Below are positions 1 through 53,740 of a DNA stretch of 53,740 nt, piece after piece. This DNA comes from an uncultured Alphaproteobacteria bacterium. GTDB lineage: Bacteria; Pseudomonadota; Alphaproteobacteria; Methylaequorales; Methylaequoraceae. The notes beneath the pieces were generated by a model. It ran no database searches. It saw only the letters and a list, made by a program, of their open reading frames with translations, and had not been told where the DNA came from. Position 1 is the first letter of the stretch; every line of letters starts with the position of its first letter. The stretch is taken from the NCBI GenBank assembly GCA_902590895.1, contig CACIYM010000004.1:1-53740 (forward strand). Reading direction: 5' to 3'. A program made the position numbers and the translations under genes.

Positions 1-1
1 A

Positions 2-3000
2 GTAAACTTTGACAATTCTATAATAACTGTTTCAGGTTTACAGGGTGGTGAAACATTAGCTTTGGATGATGATATTAATACTAACAATGTGAATGTTGGA
101 ACATATAATACTGGATCGGGTAATTTGTTAGTTTCTGATGTCAATAACTCTCATGTTACTTACAAAAAGGTAGCTGATCATGGAGGAGATGGTACTAAAG
201 TAAACTGGCCAGGAACCTCAAATCACGAACTTACTCCAGATTCTGGAGAATCAACTGAGGATTTTACACAAAGAGCACTTGAATTGATGAACACGGCTGG
301 TTCTGGAATCGCTTATTTTGTGATGACTTATTCGGATAATACCAAAACTACTGCGACTTCTGCAAAGGCTAAGGCAAGCGCTAGTGTTGTTGGATCAAGT
401 ATTAGCGGCAAAGACCTTTTTACAGTAGCGACAAATCAATCAGATATTGAAACGGCAACAAGTAAAACAGCCTCTGATTATGGAGCAGGATTTAGATTGC
501 TTGACGGAACAGGATTTGCGTCAAACTACACTATTACAAGCAATTCCTTTGCAATTACCCAGCGAGTGTTGAGTTCTTCAGGAAGCAGACTGTATGATGC
601 AACTACAACAGCTAGCTCCAGCGACTTAACTCTAAGTAATCTTGTAGGTTCCGAAACATTGACATTATCAGGAAGCGGTACATTAAGTGATGCTGATGTT
701 GCCGCCAATAAAGCAGTTTCATTAAATACATTATCTATTGCTGATAATACTGGGTTAGCTTCTAACTATACGCTTAGTGGCGGTACGCATCAGTTAACTG
801 TGAATCAACGTCCGCTAAATGCGACACTAGCCAGACAATATGACGGAACAACAGCATCTGCAGGTTCGACTTTGAGCAGCTTTGATGCGTTGCAAGGGGG
901 AGAAACTCTAACATTAAGTGGTTCTGGCACATCTGCTAGTGCCAATGTTGCTAATGGAATAGCTATGAGCAGTAATGGGAACCTTGCTCTTGTTGATGGA
1001 ACAGGTCTGGCATCGAATTATAGTTTAAACTCAACGGTAATCAATATTACAAAAAGAGTGCTGAACTCGTCGGGGTCTAAGATTTATGATGCGAACACGG
1101 ATGCGTTAGCGGCAGACATTACATTAAGTAACTTAGTCTCAGGTGAAGCCCTAAACCACTCGGGAACAGCTACGATTAGTTCAGCCAATGTGGGTAGTTA
1201 TACAATTACAAATTTAGCCGGCATTACAATCGCTGATGGCAGTGGAGGAACAGCTTCCAACTATACCCTTACTGGTGGTACACATAACTTTACGGTTAAT
1301 CCGAAAGTTGTCTCAATCCAAGGAAATAAAACGTATGACGGTAATACCACGATTAGTTCGGGTAATATTACATCAGTTGTTGGTACAGTTGGAACGCAAA
1401 CTCTTATAATTAGTGGAGGAAGCGGGACTGTCTCATCCGCTAATGCGGCGACCTATGCTAGTGCCGGTATTAATGAGGGTACCTTGACGCTGGGTAATGG
1501 TACGAATGGTGGCTTAGCAAGTAATTATACATTAACAGGCCATGCGGCAAGTTCGTTCCAAGTTACGCAAAGAGTACTAAGTTCATCTGGTAGTCGTATT
1601 TATGACGGTAGTACAACAGCCAGTTCAGGTGATTTAACTTTAAGTAATTTAGTGGGGTCAGAAACATTAACGTTATCGGGTAATGGTACACTCGCCAACG
1701 CAAATGTTGGGACGAATAAAAGTGTAACTCTGAACACATTATCGATTGCTAATGGAACAAATGGAGGTCTTGCTGCTAACTATATTTTGACTGGAGGAAC
1801 ACATCAATTAACAGTAACGCAACGAGTTGTAAATGCGACAGGAACACGTCTGTATGATGCGACATCAAATGCCAATTCTAGTGACTTAAGCCTTGGAAAT
1901 TTAGTCGGATCAGAGACATTGGTATTAAGTGGGGCGGGAACACTCGCTGATAAGAACGTTGCGGCCAATAAAACAATAGGTGTAGGCACACTTGGTCTTG
2001 CAGACGGCAGTAACGGTGGATTAGCGGCGAACTATACTTTGTCTTCTGGAACGCATTTATTGACGATTAATCAAAAACCAGTTAGCATAACTGGTACTCG
2101 TACATACGACGCAACAGCGATAACTTTGCCAACTGATTTAAGCATCGGCGGACTTGTCGGTGGTGAGTCAATATCGTTGACTGGTCAGGGATCAATTGCC
2201 GACAAAAATGTGGGTGCTGGGAAGACAATTACGCTTAATACTTTAACACTAAATAACGGAGCCAACCCAACTCACCTCGCTTCAAATTATACCTTCACCG
2301 GGGGCACTCATACCTTCGATGTTACTCAGCGAACTTTGACTTTCAGTGGGACAAAAGTATACGACGGAAATACGACAGTAAGCTCATCTGAACTTACTAC
2401 AATTACTAATTTAATCGGAGGAGAAACACTAACATTTTCTGGATCTGGTTCAGTAGCATCTGCAAACGTTCAATCAGGTCAATCAATTACTAACGGAACA
2501 CTAAGTATTAATGATGGAACTGGATTAGCAAGCAATTATAACCTAACTACGGGAACGTTTGATATCACCCAACGTTGGGTAACGCTTACAGGAACAAGGA
2601 GTTATGATGGAACAACCACCGCGGATAGTTCTGATCTAGTTATCTCAAATTTAGTAGCAGGCGAAACCCTGGGATTAACAGGAAATGGTACTGTAGCTTC
2701 TAAAAACGTAGGATCAAATAAAACAATAACTGATGTCTCGCTAACGCTAACAGATGGATCGGGTCTTGCGACGAACTATACAATTGGAACAAAAACTTTT
2801 AACATCACTCAGCAAGCCATATCAATAGATGGTTCTAAAGTTTATGACGGAAACACAACGGTAGCAGCAGCAAATATTTCGACATTTAATGGATTAGCCC
2901 TTACTGAAACTTTAACCATAAGTGGTTCTGGTACGGTGACCACACCTCAAGTTGGAACAAATAAAACAGTAACACTTGGCACACTTGCCTTAGCTGACGG

Positions 3001-6000
3001 AACTAATGGTGGTGAGGCATCCAACTACTCTTTGGCTAGTGGTACATTTGACGTAACGGCTAGACCAATTACTCTGTCTGGTAGTCGTGTATATGATGGA
3101 ACAACAACAGTAGCTAACAATGATCTTACAACATTTACTAATATTGTTTCGGGTGAATCACTTGCTCTTACTGGCTCTGGAACAATTGCAGATCAAAATG
3201 TGGGAACAAATAAAGCAGTTACCCTTGGAACACTTGCATTAGCTGATAACACAGGTAGTGCGTCAAATTATAGCCTTAGTTCAGCAACATTTGATGTAAG
3301 TCAAAGACCATTAAATATTACAGCAACGAAAGCTTATGATGGAAACACCTCAATCACCTCAGGGTCTGTTACGTTATCAAACTTAGTTGGCGTTGAAACA
3401 CTTACCACATCAGGGAATATTTCAACAAACACTATAAATGCTGGGTCTTTTTCAACCTCGGATATAACGGTAAGCTCACTATCACTATCAGATGGAACAG
3501 GGACAGCTTCAAACTACACTCTAAGTGGAGGAACTTACTCAGCCACTATTACCCAAAAGACACTAGGACTTTCAGGTATTAAAGTTTATGACTCGACAAC
3601 AGCGGCTAATTCATCAGATCTAAGTTTAACAGGATTAGTTGGATCAGAAACGCTTACTTTAAGTGGAAGTGGAACGCTTTCTACATCGTCTGTTGGCACA
3701 GGAAAAACAATTACCCTGAATACACTAGCTATATCTGATGGTAGTGGACTGGCTTTGAATTATGACTTATCAGGAGCGGCAACAATGGATGTTACAGCAC
3801 GACCGGTAACGGCTAGTGGCTCAAGAGTTTACGATGGAACAACAACTGTGAATGGAACCAATCTAACGTCAATCAGTAATTTAGCTGGAGCAGATACACT
3901 TAGTATAACGGGAGCGGGAACAGCAACGGCAAATGTCGGTAATGGTAAATCAGTAACCTTGGGATCACTAGCACTTGCCAGCGGCAGTGGAAACGCCACA
4001 AATTATTCACTTTCATCAGCAACGGTCAATATAACTCAACGTCCATTAGATTTAGAGGCTTCAAAGATTTATGATGGAACAACAACAATTAATGGATCTG
4101 ACTTTTCAACCTTTAATAATATTGTTGGTGGTGAGACGTTGTCCGTTATAGGTTCGGGAACGGTTACATCAGCCAATGTCGGAGCTGGAAAATCGATAAC
4201 ATCAGTAAATCTTGCATTAGCCAATGGAACGGGATCTGCTAGTAACTATTCAATTAATTCATTAACTGCTGACATAACTGGCAGACCGGTAACTATTTCT
4301 GGATCTCGCCTTTATGACAGCACTACAACGGCAGATAGTTCAATTCTTACAATTACTTCGGGTGTAAGTGGGGAAAATCTAACGTTGACGGGTTCTGGAA
4401 TATTAGGAGCGGCAAGTGCAGGTTCTCAAACGATAACAAATAACAATACATTAGCCTTAGCTGACGGAACCGGACTTGCCAGTAATTATACATTAACTTC
4501 AGCGACAATAAATGTAACCATAAATCCAAGAATGCTCAATGTTACATTATCAAGAGAATATGATGGAACAACAACAGTTTCAGGTGCATCATTGACACCA
4601 ACATTTGATAGTTTACAAGGCGGTGAAACACTAGCTCTTTCAGGCACAGGTTCTGTTGCAAGTGCAGATGTTGGAAGCTCTAAAGCAGTAACTTTAGGAA
4701 CAATAGTCTTGGCTGCTGGTTCTGGTAACCCAAGTAATTATACGCTTAATTCAGCTTTAATGGATGTTACCCAAAGGGTAATTAACCTTGATGGTATTAG
4801 AGCTTATGATGCCACAACAAATGTATTAAGTTCAGATATAAATACATTTGGAAATATTGTTTCAGGAGAAACTCTGACGGTTTCTGGAACAGGATCAGTT
4901 TCGACCAATTCAGTTGAAATGAATAAAGCGATTTCACTTGGGACTTTGTCTCTAGGAAACGGGTCGGGTTTAGCCGGCAACTATACTTTAGCTGGAGGAA
5001 CTCATACATTTGACATTTCCCCTTTGGCTGTAAATGTAACTGGAAGTAGACAATATAATGGAACGAATGTTATAGACAGTTCAGACTTATTGCTTACTAA
5101 TCTGTTAACAGGAGAAACAGTTAGTTTATCTGGACAGGGAACAGTTGTGTCTGCTGATGTTGGCGCTAATAAGACAGTGACATCTGTTAATTTGGCATTA
5201 ACGGGCCCTAACGCGAGTAATTATACATTAAATAGCTACACAACAAGTTTTGAAATTACACCAAAGATAATTAGTTTAAATGGGACAAAAGTTTATGATG
5301 GTCTTACTACCGTTCCGAATACAAGTTTAACAGTTACAACTGGTGTTAGTGGTCAGAGCCTTGGATTAAAAGGAGCAGGTACACTTTTATCTGAATCCTC
5401 AGGAAATGGAAAAACAGTTTTACTAGGAACCTTAGAACTTGACTCCACGGGTTCAGGCACTGCAAGTAACTTCACACTGTCCGGAGGAACACATACATTA
5501 AATGTAACTCCAAGGCCATTAACATTTACCTCATCAAGAAGTTATGACGGAACAACTACGGCAAACACATCAGATTTAACATACACATTTGGGAATTTAG
5601 TTTCAGGTGAGAGTCTGGTTTTATCTGGTTCGGGAACAGTGGCATCAAAGGATGTTTCAGCTGGAACACAAAATATTTCACTAGGAACTATTGCGTTAGC
5701 AAATAATACAGGTGTAGCTACAAATTATTCTCTAGCATCAGGCACATTGGATGTTACCAAGAAGCAAGTCAATCTTACTGGAACAAAAGTTTACGATAAT
5801 AGCGCAACACTTAACAATTCAATAATGTCAGTTGCATCTGGGCTGGTTGGATCGGAGACATTAGGATTAAGTGGTGATGTTGTAACCAATTCAGATAATG
5901 TCGGCATATACTTGGCAAGTGCTAATCAATTAAATTCTGGATCAACTACTATTTCTCTAGCTGATGGATCTAATGGTGGTTTAGCAAACAATTATACTAT

Positions 6001-8179
6001 CAATGAACAAACCATCACGATAACAAAGAGACCAATAACAATCTCAGGTACAAAAGTTTATGATGGTACAAAAGCAGTCAATGCGGGAAGCATCACAACC
6101 TTTAACAATACAGTTGGAGGACAAACTCTGACAATCTCTGGAAACACAACATTTCTAGAATCACAAAGTGTTGGATCAAGTAAGACAATAACCGTTTCTG
6201 GTTTTACACTTGGAGATGGCACCGGTGCTGCAAGTAACTACAGTCTAAGTAGCGGTACTTTTGATGTTACAACACGTTCAGTAACATTAACAACTAGTAG
6301 GATTTATGACAATACTAAGGATGTTAACGCTTCAAATCTTTCAGTGACCTTTAATAACCTTGTTGGTTCTGAAACACTTTCATTAACAGGATTAGGTGCA
6401 GTGTCTTCAGAAAATGTTAGTGCAGGACAACAAGCTGTTACACTGGGAACGTTAGCTCTGTCTGATAATACAGGTGTGGCCTCAAATTATTCTTTAACAT
6501 CGGCTACTTTAGATATTAATGTCAAGCCAGTTTCATTGAGTGGAACGAGAGTTTACGATTCGTTAGATACTGTAGCGTCGACAGATTTAACAATATCAGG
6601 TACTGTTAGTGGTCAAGATCTAACGTTGTCAGGCAGTGGTAGCATGACTGCAGGCGCTAATGTCGGGACAAACAAAACAATTAATACAACTGGATTATCA
6701 CTAGGTAATGGAGTAAGTGGAACTCCAGGATCTACATCCAACTATTCACTAGTTGGCGGGACCCATCAAATAACCATTACTCAAAGACCTGTAACAATAA
6801 GCGGATCTAGATTTTATAATTCTACAACAACAGTAAGTAGTTCTGATATCAGCACATTTAATAATACCGCTGGAGGCGAAACATTAGCGATAACAGGAGC
6901 TGGTTCTGTTGCTAGCGCTCTTTCAGGCGCAGGTAAAACTATAACACTGGGAACACTAACCCTCACAGACGGAACAGGATTGGCTTCAAACTATTCGTTA
7001 GCGAGTGGAACATTTGATGTAAACTCTAGACAGGTAAATATTTCAGGATCGAGAATTTTTGATGGAACTACTGTTGTCAATGGAACAGATTTGGTTGTAA
7101 CAACAGGTGTAGGAAGCGAGATTTTAACAGTGACTGGTACAGGAAGCATATCAAATGCTAGCGTCGGAGTAGGCAAATCTGTGACAGCTGGTACGTTAGC
7201 CTTGGCTAGCGGAAGTGGTTCCTCATCAAACTATACTATTGGTTCCATTACTCTAACAGTAACCCAAAGACCCATTAATACTGCTTTTGAAAAAACTTAT
7301 GATGCTAGTGTAAGTGTAACAAACAGCGATTTAAAAACTAACGGTATTACTAATACTGTGCTCGGACACTCACTCGCACTAAGTGGTACTGGAACTATGT
7401 CCACCACTGGCGTAGGTATAGGCAAGTCGTTGTCCGTTGGTACACTTTCTCTAAGTGGAGCTCAGTCGGCAAATTACACTCTCACTGGCGGTACTCACAC
7501 CATTGATGTAAACCCAAGAACTACAAACGCGACTGGATCAAGGCACTATGATGCTTCCACTATAGCGGGAGGTTCGGCCTTCAATACCTTTAGTAATACT
7601 GTAGGCAGCGATACCGTGACGTTATCAGGCTCAGGTAGCTTTGCATCTGCCGGCGTTGGTTCAAAAGGTGTTACTATTGGAACTTTGCAGTCAGCTCACC
7701 CTAATTATACCTTGGGGAATGCAACATTAACTGTTACACAAAGACCAGTTAATTTATTTGGTAGTAGAGTTGCCGGAGGACCAGAGGGAACAGATGTTGA
7801 GGTATCTGAACTTCGTTTTACAAACTTGCCTGCTGGTGAAACGTTGAATTTATCAGGTATTGGAAGAATTCCAAGTATTGCCGTATCAACTCATCCACTA
7901 AGTTTACATACCCTAACAATGAGTAATGGAACAGGTTTGATTTCAAATTATACTTTTGTTGGTGGGTCTTTTGTTTTTGATATAACCTCGCCTCTAAGGT
8001 CCAGAGCTGGGGTTCTGCGGGCATTACAGACAATGAGTAATGGAAATAATAGAAAGTTATTGCCATCTAAAACATCTCATCGCTCAATGCCAGCTACTTC
8101 TGAAAGAATTACAGTATCAACACCAGATCAGTCAGTTCAAGTCAATCCTTGTGTACTACAAAATGGTTACTGTAATTAA
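2..8179 (+). CDS. Giant YDG-repeat surface protein / filamentous haemagglutinin-like adhesin, 5'-truncated
   Basis: The frame is open from base 2 (VNFDNSIITVSGLQGGETLAL...), so the TTG at 62 is not the true start. About 30 tandem ~85-aa repeats of the pattern (K/R)xYDG...L.G.ETL.LSG.G....NVG..K...L....L.DG.G.ASNY.L......ITQR. S/T/G-rich; non-repeat C-terminal tail. Confidence 0.9.
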   Translation, partial: VNFDNSIITVSGLQGGETLALDDDINTNNVNVGTYNTGSGNLLVSDVNNSHVTYKKVADHGGDGTKVNWPGTSNHELTPDSGESTEDFTQRALELMNTAGSGIAYFVMTYSDNTKTTATSAKAKASASVVGSSISGKDLFTVATNQSDIETATSKTASDYGAGFRLLDGTGFASNYTITSNSFAITQRVLSSSGSRLYDATTTASSSDLTLSNLVGSETLTLSGSGTLSDADVAANKAVSLNTLSIADNTGLASNYTLSGGTHQLTVNQRPLNATLARQYDGTTASAGSTLSSFDALQGGETLTLSGSGTSASANVANGIAMSSNGNLALVDGTGLASNYSLNSTVINITKRVLNSSGSKIYDANTDALAADITLSNLVSGEALNHSGTATISSANVGSYTITNLAGITIADGSGGTASNYTLTGGTHNFTVNPKVVSIQGNKTYDGNTTISSGNITSVVGTVGTQTLIISGGSGTVSSANAATYASAGINEGTLTLGNGTNGGLASNYTLTGHAASSFQVTQRVLSSSGSRIYDGSTTASSGDLTLSNLVGSETLTLSGNGTLANANVGTNKSVTLNTLSIANGTNGGLAANYILTGGTHQLTVTQRVVNATGTRLYDATSNANSSDLSLGNLVGSETLVLSGAGTLADKNVAANKTIGVGTLGLADGSNGGLAANYTLSSGTHLLTINQKPVSITGTRTYDATAITLPTDLSIGGLVGGESISLTGQGSIADKNVGAGKTITLNTLTLNNGANPTHLASNYTFTGGTHTFDVTQRTLTFSGTKVYDGNTTVSSSELTTITNLIGGETLTFSGSGSVASANVQSGQSITNGTLSINDGTGLASNYNLTTGTFDITQRWVTLTGTRSYDGTTTADSSDLVISNLVAGETLGLTGNGTVASKNVGSNKTITDVSLTLTDGSGLATNYTIGTKTFNITQQAISIDGSKVYDGNTTVAAANISTFNGLALTETLTISGSGTVTTPQVGTNKTVTLGTLALADGTNGGEASNYSLASGTFDVTARPITLSGSRVYDGTTTVANNDLTTFTNIVSGESLALTGSGTIADQNVGTNKAVTLGTLALADNTGSASNYSLSSATFDVSQRPLNITATKAYDGNTSITSGSVTLSNLVGVETLTTSGNISTNTINAGSFSTSDITVSSLSLSDGTGTASNYTLSGGTYSATITQKTLGLSGIKVYDSTTAANSSDLSLTGLVGSETLTLSGSGTLSTSSVGTGKTITLNTLAISDGSGLALNYDLSGAATMDVTARPVTASGSRVYDGTTTVNGTNLTSISNLAGADTLSITGAGTATANVGNGKSVTLGSLALASGSGNATNYSLSSATVNITQRPLDLEASKIYDGTTTINGSDFSTFNNIVGGETLSVIGSGTVTSANVGAGKSITSVNLALANGTGSASNYSINSLTADITGRPVTISGSRLYDSTTTADSSILTITSGVSGENLTLTGSGILGAASAGSQTITNNNTLALADGTGLASNYTLTSATINVTINPRMLNVTLSREYDGTTTVSGASLTPTFDSLQGGETLALSGTGSVASADVGSSKAVTLGTIVLAAGSGNPSNYTLNSALMDVTQRVINLDGIRAYDATTNVLSSDINTFGNIVSGETLTVSGTGSVSTNSVEMNKAISLGTLSLGNGSGLAGNYTLAGGTHTFDISPLAVNVTGSRQYNGTNVIDSSDLLLTNLLTGETVSLSGQGTVVSADVGANKTVTSVNLALTGPNASNYTLNSYTTSFEITPKIISLNGTKVYDGLTTVPNTSLTVTTGVSGQSLGLKGAGTLLSESSGNGKTVLLGTLELDSTGSGTASNFTLSGGTHTLNVTPRPLTFTSSRSYDGTTTANTSDLTYTFGNLVSGESLVLSGSGTVASKDVSAGTQNISLGTIALANNTGVATNYSLASGTLDVTKKQVNLTGTKVYDNSATLNNSIMSVASGLVGSETLGLSGDVVTNSDNVGIYLASANQLNSGSTTISLADGSNGGLANNYTINEQTITITKRPITISGTKVYDGTKAVNAGSITTFNNTVGGQTLTISGNTTFLESQSVGSSKTITVSGFTLGDGTGAASNYSLSSGTFDVTTRSVTLTTSRIYDNTKDVNASNLSVTFNNLVGSETLSLTGLGAVSSENVSAGQQAVTLGTLALSDNTGVASNYSLTSATLDINVKPVSLSGTRVYDSLDTVASTDLTISGTVSGQDLTLSGSGSMTAGANVGTNKTINTTGLSLGNGVSGTPGSTSNYSLVGGTHQITITQRPVTISGSRFYNSTTTVSSSDISTFNNTAGGETLAITGAGSVASALSGAGKTITLGTLTLTDGTGLASNYSLASGTFDVNSRQVNISGSRIFDGTTVVNGTDLVVTTGVGSEILTVTGTGSISNASVGVGKSVTAGTLALASGSGSSSNYTIGSITLTVTQRPINTAFEKTYDASVSVTNSDLKTNGITNTVLGHSLALSGTGTMSTTGVGIGKSLSVGTLSLSGAQSANYTLTGGTHTIDVNPRTTNATGSRHYDASTIAGGSAFNTFSNTVGSDTVTLSGSGSFASAGVGSKGVTIGTLQSAHPNYTLGNATLTVTQRPVNLFGSRVAGGPEGTDVEVSELRFTNLPAGETLNLSGIGRIPSIAVSTHPLSLHTLTMSNGTGLISNYTFVGGSFVFDITSPLRSRAGVLRALQTMSNGNNRKLLPSKTSHRSMPATSERITVSTPDQSVQVNPCVLQNGYCN
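560..7990 (+). repeat. Array of ~30 protein-level YDG repeats (~250-270 bp each), diverged at the DNA level
   Basis: I counted 29 YD(G/A/S/N)-like motifs plus one degenerate final unit. Recurrent ETLxLSG and ASNYT/S motifs. Confidence 0.85.
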
Positions 8180-8253
8180 AATATCGTATAATATAAAATA
8201 CAATGATTTTTTTATAAAAAATTAATTTATTTATAATATTTACTAAAATATAT

Positions 8254-9465
8254 ATGTTTAGCGAATTTAAACACAAAAAGATAAGAGATTGGTGCTTTTT
8301 TGACTTTGGGATTTCTAGTTACCCAACACTTATCATTACTTTTATATATGGTGCTTTTTATGCTAAAGAAATTGCTATTACGCCTGAAATAGGAACGAGT
8401 AATTGGGGATATGCTATTTCAACTGGAAGTATATTAAGTTTTCTAATTTTTTTATTAGTAATATTTAAAGGAAACAAAAATAAAAATTTGGGAATTAGAT
8501 TTTTTAAATTATCTTTTTACTCACTTATTTTGTCAGTTTCACTGTTATATTGTTTTGATAAAGAATCAAATGAATATCTCCCTTTAACTTTTATTGCTAT
8601 TTCATTTGTAGCTTTTGAAATTATAAATCTTTTTTACAATTTATCTTTGCACAGTGTTTCAGTAAATGAAAAAAGAGGTTTAATTTCCAACTTAGGATGG
8701 GCAACAGGCTATCTAGGGGGATTGTTATCACTAATAAGTGTGCTAGCTATTTTAAACTTTACTGAGTTAAACGATTATAAAGTATTTGGGCAGTCAATTT
8801 TTCTTTTTATTGGGCCGTTCGTAGGAATTTGGACATTTGTATTTGGTTTAAAACATATAAACAATTATAAAAATAAAGTCTTCAAAATTGATAATTTTTC
8901 TTCCTTCTTTAAAAACATTAAGATTAATTCTATAAATAAATTTTTTGTAAGTTATTTTTTTTTTAACAATGCGGTTATATGTATTTTTGCTTTTGCAAGT
9001 ATGATCGCATCTTTTTTGTTTGGATTTTCGGAAAAGGAAATACTAAAACTTGGGATCTTCATAAATTTATTCGGTATTATGGGTTGTTTGTCTCTTGGAA
9101 AAATTGAAGACAAAATTGGTTCAGAAAAAATAGTTTTAACGTGTATTGTTTTTTTACTATTTATAACTTTTACTCTTTACTATATAAATGATACAAAAAT
9201 TTTTTGGCTTCTTTCCTTGATGATCGGTTTCTTTATTGGTCCAATTCAAGCTGCCAGTAGAAGCGTGATAGCGAAGAAACTTAAATCTGAAAATCAATTG
9301 TCAGCTTTTTGTGTCTACTCAATGTTTGGTAATATTTGTTCAATATTAGGTCCCTTACTAGTAAGCTTGGTTATTAATATTACTTCAGAAATAAGACAAG
9401 GGTTATTAGTAATTCCTTTATTTTTTATTATTTCTTTATTACCTTTTGTTAAAACTAATGCTTAA
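8254..9465 (+). CDS. MFS transporter, UMF1/ATG22-like
   Basis: Multiple hydrophobic helices; W..FDF..SSY, ISNLGWATGYLGG and GPIQAASRS motifs. Confidence 0.8.
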   Translation: MFSEFKHKKIRDWCFFDFGISSYPTLIITFIYGAFYAKEIAITPEIGTSNWGYAISTGSILSFLIFLLVIFKGNKNKNLGIRFFKLSFYSLILSVSLLYCFDKESNEYLPLTFIAISFVAFEIINLFYNLSLHSVSVNEKRGLISNLGWATGYLGGLLSLISVLAILNFTELNDYKVFGQSIFLFIGPFVGIWTFVFGLKHINNYKNKVFKIDNFSSFFKNIKINSINKFFVSYFFFNNAVICIFAFASMIASFLFGFSEKEILKLGIFINLFGIMGCLSLGKIEDKIGSEKIVLTCIVFLLFITFTLYYINDTKIFWLLSLMIGFFIGPIQAASRSVIAKKLKSENQLSAFCVYSMFGNICSILGPLLVSLVINITSEIRQGLLVIPLFFIISLLPFVKTNA

Positions 9466-10990
9466 AGTGTCTTGTTCCAGTAAATACTAAATTAACTTTT
9501 TGCTTCTTAGCTTCCTGAATAACTAAGTCATCGTTCAAGGAACCGCCAGGCTGAATAATATTTAGAATGTTGTTTTTAGCACAAATTTTAATAATGTCAG
9601 GAAAAGGAAAAAATCCGTCAGAGGCAAGAACACCCTGTATTTTACCAAAATTATTATTCATTCTTTTGATAGCCTGCTCAGCAGAGTCAATCCTATTCGT
9701 TTGACCAACACCAATGCCAACTGTTGACAAATTTTTTGCAATAACAATAGCGTTAGAACTGATAAATTTTGCTACAGTAAAAGCAAAATTCATATCATCT
9801 ATTACTTTTTTATGAGGTTTTTTGGTCATAAATTTTAATTTTTTTTGATCAATTTTTTTTAAATCTCTGTCTTGAATAAGTAAAAAGTTGTTCGTTGATT
9901 TTATAGATAATTTATTAGCTAGTTTATTATTGTTATATTTAATTAAAATAAGATTTTTTTTTTGAGATAACAATTTTCTTGCTTTTAGTGAAAAATCTGG
10001 TGCAACCACAACTTCTGTAAAAATTTTTAAAATTTCTATTGAAGTCTGCTCATCTAATTTTTTATTAAATGCTACAATACCACCGAAAGCACTAACGGTG
10101 TCACAGTTGAGTGCTTTTTTATATGCATTCACCTGCTTGTTGTCTAGAGCAACACCACACGGATTTCCGTGTTTAACAATCACACATGAATTTTTTTTAA
10201 AATTATTGGCGAGATCAAAGGCTATTTCTAAATCATTAATGTTGTTATATGACAAATCCTTACCTGAAATTTTTTTAATTTTATCATTTCCCAAAAAAAA
10301 AATTGCTGCTTTTTGGTGTGGATTTTCTCCATATCTCAAGTCACTAACTTTTTTTAGAGGTATTGCAGTTTTGGTTGATTGATAAAATTTGGCATTTTTA
10401 TCAAACCAATTGGCAATCACAGAGTCATAATAAGCGGTATGTTTGAATGCCTCCGTTGCGAATTTCTTTCTAATTTCATAGTTTATGTAATTACCATTTT
10501 TGTTTGCCTCGTCAATAAATTCGTTATATTGACTCGGAGATGTTACAACCAGTACACTCTTAAAATTTTTTGCTGCACCTCTTATTAATGATGGGCCCCC
10601 AATATCAATATTTTCAATACATTTAGACTCTACTGACTTTTTATTCATAGTATTTTCAAATGGATAAAGATTTACAATGACCAAATCTATTGGATTAATA
10701 TTTAATTTTTTGAGTTGATTCTTGTGACTAATTTTATTTTTATCAGCTAAAATCCCTGCGTGAATGAGTGGGTGTAATGTTTTGACTCTCCCATTTAAAA
10801 TTTCTTGAAAATTAGTGTATGAGGAAACCTCAGTTAACTGTAATTTATAATTTGATTTTTTTAAATATTTAAAAGTGCCACCACTTGAAATAACATGTAT
10901 TTTGTTTTTAAAAAAATAATCGGCTAATTTCTCTAATTTCTCTTTGTCAGATACAGATACTAGAGCAGTTTTAATTTTTATCTTCTTCAT
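9455..10990 (-). CDS. purH: Bifunctional AICAR transformylase / IMP cyclohydrolase
   Basis: ALVSVSDK, GRVKTLHP, ENIDIGGP, LRYGENPHQ, ASDGFFPF, IIQPGGS, TGTRHFKH. Confidence 0.98.
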   Translation of the reverse strand: MKKIKIKTALVSVSDKEKLEKLADYFFKNKIHVISSGGTFKYLKKSNYKLQLTEVSSYTNFQEILNGRVKTLHPLIHAGILADKNKISHKNQLKKLNINPIDLVIVNLYPFENTMNKKSVESKCIENIDIGGPSLIRGAAKNFKSVLVVTSPSQYNEFIDEANKNGNYINYEIRKKFATEAFKHTAYYDSVIANWFDKNAKFYQSTKTAIPLKKVSDLRYGENPHQKAAIFFLGNDKIKKISGKDLSYNNINDLEIAFDLANNFKKNSCVIVKHGNPCGVALDNKQVNAYKKALNCDTVSAFGGIVAFNKKLDEQTSIEILKIFTEVVVAPDFSLKARKLLSQKKNLILIKYNNNKLANKLSIKSTNNFLLIQDRDLKKIDQKKLKFMTKKPHKKVIDDMNFAFTVAKFISSNAIVIAKNLSTVGIGVGQTNRIDSAEQAIKRMNNNFGKIQGVLASDGFFPFPDIIKICAKNNILNIIQPGGSLNDDLVIQEAKKQKVNLVFTGTRHFKH

Positions 10991-12791
10991 TGTTTTTAAA
11001 TTCAGGTAGTATTTCTCTAAACTTTTTCATGGCCTCAATCATATTATTTTTCATAATTAATGAGGCCAGTTTTTCATAATCAGTGAAATCAACATTATAA
11101 AGTTTGTTTTTAGTAAACAAAATCCCATCTACTTCTGTTTTGCTCATTTCTTCGTTGCTAAAGTTAAGCTTTTCAGCAATTTTTTCTCCCTTTCTTAAGC
11201 CAGTAAATTCAATTTTTATTTCAGCTTCAGTCTTTCCAGATAAAGTTATCATTCTCTTTGCAAGGTCTTTGATTGAAACAGAATCCCCCATCTCTAAGAT
11301 GAATATACCACCATTTTTTTTGGTAGTTAACTGTGAGGAGATTAAAACTAGCTCTACAGCTTCCCTGATAGTCATGAAAAATCTTGTTACCTTTGGGTGT
11401 GTAATGGTTATTGGTCCACCTTTTTTTATTTGATTTTCAAATAAAGGTATAACTGAGCCAGTTGAACCTAAAACATTCCCAAACCTGACTATTGAGAAGT
11501 TTGTATTACAATTTAAATTTGAAATTTGTTGAATATATTTTTCACACAACCTTTTTGATGCACCCATTATATTTGTCGGGTAAACAGCTTTATCGGTAGA
11601 AATAAAAATCATTTTTGGAATTTCGTAAAGATTACATAGCTCACAAATCTTTACGGTTGCCAAAAAGTTAGTTTTTAATGCCTCAATTGGGTCATCTTCA
11701 ACAAATGTAATATGTTTTAATGCTGCTGCATGAAAAATTATGTCAGGTTTGTGGTTCTTAATTATTTCTTCCATTCGAGCATTATCTCTTATGTCAGCTA
11801 ATTTACTAATAAAAGGTCCTTTTACCTCTGATGAAATTTTATATAAAGCATATTCATTAGATTCTAGTAGGATAATGAGTTTCGGATTTAGGGAGCATAC
11901 CTGTCTTGCTAACTCCCCACCAATACTTCCACCAGCGCCTGTGATTAAAATGGTTTTGTTTGTTATTTGCGAAAGTAATGGCGTATCATGTACTTTTTGT
12001 TTACGCCCAAGAACATCTTCTATAGCAATTGGGTTTGCCGTGAATTGAGCTCCAGGATCCAATGAGAAGTTCGAAATTTTTGGGATTACGCCAATAGCTA
12101 GACCATTTTTTTTTGAAAAGATATACAGAGACTCAATTAGTTTTGAATCAATAGTATTATCTGAAATAATGACTCTTTGCAGTTCTAAACCCTTAATTTT
12201 TTTTTGAAGACTATCTAAATCATTAACAGAGGACAATATTGGGATATTATGGATTCTTCTTCCTACACCCGATTTTTTAGTTCCAACAATACCTACAACA
12301 TTATACGGAGAATTTTTTGCTATTTTGGTTAATCTAATAAAGTTTTCAGAGGGATCGTTATCGCCAACTATTAATACAGGAATTTTTGATTTTTTTTTTA
12401 TTAACTTATCCTTTAAAATCCTATAAAGAACTCTTGGTCCAGTTACTCCAAGTAATGAAACAATAAATAATAGTATTGGAAATGAACGCGGTATGTCTTG
12501 AAGTCGAAAAATTAAAAATAATAGTGCAATTGTAAAAAGAGTTGAAATAACAATGCTTTTGAAAATGGATATAATCTCATGCATTGAGGCATATCTCCAT
12601 ATTCCATGATACAGACCATAGTAGTTAAGGATGACGATATTGCTAAATGCAAATAATATAGAAAAAACCCAAAGTGACTGCATCAGAAGTATTGCATAAT
12701 CAGATTCAAGTCTAAGCAAAAGTGCCATGAAAAATGAAAGGCAAAAAATAAAAAAATCATGTATTACAGTAATAAGTATTTTTTTATTCAT
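10971..12791 (-). CDS. Membrane-anchored UDP-sugar 4,6-dehydratase (CapD/WbpM/PglF family)
   Basis: N-terminal TM helices; ITGAGGSIGGEL, FHAAALKH, ISTDKAV.P.N.MGASKR, VRFGNVLGSTGSV. Confidence 0.93.
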   Translation of the reverse strand: MNKKILITVIHDFFIFCLSFFMALLLRLESDYAILLMQSLWVFSILFAFSNIVILNYYGLYHGIWRYASMHEIISIFKSIVISTLFTIALLFLIFRLQDIPRSFPILLFIVSLLGVTGPRVLYRILKDKLIKKKSKIPVLIVGDNDPSENFIRLTKIAKNSPYNVVGIVGTKKSGVGRRIHNIPILSSVNDLDSLQKKIKGLELQRVIISDNTIDSKLIESLYIFSKKNGLAIGVIPKISNFSLDPGAQFTANPIAIEDVLGRKQKVHDTPLLSQITNKTILITGAGGSIGGELARQVCSLNPKLIILLESNEYALYKISSEVKGPFISKLADIRDNARMEEIIKNHKPDIIFHAAALKHITFVEDDPIEALKTNFLATVKICELCNLYEIPKMIFISTDKAVYPTNIMGASKRLCEKYIQQISNLNCNTNFSIVRFGNVLGSTGSVIPLFENQIKKGGPITITHPKVTRFFMTIREAVELVLISSQLTTKKNGGIFILEMGDSVSIKDLAKRMITLSGKTEAEIKIEFTGLRKGEKIAEKLNFSNEEMSKTEVDGILFTKNKLYNVDFTDYEKLASLIMKNNMIEAMKKFREILPEFKNNEEDKN

Positions 12792-13809
12792 CTTGATAGT
12801 GTTTATGAAGAAAAATTAAGAACCCTAGTGTAAAAAAAATTGCTGAGATCAATGATACAAAAGGATACTTAACAGAAATCATTGAAAAAATAAATAGAAA
12901 AAAAAGTAAAATAGTTATCTTATTTAACACTTGCCTATGTGTTTGACCAGTTCTAAGAATTTTTTGATAGAAATGATCGCTGTGAGCTTCAAAAATATTT
13001 TTTTTCTTAATTATTCTGATAATTAAAGTTAGAGTTGAATCAGACAAATAATACATAGAAATTATTAATAATGGTACAATTGGACCACCATTTAAAAAAT
13101 TATAAATTAAAACTAATCCAGCAATGTATCCGACTGGTATTGATCCAACATCACCTAAAAAAATTTGAGCTGAAGGTTTGTTAAAACTATAAAATGCTAA
13201 AAATAAAGAGATTAATATAAGGCTAAGAAATTGAAAGTTTTCATTCATGTATCCCAAAAGATATAATATATTTGTTGTAAATGCTAAAAATAAAACCTGA
13301 GTACAAGTAAGCCCATCCATTCCATCCATAAAATTAAATAGATTTATTATCCATACCCAAATTAGTGTTAAAGCAAAAGAAAAAAAATAAAAAATAAAAA
13401 GTCGATTAAAATCAATAAATTCTAGAATATTGTTATCAATGAATTTATAGATATCTTCTTTTAAAACAAAAATAGATATCGCTACAGTTATTACGTGTAC
13501 CAAAAGTCTTATCGGAGCTGATAGATTTTTAAAGTCATCAATTAAGGAAACTATGAATAAAATTACAGTAGAGATGAGAAAAATAAACCACTGTTTGTCA
13601 AAAAAATCTTGAGAAACAAAAATTCCTAATATAGAAAAAATGAATAAAGGTATAATGACTATACCGGCACCTTTTGGTACTAAAATTTGGTGATTACTTC
13701 TTTCAGAAGGGTAATCAACAAGTGACTTTTCTTTTAAAAATGGTATAAGTTTTCTTATTAAATAATTACTAATTACAAACAATATTAATGGTATAAAAAA
13801 AACTATCAT
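12784..13809 (-). CDS. Polyprenyl-phosphate HexNAc-1-phosphate transferase (glycosyltransferase family 4, WecA/WbpL-like)
   Basis: RSNH...PKGAG, IDD, NLFNFMDGMDG, IFLGDVGS, AHSDHFYQ; polytopic membrane protein. Confidence 0.9.
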   Translation of the reverse strand: MIVFFIPLILFVISNYLIRKLIPFLKEKSLVDYPSERSNHQILVPKGAGIVIIPLFIFSILGIFVSQDFFDKQWFIFLISTVILFIVSLIDDFKNLSAPIRLLVHVITVAISIFVLKEDIYKFIDNNILEFIDFNRLFIFYFFSFALTLIWVWIINLFNFMDGMDGLTCTQVLFLAFTTNILYLLGYMNENFQFLSLILISLFLAFYSFNKPSAQIFLGDVGSIPVGYIAGLVLIYNFLNGGPIVPLLIISMYYLSDSTLTLIIRIIKKKNIFEAHSDHFYQKILRTGQTHRQVLNKITILLFFLFIFSMISVKYPFVSLISAIFFTLGFLIFLHKHYQDE

Positions 13810-13833
13810 ATTTTCTAATTAAGAATTAATTTT

Positions 13834-15093
13834 ATGAGCGAAAAAAAAATAGCTGTTCTTGGGCTAGGTTATGTAGGTCTCCCTTTAGCATTAGAGTTAT
13901 CCTTGACATTTAGCGTTAAAGGTTTTGATATAAATAATAACAGAATTAATCAACTTATAAAAGGAATTGATTCAACACTGGAGGTCGATCCAAAGAAACT
14001 TATAAATCAGCAAAATAATAAAAAACTTTTAATAACAAAATCACAAAAAGATTTAAAAGACTGTAATATTTTTATTGCTACAGTTCCAACACCTATTGAT
14101 TCAAAAAAAAAACCAGATTTCACGGCCTTATTAAATGTATGTAAAGTTATCGGACCTCTACTTAAGAAAAAAGATATAGTTGTTTTTGAAAGTACAGTTT
14201 TCCCTGGTGCGACCGAGGAGATTTGCGGACCCGAGCTTGAAAAATACTCAAACAAATTAAAATGTGGAGAGGATTTTTTTCTTGGTTATTCACCAGAGAG
14301 AGTTAATCCAGGCGATAAAATTCATACCATAGATAAAATTAATAAAGTAATATCAGGTCAAAATGCGAAAGTTGAAAAAGAGCTTTTTGAAATATATTCA
14401 AAGCTTACTGAGGGGAAAGTTTTTTTGGCAAAAAGCATTAAAGTAGCTGAAGCAGCAAAGGTGATTGAAAATTCTCAAAGAGATATAAATATAGCATTTA
14501 TCAATGAGGTTTCAAAAATTTGTAATAAAATAAATATTAGTACATACGATGTTTTAGAGGCGTCTCTGACAAAATGGAATTTCCTTAATTTTGAGCCGGG
14601 CTTAGTCGGTGGACATTGTATTGGAGTAGACCCATATTATTTAGCAGAAAAAGCAAATAGCTTGAAGATAGCTCCTCAAGTTATATTGTCAGGAAGACAA
14701 ACTAATGATCAAATGGTCGAGTTTATTGGAAAACAAATAAGTAAAAAAATCAAAAAGAAAGCTAACATTCTGTTTCTAGGCATTACTTTTAAAGAGGATG
14801 TTCCTGATCTTCGAAATTCTAAAAGTTTGGAGTTAATTAAATTTTTAAAAAAACAAAAACATAAAGTCATAATTTACGATCCTTTTATTGAAAAATTAAA
14901 AGATTTTCAAAGTTTGGATTTTTCAAAAAAAAAAAAAGCTATATACGATTCAGTGATTTTATCTGTTCCCCACAATTATTTTTTAAAGGAATTGAAAAAA
15001 GAATTTTTGCCGCTTTTAAAACCCAATGGAGTTTTTTTTGATATAAAGGGAAAATTTAGGAACGATTTTTCTGAAAACTATTGGTCACTTTAA
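13834..15093 (+). CDS. Nucleotide-sugar dehydrogenase (UDP-GlcNAc/GalNAc 6-dehydrogenase, WbpO/TviB/CapL-like)
   Basis: GLGYVGLPL, ESTVFPG, GYSPERVNPGD, PGLVGGHCIGVDPYYL, TFKEDVPDLRNS. Confidence 0.92.
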   Translation: MSEKKIAVLGLGYVGLPLALELSLTFSVKGFDINNNRINQLIKGIDSTLEVDPKKLINQQNNKKLLITKSQKDLKDCNIFIATVPTPIDSKKKPDFTALLNVCKVIGPLLKKKDIVVFESTVFPGATEEICGPELEKYSNKLKCGEDFFLGYSPERVNPGDKIHTIDKINKVISGQNAKVEKELFEIYSKLTEGKVFLAKSIKVAEAAKVIENSQRDINIAFINEVSKICNKINISTYDVLEASLTKWNFLNFEPGLVGGHCIGVDPYYLAEKANSLKIAPQVILSGRQTNDQMVEFIGKQISKKIKKKANILFLGITFKEDVPDLRNSKSLELIKFLKKQKHKVIIYDPFIEKLKDFQSLDFSKKKKAIYDSVILSVPHNYFLKELKKEFLPLLKPNGVFFDIKGKFRNDFSENYWSL

Positions 15094-15094
15094 A

Positions 15095-16675
15095 TTACTT
15101 TATAACTCTGAATAACCATTTAATTCTTTTTTCAGGAATGATATTATCAGAAATCAAAATATGATTATTTTTTTTTCTCAATTTCCTTGCACCAAAATAA
15201 ATACCTTCATTAATTTGAACTTTTGGCTCTGAGCATATAAACTCCCAACCGATGTTGTTTTGCAACTTTAGCACTACTTTTCTTTTACTAGCTGTCGCAC
15301 TGAGTTTAACATCTGGATGAATATGAAATCGTAAAAAAAGCATTTTAGGTATATTGTTATTTTGTTTTAAAGGTCTTGAAAAATAATCTTGACCTCGAAT
15401 AATAAGTTTTTCTGTGTCGACATGAATTTTTCGATTATGCACTAACCCAAACAAATCTTTGTAACCTGAGTGCGCAGAGTTTATCCAAAAGTTATTTCTG
15501 TCTTTTAATTTTTCTGACCAAACATTTGCTATCCTTGAACCTGTATTTTTTTCAAAGAAAATATCAGAAGAATTTATATTATCAATACTAATAGTACTGT
15601 GTGCAGCTGTAGATCTTAGCGCTTCACTGAGTTGCTTATTATTTATAAATGGGGACCCACAATTAACGACAATTTTTTCGGATCCATGTGAAAATTCAAA
15701 TGAAAGTGAGCTCGCATGTGTTTTTTCTTGAGTTGGTTTTCCGCAATCCATTAAAAAACTTAATCTATTTTCGCTAATTCTCTGAAAACCAGACAATTTT
15801 AGAGAATCAGGAATCTTTAACTTTGAATTTGATCTTTTTAAAACCTCATTTATTTCATCCGGGTCAATGAATTTATATTTATTAAAAATTGATAGCTCGC
15901 CATTTCCGATCTTGAAAAATTTTAATACTGAGGACAATTTATAAATATTCTCATTTAAAAATTTTGGTATAACTATTTTTGAAAGCCCTAGAAAATTTTT
16001 AATGTCTATTAGAGATTGTAAAAAAATAAATTGTTCACTGGGAGACCTTAGGTAATGCAATCCATCATCAAGTATATCTTTATCAATAACTTGTTTGAGA
16101 TAATTAATCCCTGAATTTAATTTTCCTGATAAATTCTTGAAACTCAGAGAACCTAAGATTATAGCTTTTACTATGAATATTTTTTCATCACCATAATCTT
16201 TTCTTTTATAAGTTTTTATTAGATGTATTGATTGTTTATTAAGTAATTTTGTAAATTTTTTTTGGAAATTTTCATCTGCAGTTTCATAGAAAAAAGACAT
16301 GTTACTCATCAAATGAAAAATTCTTTTTGCTAGAATATCATTTCTCCAGCCAATCGGGTCCCAAGTGTGATTAAATCTTATCCATTCTCGTATATTATCT
16401 CTAAGAAAAAGTCTTGCTTTATTTGTTCCTAATGCCTTAACATTTTTAATCCATTCAAAAGTGTGAAGTTCCTCATTCCAACTAATACTTGCATTATTTT
16501 TTCTCCACACGTTTTTATTAAAAGCAATACTCTCACCACTGAAACTTAAAAAACCGTCAATAATTTTTTTTCCTTCATCTGGATTTCCTGTCCATAAATT
16601 CTCAGGAATAAATGTAATTTCTGAGGATGATTTTCTATCGAGTAAGAAATTGTAAATAAAATTATTGTAAAACAT
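15095..16675 (-). CDS. Heparinase II/III-like family protein
   Basis: LH.FEW, HASSLSFEFS.G...IVVNCG, RSTAAHST, LRFHIHP; usual alphaproteobacterial position between rsmB and purH. Confidence 0.8.
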   Translation of the reverse strand: MFYNNFIYNFLLDRKSSSEITFIPENLWTGNPDEGKKIIDGFLSFSGESIAFNKNVWRKNNASISWNEELHTFEWIKNVKALGTNKARLFLRDNIREWIRFNHTWDPIGWRNDILAKRIFHLMSNMSFFYETADENFQKKFTKLLNKQSIHLIKTYKRKDYGDEKIFIVKAIILGSLSFKNLSGKLNSGINYLKQVIDKDILDDGLHYLRSPSEQFIFLQSLIDIKNFLGLSKIVIPKFLNENIYKLSSVLKFFKIGNGELSIFNKYKFIDPDEINEVLKRSNSKLKIPDSLKLSGFQRISENRLSFLMDCGKPTQEKTHASSLSFEFSHGSEKIVVNCGSPFINNKQLSEALRSTAAHSTISIDNINSSDIFFEKNTGSRIANVWSEKLKDRNNFWINSAHSGYKDLFGLVHNRKIHVDTEKLIIRGQDYFSRPLKQNNNIPKMLFLRFHIHPDVKLSATASKRKVVLKLQNNIGWEFICSEPKVQINEGIYFGARKLRKKNNHILISDNIIPEKRIKWLFRVIK

Positions 16676-16709
16676 ATAAAAAAATCAAACGAACTATAAA
16701 CTATCTAAA

Positions 16710-17990
16710 TTAAACTTTATTTTTTACCAAGCAGGCTATGAAGAATCCATCAACTCCTCCTTTCTTTCCAAAAGAATTAGGTGTAGCTAAAAATGTATTT
16801 GATTTTAAAACCATACCAAATTCTAGTATATCAGAAAAAAAATTCTCAGTTGAAAAACATTTTTGGTCATTAAGAAAATTTGTAATTTGTTTTTCACCCT
16901 CCTCTTTTAGAATCGAGCAAACACAGTAAATTATGTACCCTCCATCCTTTACTAAACTTGAAGCTTTCAAAAGCATTTTTTTCTGTTTATGCAATAAGGA
17001 AGAAATATTTTTTTTTACAACTAGCATTTCAGGTTTCTTTTGCATTAGACCTGAGCCAGAGCATGGTGCATCTATCAAAATGCAATCAAACTTTTCTTTG
17101 AGTTTAGCATTTAAAAAATCTTCGTTAATGATGTTAGAATTTATTTTAAGTCTATTTAAGTTAGCACTAAAAGTTAGAATTCTTTTTTTTGAGATTTCAA
17201 TTGATTTTACTTTAAATCCTAAATCTATAAGTTGAAAGGATTTACCACCAGGAGCCGCTCCAACATCTAAAACCGTTCCTTTTTTTTTATTTTCTTTAAA
17301 GATTGTATTTATTATATTAACTGGTAGTGATGAGGAAAGGCCTTGTACCCACCAACTACCTTCTTTATAGAAGGGAAGATCAGCTATATTTGATTGACTT
17401 TTAATTCTGACGATGTTTTTAAAAACATTTTTACCTTTCAAAATTTTTTCCCATTCATAGTTCTCAAATACTTTACTCTTTATATTGATATCAATACAAG
17501 GTTCCTTACAAATTTGATTTGCTATTGATGCAAGTCTTTTTTCTCCAAGAAAATCTTTGAGACCATTTTTAATCCAATCAGGAATATTATTTGTTGTAGG
17601 AATATTCTTTATTAGATGTTTTTTATTTTTACAAATATTTCTTAATACTGCATTTGTAAATTTTTCAGACTTATACTTTTTTGATATTTCTACAGCACTA
17701 TGTACTGTAGAATATTCTGGAAATTCTAAAAAGAGTATTTGCGCAACAGATATTTTAAGTAAATAATTGACTAAAAAATTCTTTTTAAGGGGCTTTTTTA
17801 TATACTTAGATAAAACAATATTGATTTGACCGTTGCGTCTAAGCGTTGTTAAGACAAGTAAACTAACTAATGATTTATCTCGTTGATCAAGCTTTGCATA
17901 CTCCTTGTTAGTCAAAAGGGCTTTTTCAAAGCTTTTTCCGTAAAAAATATCGGAGAGTATTTTCGAAGAAATTTCTCTTGAATCGACCAA
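16710..17990 (-). CDS. rsmB: 16S rRNA m5C methyltransferase RsmB/Sun (NusB-like plus NOL1/NOP2 domains)
   Basis: NAVLR, LDVGAAPGGKS, DAPCSGSG, YCVCS...EEGE, DGFFIACL. Confidence 0.88.
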   Translation of the reverse strand: MVDSREISSKILSDIFYGKSFEKALLTNKEYAKLDQRDKSLVSLLVLTTLRRNGQINIVLSKYIKKPLKKNFLVNYLLKISVAQILFLEFPEYSTVHSAVEISKKYKSEKFTNAVLRNICKNKKHLIKNIPTTNNIPDWIKNGLKDFLGEKRLASIANQICKEPCIDINIKSKVFENYEWEKILKGKNVFKNIVRIKSQSNIADLPFYKEGSWWVQGLSSSLPVNIINTIFKENKKKGTVLDVGAAPGGKSFQLIDLGFKVKSIEISKKRILTFSANLNRLKINSNIINEDFLNAKLKEKFDCILIDAPCSGSGLMQKKPEMLVVKKNISSLLHKQKKMLLKASSLVKDGGYIIYCVCSILKEEGEKQITNFLNDQKCFSTENFFSDILEFGMVLKSNTFLATPNSFGKKGGVDGFFIACLVKNKV

Positions 17991-18031
17991 TTATTTGTGG
18001 CTTTCTTATTTATTAATATTAAATAAGTATA

Positions 18032-18166
18032 ATGGTTAAGAAGTTAAAATCAAATAAGTCAAAATTAAAATCGAAAAAAAAATCTAAGGAAATTGGTGGG
18101 CCAGAAGGTCTTGAGCCAACCAGGTATGGCGATTGGGAAAAGAATGGCATTTGTCATGACTTCTAA
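18032..18166 (+). CDS. DUF1674 / succinate dehydrogenase assembly factor 4 (SDHAF4/Sdh8)-like small protein, 44 aa (not in ORF track)
   Basis: Manual translation [44 protein letters not shown] contains the [15 protein letters not shown]...DF signature. Confidence 0.93.
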
Positions 18167-18169
18167 AAT

Positions 18170-20080
18170 CTAACGTCTGTTCTTGATCAATTCGTCAACA
18201 ACACCTGGTTCATTAAGTGTTGATGTGTCACCAATTGACTCTTCTTCATTGCAAGCAACTTTTCTCAGGATTCTTCTCATTATTTTACCAGATCGTGTCT
18301 TTGGTAGATTTGGTGCCCATTGAATCACATCCGGGGTTGCTATTGGACCAATTACAGATCTAACCCAACTTACTAATTGTTTTTTTAAATCTTCAGTATA
18401 ATTTTCTCCTGTCATTAGAGTTACATAAGCATATATTCCCTGCCCTTTAATATCGTGAGGATACCCTACAACAGCAGCCTCAGAAACTTTTTTGTGAAGA
18501 ACTAAAGCACTCTCAACCTCTGCTGTTCCTAATCTGTGTCCAGAAACATTAATTACATCATCAACCCTTCCCGTTATCCAGTAGTATCCATCCTTATCTC
18601 TGCGGCATCCATCCCCAGTAAAGTATTTTCCTTTAAATGACGAAAAATAAGTTTCAACAAACCTTTTGTGATTTCTATATACAGTTCGCATCATTCCAGG
18701 CCATGATGTTGAAATACATAGATTTCCTTCGCATTCTCCTTGTAGCTCATTCCCTTCGTTATCAACAATTATTGGTTGCACTCCATAGAAAGGTAGAGTT
18801 GCTGAGCCGGGTTTAAGGGGAGTAGTTCCTGCAATTGGGGATATTAGAATTCCACCAGTTTCTGTTTGCCACCACGTATCAATTACAGGACACTTTTTTC
18901 CTCCAATTACTTCATGATACCATTTCCATGCTTCGGGATTTATAGGCTCTCCAACACTTCCAAGAACTTTAAGGGATGATAGATTAAATTTCTTAACGTA
19001 AGAATCACCCAAACCCATAAGGGCCCTTATAGCAGTAGGTGCGGTATAAAAAATATTTACCTTAAACTTATCAACAATCTGCCAAAATCTTGATGCATCA
19101 GGATAAGTTGGGATCCCTTCAAACATCAATGTTGTTGAACCGTTACACAATGGACCATAGACGATATATGAATGACCAGTAACCCAACCAACATCGGCAG
19201 TACACCAATAAATGTCGTCTTGTTTTAAATCAAAAATAGTTCTATGACTTATTGAGGCATGAAGCAAATATCCAGCTGAAGTATGCAAAACACCTTTTGG
19301 TTTACCGGTCGACCCAGAGGTATATAAAATAAAAAGTGGATCCTCAGAAAATTGTTCAGTTATTTCACATTTGTTACTTTGATTTGAAACCAAATCTTCA
19401 TACGACACTTCTTTTTTATGGTAATTGATCTCTTTGTTCGTACGATTAACTATAACTATATTTTCAATAATATCTAAATCAGTTGTTGCACTTCTTACAT
19501 TTGACAGCAGCGGAATAGCTTTTCCTCCCCTAAGACCTTCATTTGCTGTGATTACTGTGGACGATCCACAATCAACTATTCTATCTCTAAGAGAATCGGG
19601 AGCAAATCCACCAAAAACAACAGAGTGAATTGCACCAATTCTTGCACACGCAAGCATAGCATAAGCAGCCTCTGGAATCATAGGTAGATAAATTGTAACC
19701 CTGTCTCCCTTTTTTACTCCAAGGGACTTTAAACCATTGGCAAATTTGCAAACTTCATTGTGAAGGTCATTATAGGTGATTTTTTTGCTTTCATTTGGTG
19801 TGTCAGCCTCCCAAATAATCGCCACCTTTTTTCCTCTTTCTTTTAAATGTCGATCAATACAGTTGTATGAAACATTTAAAGAACCTCCTCTAAACCATTT
19901 AATACTTACTTCATTATTAAATGTACTCTCTTTTACAGTCGAGAACTCCTTAATCCAGGAAAGTGATGAAGCTTTATCACTCCAAAATTTTTCCGGATCA
20001 TCAATAGATAGTCTGTATTCTTCAAAATACTTTTCTATTGACAAAGACGGCTTAGAAATTTTATTTTTTACAAAATTCAT
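18170..20080 (-). CDS. acs: Acetyl-CoA synthetase
   Basis: [48 protein letters not shown]. Confidence 0.98.
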
Positions 20081-20131
20081 AATTTCCTCACCACATAGAT
20101 ATATTAACTCAAAAATAAAATAAACAGTTTT

Positions 20132-20407
20132 TTAAAACACTCTTTTAAATAGTTCAATCTCAACAGTCTCAAAAAGATTCACCTTTGCGTAGGGATCTTT
20201 TTTTAAAAATTCTTCAAGTTTTGTTTTATTTTCAAACTTTATTACTAACATGCTGCCTTTCGGATTTTCGCTATCATCTAAGATTGGTCCAGCCATAACT
20301 AGGTTTTCCTTTAAGGTTTGAAGATATTTCAAATGAAAATTTCTATTAGCAAGTCTTTTACCTAAAGAATTTTCTTTATCTTTGCATATAACTATAAATG
20401 TATTCAT
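20132..20407 (-). CDS. YciI family protein
   Basis: R...R..HL.YL, AGP.LD, GS, DPY motifs; typical position after gpsA. Confidence 0.88.
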   Translation of the reverse strand: MNTFIVICKDKENSLGKRLANRNFHLKYLQTLKENLVMAGPILDDSENPKGSMLVIKFENKTKLEEFLKKDPYAKVNLFETVEIELFKRVF

Positions 20408-21327
20408 TTTTCATACTGAAGTGGCCTGGATAGTAAATCTGATATAATTTTATTGACTTTTTGTCCAGATAATATTTTTTTTACAGAATTACATATTGGT
20501 AATTCAACACCGTATTTTTTCCCTAATTTACAAATACTTTCACATGACTCCATGCCTTCCACAACTTCACCAGATACTATTTTTTTTTGCTGCGCTAATA
20601 AGTATCCTAGTTTTGTATTCCTAGATTTTAAAGACGAACACGTCAAACTTAAGTCTCCAATTCCAGAAAGACCATAAAAAGTATTTTTTTTTGCACCCAT
20701 TTTTATGCCTAGTTCAATAATTTCTGATAAACCTCTCGTGATGATTGATGCGTTAGCATTTAAACCTAAACCTTTACCAATGATGAATCCTGATGCTATT
20801 GCAACCACATTCTTCATTGCTCCACCTATTTGAGTTCCGATTACATCAGTATTAAAATAGATTCTAAACTTTTCTTGAGCTATGATTTTAGATACGTTTT
20901 CAGCAAATTTTGAGTTTTTTGACGAAATAACTGAAGCAGTGGGTAACCCTTTAATTACTTCAAAAGAAAAGTTTGGTCCGGATAAAACCGCAAAATTGCT
21001 TTTTGGAAAGTATTCTTTTAATATCTCACTCATCAGGAGATTTGTTTTCTTTTCTATTCCTTTACTGCATATAACAAATTGCAAATTACGGTTTTTTGGA
21101 AGTTGTACAAAAACATTTCTCATACTCTGCGAAGTGTTGGCTAGAAAAATTACATCGCAATTTTTAAGTTTTTCAAAACAATCAACAATTAATAAACTTT
21201 CTTCTTTTGAAAATTTAGCTTTTGCTTTTCTTATATCCCTCGTTTTAATGGTAATTTCTGCATCAACTAAAATCTTAGATAATGCTCGTGACCAGTTACC
21301 AGACCCAATTATTCCAACTTTTCTCAT
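20404..21327 (-). CDS. gpsA: NAD(P)H-dependent glycerol-3-phosphate dehydrogenase
   Basis: SKGIE, LSGPNFS.EV, GGAMKNVVAIASG, GLSGIGDL.LTC.S..SRN. Start moved to the ATG at 21327, which overlaps the tsaD stop (ATGA). Confidence 0.93.
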   Translation of the reverse strand: MRKVGIIGSGNWSRALSKILVDAEITIKTRDIRKAKAKFSKEESLLIVDCFEKLKNCDVIFLANTSQSMRNVFVQLPKNRNLQFVICSKGIEKKTNLLMSEILKEYFPKSNFAVLSGPNFSFEVIKGLPTASVISSKNSKFAENVSKIIAQEKFRIYFNTDVIGTQIGGAMKNVVAIASGFIIGKGLGLNANASIITRGLSEIIELGIKMGAKKNTFYGLSGIGDLSLTCSSLKSRNTKLGYLLAQQKKIVSGEVVEGMESCESICKLGKKYGVELPICNSVKKILSGQKVNKIISDLLSRPLQYEK

Positions 21328-22355
21328 AGATCTTCTAAACTCCACCTTGGTTTTGGGTGCATTGTAAGTGAGTCGCTTTTTTTTATTTTGTTTAATCTTT
21401 CAATGCCTGCCCATGCAATCATTGTTGCGTTATCAACGCATAATTTCTTTTCAGGCACTATGAATTCTATACAATGTTGCTTACATAAAAAATCAAATTT
21501 TTTTCTTATAAATTTGTTTGAAGCAACCCCTCCTGCTAGAATAAAAGATTGTAGGTTCATCTTTTTTTTAAATAGGTTTATGGCTTTTTCACATTTTGCT
21601 ATTAGGATTTCTGTAATACATTCCTGAAATTCATTTGCTAAGTTATATTGCAAAGTCTTATTTAAGGGTTTTTCAGTTATCCTTCTTATAGATGTTTTTA
21701 GGCCAGAGAATGAAAAATTAAAATCGTCAGACTTTAGTAGTGGTTTAGGTAATTTAAAAAAATTTGTATTTATGCCTTTTAATGCCAATTTTTCAATTAT
21801 TGGCCCACCAGGATAACCATATCCTAATAATCTCGATGTTTTATCAAACGCCTCACCTAAGGCATCATCTAAAGTTTCGCCTATAATTTCAAATTTATTA
21901 TATTTTTTCGCAATAAGTAGTTGCGTGTGTCCTCCTGATAGTAGAAGAGATAAAAATGGAAAATTTATTTTTTTTTTCAATCGTGATACCAAAATGTGTC
22001 CCTGAAGATGATTGACTGAAATGAAGGGTTTATTATTAGCCAAAGATAAAGTTTTTGCATAATTTGAACCAATAAGTAAGCCACCAAGTAAACCAGGTCC
22101 GGTTGTTGCGGCAAAAGCATCAATTTTTTTTAAATTTATTTTCGCTTTATTAAGTGTTTTTTGTACTAAAATATTTAATGTATTTTCATGTTCTCTAGAA
22201 GCTAATTCTGGAACAATTCCACCAAATTTAGAGTGTTTTTTAAATTGCGACAAAGTATTTTCTGCAAGAATATTACCGAAATCATCATTTTCTTTTTGTT
22301 CTATTATTGCAACGGAAGTTTCATCACAACTAGTTTCTATACCTAAAACAATCAT
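21324..22355 (-). CDS. tsaD: tRNA N6-threonylcarbamoyladenosine transferase TsaD
   Basis: LGIETSCDET, GGIVPELASREH, VNHLQGH, SGGHT, DDALGEAFDK, DNATMIAWAG. Confidence 0.97.
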   Translation of the reverse strand: MIVLGIETSCDETSVAIIEQKENDDFGNILAENTLSQFKKHSKFGGIVPELASREHENTLNILVQKTLNKAKINLKKIDAFAATTGPGLLGGLLIGSNYAKTLSLANNKPFISVNHLQGHILVSRLKKKINFPFLSLLLSGGHTQLLIAKKYNKFEIIGETLDDALGEAFDKTSRLLGYGYPGGPIIEKLALKGINTNFFKLPKPLLKSDDFNFSFSGLKTSIRRITEKPLNKTLQYNLANEFQECITEILIAKCEKAINLFKKKMNLQSFILAGGVASNKFIRKKFDFLCKQHCIEFIVPEKKLCVDNATMIAWAGIERLNKIKKSDSLTMHPKPRWSLEDL

Positions 22356-22419
22356 AATTTATACATTAGAGTATTTATCAAAAATATTCTATGCTACTAA
22401 AATAAATAGGTTATTAATT

Positions 22420-23340
22420 ATGATTTATCCCTCTAAAAAAATTACTGTAGGGTCTAGAGAAAGTCCACTTGCTAAAGCGCAAGTTAAAATTTTTTTAAAT
22501 GTTTTAAGTAATAAATTTGGTGTTTCATCTTTGAAATTTATAAAAAGTAAATTTCTTAAAACCTCAGGTGATATCTTTTTAAATAAAAATATTTCTGAGG
22601 TTGGTAATAAAGGTTTGTTTACCAAAGAAATTGATGAGGCACAATTGAGATCTGAAATAGATATTGCCGTTCATTCTTTAAAAGATTTACCAACAGTGTT
22701 GCCAAAAGGACTAGTTATTGGAGGAGTACTTAAAAGAGAGAGACCAAATGATGTAATTTTTTCTTTAAAAAAATATGATATTAAGAAAAGTTCTAAAAAG
22801 ATTTTACTAGGAACTTCATCTATTAGAAGAAAAATTCAATTAATGCATCTCAACAAAAATCTAGATGTTTTAGAAATAAGAGGAAATGTTGGAACCAGAA
22901 TTAAAAAAGTAATTGATGGTATTTTTGATGGTGTAATTCTAGCAGAGGCAGGTTTAAGAAGATTAAATATTACTGAAAATTATAAATCGATAGACATTAG
23001 AAATGTTATTCCAGCCGTTGGACAAGGTGTTATTGCTTTAGTAATAAAGAAAAATAAATATACTGAAACTTTAATTGATCAAATAAATCATCAAAGTACA
23101 TTTATAGAGTCTGATTGCGAAAGACAATTTCTTCGTGCATTAGATGGATCCTGTAAAACGCCTATAGGTGCTTTAGCAAAAATAGTCAAAAGAAACAACA
23201 ACAAGAAACAAATTTTTTTTCGTTATATGGCATCTTCACTTGATGGAAAAAAAATAATAAAAAGTAAAACTTTTTTTGATTTAAACAATTACAAAAAACA
23301 AAGTTTTAAGCTTGGCAGTAAAATAAAAAAATTGATCTAA
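22420..23340 (+). CDS. hemC: Hydroxymethylbilane synthase
   Basis: GSRESPLA..Q, KGLFTKEI, HSLKDLP, GTSSIRR, RGNVGTR, LDGSCKTPIG. Confidence 0.96.
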   Translation: MIYPSKKITVGSRESPLAKAQVKIFLNVLSNKFGVSSLKFIKSKFLKTSGDIFLNKNISEVGNKGLFTKEIDEAQLRSEIDIAVHSLKDLPTVLPKGLVIGGVLKRERPNDVIFSLKKYDIKKSSKKILLGTSSIRRKIQLMHLNKNLDVLEIRGNVGTRIKKVIDGIFDGVILAEAGLRRLNITENYKSIDIRNVIPAVGQGVIALVIKKNKYTETLIDQINHQSTFIESDCERQFLRALDGSCKTPIGALAKIVKRNNNKKQIFFRYMASSLDGKKIIKSKTFFDLNNYKKQSFKLGSKIKKLI

Positions 23341-24059
23341 TGTCAAAAATTTTACTAACAAGACCAAAAAAGGATGGATTGAAAACTTCACTAACACTAA
23401 AAAGGTTTTTAATCCAAAGTTTGTGTTTGCCTTTGATTGAAATAAAAAAAGAAATACATCCAAAAATTTATTCCTCAGAATACGATATTTTTTTGTTTAC
23501 AAGTAAGAATGGAGTAAGAAATTTTAAAATTGATGTTAAAGAATTGAATGAAGATAAAATTACTTTTGCAGTGGGTAGAGAAACCAAAAACTTACTTGTA
23601 GACTATGGTTTCAAAAATGTAATCAGTGTAAATGGTAATTTAGAAGATTTAAAAAAAGGCATGGTAAAATATCTTAAAAAGGGTCTAAGAATTTTACACC
23701 CCACTTCCTCAAAAAATAAGAGTTTGGAACAATTTTTTTTTAAGTATAAATGTAATTATTCTCATTTGAAGTGTTATAGTGTATTTAAAGTAAACAAAAA
23801 TAAGAAATTATTTGAGAGATTTATGATCTCAGAAAATGACAAAATAATTGCAATTTTTTCAAGTTTCACTGCTAAATCCTTTGTCGAACAAGTTATAAAA
23901 TTAAATCTATCTGAACATTGTAAAGATAAAATATTTATTGTTATAAGCGAAAATGTTAGAAATGAATTAGAATGTTTAGGTCGATGTAATATTGAAATTG
24001 CAAACCGACCTGATGAAAACGAAATGATAAGCTTAATTATTAAAAAATATTGGGGTTAA
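23340..24059 (+). CDS. hemD: Uroporphyrinogen-III synthase
   Basis: ILLTRP, FTSKNGV, AVG.ET; directly follows hemC. Confidence 0.85.
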   Translation: MSKILLTRPKKDGLKTSLTLKRFLIQSLCLPLIEIKKEIHPKIYSSEYDIFLFTSKNGVRNFKIDVKELNEDKITFAVGRETKNLLVDYGFKNVISVNGNLEDLKKGMVKYLKKGLRILHPTSSKNKSLEQFFFKYKCNYSHLKCYSVFKVNKNKKLFERFMISENDKIIAIFSSFTAKSFVEQVIKLNLSEHCKDKIFIVISENVRNELECLGRCNIEIANRPDENEMISLIIKKYWG

Positions 24060-24062
24060 GTT

Positions 24063-25085
24063 TTGGTTGATGAAAAAAAAAAAAGTCCTACCAAGGGAGA
24101 TTTTATTGATCTTGAAAAATCTGAGTTTAAGAAAAAAAGAAATATTTTAAGTTTTTTAGTTAAATATATATCGTTTGGGCTTGTTTTTTTTGGAATGGGA
24201 CTGTTTGTAAGTAAAAAATATCAAATTCCTATAGATTTTGGTTTGGAAAATAATTTAAAACAAAAAACAAACGTTGATATTCTATCTGACTTACAAAGTG
24301 ATGTAGTTATTCTTGAAGATGATATTGAGAATATATCAGAAAGAATAAAAAAATCAGATTTATTTTATGAAAACTTAGAAAATAAAAACAGTGAACTACT
24401 TTTGAAATTAGATGAAGTTACTGAAAGAGTTAAAAAAGTTGGTGAGTTTGACTATACTAGTAATTTTAAAAAAGAGCTAAATCAATACGAGCTTTTAAAA
24501 AATTTACTAATATTAAAAAATAAGTTTAGTAGAAGGATCTCGATTGAAAATGAAATGTCCATTATCTCAACTTTCTTTGAAAATGATTACGAGGTATTAA
24601 CTTTGATGAATTTTTTTAGTGAAGTTGATCTATCAAGTGTTGTCAAAAAAAATTATTTATTGAATGAGGTTAATGAAAAAATAAGAAAGTATGACTTAAA
24701 ACTTGATGACTTTTTTAGAAATACAAAAACTGAAAATGATTTAAAAGAAACTAAAATTTTTGAATCAAAGGATCAGTTTCTAACTTATTTGAATGAATTA
24801 TTTAACTCAACATTTAAAATAACAAAATACAAAGATGCAAACTTTGATGAAAATATCACAGAAAATGGTAACTACAGAAATATTCTAGTATCTGCTAAAG
24901 AACATTTGTTGGCGGATAATTTAAACCAAGCCATAAGAATTATCGAACAATCTGGAATAGATTTAGATGAACATAGTGACTGGCTAGAGAAAAGCAAAAA
25001 ATTAAACGAGGTAGAAAAAAATATTAAAAATTTAGAGGATATAATTTTACAAAATTTAGTTAGTCAAAATGATAAAAGTTTTTAA
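24063..25085 (+). CDS. Probable alphaproteobacterial Mic60/mitofilin (COG4223)-like membrane-anchored coiled-coil protein
   Basis: Single N-terminal TM, then a coiled coil, then C-terminal AKEHLLADNLNQAI...DWLEKSK resembling the mitofilin signature. Lies between hemD and hemY. Confidence 0.65.
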   Translation: MVDEKKKSPTKGDFIDLEKSEFKKKRNILSFLVKYISFGLVFFGMGLFVSKKYQIPIDFGLENNLKQKTNVDILSDLQSDVVILEDDIENISERIKKSDLFYENLENKNSELLLKLDEVTERVKKVGEFDYTSNFKKELNQYELLKNLLILKNKFSRRISIENEMSIISTFFENDYEVLTLMNFFSEVDLSSVVKKNYLLNEVNEKIRKYDLKLDDFFRNTKTENDLKETKIFESKDQFLTYLNELFNSTFKITKYKDANFDENITENGNYRNILVSAKEHLLADNLNQAIRIIEQSGIDLDEHSDWLEKSKKLNEVEKNIKNLEDIILQNLVSQNDKSF

Positions 25086-26367
25086 ATATTTTATTATAAC
25101 TTTTATACTATCTTACTTTGTAGTTTGGGTAAGTGATCATCCTGGAACCGTAAAAATATCTTGGTCAGAGTATTTAATTGAAACTAATATAGTTGGTTTA
25201 TTTTTTATTTTTTTAATAAGTTTCTTAGTTATTTTTTTTATCCTCAAAACCTTTTCTAGCGTTAAAAGATTACCAAGTTTTATCTCTAACACAAGGCGTG
25301 AAAAAAATTTTTTACAAGGAAATCAAACCTTAGATGAAATTGCAATTGATTTATTCAAAGGTGACTTAGATAATCTTGAAAAAAATTCTAGAAAAATAAA
25401 CAAATATTTTGGTAACAAACTATTTTCTACCTTTATGCTCATTAATGCATCATTACTAAAAAATGATTTTACTCAAGCTAAAAAATATTTACAGATATTG
25501 GCAACTCTTCCGAGGGCAGACTATATCTTTAAACGTGTAAAAGTTTTAATTGCTTTAAAAGAAAATGATTTAAAAAATGCAGAAAATTGTTTACTAGAAT
25601 ATTGCAATGAGTACAAAGGGGATGAGTGGTTTTCTGAAAAACTTGCGATAATTCATTCTTACAAGGGTGAATGGAAGTTAGCGTTTGACTCACTTAACAA
25701 GGCCAGCATAAAAAAAAATTCTAATTTGAAACATATGCTTGCAAATCTTAAGGTTCTATCTGGATCAAAAGCTGTAGATGCTATGAAGATTTCAGATGAC
25801 TCAATTTTTGTTTTACAGGAATCGGTTAAAGAATTTATTGACGCCTCTGAAATAAAAAAAGCTGCTAATTTAATCCAAAAAAATTGGGAAAAAATTCAAT
25901 ACGTTGGGATTATTGAAATTTATATGGAGTTTAAAATCAAGAATAATTCAGATTCTTTGAATAGATATAAAATAATATCTCGATTACTTAGAAAGGAAAA
26001 GAAATTAACTGACGAAACAAAACTCGCCCTAGCCTATTCTGCATACCAGGCACAAGTTTGGGGGGAAAGTCAAGCCCACTTAGACTCTATTGAAACAAAA
26101 AATTGGGACGAAAGAGTAATAAAACTCTATAAAAAAGTTGAAGAAAAAAGTTCAAAAGTAACAATGCCTAATAATGAAAATAAAGTTTTATCAGAGCCTA
26201 GGTGGATTTGTTCGAATTGTAATTATAAATATGGAAAATGGCAATTCGTGTGTGATGAGTGCAGTGCAGTCAATCAAATAAATTGGTCAAAGAAGAATAG
26301 TGCAATAAAAATAAAATCTGCATTCATTTCACAAAATCCTTTTAGACATTTTCCACATATGAAGTGA
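25069..26367 (+). CDS. hemY: HemY_N/TPR protein (alphaproteobacterial HemY/Orf52) with C-terminal CxxC-CxxC
   Basis: WVSDHPGTV.I.W..Y.IET N-terminus, two TMs, helical repeats, WICSNC...W..VCDEC. Confidence 0.8.
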   Translation: MIKVFKYFIITFILSYFVVWVSDHPGTVKISWSEYLIETNIVGLFFIFLISFLVIFFILKTFSSVKRLPSFISNTRREKNFLQGNQTLDEIAIDLFKGDLDNLEKNSRKINKYFGNKLFSTFMLINASLLKNDFTQAKKYLQILATLPRADYIFKRVKVLIALKENDLKNAENCLLEYCNEYKGDEWFSEKLAIIHSYKGEWKLAFDSLNKASIKKNSNLKHMLANLKVLSGSKAVDAMKISDDSIFVLQESVKEFIDASEIKKAANLIQKNWEKIQYVGIIEIYMEFKIKNNSDSLNRYKIISRLLRKEKKLTDETKLALAYSAYQAQVWGESQAHLDSIETKNWDERVIKLYKKVEEKSSKVTMPNNENKVLSEPRWICSNCNYKYGKWQFVCDECSAVNQINWSKKNSAIKIKSAFISQNPFRHFPHMK

Positions 26368-26943
26368 TAGTATTGAGAGATTTGGCGAAAATATTTTATT
26401 AAAATTAATTTCTTTATTTTCTATACAGCAAATCTTCTTTTTTACTTTTTTAATTATTAGATCACTTTCTGGCAAAATATTTGGTCTTATTAAAAAAAAT
26501 ATGAGAATCATATCGCATGTCCACAACCCAATTCCCTTCAATTTAGTCAATTTTTTTTTAATTTCATTTTCACTTTGATTTTTTAGCAAGTTAGAATCTA
26601 GTGACTTTGATAACAATGTTTGATAAAGAGTAAGAACATACTCTATTTTTCTATTTGAAATACCAATATTTTTTAACTGCAGTTCTAGAGAGCAAATATT
26701 TTTTATATTTTTAAATTTAGGTGTATTTTTGTCATAATATTTGCAAAATTTTTTCCATATAGAATTTGCTGCTTTATCAGAAATTTGTTGACAAATGATT
26801 GTTTTAACCATGAATGCAAAAAAATCAATTTTGGGTTTCGGTATTCTTATAACTCCATTCATAAAAATTTGATTCTTTAATTCCTTAAATTTCGAACTCT
26901 TTAAAATTAATGATTGATGAATATCATCATAATTAACTTTCAT
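26329..26943 (-). CDS. DNA-3-methyladenine glycosylase II-like (HhH-GPD family)
   Basis: IICQQIS.KAA, LKGIGLWT.DM, P..DL. Confidence 0.85.
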   Translation of the reverse strand: MKVNYDDIHQSLILKSSKFKELKNQIFMNGVIRIPKPKIDFFAFMVKTIICQQISDKAANSIWKKFCKYYDKNTPKFKNIKNICSLELQLKNIGISNRKIEYVLTLYQTLLSKSLDSNLLKNQSENEIKKKLTKLKGIGLWTCDMILIFFLIRPNILPESDLIIKKVKKKICCIENKEINFNKIFSPNLSILSLHMWKMSKRIL

Positions 26944-27245
26944 TAATTGACTTTCATAATCTTTGATGGATCATTTTTTTTGTTTTTACCTGCCTTTTTT
27001 ATCAGATAAATATTTCTAGAATATATGAGAAAACCACAGGATTGACCTACAATAAAAACTGGGTCAACTTTATGAATGGCATAACTAAGTAAAACCATAC
27101 TGCCAGCTAAACTAATCCACCAAAAAATATTTGGTATAATACTTTTAGAAGCTCTCTCGCTAACTACCCATTGTATTAAAAATCTTGAGGCAAAAATTGT
27201 TTGTCCAATAAAACCTACAATCAACCAAATCTGTTCTTCACTCAT
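26943..27245 (-). CDS. Lipid A biosynthesis N-terminal (LAB_N) domain membrane protein
   Basis: GFIGQ..F.SRF.IQW..SE, P..FWW.S..G, DPVFI.GQ..G..IY.RN. Confidence 0.9.
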   Translation of the reverse strand: MSEEQIWLIVGFIGQTIFASRFLIQWVVSERASKSIIPNIFWWISLAGSMVLLSYAIHKVDPVFIVGQSCGFLIYSRNIYLIKKAGKNKKNDPSKIMKVN

Positions 27246-27939
27246 TTTTTCTCCTTTTGTTAATTAATACCCAGACTTTAAATAAATCGATTATTCCTAT
27301 CCAAAATCTATTATTAAAATTAAATTTCGAAAATCCTGCAAATCTCTCCCTATCATCCACTAAAACATTAAAAATTCTTCCTTTTTTCATTTTAAAAAGA
27401 GCTGGCAAAAATCTATGCATATTTTTGAAATATTCTATCTTCAAATAATCCTTTTTATTGAATACTTTTAGTGCGCAAGCAGTATCATCACAGTCATCAT
27501 TTAGAATAAACCTACGGACAGTATTAGCAACCTTTGAGCTGAATCTCTTTAAAAATGTATCTTTCCTTTTTTTTCTATTACCACAAATTAAAACAAAACT
27601 TTTCCAAGTTTTTGTAACTTGATACCAATAATCAATCATTTTTTTAATCTCATATGGTGGGTTTTGTCCATCTCCGTCAATAATGCAAATTACATTGTTA
27701 TTCGCAGCTTTTACCCCTGTCATCATTGCCATACATTTCCCTAAATTATTTTTGTGAGATATAATTTTTATATTATTGGCTAGTTTTTTTTTCTCTGATA
27801 AGAAACTATCTGTGCTTCCATCGTCTACAATAATAATTTCTGGTAACTTTCCTCTAAATTCTTTTTTTATCTCTTTGACTAAAACAAAAATAGAATCTGA
27901 CTCATTATAAATTGGAATTATTATTGTAAAATTGTTCAT
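27238..27939 (-). CDS. GT2 polyprenyl-phosphate sugar synthase (DPM/ArnC/RgtE-like)
   Basis: IIPIYNE, VDDGSTD, DGDGQNPP, D..CALK.F, MHRFLPAL. Confidence 0.88.
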   Translation of the reverse strand: MNNFTIIIPIYNESDSIFVLVKEIKKEFRGKLPEIIIVDDGSTDSFLSEKKKLANNIKIISHKNNLGKCMAMMTGVKAANNNVICIIDGDGQNPPYEIKKMIDYWYQVTKTWKSFVLICGNRKKRKDTFLKRFSSKVANTVRRFILNDDCDDTACALKVFNKKDYLKIEYFKNMHRFLPALFKMKKGRIFNVLVDDRERFAGFSKFNFNNRFWIGIIDLFKVWVLINKRRKNE

Positions 27940-27986
27940 TTTAGGGTGTTATGTTACTTAATCTAAACTAGTGTGATGGAAAAACA

Positions 27987-29585
27987 ATGAATTTTTTAAA
28001 AGACAATTTTTTTTTTCTAATTCTTGTTTTTTTTATTATTTTCTTTTTGCAAGGGATCTTTAATTTACCTGTACTTGACAGAGACGAAGCTAGATTTGCA
28101 ACAGCATCAAAGACAATGCTGGAAACTGGTGAATTTATTGACATAAAAATGCAGGATGAAACAAGATATAAAAAGCCGATTGGTATTTATTGGACTCAAG
28201 TTTTTTCTAACTATATTTTTGGTAATGCACCTTTCGATAAAATATGGGTTTATAGACTTCCATCACTATTTGGTATCATTCTATCCTTCTTATTTATTTT
28301 TAAATTTGTACAATCTTTATATTCTAGAGAAGTTGGTCTATTGAGCGTTTTTTTTCTTGGGATTTCATTTTTAACAATCTCAGAAGTTCATCAAGCTAAA
28401 ACAGATGGTATACTTTTCTTCTTTATAACTCTGTGTAATTTACTTCTCTTAAAAGGTATCATTAGAAATGATCTAACAAAAACCTTAAAGATCATTTATT
28501 GGATTTCAATGGCTTTCGGTGTTTTAGTAAAAGGCCCAATAATTTTTATTTTTACAATTCTTCCGCTCATAGTTTTTTCAATCATACAAAAAAAAAATTT
28601 TTGTTGTTTAATATGGACAAATATAGGTTTTTTAATTTTTTTGCTTATCTCAATACCATGGTTTGTTTTGATATCAATTAAGTCTAATGGTTTATTTTGG
28701 CATGAATCTGTAATAAATGATTTATTCAATAAAGTTAAGTCTGGTCAAGAATCTCATGGCTTTTTGCCAGGATATTATACTTTACTTGTTTTTTTGTTTT
28801 TTTGGCCCGGATCAATATTTTTGCCAAGTTTTTTTATAAATGTAAAAAAAAAATTTAAAGAATATTTTTTTCAAGATAATTTAAATTGTTTTTTACTAAT
28901 ATATTTTTTTATACCCTTTATTTTGTATGAACTGATACCTACAAAGTTACCACATTATGTTTTTCCTGCATATGCAGCACTCAGTATATTAATTTCAAAA
29001 GAGATCATTAATTATAAGTTTGATTCAAGTTTATTGAGTTACGCCTTCTTACCAGTGATCATTCTTCCTTTAACTATCTTATTTGTTATCACTTTTGCAA
29101 TAAATGAATATTCTAGTTTTGATAATCTTTTCTTTTTTATAATATCAACACTTATAGTATTATTTTTAATTTTATTATATTTTCTAAAAAAAAAACAAAT
29201 TAAACCTATTCTTTTTACAGCATTCATGCATCAAACTTTTGTATACTTAGTAGCTGTATATTATTTGGTTCCACAACTTAATTCTTTTTGGATTTCTCAA
29301 AATATTAACAAAGTAGTTGATCAATACGTGGGTGTTGTAGACGAGATATTTCATTTTGGTTTTAATGAACCCAGCTTAGTTTTTTTGACGTCTCATAAGG
29401 CAAAACAAAAGATGATAAGTAAAGAGGATAAAAATAAAAAAATTTTATTTTTCGTTGAAGGAAAATTTGAGAATTCAATTAAAGAGAATATTGAACTTAC
29501 AAATTTTAAATTAGTTGATCAAATTAAGGGTTTTAATTATTCTCAAGGAAAGAATAAAATCATAAATATTTATGCTAACTTCTGA
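27987..29585 (+). CDS. ArnT/PMT-family (GT-C) polyprenyl-phosphate-sugar-dependent glycosyltransferase, probably acting on lipid A/LPS
   Basis: DRDEARFA.AS..M.E, RYKKP.GIYW, YRLPS, KGP, PTKLPHYV.P, EPSLVFL; many TMs. Confidence 0.88.
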   Translation: MNFLKDNFFFLILVFFIIFFLQGIFNLPVLDRDEARFATASKTMLETGEFIDIKMQDETRYKKPIGIYWTQVFSNYIFGNAPFDKIWVYRLPSLFGIILSFLFIFKFVQSLYSREVGLLSVFFLGISFLTISEVHQAKTDGILFFFITLCNLLLLKGIIRNDLTKTLKIIYWISMAFGVLVKGPIIFIFTILPLIVFSIIQKKNFCCLIWTNIGFLIFLLISIPWFVLISIKSNGLFWHESVINDLFNKVKSGQESHGFLPGYYTLLVFLFFWPGSIFLPSFFINVKKKFKEYFFQDNLNCFLLIYFFIPFILYELIPTKLPHYVFPAYAALSILISKEIINYKFDSSLLSYAFLPVIILPLTILFVITFAINEYSSFDNLFFFIISTLIVLFLILLYFLKKKQIKPILFTAFMHQTFVYLVAVYYLVPQLNSFWISQNINKVVDQYVGVVDEIFHFGFNEPSLVFLTSHKAKQKMISKEDKNKKILFFVEGKFENSIKENIELTNFKLVDQIKGFNYSQGKNKIINIYANF

Positions 29586-30363
29586 TTACCTTTCACCTAA
29601 GAATTCTAAGAAATTTATTTCGTTAAATTTTTTCGTTCTTGTTGCTGTATTGACTTTTTTTATTTTTAATTTTTTAGATATTTTTATTTTTGAGATTTCA
29701 AGATCTTGCCCAAAATTTGTTTTTGATTTTTTCAAATATATTATTGATCCACTATCTGATATTTTTGATCCTCTTCATGTAATTTTAATTTGTCTAATAA
29801 TTATTCTATTTAATAGTAATTTACAAAAATTACTTAAAAACCAGTCAAAACTTGACTTAATGCAAAAAAAAAGTGGTTTAAAATTTAAAAAAATCTCTGA
29901 TTCTTTCAATTACTATTCAATAATTAGCTCACATTTTTTTTGGTCTTTAGTTGTTGCCGGTATTGGATGTAACTTAATAAAGTATGTTCTTGGTGTGGCC
30001 AGACCAAAATATTTTTTTTTTGAGGGTTTCGAGAGGTTAGACTTTTTTAATGTTTTACATAAATCAAATTCTTTTCCCTCTGGTCATACTCAAGCGGCGT
30101 TTACTTTAGCCGTTTTGATAATGATTTATTTCAAAAAATATCATTTCTACATTCTTTTTCTTGCAATACTGATGGGTATTTCTAGAATATTCATGACTAT
30201 GCATTTTCCCAGTGATATTTTTTTTGGAGCATATTTTGGTGCAATTATTCCAATTTTATTGCATCAAAAAATTTTTTATAAAAAAATTAAAATTTATGAA
30301 AGATCTGGTGTAACTAGCTTTTATAGGTTTTCAAAACTAATGTATCTAAGAATATTTATATGA
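29572..30363 (+). CDS. PAP2-family phosphatase, LpxE-like (putative lipid A phosphatase)
   Basis: K...G.ARP, SFPSGH and SR....HF.SD catalytic motifs; overlaps the ArnT-like gene. Confidence 0.85.
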   Translation: MLTSDYLSPKNSKKFISLNFFVLVAVLTFFIFNFLDIFIFEISRSCPKFVFDFFKYIIDPLSDIFDPLHVILICLIIILFNSNLQKLLKNQSKLDLMQKKSGLKFKKISDSFNYYSIISSHFFWSLVVAGIGCNLIKYVLGVARPKYFFFEGFERLDFFNVLHKSNSFPSGHTQAAFTLAVLIMIYFKKYHFYILFLAILMGISRIFMTMHFPSDIFFGAYFGAIIPILLHQKIFYKKIKIYERSGVTSFYRFSKLMYLRIFI

Positions 30364-30683
30364 ATTTTTTTTTTAAAATTGTCATTTTTAATATTTTTCT
30401 TTTATCAGCAGATATTTCATTTGCTGGAAACTGGTGCAAAGCAATTTATAATCAAGACATTTCTGAAGGTGATTTCCAAAAACAAATCAGCAAATGCAAA
30501 AATTCAGATAACTTTTTTTTAGCTATTCATACTTCCTACAATAATTCCGGCCACTTACTTAACTCGCTTATTTCAGAGCTATGCGATCTAAGAAGAAACA
30601 TAGTTAGATCTGAACCGAGAGAGGGTGATCCTTACTATACTGTTGTTTGTGAGTTTAGAAGGCATTATTTAAGAAAAAATTAA
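30360..30683 (+). CDS. Hypothetical exported protein with four Cys
   Basis: Signal-peptide-like N-terminus ending in SFA; ATGA overlap with the PAP2 gene. Confidence 0.7.
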   Translation: MNFFFKIVIFNIFLLSADISFAGNWCKAIYNQDISEGDFQKQISKCKNSDNFFLAIHTSYNNSGHLLNSLISELCDLRRNIVRSEPREGDPYYTVVCEFRRHYLRKN

Positions 30684-30713
30684 ACATTTATTTGTAAGGT
30701 CGTTTTTAAATAC

Positions 30714-30890
30714 ATGCTTAATTTAATTTCTAATATAAGATTCGATAGAATTAAAAGAAGTCATGATCATTCTTTCAAAAAAAATCTTGATAACTTTACA
30801 AATTCAGAACTAAGCATTCTTCCAGAAAATAATACCCTAGATACACAAATATCCTCTGCAGTTTGGATTGATCTTTATCGAAAACAATAA
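30714..30890 (+). CDS. Possible 58-aa hypothetical protein (not in ORF track)
   Basis: Open frame MLNLISNIRFDRIKRSHDHSFKKNLDNFTNSELSILPENNTLDTQISSAVWIDLYRKQ fills the gap, and its stop lies within the terminator arm. Weak RBS. Confidence 0.45.
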   Translation: MLNLISNIRFDRIKRSHDHSFKKNLDNFTNSELSILPENNTLDTQISSAVWIDLYRKQ

Positions 30891-31010
30891 AACCCTGAAT
30901 ATATCAGGGTTTTATTGGAGGAAATTAAAATAGACTTGAGACTAGCAATAACAAAAATGTTGAGGAGAATGTTATTGCACAAATTTTTGTTATTACCATA
31001 CTAGCCCTAT
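30881..31010 (-). ncRNA. Putative ~125-nt small RNA (or leader-peptide mRNA)
   Basis: Bounded by a TTGACA-17-TATATT promoter and the terminator. It has a 14-bp stem with a loop containing CUCCUC, plus a second UUCCUCC before the terminator. It also contains a 24-codon ORF (30925-30999). Confidence 0.55.
30885..30917. terminator. Bidirectional intrinsic terminator
   Basis: Perfect 14-bp inverted repeat CAATAAAACCCTGA-atata-TCAGGGTTTTATTG; T-rich runs follow the GC core on both strands. Confidence 0.85.
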
Positions 31011-31015
31011 TTATC

Positions 31016-31044
31016 AATATATAGTTAAAAAATAATAATGTCAA
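31016..31044 (-). promoter_or_regulatory. Sigma70-type promoter
   Basis: Minus strand: TTGACA (31044-31039), 17-nt spacer, TATATT (31021-31016). Confidence 0.65.
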
Positions 31045-31099
31045 ACAATATATTGATTTTTTCTATTTTATTTTAATTTCAATTTTTTAAACTTATTTC

Positions 31100-32365
31100 A
31101 TGAAAAAAAAAAAAATAGCTATCATTGGTAGCGGCATTTCTGGACTATCTTGCGCTTGGAAGTTATCAGAAAAATTTGATGTCGAATTATTTGAATGCCA
31201 AAATAGATTTGGCGGTCATTCAAATACTGTTGAGATAAAAGAGGGAAAAAAAACTATCAATGTAGACACTGGCTTTATTGTTTTCAATGAACATAATTAC
31301 CCGCTACTTTGCAAGTTTTTTGATAATTTAGGTGTCAATTCTTATGAGAGTGATATGTCATTTTCGGTTTCTATAACTCATAATAATTTGCAATATTCAG
31401 GTACGAATCTTTTTTCAATTTTTGCTCAACCGAAAAATATAATAAATTTAAATTTTTGGAGAATGTTATTTGAGATTGTCAGATTTAATAGGAATGTCGA
31501 AAAGGATGTCAAAAGTTTTTCAAATTTAACAATCGATCAATACTTGAAAAAAAAAAAATATAGTAATTACTATATGTATAATCATCTTTATCCAATGGCA
31601 GGGAGTATTTGGTCTTCAAAGGTAGGTGATATTAAAAATTATCCTTTTGATAAATTTGTTTCTTTCTTTGCAAACCATGGTCTGCTTAAAATTTTTAATA
31701 GACCAAAGTGGAGAACTGTAAAGGATGGAAGTCGTAGTTATGTCGAAAAAATATTAAAAAATAAAAAAATAAAATTTCATAAATGTACTTCAGTTAAAGT
31801 TAAAAAAAAAAAAGAAAAAAAAGTTTATCTAAATGTTAAGGGTTCAATTAAAAGTTATGATCATTTGGTTATTGCAACTCACTCTGACCAAGTGAAGTCA
31901 GTTTTAAATTTAGGTGTTGTAGAGAAAAAAATCTTTACTAATATGATTTATAAAAAAAATATTGTCTATCTTCATAATGATAAATCTTTGATGCCGAAAA
32001 ATATGAAAGTTTGGTCAAGTTGGAATTACCTTCAAAGTTCTACAAATGCTGGTAAGTTAACAGTTACTTATTGGATGAATAAACTACAAAACCTTAAAAC
32101 AGATACAGACTTTTTTGTTTCGTTAAATCCATTTAAAAAACCTATGAAAGAAAAAATATTTAAAATAATTGAATATGAGCATCCACATTATAATTTCGAA
32201 ACATTTAGAAAACAAAAAGAAATTGATAATATTCAAGGGAGAGAAAATATTTGGTTTTGCGGTGCTTATTTGGGATATGGTTTTCACGAAGATGGTATCA
32301 GCTCATCTATGAATGTTGCAAGAAGGATACATGATTTTGAAAAAGAAAAATTCAATGAACTCTGA
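31100..32365 (+). CDS. FAD/NAD-binding oxidoreductase COG2907 (UfaD-like fatty-acyl desaturase)
   Basis: IIGSGISGL, RFGGHSNT, VDTGFIVFN..NYP, W.SWNY, TYWMN.LQ, GYGFHEDG. Confidence 0.88.
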   Translation: MKKKKIAIIGSGISGLSCAWKLSEKFDVELFECQNRFGGHSNTVEIKEGKKTINVDTGFIVFNEHNYPLLCKFFDNLGVNSYESDMSFSVSITHNNLQYSGTNLFSIFAQPKNIINLNFWRMLFEIVRFNRNVEKDVKSFSNLTIDQYLKKKKYSNYYMYNHLYPMAGSIWSSKVGDIKNYPFDKFVSFFANHGLLKIFNRPKWRTVKDGSRSYVEKILKNKKIKFHKCTSVKVKKKKEKKVYLNVKGSIKSYDHLVIATHSDQVKSVLNLGVVEKKIFTNMIYKKNIVYLHNDKSLMPKNMKVWSSWNYLQSSTNAGKLTVTYWMNKLQNLKTDTDFFVSLNPFKKPMKEKIFKIIEYEHPHYNFETFRKQKEIDNIQGRENIWFCGAYLGYGFHEDGISSSMNVARRIHDFEKEKFNEL

Positions 32366-33101
32366 TGAAAACTTGCTTTTTTCTGGAATTGTAAGTCATG
32401 AACGGATAAAACCTTTTAAACATTCTTTCAAGTATAACGTAACATATTTTTGGTTTGATATAAATATTTCAGAGAAATACAAATTACTTAAAAAAAATAA
32501 ATTATCTCTTTTTTCCTTTTTTGATAGAGATCATGGCCCTGTTAAACCCAAAGTTGAATGCCTTAACAAATATTTAAAGAGTAAGTTAGATTTAAAAAAA
32601 AACGAAATTAAAACAATAAAAGTGTTGTGCTTACCAAGAACCATTGGATACGTTTTTAATCCAATCTCAGTTTTTTTAATTTATGATTATAAAAACATTC
32701 CCGTAAGGATAGTTTTTGAAGTAAGTAATACTTTTGGTGAAAGGCACGCTTATGTATGTAAGGTAAATACCAAAGGGGTTTACTATTTAAATAAGGTACT
32801 TTACGTTTCTCCTTTTTTTAAAACTGAAGGAAAATATAAAATCCAATTCAATATAAAAAAAAAAGTTATTAATTTACTTATCTTTTACAACGTAAATAAT
32901 ATTAGGGTATTCAAGGCATCATTCATTGGGAATTCAAAAAAAATGTCAGAATTTAATTTACTAACACTATTTTTTAGTAATATGTTTCAAAATTTTAAAG
33001 TAACCTTTGGAATTTACATTCAGGCCTTGAAACTTTGGTTAAAAGGTGCAAAATACATAAATAAACCAAACAAACCAAAGAACTTCATAACAAGAATATA
33101 A
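32355..33101 (+). CDS. DUF1365 family protein (UfaO-like)
   Basis: H.R..P..HSF.Y, PR..GYVFNPIS, EVSNTFGERH.Y, K.LYVSPF, IY.QAL.LW.KG. Start moved to the ATG at 32355. Confidence 0.88.
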   Translation: MNSDENLLFSGIVSHERIKPFKHSFKYNVTYFWFDINISEKYKLLKKNKLSLFSFFDRDHGPVKPKVECLNKYLKSKLDLKKNEIKTIKVLCLPRTIGYVFNPISVFLIYDYKNIPVRIVFEVSNTFGERHAYVCKVNTKGVYYLNKVLYVSPFFKTEGKYKIQFNIKKKVINLLIFYNVNNIRVFKASFIGNSKKMSEFNLLTLFFSNMFQNFKVTFGIYIQALKLWLKGAKYINKPNKPKNFITRI

Positions 33102-33107
33102 TTTTAA

Positions 33108-34292
33108 ATGGATAAAGAGTTTAAGGCAAAAGCCGATCTTTTTTTTAGCGTTTTGTCTCAAGGAAAATTTGGGTCAATAGAAGTTTATTACGAAAAAAAA
33201 AAAATCTTCTTTCATCGTGGTAATCTTCCTGGACCTAATGCTCGAATAAAACTTTTAGATAAAAAATGTCTAGATGATTTTTTCCTCAAAGGAGATCTTG
33301 GTTGGGCAGAAAGTTATATTGAAAGTAATTGGGAGTCGACAAACCTCTCAGATTTTCTAGAGTGGGGAGCAAAGAACTTTCACGAGTTTTCAAAGTATAT
33401 AAGAGGTAAATGGTTTGTCATCCTCTACTTAAGACTAAAGCATTATCTTAACAGAAATTCTAAAACAGGATCAAAAAAAAATATCTCCTTTCATTATGAT
33501 TTGGGTAATTCTTTTTATGAAAAGTGGCTTGATAAATCAATGACATATTCATCAGGTATGTTTAAAAAAAATTCTGATGATTTATATGATGCACAACTAA
33601 ATAAGTATAGAAATTTGGCGAAAATAACTAAAATTAAAAACAAAGATAAGGTCCTAGAAATTGGATGTGGATGGGGAGGATTTTCGTGTTTCCTAGCTAA
33701 AAATTTTTCAGCTGATGTTACAGCAATTACTATATCAAAAAAACAATATGAAAAAGTAAAAGAAAAAGTTTACAAAGAAAAATTAACCGAAAAAGTTAAC
33801 GTTAAATTAACTGATTATAGAGAGATAAAAGGACTTTATGATAAAATAGTTTCGATTGAAATGTTTGAGGCTGTCGGGGAAAAATACTGGTCAAAATACT
33901 TTGATATCTTGAGGAGTAATTTAAAACATAATGGAGCTATTGGGCTACAAACCATAACTATAGAGGACAAATTTTTCAAAAAATATAGGAAATTTCCTGA
34001 CTTTATTCAAACTTACATTTTTCCTGGAGGAATGTTACCTTCAATCGAGGAAATGAGTAAGGTTTTAAAATCAAAAGGTCTAACAATTGAAAAAAAACAA
34101 ATGTTTGGAAATGATTATGCAAAAACCTTAAGAATGTGGTCAAAGTCTTTTGAGAGTTCTTGGGATAATATTAAAAAAGAGGGTTTTAATGATACATTTA
34201 GAAGAATGTGGAGATATTATCTTGGTTATTGTGAGGGAGGGTTTAAATCAGGAAATATTAATGTTGGACAATTTTTGATTAAAAAGAACTAG
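33108..34292 (+). CDS. cfa: Cyclopropane-fatty-acyl-phospholipid synthase family SAM methyltransferase (Cfa/UfaM-like)
   Basis: NI..HYDLGN.FY..WLD.SMTYSS, LEIGCGWGG, SIEMFEAVG, YIFPGG.LPS, RMW.YYL.YCEGGF. Confidence 0.92.
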   Translation: MDKEFKAKADLFFSVLSQGKFGSIEVYYEKKKIFFHRGNLPGPNARIKLLDKKCLDDFFLKGDLGWAESYIESNWESTNLSDFLEWGAKNFHEFSKYIRGKWFVILYLRLKHYLNRNSKTGSKKNISFHYDLGNSFYEKWLDKSMTYSSGMFKKNSDDLYDAQLNKYRNLAKITKIKNKDKVLEIGCGWGGFSCFLAKNFSADVTAITISKKQYEKVKEKVYKEKLTEKVNVKLTDYREIKGLYDKIVSIEMFEAVGEKYWSKYFDILRSNLKHNGAIGLQTITIEDKFFKKYRKFPDFIQTYIFPGGMLPSIEEMSKVLKSKGLTIEKKQMFGNDYAKTLRMWSKSFESSWDNIKKEGFNDTFRRMWRYYLGYCEGGFKSGNINVGQFLIKKN

Positions 34293-35578
34293 TGAAAAAA
34301 ATTTCTTCAAGAAATATCTTTTATTCTTTACCAGCCTTCTCTTTTGCAATACCAACTTTCCCAGTGATGATAATGCTCCCAGCATTTTTCGCTGAGGTTC
34401 ATAACTTTGATATTGCAATTATTGGAACATATATATTTCTTGCAAAGCTAATTGATATTGCCTCTGATCCCATTGTTGGCTGGATTAATGATAAAAAAAA
34501 TTTAAACAGGAAGTTTTTAATAATTTTGGGTTCAATTCTTTGTTCAATAGGGCTTTATAAACTTTTTATACAAAAACAAATTGATTATGACGCTTACTTA
34601 CTTGTGTGGATAAGCGTTTTATATTTAGGTTGGACGTTCTTCCAAATACCTTATTTGTCTATTGGTTATGATTTAGAAAAGGACTACTTTTTGAGAACAA
34701 AACTTAGTGCGAATAGAGAACTTTTCATTTTATTTGGTCTTTTCTTTTCTTTAGGTTTCCCAATGTTTTTTAATTTTAGTAATGCTGAGCTTCTTAGTTT
34801 AATTGTTTATATAGCAATTTTTTCAGGTTTTATTGGAGTTTCAGTTATGCTTTACAAAATTCCTGATAATCGAACAACAAATAAAGATGTTGAATTAAAA
34901 AGCGTTTTTAAAAATTTAAAAAACAATTACTTGTTAGTAAGATTAATGTTTGCATGGTTTGTAAATAGTCTTGCAAACGTTTTTCCCATGATATTATTTT
35001 CATTTTATGTATCTTACGTTCTCGGAGGTAGTGACGGTGATAGACAAGTTGTTCTTTTCTATTATTTTTTATTTGCTATCCTGGGTGTACCCTTTTGGAC
35101 ATATGTAAGCAAAAGGTTTGGGAAAAAAAAAACTTGGGTTAGTTCTTTAATACTATCAGCATTTTTCTTTATATTTGTTTTGTTTCTATCTAAAGGAGAC
35201 TTACAATACTTTATTATTATCTCGTGTATTACAGGTTTTTGTCTAGGTGCTGACTTGATAATTCCTCCTTCTATTCAAGCGGACTTAAGTGATGTTCATC
35301 TTAATAAATTTAAGGAGGATATTTCTGGTATTTTATTTTCTTTAATAACTTTTTTTAATAAATTATCTTTTGCTGTAGCTAGTTTATTTGTATTTTCCAT
35401 TTTGAGTTATCTTAATTTTGAAGCTAACAAAGAAATTAATCCAGAAACTAAAATTTTCATAATATTTAGTTATGCATTAACCCCAATCTTATTAAAATGT
35501 TTGTCATCATTCATTTTGATGAGTTTTAGAATAACAGAAATGGATCTTAAAAAAATTCAGAAAAAAATTTATGGTTGA
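34292..35578 (+). CDS. MFS/GPH-family (MelB-like) transporter
   Basis: D..SDP.VG.I.D, QIPY, GAD...PPS.QAD; about 12 TMs. Confidence 0.85.
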   Translation: MKKISSRNIFYSLPAFSFAIPTFPVMIMLPAFFAEVHNFDIAIIGTYIFLAKLIDIASDPIVGWINDKKNLNRKFLIILGSILCSIGLYKLFIQKQIDYDAYLLVWISVLYLGWTFFQIPYLSIGYDLEKDYFLRTKLSANRELFILFGLFFSLGFPMFFNFSNAELLSLIVYIAIFSGFIGVSVMLYKIPDNRTTNKDVELKSVFKNLKNNYLLVRLMFAWFVNSLANVFPMILFSFYVSYVLGGSDGDRQVVLFYYFLFAILGVPFWTYVSKRFGKKKTWVSSLILSAFFFIFVLFLSKGDLQYFIIISCITGFCLGADLIIPPSIQADLSDVHLNKFKEDISGILFSLITFFNKLSFAVASLFVFSILSYLNFEANKEINPETKIFIIFSYALTPILLKCLSSFILMSFRITEMDLKKIQKKIYG

Positions 35579-35608
35579 AATTTTTTTTTTTATGAAGATT
35601 AATATAAT

Positions 35609-36130
35609 ATGCGATTTTTAATAGTAATTTTTCTTTTTATAACTTCTTGTTCAACAGATATGAATATAAACGATTTCAGTGATAAAAAACCTAATTTTAA
35701 ACTTGAAGAATACTTCAATGGCAAAACAGAGGCATGGGGAATGTTTCATGATAGATTTGGAAACCTAAAAAGATCTTTTAAGGTTGATATTGTAGGAACG
35801 TTGAATTCAAATACTCTTACTTTAGATGAAAAGTTTCTTTATGATGATGGAGAAAAAGATACTAGAATTTGGACCATAAAAATTCTAGGTGATAACAGAT
35901 ATTCAGGCGAGGCTTCAGATGTTGTCGGCAAAGCTACAGGAATATCAAGTGGTAATGCATTAAATTGGAAGTACAAGTTAAATCTTAAAGTTAAAGACAG
36001 CACAATTATGGTTGACTTTGATGATTGGATGTTTCTTCAGGACAAAGGTATACTAATTAATCGAGCTGAAGTTAAAAAATGGGGACTTAATATCGGTGTG
36101 GTAACAATTACTTTTTTAAAGCTTGATTAG
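35609..36130 (+). CDS. DUF3833 family lipoprotein
   Basis: Lipobox ITSC; F.LE.YF.G...AWG.F.DRFG, L.E.F.YDDGE...R.W, FDDWM.L. Confidence 0.88.
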   Translation: MRFLIVIFLFITSCSTDMNINDFSDKKPNFKLEEYFNGKTEAWGMFHDRFGNLKRSFKVDIVGTLNSNTLTLDEKFLYDDGEKDTRIWTIKILGDNRYSGEASDVVGKATGISSGNALNWKYKLNLKVKDSTIMVDFDDWMFLQDKGILINRAEVKKWGLNIGVVTITFLKLD

Positions 36131-36531
36131 TCGTTGTGAATTTTTTTAAAAATTGAACCAATTATTGGCAGATTAGAATACACATTTACCCCACTGTCCC
36201 AATAATCAATGTGCTTATAAATTAGATTTTTTTTAATAATTATCTCACTTATTCCATCAAAGTTTAACTTCTTCTTGGAACCTTCATATTCAAAATTCCA
36301 TTTAATAAGAGTAAGATTTTTTTCTTCTAAAACATTCAAAATTTTAAATTTCGGATTTTTAATTTTGACAAACATTTTATTTAAAAATTTTCTAAAACAC
36401 TCTTTACCTTTTATTTTATTAAACGGATCGATAAAAACAAAATCTTCATGTAAACAGTCTACAAGGTTGTTAATTGTGGATTGTTTTAATTGCTCAAAAG
36501 ATTTAGTGTATTCTTTTGTAATATTCTTCAT
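36127..36531 (-). CDS. SnoaL/NTF2-like protein
   Basis: F.DPFN...G, H.DYWDS....Y..LP..G. Confidence 0.82.
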   Translation of the reverse strand: MKNITKEYTKSFEQLKQSTINNLVDCLHEDFVFIDPFNKIKGKECFRKFLNKMFVKIKNPKFKILNVLEEKNLTLIKWNFEYEGSKKKLNFDGISEIIIKKNLIYKHIDYWDSGVNVYSNLPIIGSIFKKIHND

Positions 36532-37283
36532 TCTGGCAGTTTTACAAATTTTTTGATTAAATAGAAGTAAATCCTATATGGAAGAAAGCTTAGTATTTTC
36601 ATTGGTATCAAAAGCATTTTTGGAAAATAGATTTCGAAAATATTTGAATTTATTTTTGAGAAAATTATTTTTGCTGCTTTTTCAGAACTCATTAAAAATG
36701 GCATTGGAAAAGTATTTTTATCAGTCATCGGAGTTTTAATAAAACCTGGATGAACTACTTGTACTTTGATATTAAATTGTTCTAGTTCTATCTTTAAAGT
36801 TTCTGCTAAAAAAGTTAAGCCTGATTTTGTTACTCCGTATAAGCCAGCTCCTGGCATTCCTCTATATCCTGCTGGTGATGACACAAAAATAACATGCCCC
36901 TTTTGTTTCTTCTTCATCGTATTAACAATTATTGGAAGGCAATTTATGATACCCGTTAAATTAGTATCAATAACTTTTTTAGCGTTTATAGGGGAAATTT
37001 CTTTTAAGGAACCAGGGCTATAAATTGCAGCATTAAGAACTAATAGATCAATAAATTTGAATTTCTTAATTATTTTTTTTGCAACAATGTCAGTCTCTTT
37101 TAAATTACTAACATCAAGTTTGTATGGGAAAATTTTCTTTTTGTTGTACTTTGCAACCTCGATTAATTTATCTTTTCGTCTTCCGCTTATTACTACGTCA
37201 AATCCATTATCACACAAAAGTTTGGTTAAATCTTTTCCTATTCCTGTGCCTCCCCCAGTAAGCCAAACTGTTTTTTTATTCAT
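36528..37283 (-). CDS. Short-chain dehydrogenase/reductase
   Basis: TGGGTGIG, NAA, YGVTK (YxxxK), PGFIKTPMT..N.F.MP. Confidence 0.9.
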   Translation of the reverse strand: MNKKTVWLTGGGTGIGKDLTKLLCDNGFDVVISGRRKDKLIEVAKYNKKKIFPYKLDVSNLKETDIVAKKIIKKFKFIDLLVLNAAIYSPGSLKEISPINAKKVIDTNLTGIINCLPIIVNTMKKKQKGHVIFVSSPAGYRGMPGAGLYGVTKSGLTFLAETLKIELEQFNIKVQVVHPGFIKTPMTDKNTFPMPFLMSSEKAAKIIFSKINSNIFEIYFPKMLLIPMKILSFLPYRIYFYLIKKFVKLPE

Positions 37284-37935
37284 TGTTATCGAAGTCCTTT
37301 AAAAAGTATTCAATTTCACTTCCATCCTTATAAAATATCATTTTAACCCATTGAGAATCTTTATACCAAATATCGATATCTACATCATCGCCGGTAATTT
37401 CTTTACCAGTTAATTTAAAGTGCTCGGCTAACATTTCGTTGTTGTAGATGTTATCTTCTCCAAGGTAATTAATCTTAAAGTCGATAAAGCTACAATCTTG
37501 AGTGTTTAAAACTGTCTTATCTTTTTTATCTTTAACCAAATCGTAGTTCCAATAACTTGAAGGTATAATTATGTCATTAATCTTTTCTTTATTATTTGTT
37601 CCATCTAAAGAAATGCTATTGTTAATTTTATTTACATTGCAAAATAAATTTTCACCATCTTTGTCAGTCTTGGATTTTAATTGAACCAAAGAATTGTTAA
37701 ACCAGTTTTCATTGTTTTGGTGAAAATAATTGTAAACAGTGAAGCCAAGGAAGGTTACTTCAAATTTTATTTCAACAAATGGGTTAACTGAATTGTTGTT
37801 TTTATTAAAATTAATTTTGTGGTATCCAATTTTTGAACCATTTCTGTATACATTGAAATGTATGTCTTTCAATTCTGTACTTTTGACTTCTAGAAAATTA
37901 CCAAGAAGAATAACTATTATTAGTAAAGATTTCAA
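37276..37935 (-). CDS. Exported beta-rich protein, DUF6134-like
   Basis: Signal peptide; F.VYRNG..IG.H, Y.Y.H...E.W, PSSYWN, LNTQ, WY...WV. Confidence 0.65.
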   Translation of the reverse strand: MKSLLIIVILLGNFLEVKSTELKDIHFNVYRNGSKIGYHKINFNKNNNSVNPFVEIKFEVTFLGFTVYNYFHQNNENWFNNSLVQLKSKTDKDGENLFCNVNKINNSISLDGTNNKEKINDIIIPSSYWNYDLVKDKKDKTVLNTQDCSFIDFKINYLGEDNIYNNEMLAEHFKLTGKEITGDDVDIDIWYKDSQWVKMIFYKDGSEIEYFLKDFDNNE

Positions 37936-37946
37936 AATATTGGGTT

Positions 37947-37974
37947 TGAGTGGTTACAATACAGTAACCACTCA
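37947..37974. other. 11-bp perfect hairpin downstream of yccA (terminator or mRNA-stabilising stem)
   Basis: TGAGTGGTTAC-aataca-GTAACCACTCA; no clear U-tract. Confidence 0.55.
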
Positions 37975-37984
37975 TCTGAAATTG

Positions 37985-38716
37985 TTAACGACGTTGTCCA
38001 AATAATTGGATTAGCATTATAAATAGATTGATAAAATCTAAGTACAGGGTTAGAGCACCCATTATTGCTTTTTTACCTTCGTTACCAGTACCGTCGAAAT
38101 ACATAGCCTTGATTCTTTGCGTATCATATGCTGTTAGTCCAGCGAATACTAAAACACCAATTACAGATATTGCAAACTGCAAACCAGTGCTACCAAGAAA
38201 TATATTAACAATCGATGCGAGTAAGATCCCAATAAGTCCAATAAATAGGAATGATCCCCATCCAGAAAGATCTTTCTTAGTGGTGTAGCCATAAAGACTT
38301 AAACCTCCGAAAGCACCTGCTGAGATGAAAAACACTCTAGCAACAGATTCACCGGTATATTGGATAAAAATTGAAGATAAAGATAGACCCATAACACCTG
38401 CAAAAGCCCAAAATAGGATTTGAACTGTGCTCTCTTTCATTTTTGCAATACCAAAGTTTAAAGCTAAGATGAAAGCCAATGGTGATAACATTATAATGAA
38501 AGCAAGAGGTGAAGCATAAATTGCTGCACCAAATGATGTCATAGAATTTGTTGAGAAATCGAAAGCCAATTTTGATGTAAGATGCGCTATTACCCCTGTT
38601 AAAGCCAGACCTACCGCCATAAACGAATAAACTTTGTTCATGTAAGCTTTCAAGCCTAAATCTATTTCAGTGGATGTTGCTCTTGATCTGACATTTCTAT
38701 CATAGTCGTAAGCCAT
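37985..38716 (-). CDS. Bax inhibitor-1/YccA family membrane protein
   Basis: YGYTTKKDLS.WGSFL, AGLTAYDTQRIK, GALTLYLDFINLF. Start set to the ATG at 38716, which has AGGAGA upstream. Confidence 0.93.
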   Translation of the reverse strand: MAYDYDRNVRSRATSTEIDLGLKAYMNKVYSFMAVGLALTGVIAHLTSKLAFDFSTNSMTSFGAAIYASPLAFIIMLSPLAFILALNFGIAKMKESTVQILFWAFAGVMGLSLSSIFIQYTGESVARVFFISAGAFGGLSLYGYTTKKDLSGWGSFLFIGLIGILLASIVNIFLGSTGLQFAISVIGVLVFAGLTAYDTQRIKAMYFDGTGNEGKKAIMGALTLYLDFINLFIMLIQLFGQRR

Positions 38717-38823
38717 TTTTTCTCCTATTTGTAAAAGGTTTATTTCTCTTAATAATATACTATTATTATTTAATAGTAAAAATATGTTACAATTTTTTAA
38801 AATCAAGAAAATTATTTATAATT

Positions 38824-39864
38824 ATGGAATATAGAAAGTTAGGAAATACTGACATTGACGTAAGTGTGATTTGTTTAGGTACGATGACTTGGGGCGAGCA
38901 AAACAATCAAGAGGAGGCATTCGCTCAAATGGATTGTGCAATGGACTATGGAGTAAATTTTTTTGATACTGCAGAATTGTATTCTGTTCCACCGCGGAAA
39001 GAAACATGGGGCTCTACTGAAAAAATTATAGGAGATTGGTTAATGGACCGTAAGTGTAGGGATAAAGTTATATTAGCTACAAAAGTTACAGGTAGATCCG
39101 GAATGAAATGGTTTAGAAATAAAGAAACCAGACTTAACAGGGAACAAATAAATTTAGCAGTTGAGGGAAGCCTGAAGCGATTAAAAACGGATTATATTGA
39201 CCTTTATCAACTGCATTGGCCAGATAGAAAATCGAATTTTTTTGGACAACTTTCATACAAACACCAAAATGATGACGAATATGTCGAAATAGAAGATCAA
39301 CTTGAAATTTTATCAGATTTGGTAAGATCTGGAAAAGTTAGATATGTTGGTTTATCAAACGAAACACCTTGGGGTGTTATGAAATTTATTTCGTGTGCTG
39401 AGCGCCTAAACTTTCCAAAAGTTGTTTCAATTCAAAACCCTTATTCTCTTTTGAATAGAAGCTACGAAGTGGGTTTGGCAGAAATTTCAATGAGAGAAAA
39501 GTGTGGTTTGCTAGCTTATTCACCATTAGCATTTGGAATGTTAACGGGAAAATATGATAATGGCTCAAAACCTGACGGAGCAAGACTCACTTTGTTTGGA
39601 GAAATGTTTACAAGATATACAAAACCAAAGGGTTTAAAATATTCTGAAAAATTTAATGATCTAGCAAAAAAATTTGATATGAGCCCCACCCAAATGGCTT
39701 TAGCTTTTGTAAATTCCAGAGATTTTTTAACAAGCAATATAATTGGAGCAACTAATATAGATCAGCTCAAAGAAAATATTGAGAGTTTTAGTATTAGATT
39801 GTCAAGTGAGATACTTGAAGAAATTGAAAAAATTAGCAACGAAAACCCATTTCCTTGCCCTTAA
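38824..39864 (+). CDS. tas: NADP(H)-dependent aldo/keto reductase, Tas-like
   Basis: LGTMTWGEQN, DTAELY..PP, LYQLHWPDR, SNETPWG, LAYSPLAFG.LTGKY. Confidence 0.9.
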   Translation: MEYRKLGNTDIDVSVICLGTMTWGEQNNQEEAFAQMDCAMDYGVNFFDTAELYSVPPRKETWGSTEKIIGDWLMDRKCRDKVILATKVTGRSGMKWFRNKETRLNREQINLAVEGSLKRLKTDYIDLYQLHWPDRKSNFFGQLSYKHQNDDEYVEIEDQLEILSDLVRSGKVRYVGLSNETPWGVMKFISCAERLNFPKVVSIQNPYSLLNRSYEVGLAEISMREKCGLLAYSPLAFGMLTGKYDNGSKPDGARLTLFGEMFTRYTKPKGLKYSEKFNDLAKKFDMSPTQMALAFVNSRDFLTSNIIGATNIDQLKENIESFSIRLSSEILEEIEKISNENPFPCP

Positions 39865-39869
39865 AAAAG

Positions 39870-40706
39870 TTAATCCTTTTTTACAAAATAAGTTGTCAAA
39901 GCAACAACTAAGATACCAAAAAAGGTAATTAAGCTAATTTTTTCTTCCAGAAAAAAAAAACCTAATAATGTCGAAAAAACTATTCTGCTATAACCTAGTA
40001 TAATTACACTATTGGTTTTTCCGTATCTGTATGATTCTGAATTAAAGTATTGGCCAGCTAGTGCTGTAATTGTCAATAAAATTATACTTAGAAAATTATG
40101 GTATAAATTAAATTCAATTTTGTTTAAAAAAAAAATCAGAAAAACAATTGTTGAAAAAAAAGAATGATAAATCATTACAGTTAGTGTGTTTTCAAGTTTT
40201 GCTAAAAATGAAATAGATATTATTCCTCCCGCAACACACAGAGCAGAAAAAATACTCATGTATAAACCGATTAGATTAGAAGTTTGTGTTGGTAATGCAA
40301 TTAAATAAACTCCAAAAAAACCTGTAAAAACTAAAATTAAGGAAAATAAATTTAATTTTTCTTTAAGAAAAAAAAAAGCAAGGATGCTTGTAAAAAAAAC
40401 TTTGGTAAACCCAATTGAAGTTGCTTCAGATAAAGAAATATAACTCAAGGAACGATATCCAAAATACATTGCCATTGTTCCAAAAATGGATCTTAAAATA
40501 TGTATTTTAATATTGGATGTTTTGACAATTTTAATACCTTTTTTTAGGGTTGTAGAAATTATTAAAATTAAAACTAATCCAATAAAAGATCTAAAAAAAA
40601 CTATACTTTCTATATTAGTTATATCCAATAGCAATTTTACTTGAAGGCCTAGGAGTGAAAAAAACGCACAACTTATTACTTGATTATAAATACTAAGCTT
40701 TTTCAT
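39870..40706 (-). CDS. DMT/EamA family transporter
   Basis: About 10 TMs; FFRS, H..RS..G, FLKEK. Start uncertain (40706 or 40724). Confidence 0.82.
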   Translation of the reverse strand: MKKLSIYNQVISCAFFSLLGLQVKLLLDITNIESIVFFRSFIGLVLILIISTTLKKGIKIVKTSNIKIHILRSIFGTMAMYFGYRSLSYISLSEATSIGFTKVFFTSILAFFFLKEKLNLFSLILVFTGFFGVYLIALPTQTSNLIGLYMSIFSALCVAGGIISISFLAKLENTLTVMIYHSFFSTIVFLIFFLNKIEFNLYHNFLSIILLTITALAGQYFNSESYRYGKTNSVIILGYSRIVFSTLLGFFFLEEKISLITFFGILVVALTTYFVKKD

Positions 40707-41535
40707 TTTTAATTTTTCCAGCAATAAAAGAATTACAAACTATTAATCCAATTCCACAAATTGAAGTAATTAAATCAATTTTTTCTTGGAAAAAAAAAAA
40801 CCCAAGAATAGTGGAAAAAATAAGTTTTGTGAAATCAAATGGCATTAAATTCGTTAGTTTAGATAGACTTATAGCTTTTGTCCAAAAGTAATTCCCTAAG
40901 GTTGCTATTACAGCAAGTGAGAACAATAGTGCTAGAATAAAAAAAGAATCTACCTCGTCCCATACATACACTGACGGAATAAAGGTGATAGGAGCCATTA
41001 AAACCACCATACTAAACATTAGAGTAAGAACATTTTCATCATTTGATAATCTTTTAACAAGGAGACCAGCAACTGCATGAGTGATCGCTGAAACAACAGC
41101 TAAAATACTACCTAATTCAACTTTCAGATCTGGTCTTATTATCAAAATTGTAAATAAAAATCCAACTATCAGAAAAAAAGTTTTAAACAAGTCAATCTTT
41201 TCTTTAAAAAAAAGAATGCTACCAAAATACATGAACAATGGTGTACTAAAACTAATTGCCATGGCCTGAGATAATGGAATTAGGGTATAAGCTGTAAATA
41301 ATAAGATCATTGTCATTCCGCCAAAAATTCCTCTGAGGACTAAAAGACCTATGTTTGATTTATATTTTACAAAAGTTTTCTGACTTAAAAAAAAAGGTGC
41401 TAAAATTAAAATACCTAAAAAATTTCTAAAAAAAGACTGTTGAATTGGGTTGATATATTCTGCAACAAATTTGATGAGTGCTGCTAAAATCGAAAATAAA
41501 AAACATGAGGATACTAGTAGCGCAACAGGGTACAT
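40693..41535 (-). CDS. DMT/EamA family transporter
   Basis: FFRN, LRG..G, PLSQA.AI.F..PLF, IIRP, PFDF.KL. Start uncertain. Confidence 0.85.
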   Translation of the reverse strand: MYPVALLVSSCFLFSILAALIKFVAEYINPIQQSFFRNFLGILILAPFFLSQKTFVKYKSNIGLLVLRGIFGGMTMILLFTAYTLIPLSQAMAISFSTPLFMYFGSILFFKEKIDLFKTFFLIVGFLFTILIIRPDLKVELGSILAVVSAITHAVAGLLVKRLSNDENVLTLMFSMVVLMAPITFIPSVYVWDEVDSFFILALLFSLAVIATLGNYFWTKAISLSKLTNLMPFDFTKLIFSTILGFFFFQEKIDLITSICGIGLIVCNSFIAGKIKNEKA

Positions 41536-41597
41536 ATTTTTTTTCAATTTCCTCTTTAGTTTCTTGCAATTTAGTTTCAATTATGTCAATAAAAATA

Positions 41598-42116
41598 ATG
41601 ATTTTTTTACGATCAAATTCTTTTTATAAAATTGTAATTTTATCAATTTTATTATTTTTTTTTAACTTAGAGTCAAAAGAGCTGGCAAAATTTAATGATT
41701 GGACAGCGTTTGCAGAAGGAGAAGGTAAAAACCTTGCTTGCATGGCTGTATCAAAACCAAAGAAAGCTGAAGGAAATTATTCACGTCGAGGAGATATTTT
41801 TGCAATTGTAACTCATCTTCCTGGTCAGAATAAATGGAACGAATTTAGTATAGTGGCTGGATATAATTTTCAGCCGAATAGTAATCCGGATGTGACCATA
41901 GGAGATATGAAATTTCAGTTATTCACTTCTGGTTCACGAGCATGGAGTTTTAGTCCTAGCGAAGATGATAAAATTGTAAAATTCTTAAAAAATTCAATGA
42001 AGATGAAAGTAGTTGGAACATCATCAAGGGGTACAATTACAAATGATACGTATTCCCTGGTTGGATTTAGCAAGGCTTATCAAAAAATTAATGAAGCATG
42101 TAATAAAAAAAAATAA
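41598..42116 (+). CDS. Invasion-associated locus B (IalB) family periplasmic protein
   Basis: Signal peptide; F.DW, C...S.P, RG.I...VT, GTSSRGT...D.YSL.GF.KA......C. Start moved downstream of the ORF-track start. Confidence 0.8.
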   Translation: MIFLRSNSFYKIVILSILLFFFNLESKELAKFNDWTAFAEGEGKNLACMAVSKPKKAEGNYSRRGDIFAIVTHLPGQNKWNEFSIVAGYNFQPNSNPDVTIGDMKFQLFTSGSRAWSFSPSEDDKIVKFLKNSMKMKVVGTSSRGTITNDTYSLVGFSKAYQKINEACNKKK

Positions 42117-42119
42117 ATA

Positions 42120-43322
42120 ATGACCAAAAAAGAAAAAATAGTCTTAGCCTTTTCAGGTGGTCTAGATACATCTATAATTCTTAAATGGCTTCAAAATGAA
42201 AAGAACTTTGAAGTAGTTACATTTACAGCAGATATAGGTCAAGGTATTGAAATTCAAGAGGCGAGAGACAAAGCTAAAAGTTTTGGTATTAAAGAAATTT
42301 TTATTGAAGATTTAACCAATGAATTTATTGAAGAATATGTATTTCCAATGTTTAGGGCAAACACTCTTTATGAAGGTCAGTATCTTTTAGGAACATCTAT
42401 AGCGCGACCACTGATAGCAAAAAAACAAATTCAAATTGCGGAAAAAGTTGGAGCAAATTTTGTATCTCATGGTGCAACTGGAAAAGGTAATGACCAAATT
42501 AGATTTGAATTGGCTTATTATGCGCTCAATCCTAAAATAAAAGTTATAGCCCCCTGGAGAGAGTGGAGCTTGAAATCTAGACAAGATTTAATTGAGTATG
42601 CAAACAACAATGATATTTCATTTTCAAAAGATAAGGAAAATGAACCACCCTATTCAATGGATGCAAATATACTTCATACTTCATATGAGGGAAAATTTTT
42701 GGAGGATCCTTGGATACCACCTGACGAGTCTATGTTTTCAAGATCCGTATCACCAGAGGTAGCACCAAATGAGCCAGTCGAAATTCAAATAGAGTTTTTG
42801 AATGGTGATCCAATAAAAATAGATAATGAAAAGAAGTCACCCACAGAAATATTTCAATATTTAAATGATATTGGGGGAAAAAATGGCATCGGGAGGTTGG
42901 ATTTAGTGGAAAATAGATTTGTAGGAATGAAATCTAGAGGTGTGTATGAAACTCCTGGAGGCTCGATTCTTTTAGCGGCAAGAAGAGCTGTTGAAAGTAT
43001 AACGCTTGATAAAGCTGCTGCCCATTTAAAAGATGAAATTATGCCCAGATATGCAGAACTGATATATAACGGTTTTTGGTTCTCTCCAGAAAGAGAAATG
43101 CTTCAAGCCATGATAGATAAAAGTCAAAAAAATGTTAACGGCGTTGTAAGGCTAAAAATTTACAAAGGAAATGTTACCATCTTAGGACGAAAATCAGATT
43201 CAAGTTTGTATTCAACTGAAATGGCAACTTTTGAGGAGGACAGCGTTTATGATCAAAAAGATGCAGAAGGTTTTATAAAGCTCAATGCACTTAGATTGAA
43301 GTTACTCAAAAATATCACTTAA
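42120..43322 (+). CDS. argG: Argininosuccinate synthase
   Basis: [48 protein letters not shown]. Confidence 0.98.
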
Positions 43323-44198
43323 CTTGATAGGTGCCACTCCAAACTGTTCATAAGAGGTGAATAAAGTATTTAACAACAGACAAGCAATTGTCATTGGCCC
43401 GACGCCACCAGGCACAGGTGTTATTTTTGACGAATTTTCAATGCACTCATCATAATCAACATCTCCAACTAAAATTTTTTTCCCATCTCTGTCTATTCTG
43501 TTAATACCAACATCAATAACAACAGCTCCTTTTTTTACCCAGTTTCCTTTAACCATTTCTGGAATACCTACAGCAGCAACAAGAATATCGGCAGATTTTA
43601 CTAGTTCTTCTATATTTTTTGTTCTTGAGTGAGCTATTGTCACTGTGGCATTCATTCCTAATAGCAAAGCTGCCATCGGTTTTCCAACTATGTTTGATCT
43701 GCCAATAATTACAGCATTCTTACCAGAAAGATCAGGGTTTAATTTTTTTAATAATATACTACAACCCAAAGGTGTGCACGGGACAAGAGAGTTAAGACCA
43801 GACCACAGCTTACCTACATTTTCTGCGTGAAAGCCATCAACGTCTTTTACTGGCTTTATTGTGTCCAAAACTAGGTCGGCATTGATATGTTTTGGAAGGG
43901 GGAGTTGAACTAAAATTCCTTGAACTTCATCGTCGTCATTCAACTTGTTTACAACAGATAAGAGTTCTTCTTCGGATACATTTTCATCAAGTCTATGTTC
44001 AATAGAGTTAAAACCTACCTCTTTGGTTTTTTCAATTTTATTTTTTACATATACTCTACTTGCAGGGTTCTCCCCAACTAGCACAACCGCAAGTCCTGGT
44101 GTTCTATTTGATTCCTTTATTAAAATATCACCAAATTTTTTTATTTTTTCTCTGATTTCAGCGGAAACTTTTTTTCCATCAATTATTTTTTCGTTCAT
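43302..44198 (-). CDS. folD: Methylene-THF dehydrogenase / methenyl-THF cyclohydrolase
   Basis: [48 protein letters not shown]. Confidence 0.98.
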
Positions 44199-44199
44199 T

Positions 44200-44487
44200 C
44201 TATAAACCATACTTTGTCATAACAAATTGTAAAGCTTCAATAAGTATTATTAGTAAGACTGGAGATAAATCAATTGCTCCAAAATTTGGTAAGAACTTCC
44301 TTATCCTTTTTAGTAAGGGTTCGGTAAGTTTGTATAGACAATCCATTATTATTGATACAAGTTTGTTATTGTAATTGATAACATTAAATGAGACTAGCAT
44401 ACTTAAAATAACATATATGATTACCGCATACTTATAAAGTTGAAGTATTTGATATATGATGTAAGCAAAAAAGTCAAAAAAGTACAT
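44200..44487 (-). CDS. YggT family membrane protein
   Basis: LTEPLL..IR..LP..G.IDLSP. Confidence 0.9.
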
Positions 44488-44509
44488 AGTTAAAGACCAA
44501 TTTTATAAT

Positions 44510-45868
44510 ATGAAAAAAACAGATGATCAAATAGATTTTAATTTTTCTAGGCCAATAGATGTTCAAATAAATTTAGAAGTAGAATTTATTAATTTTGTTT
44601 TAAAAGAAATAAATTATGAAAAAGAAAAAAATTTAATTTTTGATAAACATCTAAAATTCTTAATTTTAGAGCTTTTTTATTGTTGGCTTGAATCTAATAA
44701 CCAAATGCTTTCAGTTTCTATGTCAAAAAGAGGCTACTTATCTAACTCAAGATATAATCCAAACAAGATATCTTCATACACAATAAGAGTTATAAATTTT
44801 CTAAAAAAAGAAAATTATATCCAGTTTTATCCTGGCTTTTTTGATTCAATAAGAAAAAAAAGCAGGTTATCAAGAATTAAAGCTTCGGATAAATTAATCA
44901 ATCTATTTAAAAATATCAAATTACCTCCAAAAATAAAAATCAATCACCCTTTAAGGGAGTTTTTAATTAAAACCGATGGAAAAAAAAAGATCGAATACTC
45001 TGATGATTTTGAAACACAAGACGTTAAAGAAATAATCTACAATTATAATGAATTAATTTCTAAGACAATTATCGACATCCCACTACTGGAGGAACCATAT
45101 GTAAATAGACATGATAATAAAAAAATAATTATTTCAAGAACTGCGTCAAACGCTAATTATATATTTCAAGGAAGCCCATTTAAAAAATTTAAAATTGAGG
45201 GATGCTGGTGGAATAGAATTGATCTAGAATTTTTAGCAATATATGCAAAATTTTTTATTGTAAATGATAGTCCTACAGTTTTTTTTGATCTAAGTGAAAA
45301 ATTTAATATTTTTTTAAAAAAAAAAATTGGGATTGAAAATATTTTTAAAAAAAAAGACTTAGAAAATTTTGGGAGATCTCAAATATGTTATCTTATAATA
45401 AAAGGAGTAAACTCAAAAAATTTTGAAAGTTTTTTTAGGTCTGTTTTAACAGAAAAAAAAAAATATTTTAAAAACGAAGGTTTACCTGCTAAGGAAATAA
45501 AAAACAGGCTTCATGTTTTTATAGAAAATAACCAGTTTATTTCAAATTATTTTTTTAGAAGTTATAGATTAAATTGGGATGAATATTTGATGGATGTATT
45601 TTATAATTTATTAAAGAAATGCGTCCCAGCAAATATTCCTGTCTACTTAATAAAAGATAAAATTTATTCGCCTAAAACTTTTTCTGAAATAGTTAAATCA
45701 AATCTTGATCAAATTTTAAAACTAACATTGAGTGAAAAAAAAAATGAAATTGGTTTCACAGATTGCGCATCATATAACTTTAAATCAAAAGGTTTTTTTA
45801 GTAGAATGTTCAAATCAAGTAATTCTAGTTCAAGACGATATATTGAAAGAGTAAAAACTTATAAATAG
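44510..45868 (+). CDS. Hypothetical protein; putative degenerate family-A DNA polymerase / T7-RNAP-like fold
   Basis: Long ORF with SRPIDV, SRYNP, YNELI..T.IDIP, GCWWNRI, NDSPTVFFDLS, RSQ...I..GVN and IPVYLIKD.I, recalling the 'GGRFYGGWWQ' hypothetical polymerase-like family. The CDS is secure; the function is inferred. Confidence 0.55.
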   Translation: MKKTDDQIDFNFSRPIDVQINLEVEFINFVLKEINYEKEKNLIFDKHLKFLILELFYCWLESNNQMLSVSMSKRGYLSNSRYNPNKISSYTIRVINFLKKENYIQFYPGFFDSIRKKSRLSRIKASDKLINLFKNIKLPPKIKINHPLREFLIKTDGKKKIEYSDDFETQDVKEIIYNYNELISKTIIDIPLLEEPYVNRHDNKKIIISRTASNANYIFQGSPFKKFKIEGCWWNRIDLEFLAIYAKFFIVNDSPTVFFDLSEKFNIFLKKKIGIENIFKKKDLENFGRSQICYLIIKGVNSKNFESFFRSVLTEKKKYFKNEGLPAKEIKNRLHVFIENNQFISNYFFRSYRLNWDEYLMDVFYNLLKKCVPANIPVYLIKDKIYSPKTFSEIVKSNLDQILKLTLSEKKNEIGFTDCASYNFKSKGFFSRMFKSSNSSSRRYIERVKTYK

Positions 45869-45876
45869 ATTAAATT

Positions 45877-46284
45877 ATGGTGACTACAAAATTTGGACTT
45901 AATCAATTGAAATTTAATAAGGGTAGTAAGATTTATGCAAAAGGAGATAAAGCTGATTTTGCATATTATGTGCATGTAGGTAAAGTAAATATATACTCCC
46001 CAGGCGGTTTATTACTTGGTCAAATTGGTGAAGGTGAAATTTTTGGCGAAAGAGGTCCCTCACTTGACGAGTCAAGATCAATAACAGCTGAAGCCGCAAC
46101 AAGTTGTGTTTTATACCCTATCAGCGAAAAAACTTTAAAGGAGAAGATTAAGACTGCGGATCCGGTCTTAAGGGCTATCCTGAGAAGTCTACTTATTAGA
46201 TTGAATGACATAAATGTTAAGAGTGAGGACTTTTGGAGAAATCTTAACGTTATGACATCCCTTACCAAAGGTGATGAAGGTTAA
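45877..46284 (+). CDS. Stand-alone cyclic-nucleotide-binding domain protein
   Basis: G..IY..GD.AD.AY.V..G.V, GEIFGE and RS phosphate-binding cassette, C-helix; no HTH. Confidence 0.88.
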   Translation: MVTTKFGLNQLKFNKGSKIYAKGDKADFAYYVHVGKVNIYSPGGLLLGQIGEGEIFGERGPSLDESRSITAEAATSCVLYPISEKTLKEKIKTADPVLRAILRSLLIRLNDINVKSEDFWRNLNVMTSLTKGDEG

Positions 46285-47561
46285 AGTGTATTTTTACCTT
46301 GACGGTGAAGTGTGTTTTCTTCACCGTTAACTAGATTCCAAAACTTTTGCATGTAATCTTCGCCAAACCTATCGATATTAAATTTTGAATAATCAAACAT
46401 TTTGCTAATTTTCTTTTCGCCAATTATCTCCTCGGCAACAGATTCACCTAAAACTGGAGAATACTTCATGGCTTGACCGGAGCCTAGATTATGAAATAGG
46501 TTATTTATTTTGGAATCTTTGCCAAGTATAAATCTTAAATCAGGCGTTATATCAAAAAATGATCTATATCCTGAAGCATAAACAGTTTTATCTATGTTAG
46601 AAAATCTTTTTTTTGAAATGTCTTCGTAATTTTTAATTTGATTATAGGCCAGTGACTGGTTCATTGGCTCGTTAAGATACTCTCCGCCATTAACGGCGCA
46701 TAGATCATTTAAAAAATTTTTCGCTATCTCATAGACAGACCTTTTTCGTGGTTGATGAGCGTGCATTTTATTTCCTCGCCAAGACCTGAAATAACAAAGG
46801 TTTGTATAATCAGCGATAATTGGATATTCATATTTAATTTGTCTAGGACTTTCCATCCAGTTAACTACTGAAACTGGTTCGATGGTAACTGGTATCTTTA
46901 ACCCGATTTTTGAAAACAATTGCGCGCTCCATGCTCCTGTTGCATTGACAAAGTTCTTTGCGTCAAATTTTCCATTGTTTGTTGTACATGAAATAATTTT
47001 ATTCCCATCGGTAATTATAGCATCAACTTCAGTCTTTTCAAAAAGTTCCACACCATTTTCATCTATAGCGTCGTATAAAACTGAACGAAGAATACTTGGG
47101 TCTAGTTGAAACGCATCTGGTTCGTAGTAATATGATTCATCTTTATCGATAATTAAAGTATCTCCACATTTTTCTACTGCTGATTCGGGGGAAATTTCCT
47201 CAAAGATCAAGTCGATTTTTTTCATTCTTTCAGACAGATCATTCCACGCGGGGTTTTCGCCGTCGGAATTTTTTTTAGCTATCCATATAGCTCCAAAGGG
47301 GTCGATTTCCATATTTTTGCCCCAATGTTTCTCTAAATTTTTCCACATGTTGGAGCTTATTGAAGCCATTACTGATGCATCAGGGTCAGCATTTGCTGAT
47401 CTTACTATACCTGAGTGTCGAGATGATTCGGCCGCGCACAATACGGCCTTGTCTAAAAGACATACCTTTTCTCCTCTACCAATCTCATTCAACTTTCGTT
47501 GAAGTGAAATTGCTGTGGCTGCACCTAAGCAACCACCTCCAATAACAACTGTATGATACAT
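46281..47561 (-). CDS. FAD-dependent oxidoreductase, DAO / sarcosine-oxidase-beta-like
   Basis: VIGGGCLG, SSRHSG.VR, VNATGAWS, DITPD...ILG, GSGQAMK.SP. Confidence 0.85.
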   Translation of the reverse strand: MYHTVVIGGGCLGAATAISLQRKLNEIGRGEKVCLLDKAVLCAAESSRHSGIVRSANADPDASVMASISSNMWKNLEKHWGKNMEIDPFGAIWIAKKNSDGENPAWNDLSERMKKIDLIFEEISPESAVEKCGDTLIIDKDESYYYEPDAFQLDPSILRSVLYDAIDENGVELFEKTEVDAIITDGNKIISCTTNNGKFDAKNFVNATGAWSAQLFSKIGLKIPVTIEPVSVVNWMESPRQIKYEYPIIADYTNLCYFRSWRGNKMHAHQPRKRSVYEIAKNFLNDLCAVNGGEYLNEPMNQSLAYNQIKNYEDISKKRFSNIDKTVYASGYRSFFDITPDLRFILGKDSKINNLFHNLGSGQAMKYSPVLGESVAEEIIGEKKISKMFDYSKFNIDRFGEDYMQKFWNLVNGEENTLHRQGKNTL

Positions 47562-47623
47562 ATTTCCCTCTTTAGTAATTATTGTTATAAATAAAAAAAA
47601 AACAAGTAATTTTAAGGAACATC

Positions 47624-49003
47624 GTGAATAATATTTTTTTTGGTAAAGGTTGGGCGTTTAAAATTTATAAAAGCGAATTTTATAAATCTTTTGATTTATT
47701 AAGTCTGCAATACTTAGATATAAAAAAATATCCTTATCTTCTTGAAAGCTCCTCACGAGGTAATTTAAAAAATAGGTATTCAATATTGTTTTATAAACCG
47801 GAGTTTTCTATTGAAAAAAATACAAATAATTTTTTAGTTGAACTTGATAAGCATTGGTTGAGAAATAAGATTGATCAAGACAAATTAGTTTGGAAAGATA
47901 AAAAATTACCGTTTGTGGGGGGATGGTTTGTTTATTTTGGGTATGAGCTATCTAAAGAAATTGAACCTACATTAAATATCCCTGACTCTCCTTTTGAATT
48001 ACCAACTGCTTTTGCAAGTAGAGTTAAAACAGCATTAATATTTGACCACGTTGACAACGAAATTTTTTTAGTCTCAGAGGATACAGAAAAATTTAAAACA
48101 ATTTGTAAAGATATTGAAACGGATTTTGACAAAATGCTTAAAGTCAAAGATAATTTTATTGGAAATATAGAATTACTAAATAAAGGATCGGAAGAAGAGC
48201 ACCAATCTCAGGTTAGGAAGTGTATCGAGTACATATTTCAAGGAGAGATATTTCAAGCAAATTTGTCAAGACTTTGGAATTATAAAGTCGATAATGGAAT
48301 TAAAGCCTTTGATATTTACAAACAACTAAGAATTAAAAATCCTTCACCTTTTTCTGGTTTAGTAAACTATAATGACAGCTTCATTATAAGTTCTTCCCCC
48401 GAAAGACTGGTATCTGTTAATGACAACTTTTTAGAAACTAGACCTATTGCAGGTACTAGGCCTAGAGGAAGTTCAGGTTTACATGATATAGAACTTTCTA
48501 ATGAACTAATAAATTCTGATAAGGAAAAAGCTGAGCACCTTATGTTAGTTGATTTAGAAAGGAATGATATATCGAAGGTTTGTGAGCCGGGGTCTGTGAA
48601 AGTAAATGAAATGATGACTATTGAATCTTATGCTCATGTTCACCATATCGTGTCAAATGTTTGTGGTCAAAAAATTAAAAACGTAAGTCCTGGTAAAGTA
48701 ATTTCATCAGTTTTTCCTGGTGGAACAATTACTGGTTGTCCAAAGGTTAGATGTATGGAAATCCTTGGTGAACTTGAGAAAATAGGAAGAGGACCATATA
48801 CTGGCTCTTTTGGTTACATAACACATTCAGGAAACATGGATGTAAATATTTTAATTAGATCTATGTTGTTGGAAAATAATAACTTATATTTTAGGGCAGG
48901 TGGAGGGATCGTAGCAGATTCAGCACCAGAAGCCGAAACACTTGAAACTGAGGCTAAAGCTAACGGAATGCTAAATGCCCTAAAAGCCTTTGATGATGTC
49001 TGA
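47624..49003 (+). CDS. pabB: Aminodeoxychorismate synthase component I
   Basis: LLES, GEIFQANLSR, SSSPERL, TRPIAGTRPR, AEHLMLVDLERND, FPGGTITGCPK, AGGGIV.DS; adjacent to pabC. Confidence 0.85.
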   Translation: MNNIFFGKGWAFKIYKSEFYKSFDLLSLQYLDIKKYPYLLESSSRGNLKNRYSILFYKPEFSIEKNTNNFLVELDKHWLRNKIDQDKLVWKDKKLPFVGGWFVYFGYELSKEIEPTLNIPDSPFELPTAFASRVKTALIFDHVDNEIFLVSEDTEKFKTICKDIETDFDKMLKVKDNFIGNIELLNKGSEEEHQSQVRKCIEYIFQGEIFQANLSRLWNYKVDNGIKAFDIYKQLRIKNPSPFSGLVNYNDSFIISSSPERLVSVNDNFLETRPIAGTRPRGSSGLHDIELSNELINSDKEKAEHLMLVDLERNDISKVCEPGSVKVNEMMTIESYAHVHHIVSNVCGQKIKNVSPGKVISSVFPGGTITGCPKVRCMEILGELEKIGRGPYTGSFGYITHSGNMDVNILIRSMLLENNNLYFRAGGGIVADSAPEAETLETEAKANGMLNALKAFDDV

Positions 49004-49889
49004 TTTTATCTCTTTAGTAAATAATGAATTTACACATAATATTTCTATATTAGATAGAGGCTTTGCCTATGGCGATGGTTTTTTCGAAACTATGTTATGG
49101 AAACACTTAGGAGGTGTTGTGAAACCAAATTTAAAAGTTGAATTCTGGGAAAAACATTATGACAGAATTAAAAAAGGATGTGATTTAATGGAAATAAAAC
49201 TTCCAAATTTAATCGATTTGTTGAAGCAAAGAGAAAAAATCTTACAAAGATCATTCCTTAATGCGTCTTTACAAGAAGGTATTTTAAAACTAATTATCAC
49301 CAGAGGAATTGGTGGAAGAGGATATAAATTTGATAATAATATGAAACCTACGATTGCTTTTTTATCATTTCCAAAACCAAAAATTAATCCATTAGTTTAT
49401 GAAGATGGCGTAAAAGTTAGATTTTGTAAAAATAAACTCTACTCACACAATAGGCTGTCTGGTTTAAAACACATGAACAGGCTTGACTCTGTATTAGCAC
49501 GATCAGAATGGGAGGATGAATTTTTTGAGGGAATTATTCTAGACGAAGATACTAATTTAGTAGAGGGAACTATGACAAATATTTTTTTTGTTAAGGGAGA
49601 TATTCTGATAACACCCCCCATTGAAAAAACAGGTATCAACGGAATTTTAAGACAAGTGGTGATTGAAAAAGCAAAAAACTACTTTAAAAGAATCGAAATT
49701 TCTAAAGTCAACAAGAAAATCCTAGGTAGTTTTGACCAAATGTTTTTAACAAATTCCGTTATGAAAATAGTACCAGTAAAAAAGTTAGGGAGAAAAAAAT
49801 TTTCCATTGGAGAGAATTTAAAAAAACTAGTTAATTTTTTTAATTTAAACAACAGACTTGAATTAAAAAAAAATTTAGAACTTTCATAG
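48993..49889 (+). CDS. pabC: Aminodeoxychorismate lyase (PLP fold type IV)
   Basis: DRGFAYGDGFFET, K.IITRG.GGRGY, GLKHMNRL..VLAR, EGTMTNIF, G..GI.R, FLTNS. Confidence 0.88.
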   Translation: MMSDFISLVNNEFTHNISILDRGFAYGDGFFETMLWKHLGGVVKPNLKVEFWEKHYDRIKKGCDLMEIKLPNLIDLLKQREKILQRSFLNASLQEGILKLIITRGIGGRGYKFDNNMKPTIAFLSFPKPKINPLVYEDGVKVRFCKNKLYSHNRLSGLKHMNRLDSVLARSEWEDEFFEGIILDEDTNLVEGTMTNIFFVKGDILITPPIEKTGINGILRQVVIEKAKNYFKRIEISKVNKKILGSFDQMFLTNSVMKIVPVKKLGRKKFSIGENLKKLVNFFNLNNRLELKKNLELS

Positions 49890-50516
49890 GTTCAATTTTT
49901 TTAAAATTGAATTTATCTCCTCTTTTTTTAGAAAATTCTCTTTTTTTAATCTCTCAATTTTAGCATTCAAGAGTTTTTTGTTATTAATAGTTTTAAGAAT
50001 TTCAAGATTTAATTCTATTGAATTAAAATTCTTAGGATTAATTTTGTATATTTTTTCAAGTATCGAAATGGCACTCATTAGTTGATTTGTATTTTTTTTA
50101 AGCATTGCTAATTCGTATAAAATAACTTCATTATTTGGAAAATATTTTAAAGAATTGTTATAGTGTAAATCTGCTTTTTGAAAATGACCAGATATAAAGC
50201 AGGTTCTTGCTAATAACATCCATCCTTCAAAATCATTGGGTTTTTTTTTAAGTTTATTTTCTAAAAAAAAAACAATTTCTTTAGGTTTTAGGTCAGCAAA
50301 CTTCTCAGGATCCTTAGATAATACTCTTATTTGTTTTTCTAGTTTTTTGCTGTAGGAAAATGAATTCTTGTTACCTTTGAAATTGTAAATAATTAGACTT
50401 GCAAAAAAAATAAAACAAAAAGAAAACAAAAAAAACTTTTTATTTTTTGAAAATCTTAGTAAATAAAAAATTGAAAAAAAAATTGTTAAAATTGCCAGAA
50501 ATATAAAAATTCCCAT
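49884..50516 (-). CDS. ccmI: Cytochrome c biogenesis TPR protein CcmI/CycH-like
   Basis: Two TMs, then P.D.EGW.LLAR TPR. Start at 50516 overlaps the ccmH stop. Confidence 0.72.
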   Translation of the reverse strand: MGIFIFLAILTIFFSIFYLLRFSKNKKFFLFSFCFIFFASLIIYNFKGNKNSFSYSKKLEKQIRVLSKDPEKFADLKPKEIVFFLENKLKKKPNDFEGWMLLARTCFISGHFQKADLHYNNSLKYFPNNEVILYELAMLKKNTNQLMSAISILEKIYKINPKNFNSIELNLEILKTINNKKLLNAKIERLKKENFLKKEEINSILKKLNL

Positions 50517-50893
50517 TAATTCTTTCTCCTGAAAAAAAGATATGAAAGAAATATAAAAAATATCAAAGGAAAAATCCATAACCCTAATGTGTCATATCTA
50601 AAGGGTGGGGAAAATAAAACAAAATCTCCATAGCGAGAATGGACAAAAGAGATAATTTCTTTTTTACTTTCTCCCTCAGTAAGTTTTTTCCTTACTAGAA
50701 GCCTCAAATCCTTTGCAATATCAGCATTTGAATTTTCAATATCTTCATTCTGACAAACGAGACATCTTAAATTTCTTCCTATTTCTCTTGCTATTTCTTC
50801 TAGTTCTGTATTTTCTAAGATTTCATCAGGTTCGACAGATTTTGAAAGGTCAGCATTAAAAATTAAAAAAAAAATTGTAATAAAAAGCTTCAT
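50516..50893 (-). CDS. ccmH: Cytochrome c biogenesis protein CcmH/CycL
   Basis: LRCLVCQNE.I..SNA.IA.DLR, RYGDFVL..PP. Confidence 0.95.
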   Translation of the reverse strand: MKLFITIFFLIFNADLSKSVEPDEILENTELEEIAREIGRNLRCLVCQNEDIENSNADIAKDLRLLVRKKLTEGESKKEIISFVHSRYGDFVLFSPPFRYDTLGLWIFPLIFFIFLSYLFFRRKN

Positions 50894-51399
50894 TCTCTTG
50901 CTAGAATTTTAAAAATTTTACTTAAATCTTTTTTAGTTATTGGTCCAACGTGTTTGTATAAAATCTTTCCATCACCGTTAATAAGAAATGTTTCGGGTAG
51001 GCCATAAACTCCCCAATTTATACTGGCAGAACCATCATTGTCCAAACCTATTGCTTTAAAAGGGTTTCCTGACTTCTTTAACCAGTTATAAATTTTATTA
51101 TCACTATCTTTTTTGGCAATACCATAAATTGGAAATTTTTCTGATAATTTAATTAAATTTGGATGCTCTACTTTACAAGGAGGACACCAAGAAGCAAAAA
51201 AATTGACTATCTTTAAATCCTTGCTTTCTAATAAATCTAATTTTTTAAAAAATGGAAAAAGTTTAGTTTTATTTAATTTAAAATCTGGAATTTCCTTTTC
51301 AATTAAATTAGATGGAATTATTGATGGGTCTTTCTCCAATCCCTTATAAAAAAAAAATGATATTATTACTAGAGAGATAACTAGGAAAAAGTACTTCAA
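50890..51399 (-). CDS. ccmG: Thiol:disulfide interchange protein CcmG/DsbE
   Basis: NFFASWCPPCKVEHP, GNPF, WGVYGLPETF. Confidence 0.95.
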   Translation of the reverse strand: MKYFFLVISLVIISFFFYKGLEKDPSIIPSNLIEKEIPDFKLNKTKLFPFFKKLDLLESKDLKIVNFFASWCPPCKVEHPNLIKLSEKFPIYGIAKKDSDNKIYNWLKKSGNPFKAIGLDNDGSASINWGVYGLPETFLINGDGKILYKHVGPITKKDLSKIFKILARE

Positions 51400-53318
51400 T
51401 TTTTAATCCTTAAGGTTTTGATAAGAGATATAGCACCACCCAAACTTAAAAGAAAAACACCAATCCAAATCCATAGTGTAAATGGATTATACCAAATTCT
51501 TGTAGTCCAAGATTGATTATCATTTAGTGAATTTTTATCTCCTATTGCAATATAAAGATCACCAAATATGGTAGAGTATATTGCCGCCTCTGTAGTAATC
51601 TGGTCAGAGGAATTGTAAAACCTTCTTTCAGGATAAAGAGATTTAAGATATTCTCCCTTTTTATAAATTTTAAACTCCCCCATTTCACTAATGTAGTTTG
51701 GGCCCTCAACGTTATTGACTCCCATGAACTTAACATCAAATTTGGATATTGAGATAATTTGATTAGGATCCTGAAATTGGATTTTTTCTTTTTTTAGAAT
51801 TGATGTTCCTGTCGCACCAATAATTAACAGTCCAATACCTATGTGCGCTGTAAGTTGTGAAAGATTTTTTAACGGCACCTTTTTGAAGGTTAATTTAGGT
51901 TTTAGTGAAATAAATTTTGTAAATTCAAATAAAGAACTGGTTATAATCCATGATGAAAAAATGAAAAAGATTATAGACAAGATTGGGCCACCAAAATTCA
52001 AGTACCACACAAACAGAGCAACAATGAAAAAGATAAACAGCAAAATTTTCAATCTGTTAATTAGATTAAAAAAGTCATCATTGCCCCATTTAAGAAAAGG
52101 ACCGAAAATCATCCCTATGACTAGTGGGAAAATTATTGGGGCTAGTATAGAATTAAAAAATGGAGCACCTACCGAAATCTTAGTATTAAAAATTACTCCA
52201 GAAAATAGTGGATATACTGTGCCTAGCAAGATGGTAAAACTTAGTGTGAGCATAAATATATTATTTAACGATATTGCTCCTTCTTTTGAGATTAGATTGA
52301 TGTTATTTTTTTTGGGAAAAAAACTCCCGCTTTTAATGTAAAAAAATAATCCCGCACCTGTAACCAAAATCAATAAAAGTAAAATGAATAACCCTCTGGA
52401 AGGATCGTTTGCAAATGCATGAACTGAGATCAAAACTCCTGATCTCACTAAGAAAGTTCCAAGAAGGCTTAAAGTAAAAGTTATTATTGAAAGTAAAAGA
52501 GTCCATTTTAAAAGTAATTTTCTTTTGCTAGAAATAAGAATTGTGTGAAGAAGAGCTGATGCTGTGAGCCATGGAAGTAGAGAAGCATTTTCTACTGGAT
52601 CCCAAAACCAAAAACCTCCCCAGCCCAATTCATAATAAGCCCACCAGCTTCCAAGCCCAATACCTAAAGTTAAAAAAGTCCAAGAGGCAAAAACCCATGG
52701 TCTTAACACATTTACAAAATCATCTTTTTTGATTTTAAAAAGGAGTACAGCCAAGGAAATCGAGTAAACTATCGAAAATCCAACATATCCAAGATACAAA
52801 AGCGGTGGATGAATTATTAAACCAGGATCTTGAAGTAGTGGATTTAAGTCTGATCCTTCAATTTCTGGAGGAAAACTTCTTTCAAAAGGGTTTGATGTTA
52901 GAACTATAAATAAACCTATTAGAAAAATTAAGGTATTTTGGACGTAAAGTGTTTTAGTTTTTATGTCCTTGTTTTTTATGTTTTGAATTGAGAATAAAAA
53001 ACCGAAAAAAGTCATTACAAGAAGCCACAAAAGTATAGAGCCTTCATGATTTCCCCAAACACCAGTTATTTTATAAATAATTGGAAGTTGAGTATTTGAA
53101 TTGTTCACTACAACATTTAAAGAAAAGTCTGATACTAGAAAAGAGTAAGCCAAACAAAAGAATGACAAAAGTGTAAAAGTAAAAATTAAAACACTAAGTT
53201 TTTCTTGTGAAAATAAAAGAACATTTTTACTGATGTTAGAAAGTATTGGTTGTAAGAAGCCAAAGCTCGAGAAAACCAGAGTTAGAATTAAAAAAAAAAT
53301 ACCTAATTCAGCTATCAT
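51396..53318 (-). CDS. ccmF: Heme lyase CcmF
   Basis: WGNHEGS, LNPLLQDPG..HPP, WWAYYELGWGGFWFWDPVEN, SVHAFA. Start set to MIAELG. Confidence 0.97.
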   Translation of the reverse strand: MIAELGIFFLILTLVFSSFGFLQPILSNISKNVLLFSQEKLSVLIFTFTLLSFFCLAYSFLVSDFSLNVVVNNSNTQLPIIYKITGVWGNHEGSILLWLLVMTFFGFLFSIQNIKNKDIKTKTLYVQNTLIFLIGLFIVLTSNPFERSFPPEIEGSDLNPLLQDPGLIIHPPLLYLGYVGFSIVYSISLAVLLFKIKKDDFVNVLRPWVFASWTFLTLGIGLGSWWAYYELGWGGFWFWDPVENASLLPWLTASALLHTILISSKRKLLLKWTLLLSIITFTLSLLGTFLVRSGVLISVHAFANDPSRGLFILLLLILVTGAGLFFYIKSGSFFPKKNNINLISKEGAISLNNIFMLTLSFTILLGTVYPLFSGVIFNTKISVGAPFFNSILAPIIFPLVIGMIFGPFLKWGNDDFFNLINRLKILLFIFFIVALFVWYLNFGGPILSIIFFIFSSWIITSSLFEFTKFISLKPKLTFKKVPLKNLSQLTAHIGIGLLIIGATGTSILKKEKIQFQDPNQIISISKFDVKFMGVNNVEGPNYISEMGEFKIYKKGEYLKSLYPERRFYNSSDQITTEAAIYSTIFGDLYIAIGDKNSLNDNQSWTTRIWYNPFTLWIWIGVFLLSLGGAISLIKTLRIKN

Positions 53319-53322
53319 GTTA

Positions 53323-53739
53323 CTAGTTACTCGCTTCAAGATTGAGGTCTTTTAACTCTGGCGGCATATAATTCTCATCGTGTTTAGCTAATACATTTAT
53401 AGCATTGAATGAACTGTCTTCATAGTTACCTTCAACAACAACGCCCTGACCTTCCTTAAAAAGATCGGGTAAAATTCCTTTGTAATTAACCTGAATCTCA
53501 TTTTCAAAATCAGTAATAACAAAAGAAATTTTTTGAATCTTGAAATTATCCTCCAAAACCATCTCTTTAAATATACTCTCCTTTTTTACCATCCCACCAA
53601 GTCGAACTTTTTGTGAATTAATGTCACTTTTCCCTAAAAGCTCTGTCGGTGAGTAGAAAAAGACTAGATTTCCCCTCAGGTTGTAGAAAAGTATTATACA
53701 TCCAACTATAAATAAAAAAAGGGATGTACTTAAGGTTAT
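53323..53739 (-). CDS. ccmE: Heme chaperone CcmE, 5'-truncated by the window edge
   Basis: The frame stays open to the edge (..NLVFFYSPTE..VRLGGMV..); YKGILPDLFKEGQGVV, LAKHDENY. Confidence 0.95.
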   Translation of the reverse strand: MTLSTSLFLFIVGCIILFYNLRGNLVFFYSPTELLGKSDINSQKVRLGGMVKKESIFKEMVLEDNFKIQKISFVITDFENEIQVNYKGILPDLFKEGQGVVVEGNYEDSSFNAINVLAKHDENYMPPELKDLNLEASN

Positions 53740-53740
53740 T

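What the first reader, a model, noticed from the sequence alone, without database searches (positions are those of the whole stretch)
44510..46284. Degenerate family-A/T7-like polymerase-fold protein paired with a stand-alone cNMP-binding protein: candidate undescribed nucleotide-signalling or regulatory module
Seen: two co-oriented genes only 8 bp apart, inserted among housekeeping genes (yggT-folD and a DAO-type oxidase), with no integrase or phage genes nearby. The 452-aa protein has, in order, SRPIDV...SRYNP (possible winged helix), GCWWNRI, NDSPTVFFDLS, RSQICYLIIKGVNS and IPVYLIKDKIY. From recall, these match the order of motifs in a mobile-element-associated hypothetical family (GGRFYGGWWQ / INGEPTVEVDYS / RxxxK / LPxHDSF) related to superfamily-A DNA polymerases and T7-like RNAPs. 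Inference: the putative motif A Asp (~45287) and motif C Asp (~45656) are kept, while the motif B Lys, the GGR Arg and the motif C His appear lost. That suggests a domesticated, inactive or repurposed nucleotidyl-transfer fold. Its partner is an intact cNMP-binding domain with no output domain, so it must act through a partner protein. A polymerase-like scaffold controlled by, or producing, a cyclic nucleotide is not a system I recognise.
Basis: partly seen in the sequence, partly recalled or inferred. Interest (0 to 1): 0.75.

Follow-up and report, generated by a model that had tools for sequence, protein, structure and literature searches.

The report
Dead mini polymerase beside cNMP sensor
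A small group of marine bacteria has kept, as a core gene, a miniature DNA-polymerase-like protein captured from phages or mobile islands whose active site has decayed, always followed by a small cyclic-nucleotide sensor gene, so it probably now binds nucleic acid instead of copying it.

Summary
A 452-aa gene (44510-45868) lies 8 bp upstream of a 135-aa stand-alone cNMP-binding gene (45877-46284), among housekeeping genes.

The fold call is supported. The AF2 model (pLDDT 84) has an N-terminal winged-helix-like domain and a family-A/T7-RNAP-type palm-fingers domain (top 11 structural hits, Z 6.8-9.3).

The parent family is already described: divPolA2 (Yutin et al., Virol J 2024), found in phages and integrase-bearing islands. 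Of 91 other full-length representatives, 85 keep the T/DxxGR Arg, motif A Asp, motif B Lys and motif C Asp. This clade keeps all four in 0 of 9. Across 103 members, motif B Lys is 0/103, the Arg 4/103, and motif A Asp is N or S in 25/103.

The gene is not a recent insertion. It is single-copy, syntenic and present in 37 of 42 genomes of its order, under purifying selection (dN/dS 0.08-0.16). The CNBD gene follows it in all 37, but in 0 of 80 intact-family loci.

Best reading: a domesticated, inactive polymerase working as a nucleic-acid-binding factor. Coupling to the CNBD is plausible but unproven. It is a new variant of a known kind.

The parts
44510..45868 (+). X452: 452-aa catalytically degenerate divPolA2-type mini family-A polymerase homologue (stop codon included)
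   Evidence: ORF. No Pfam family. phrog_4756, function unknown, 3.9e-11. hhalign to the intact family: probability 100%, E 5.5e-63. AF2 model pLDDT 84.3, pTM 0.85.
44510..44938 (+). N-terminal domain (aa 1-143), winged-helix-like. It holds 25 of the 38 invariant residues of the clade, including MSKRGY...SRYN...SS
   Evidence: Invariant columns. The model's residues about 21-143 match winged-helix proteins (ADAR1 Zbeta 1xmk Z 6.5; MarR/PadR-type Z 5.7-6.2). The same holds in the intact homologue. pI 9.7, net charge +11.
44939..45772 (+). Family-A polymerase-like palm-fingers domain (aa 144-421) with decayed catalytic motifs
   Evidence: VIA-align ranks 1-11 are all PolA DNA polymerases or T7-like/mitochondrial RNA polymerases, over model residues 144-421 (8jrb_B Z 9.3, rmsd 5.0, 235 aligned; T7 RNAP 3e2e_A Z 7.9). 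The Foldseek top 15 are all PolA (best E 2e-3, probability 0.99).
45200..45214 (+). GCWWN (aa 231-235): remnant of the GGRFYGGWWQ (T/DxxGR-type) motif. The Arg is gone; WW is kept
   Evidence: alignment. Arg in 4 of 103 clade members, WW in 103 of 103.
45287..45289 (+). D260, the motif A Asp position (DYS becomes DLS)
   Evidence: in the clade D 77, N 19, S 6, E 1 of 103. D in 91 of 91 other representatives.
45374..45415 (+). RSQICYLIIKGVNS (aa 289-302): remnant of motif B (RxxxKxLxLxAxNA). The Lys position is Cys
   Evidence: Lys in 0 of 103 (Cys 80). Lys in 90 of 91 other representatives.
45635..45667 (+). IPVYLIKDKIY (aa 376-386): remnant of motif C (IPVLxIHDSF). His becomes Lys, Asp383 is kept, Ser becomes Lys
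   Evidence: His 0 of 103; Asp position D 70, E 29, S 4.
45869..45876 (.). 8-bp spacer between the two genes, with no terminator-like site
   Evidence: One contig of an RNA library spans it (X3 record 8, 45724-45995). DNA carry-over is not excluded.
45877..46284 (+). 135-aa stand-alone cyclic-nucleotide-binding-domain protein with no output domain
   Evidence: Pfam PF00027 1.3e-14 on aa 12-92. Its profile matches 97 PDB sequences at E<=1e-3, best PKG/PKA and Bd1971 CNBDs. 66-86% identical across the 32 cluster representatives aligned with it, and directly downstream of X452 in 37 of 37 genomes.
46033..46095 (+). Phosphate-binding-cassette region of the CNBD (aa 53-73, GEIFGERGPSLDESRSITAEA). 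G57, E58, R67 and A71 are invariant
   Evidence: Invariant columns. That these positions are the ribose- and phosphate-contacting Glu and Arg of canonical CNBDs is recalled, not tested.

Best explanation
X452 descends from divPolA2. That family consists of miniature family-A polymerases (a winged-helix-like N-terminal domain plus palm and fingers, with no exonuclease and no canonical thumb) carried by marine phages and integrase-bearing islands. One copy was fixed in the chromosome of the ancestor of this low-GC, small-genome marine alphaproteobacterial order. It then lost the residues needed for nucleotidyl transfer. It has since been inherited vertically as a single-copy core gene under purifying selection.

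Shown: the homology, the fold, the loss of motifs, the single origin, the vertical inheritance and the selective constraint.

Inferred: it no longer polymerises. It works through what stayed conserved, namely the basic N-terminal winged-helix-like domain and the adjoining segment (aa 144-210) that it shares with the active family. The likely role is a nucleic-acid-binding factor, a regulator or a DNA/RNA-bound scaffold, much as other dead polymerase homologues serve as scaffolds.

Further inferred, with lower odds (about 0.3): it is co-transcribed with the downstream CNBD protein and acts with it, so that a cyclic nucleotide made by the cell's class III cyclase modulates its binding. That would be a two-protein analogue of a CRP-type regulator.
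For: Homology:
- phmmer finds 577 representatives at E<=1e-3.
- The clade profile against the intact-family profile gives probability 100%, E 5.5e-63 over 451 columns.
- The intact profile against barbavirus QCQ59806.1 gives probability 99.7%, E 4.2e-26. That protein is listed as the barbavirus PolA in the paper's supplement and described as divPolA2 in its text.

Fold:
- for X452.
- The intact homologue P0143 (pLDDT 92) gives 60 Foldseek hits at E<=1e-3; the 46 rows shown are all PolA. Its best VIA match is apPOL 9qsc_A, Z 12.8, rmsd 3.9, 255 aligned, and the top 13 are all PolA or single-subunit RNAP.

Loss of catalysis:
- 85 of 91 other full-length representatives keep the Arg, motif A Asp, motif B Lys and motif C Asp, against 0 of 9 of the clade.
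- In 103 clade proteins: motif B Lys 0, motif C His 0, Arg 4; motif A Asp is N or S in 25; motif C Asp is S in 4.

Single origin: the 9 degenerate rows form one side of a branch (SH-aLRT 100, one change).

Core gene:
- 37 of 42 genomes of the order and 9 of 9 high-quality ones carry it, single copy, in 14 of 14 genera.
- Synteny holds in 11 of 11 loci.
- Outside the family it is patchy: 22 of 397 sampled genomes of the class.

Constraint:
- dN/dS is 0.08-0.16, in both domains, against 0.01-0.07 for neighbouring genes.
- 25 of 38 invariant residues lie in aa 1-123.
- The protein is basic: pI 9.6, net +28, while nearby soluble enzymes have pI 5.3-6.2.

Link to the CNBD gene:
- Same strand and directly downstream in 37 of 37 genomes.
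- The same 5 incomplete genomes lack both.
- No CNBD orthologue above 39% identity outside the order, among 397 sampled.
- In G056 X452 is shattered and the CNBD frameshifted while the flanks are intact.
- A class III cyclase is present in the genome and in 13 of 15 relatives.
- Contigs from RNA libraries of three studies cover parts of X452, and one bridges the junction.
Against: - No nucleic-acid binding has been shown. High pI is common in low-GC proteomes: 9 of the 16 ORFs listed have pI of 9 or more.
- The fold matches of X452 itself are only moderately above the aligner's background. Best Z is 9.3 where 7-8 is typical for unmatched models, and no Foldseek hit reaches E<=1e-3.
- D260 and D383 are both present in this genome and in most clade members (D in 77 and D/E in 99 of 103), so some residual metal binding cannot be excluded.
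- Adjacency in a lineage with near-frozen synteny is weak evidence of function: all five genes of the block are syntenic.
- The CNBD evolves about ten times more slowly than X452, which is not what tight co-evolution of partners would predict.
- The genome has at least three further short CNBD ORFs, two of them beside the cyclase, so a stand-alone CNBD is not special to this locus.
- No CNBD lies near any of 80 intact family members.
- The RNA evidence comes from contigs only, and DNA carry-over is not excluded.
- The G056 frameshift in the CNBD is a single event and could be an assembly error.
Confidence: 0.55

Rival explanations
1. The identity is as above (a dead divPolA2 descendant), but the pairing is incidental. 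X452 and the CNBD protein act independently. They sit together only because the element landed next to, or together with, a small gene in a genome whose order then froze.
For: The whole five-gene block is syntenic in 11 of 11 loci. There are other short stand-alone CNBD ORFs elsewhere in the genome, two of them beside the cyclase. 0 of 80 intact family loci have a CNBD. Evolutionary rates differ widely: X452 is 39-95% identical while the CNBD is 78-99%.
Against: The two genes have identical phyletic patterns (37 of 42 genomes, the same genomes). Both are restricted to the order. They are 8-65 bp apart on the same strand in all 38 loci. Both are damaged in the one genome where X452 is clearly a pseudogene.
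Confidence: 0.35
2. X452 is an anti-mobile-element decoy. A dead copy of an element's own polymerase or initiator keeps the recognition domain. It occupies the DNA sites or partners of incoming divPolA2-carrying phages and islands and so blocks them. The CNBD may gate this.
For: The parent family lives in phages (238 phage records) and in islands with recombinases (14 of 53 loci; 3 of 5), including those of co-occurring marine alphaproteobacteria. X452 evolves several times faster than its neighbours. The conserved part is the N-terminal domain shared with active members. No second, intact copy was found in the 42 genomes of the order.
Against: dN/dS of 0.08-0.16 shows no sign of an arms race. 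There is no PADLOC match. The locus is housekeeping, not a defence island. Zero extra copies in 42 genomes is not significant against a background of about 5.5% (22 of 397).
Confidence: 0.12
3. X452 is still an enzyme. Its active site has been rewired around the retained carboxylates (D260, D383), and it makes a short nucleic acid or a nucleotide signal that the CNBD protein senses.
For: D260 and D383 are kept in this genome, and an acidic residue at the motif C position is kept in 99 of 103. The pol-like domain is under purifying selection (dN/dS 0.08-0.15). A nucleotide sensor is encoded next to it.
Against: The motif A carboxylate is missing (N or S) in 25 of 103 orthologues. The triphosphate-binding motif B Lys is missing in 103 of 103 and the motif B Arg position is not aligned. 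The primer-terminus Arg is present in 4 of 103. These residues are near-invariant in the active family. Cyclic nucleotides in this genome have a conventional source, a class III cyclase.
Confidence: 0.06
4. X452 is a decaying remnant with no function.
For: It has the lowest G+C of the region (22-24% against 26-39% in the flanks). It is the fastest-evolving gene of the block. It is a pseudogene in G056 and interrupted in G041.
Against: The full-length ORF is intact in 35 of 37 genomes across 14 genera, at 33-95% identity and near-constant length. dN/dS is 0.08-0.16. 38 columns are invariant. These are streamlined genomes of 1-2 Mb.
Confidence: 0.02

Closest known systems
divPolA2, the divergent family-A DNA polymerases of Caudoviricetes (Yutin et al., Virol J 2024;21:200, PMC11348598; abstract, passages and a supplement look-up seen)
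   Same: Homologous over the full length through the cellular members. Same architecture: an N-terminal globular domain followed by palm and fingers, with no exonuclease domain and no canonical thumb. Same order of motifs.
   Different: The paper describes an active palm. Here the T/DxxGR Arg, motif B Lys and motif C His are gone and the motif A Asp is not fixed. divPolA2 sits in variable phage or island neighbourhoods, sometimes in 2-3 paralogues. X452 is a single-copy, syntenic chromosomal core gene. The paper found no similarity for the N-terminal domain; here it matches winged-helix folds at Z about 6-7. The passages I read do not mention any inactive or cellular vertically inherited clade.
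Family-A DNA polymerases (Klenow, Bst, apicoplast apPOL) and T7-like single-subunit RNA polymerases
   Same: Palm-fingers fold. In the parent family the four superfamily motifs are present, with an HDSF motif C that hhalign places on T7 RNAP 809-838 (weak, E 0.11, probability 0.5%).
   Different: The polymerase part is about 280 residues, against 400 or more. There is no 3'-5' exonuclease domain, which a review of PolAs calls structurally required (PMC10201439, passage seen). There is no sequence-level match to any PDB chain. The catalytic residues are lost in X452.
ImuB and other catalytically dead polymerase homologues used as scaffolds (ImuB as described in PMC12926913, passages seen)
   Same: A polymerase fold retained under selection after the catalytic residues were lost, implying a non-catalytic role.
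   Different: ImuB belongs to family Y and works in a mutasome with ImuA and DnaE2. X452 belongs to family A, comes from a mobile element and has a different neighbour. This is an analogy only, and nothing about partners was tested here.
CRP/FNR-type cNMP-responsive regulators
   Same: The partner protein has a canonical CNBD with an invariant FGE...R(S/T)xxA cassette.
   Different: It has no DNA-binding HTH domain: 135 aa in all, with Pfam covering 12-92 only. Any DNA-binding domain would have to be supplied in trans, and X452's winged helix is merely a candidate.

Membership tests
divPolA2 (Yutin et al. 2024) | Sequence homology to the barbavirus/Vibrio-phage divPolA2 proteins | tested here: met
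   The link is transitive. A1 against A3 gives probability 100%, E 5.5e-63. A3 against QCQ59806.1 gives probability 99.7%, E 4.2e-26. The direct comparison of A1 with the single phage sequence fails (probability 1%). QCQ59806.1 is listed as the barbavirus PolA in the paper's supplement.
divPolA2 (Yutin et al. 2024) | Architecture: N-terminal globular domain plus PolA palm and fingers, no exonuclease domain | tested here: met
   Model m75efa413cdb4: residues 144-421 match PolA/ssRNAP polymerase domains and residues about 21-143 match winged-helix folds. No part matches an exonuclease domain in the rows returned.
divPolA2 (Yutin et al. 2024) | Active palm: conserved catalytic residues of motifs A, B and C | tested here: not met
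   Motif B Lys 0 of 103; motif C His 0 of 103; motif A Asp is N or S in 25 of 103. 0 of 9 clade representatives keep all four key residues, against 85 of 91 others.
divPolA2 (Yutin et al. 2024) | Encoded by phages or mobile islands in variable neighbourhoods | tested here: not met
   Syntenic between yggT and a CNBD/DAO pair in 11 of 11 loci. Present in 37 of 42 genomes of one order. No mobile-element family among the 42 window ORFs scanned.
Family-A DNA polymerase / T7-like RNAP superfamily | Palm-fingers (Klenow-type) fold | tested here: met
   VIA-align ranks 1-11 (Z 6.8-9.3, 219-249 residues aligned). Foldseek top 15, best probability 0.99. The match is stronger for the intact homologue.
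Family-A DNA polymerase / T7-like RNAP superfamily | T/DxxGR, A, B and C motifs with catalytic Asp, Lys and Arg (motif definitions recalled) | tested here: not met
   The equivalence of the family's motifs to the superfamily's rests on their order, the fold match and one weak hhalign hit on motif C. No residue-level superposition was possible.
Family-A DNA polymerase / T7-like RNAP superfamily | Nucleotidyl-transfer activity | not testable with these tools
   Needs a primer-extension or transcription assay.
CRP/FNR transcription regulators (for the 135-aa partner) | cNMP-binding domain | tested here: met
   PF00027 1.3e-14, above the cut-off. 97 PDB sequences matched.
CRP/FNR transcription regulators (for the 135-aa partner) | C-terminal helix-turn-helix DNA-binding domain | tested here: not met
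   The protein ends at residue 135. The NCBIfam CRP model matches only its positions 27-137 of 214, at 30 bits against a cut-off of 266.
Pycsar/CBASS-type cyclic-nucleotide defence | A dedicated cyclase next to a CNBD- or SAVED-effector with a killing domain | tested here: not met
   PADLOC gives nothing for X452. The CNBD matches only the CNBD portion of a TIR effector model (7.9e-6). No cyclase or effector domain lies in the window.

The most novel reading that the evidence does not exclude
A polymerase fold has been exapted into a second-messenger-controlled DNA-binding protein. The dead mini-PolA supplies sequence- or structure-specific nucleic-acid recognition, through its winged helix and a former primer-template cleft. 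The stand-alone CNBD docks on it and gates it with cAMP or cGMP. This would be a two-protein regulator, or an anti-element decoy, unique to one streamlined marine lineage, and the first domesticated inactive family-A polymerase in bacteria.
Probability: 0.2. Interest if true: 0.8.

Novelty: new variant of a known kind. Interest (0 to 1): 0.55.

Why it matters
Catalytically dead polymerase homologues kept as scaffolds are known for families Y and B. I found no report of one for family A in bacteria, nor of any cellular, vertically inherited descendant of divPolA2. Section 15 and other passages of PMC12926913, and passages of PMC10201439 and PMC11348598, describe none; supplements beyond the one look-up were not read.

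A streamlined genome of about 1-1.6 Mb that keeps a 452-aa captured gene in 14 of 14 genera implies a real function, in an abundant and mostly uncultured group of ocean bacteria.

The clade also serves the parent family, whose biochemistry is untested. The parts conserved in both the active and the dead branch (aa 1-210, WW) mark what is needed for something other than catalysis, probably template or target recognition. The parts lost mark the catalytic core.

If the CNBD link holds, it would add a new kind of output to bacterial cyclic-nucleotide signalling.

Tried and rejected
- Complex prediction of X452 with the CNBD protein, both as alignments, returned 'no answer' (score 0.00 in two runs, controls not run). 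It says nothing for or against binding.
- An apparent X452-CNBD fusion in G018, a 608-aa open frame, is an artefact. The junction and both genes are peppered with N, which hides stop codons.
- No fused or longer homologues were found (792-2260 aa). The tool itself calls this weak evidence.
- Sequence-only routes to a named family failed:
  - no Pfam family for X452 or for 27 distant homologues;
  - NCBIfam gave only a spurious 16-bit kinase hit;
  - phmmer and profile searches against PDB sequences gave nothing useful;
  - hhalign of the intact profile against T7 RNAP aligned only motif C, at probability 0.5%;
  - hhalign of the clade profile directly against one phage divPolA2 gave a spurious alignment.
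- The ESM Atlas gave only unnamed clusters.
- The promoter and terminator scan was uninformative: 11 promoter-like sites against 13.8 expected, and no terminator between the genes.
- Earlier-findings look-ups by sequence returned nothing.
- I considered a cyclic-nucleotide link for the whole family. Two of 53 intact loci have a class III cyclase gene and one a GGDEF gene among the three nearest ORFs, and 0 of 80 have a CNBD. I treat this as chance.
- I considered whether lack of extra intact copies in the order (0 in 42 genomes) indicates exclusion. It is not significant against 22 of 397.
- Parts of X452 without cover in the RNA-library contigs are not evidence of silence.
Full report
**Observation.** The window has a 452-aa ORF at 44510-45868 (+), here called X452. 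A 135-aa ORF follows at 45877-46284 (+), 8 bp downstream. The two Asp coordinates are exact: D260 is 45287-45289 and D383 is 45656-45658. Pfam gives cNMP_binding on residues 12-92 of the small protein (1.3e-14) and nothing on X452. The flanks are folD and yggT on one side and a DAO-type oxidase on the other. A Pfam scan of 42 further window ORFs shows argG, pabB-like, ccm and haem genes and similar, with no integrase or phage family. X452 has the lowest G+C of the region, 22-24% against 26-39%.

**The recalled family is real and already has a name.** phmmer against 1.84 billion representatives finds 577 proteins at E<=1e-3. None of 27 members has a Pfam family.

An earlier finding of this scan (e1-4211045) pointed to Yutin et al., Virol J 2024;21:200. 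I read its passages on 'divPolA2'. The paper describes a divergent family-A polymerase first seen in 110 barbavirus genomes. It has an apparently active palm, no exonuclease, no recognisable thumb, and an N-terminal globular domain of unknown kind. [quoted passage not shown]

The paper's supplement lists QCQ59806.1 as the PolA of barbavirus MK719715. That is the gene my tblastn had hit with the intact homologue P0143. Profile comparisons close the chain:
- The X452 clade against the intact family gives probability 100%, E 5.5e-63 over 451 columns.
- The intact family against QCQ59806.1 gives probability 99.7%, E 4.2e-26.
- The direct comparison of the clade profile with the single phage sequence fails.

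**Fold.** The AF2 model of X452 (30-row alignment; pLDDT 84.3, pTM 0.85) was searched two ways.
- Foldseek: the top 15 chains are all family-A DNA polymerases, but none reaches E<=1e-3. The best is apicoplast apPOL, E 2e-3, probability 0.99.
- VIA-align against 48,161 representative chains: ranks 1-11 are all PolA DNA polymerases or T7/mitochondrial RNA polymerases, over model residues 144-421. Examples are Aquifex Pol I with Z 9.3, rmsd 5.0 and 235 aligned residues, and T7 RNAP with Z 7.9.
- These Z values are only modestly above the aligner's stated background of 7-8.

The intact homologue settles the matter. Its model has pLDDT 92.1. It gives 60 Foldseek hits at E<=1e-3; the 46 rows shown are all PolA. 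Its best VIA match is apPOL at Z 12.8 (rmsd 3.9, 255 aligned), and the top 13 are all PolA or single-subunit RNAP.

In both models the N-terminal 130-140 residues match winged-helix proteins at Z 5.4-7.0. The paper had left this domain unassigned.

**Loss of the active site.** Among 99 full-length representatives plus X452, 85 of the 91 that lie outside the clade keep four residues together: the T/DxxGR-type Arg, the motif A Asp, the motif B Lys and the motif C Asp. None of the 9 in the X452 clade does (raw strings).

| Position | State in 103 clade proteins (102 clusters of 430 aa or more, plus X452) |
|---|---|
| T/DxxGR-type Arg | kept in 4 |
| Motif A Asp | D 77, N 19, S 6, E 1 |
| Motif B Lys | K in 0 (Cys in 80) |
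| Motif C His | H in 0 |
| Motif C Asp | D 70, E 29, S 4 |
| WW pair | W in 103 |

The naming of these motifs and their roles in PolA and T7 RNAP is from recall. The only direct link I obtained is a weak hhalign placement of IHDSF on T7 RNAP 809-838. A carboxylate that can be Asn or Ser in a quarter of orthologues is not catalytic. I conclude that the clade does not polymerise, but this remains an inference.

**Evolution.** On a maximum-likelihood tree of the 100 rows, the nine degenerate proteins form one side of a branch (SH-aLRT 100), which needs one change of state. Their unusual amino-acid composition is a caveat, and the program flagged it.

- The gene is present once in 37 of the 42 genomes held for the order, all of one family. 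It is in 9 of 9 high-quality genomes and 14 of 14 genera.
- The five genomes without it are 54-80% complete.
- In the rest of the class the family is patchy and sometimes multi-copy: 22 of 397 sampled genomes.
- Intact members sit in island-like settings. A tyrosine integrase lies within about 2 kb in 3 of 5 loci and a transposase in a fourth. An integrase or resolvase is among the three nearest ORFs in 14 of 53 further loci, alongside restriction and other defence-type genes. There are also 238 phage records.
- By contrast the block folD-yggT | X452-CNBD | DAO is conserved in 11 of 11 related loci.

X452 is thus an old capture fixed at the base of the lineage, not an insertion in this genome.

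It diverges much faster than its neighbours: 39-95% identity against 77-100%. It is nevertheless under purifying selection, with dN/dS of 0.08-0.16 in both domains, against 0.01-0.07 for neighbours. Twenty-five of the 38 invariant columns lie in residues 1-123. That region and residues 144-210 are also what the clade shares best with the active family.

It has decayed in one genome, G056, where pieces lie in three frames and carry 21 stops. It is interrupted in G041.

**The CNBD neighbour.** The 135-aa protein is a canonical CNBD. Its profile matches 97 PDB sequences, best the PKG/PKA and Bd1971 CNBDs. It has an invariant FGE...R..TA cassette and no output domain.

Arguments for a functional pair:
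- Its orthologue lies directly downstream of X452, on the same strand, in all 37 genomes (38 loci) that have X452, and the same five genomes lack both.
- Outside the order the best match among 397 sampled genomes is 39% identical, so both genes are confined to the lineage.
- In G056 the CNBD carries a frameshift while yggT and DAO are intact.
- The genome and 13 of 15 relatives encode a class III cyclase.
- Contigs from RNA libraries of three studies cover parts of X452, and one spans the junction. They are contigs, DNA carry-over is not excluded, and they cannot show a single transcript.

Arguments against a special link:
- None of 80 intact-family loci (575 kb) has a CNBD ORF. The search HMM recovered all control CNBDs.
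- The genome has at least three other short CNBD ORFs, two of them beside the cyclase.
- Synteny in this lineage is generally rigid.
- The CNBD evolves far more slowly than X452.

**Mechanism.** I am about 90% confident that X452 is a domesticated, catalytically dead descendant of divPolA2. I put about 55% on it acting as a non-catalytic nucleic-acid-binding factor through the conserved, basic N-terminal half (pI 9.6, net +28). I put about 30% on the CNBD protein modulating it.

Rivals are set out in their own section: an incidental pairing; a decoy against divPolA2-carrying elements; a rewired enzyme, which the motif counts make unlikely; and a functionless remnant, which the selection data make very unlikely.

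**Novelty.** The parent family was published in 2024. Two censuses of family-A or bacterial polymerases do not list it in the parts I read: PMC10201439, passages, and PMC12926913, section 15 and passages. My four literature searches found no report of an inactive or chromosomally fixed branch. I therefore rate it a new variant of a known kind: a first candidate for an exapted, inactive family-A polymerase in bacteria, tied by position to a cyclic-nucleotide sensor.

Noticed in passing
window 62-8176 (+): A 2705-aa ORF with 18 matched stretches of the YDG domain (PF18657, E 3.4e-227). It is a giant repeat protein, large for a genome of about 1.1-1.6 Mb.
   Followed up: no
own genome contig C25 (loci L034, L035, L037), outside the window: A 794-aa class III cyclase ORF (C25:4043-4609 match) lies beside two short CNBD ORFs (147 and 171 aa). 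A 582-aa CNBD protein is about 3 kb away, and a further 130-aa CNBD ORF is on contig C36. Small stand-alone CNBD proteins are therefore a recurrent feature of this lineage.
   Followed up: partly
L027 (G137:C18), locus coordinates 9143-13822: An intact divPolA2 homologue is flanked by an RNase H gene on one side and a DDE transposase on the other. An AAA_23/AAA_15 ATPase gene lies beyond the RNase H. It looks like a defence- or island-type context.
   Followed up: no
L066 and L069 (genome-contig loci), upstream ORFs 1851-3182 and 1229-3055: Two intact divPolA2 loci from uncultured marine alphaproteobacteria have a class III adenylate/guanylate cyclase gene as an upstream neighbour. A third (L110) has a GGDEF gene and a fourth (L058) a BLUF gene. 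This is probably chance but relates to the nucleotide-signalling theme.
   Followed up: no
L054 and L057 (two contigs of one single-cell genome in genome contigs): One marine alphaproteobacterial genome carries two intact divPolA2 copies that are 63% and 43% identical to P0143. The active family is therefore common and multi-copy in neighbours of this lineage.
   Followed up: no
window 44488-44509: Only 22 bp separate the divergent start codons of yggT (minus strand) and X452 (plus strand). Any promoters must therefore lie inside the neighbouring coding sequences.
   Followed up: partly
G043 (contigs C12 and C34): This genome has two copies of the whole X452-CNBD pair on different contigs. With 5% contamination reported, this may be two strains binned together and not a duplication.
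   Followed up: no
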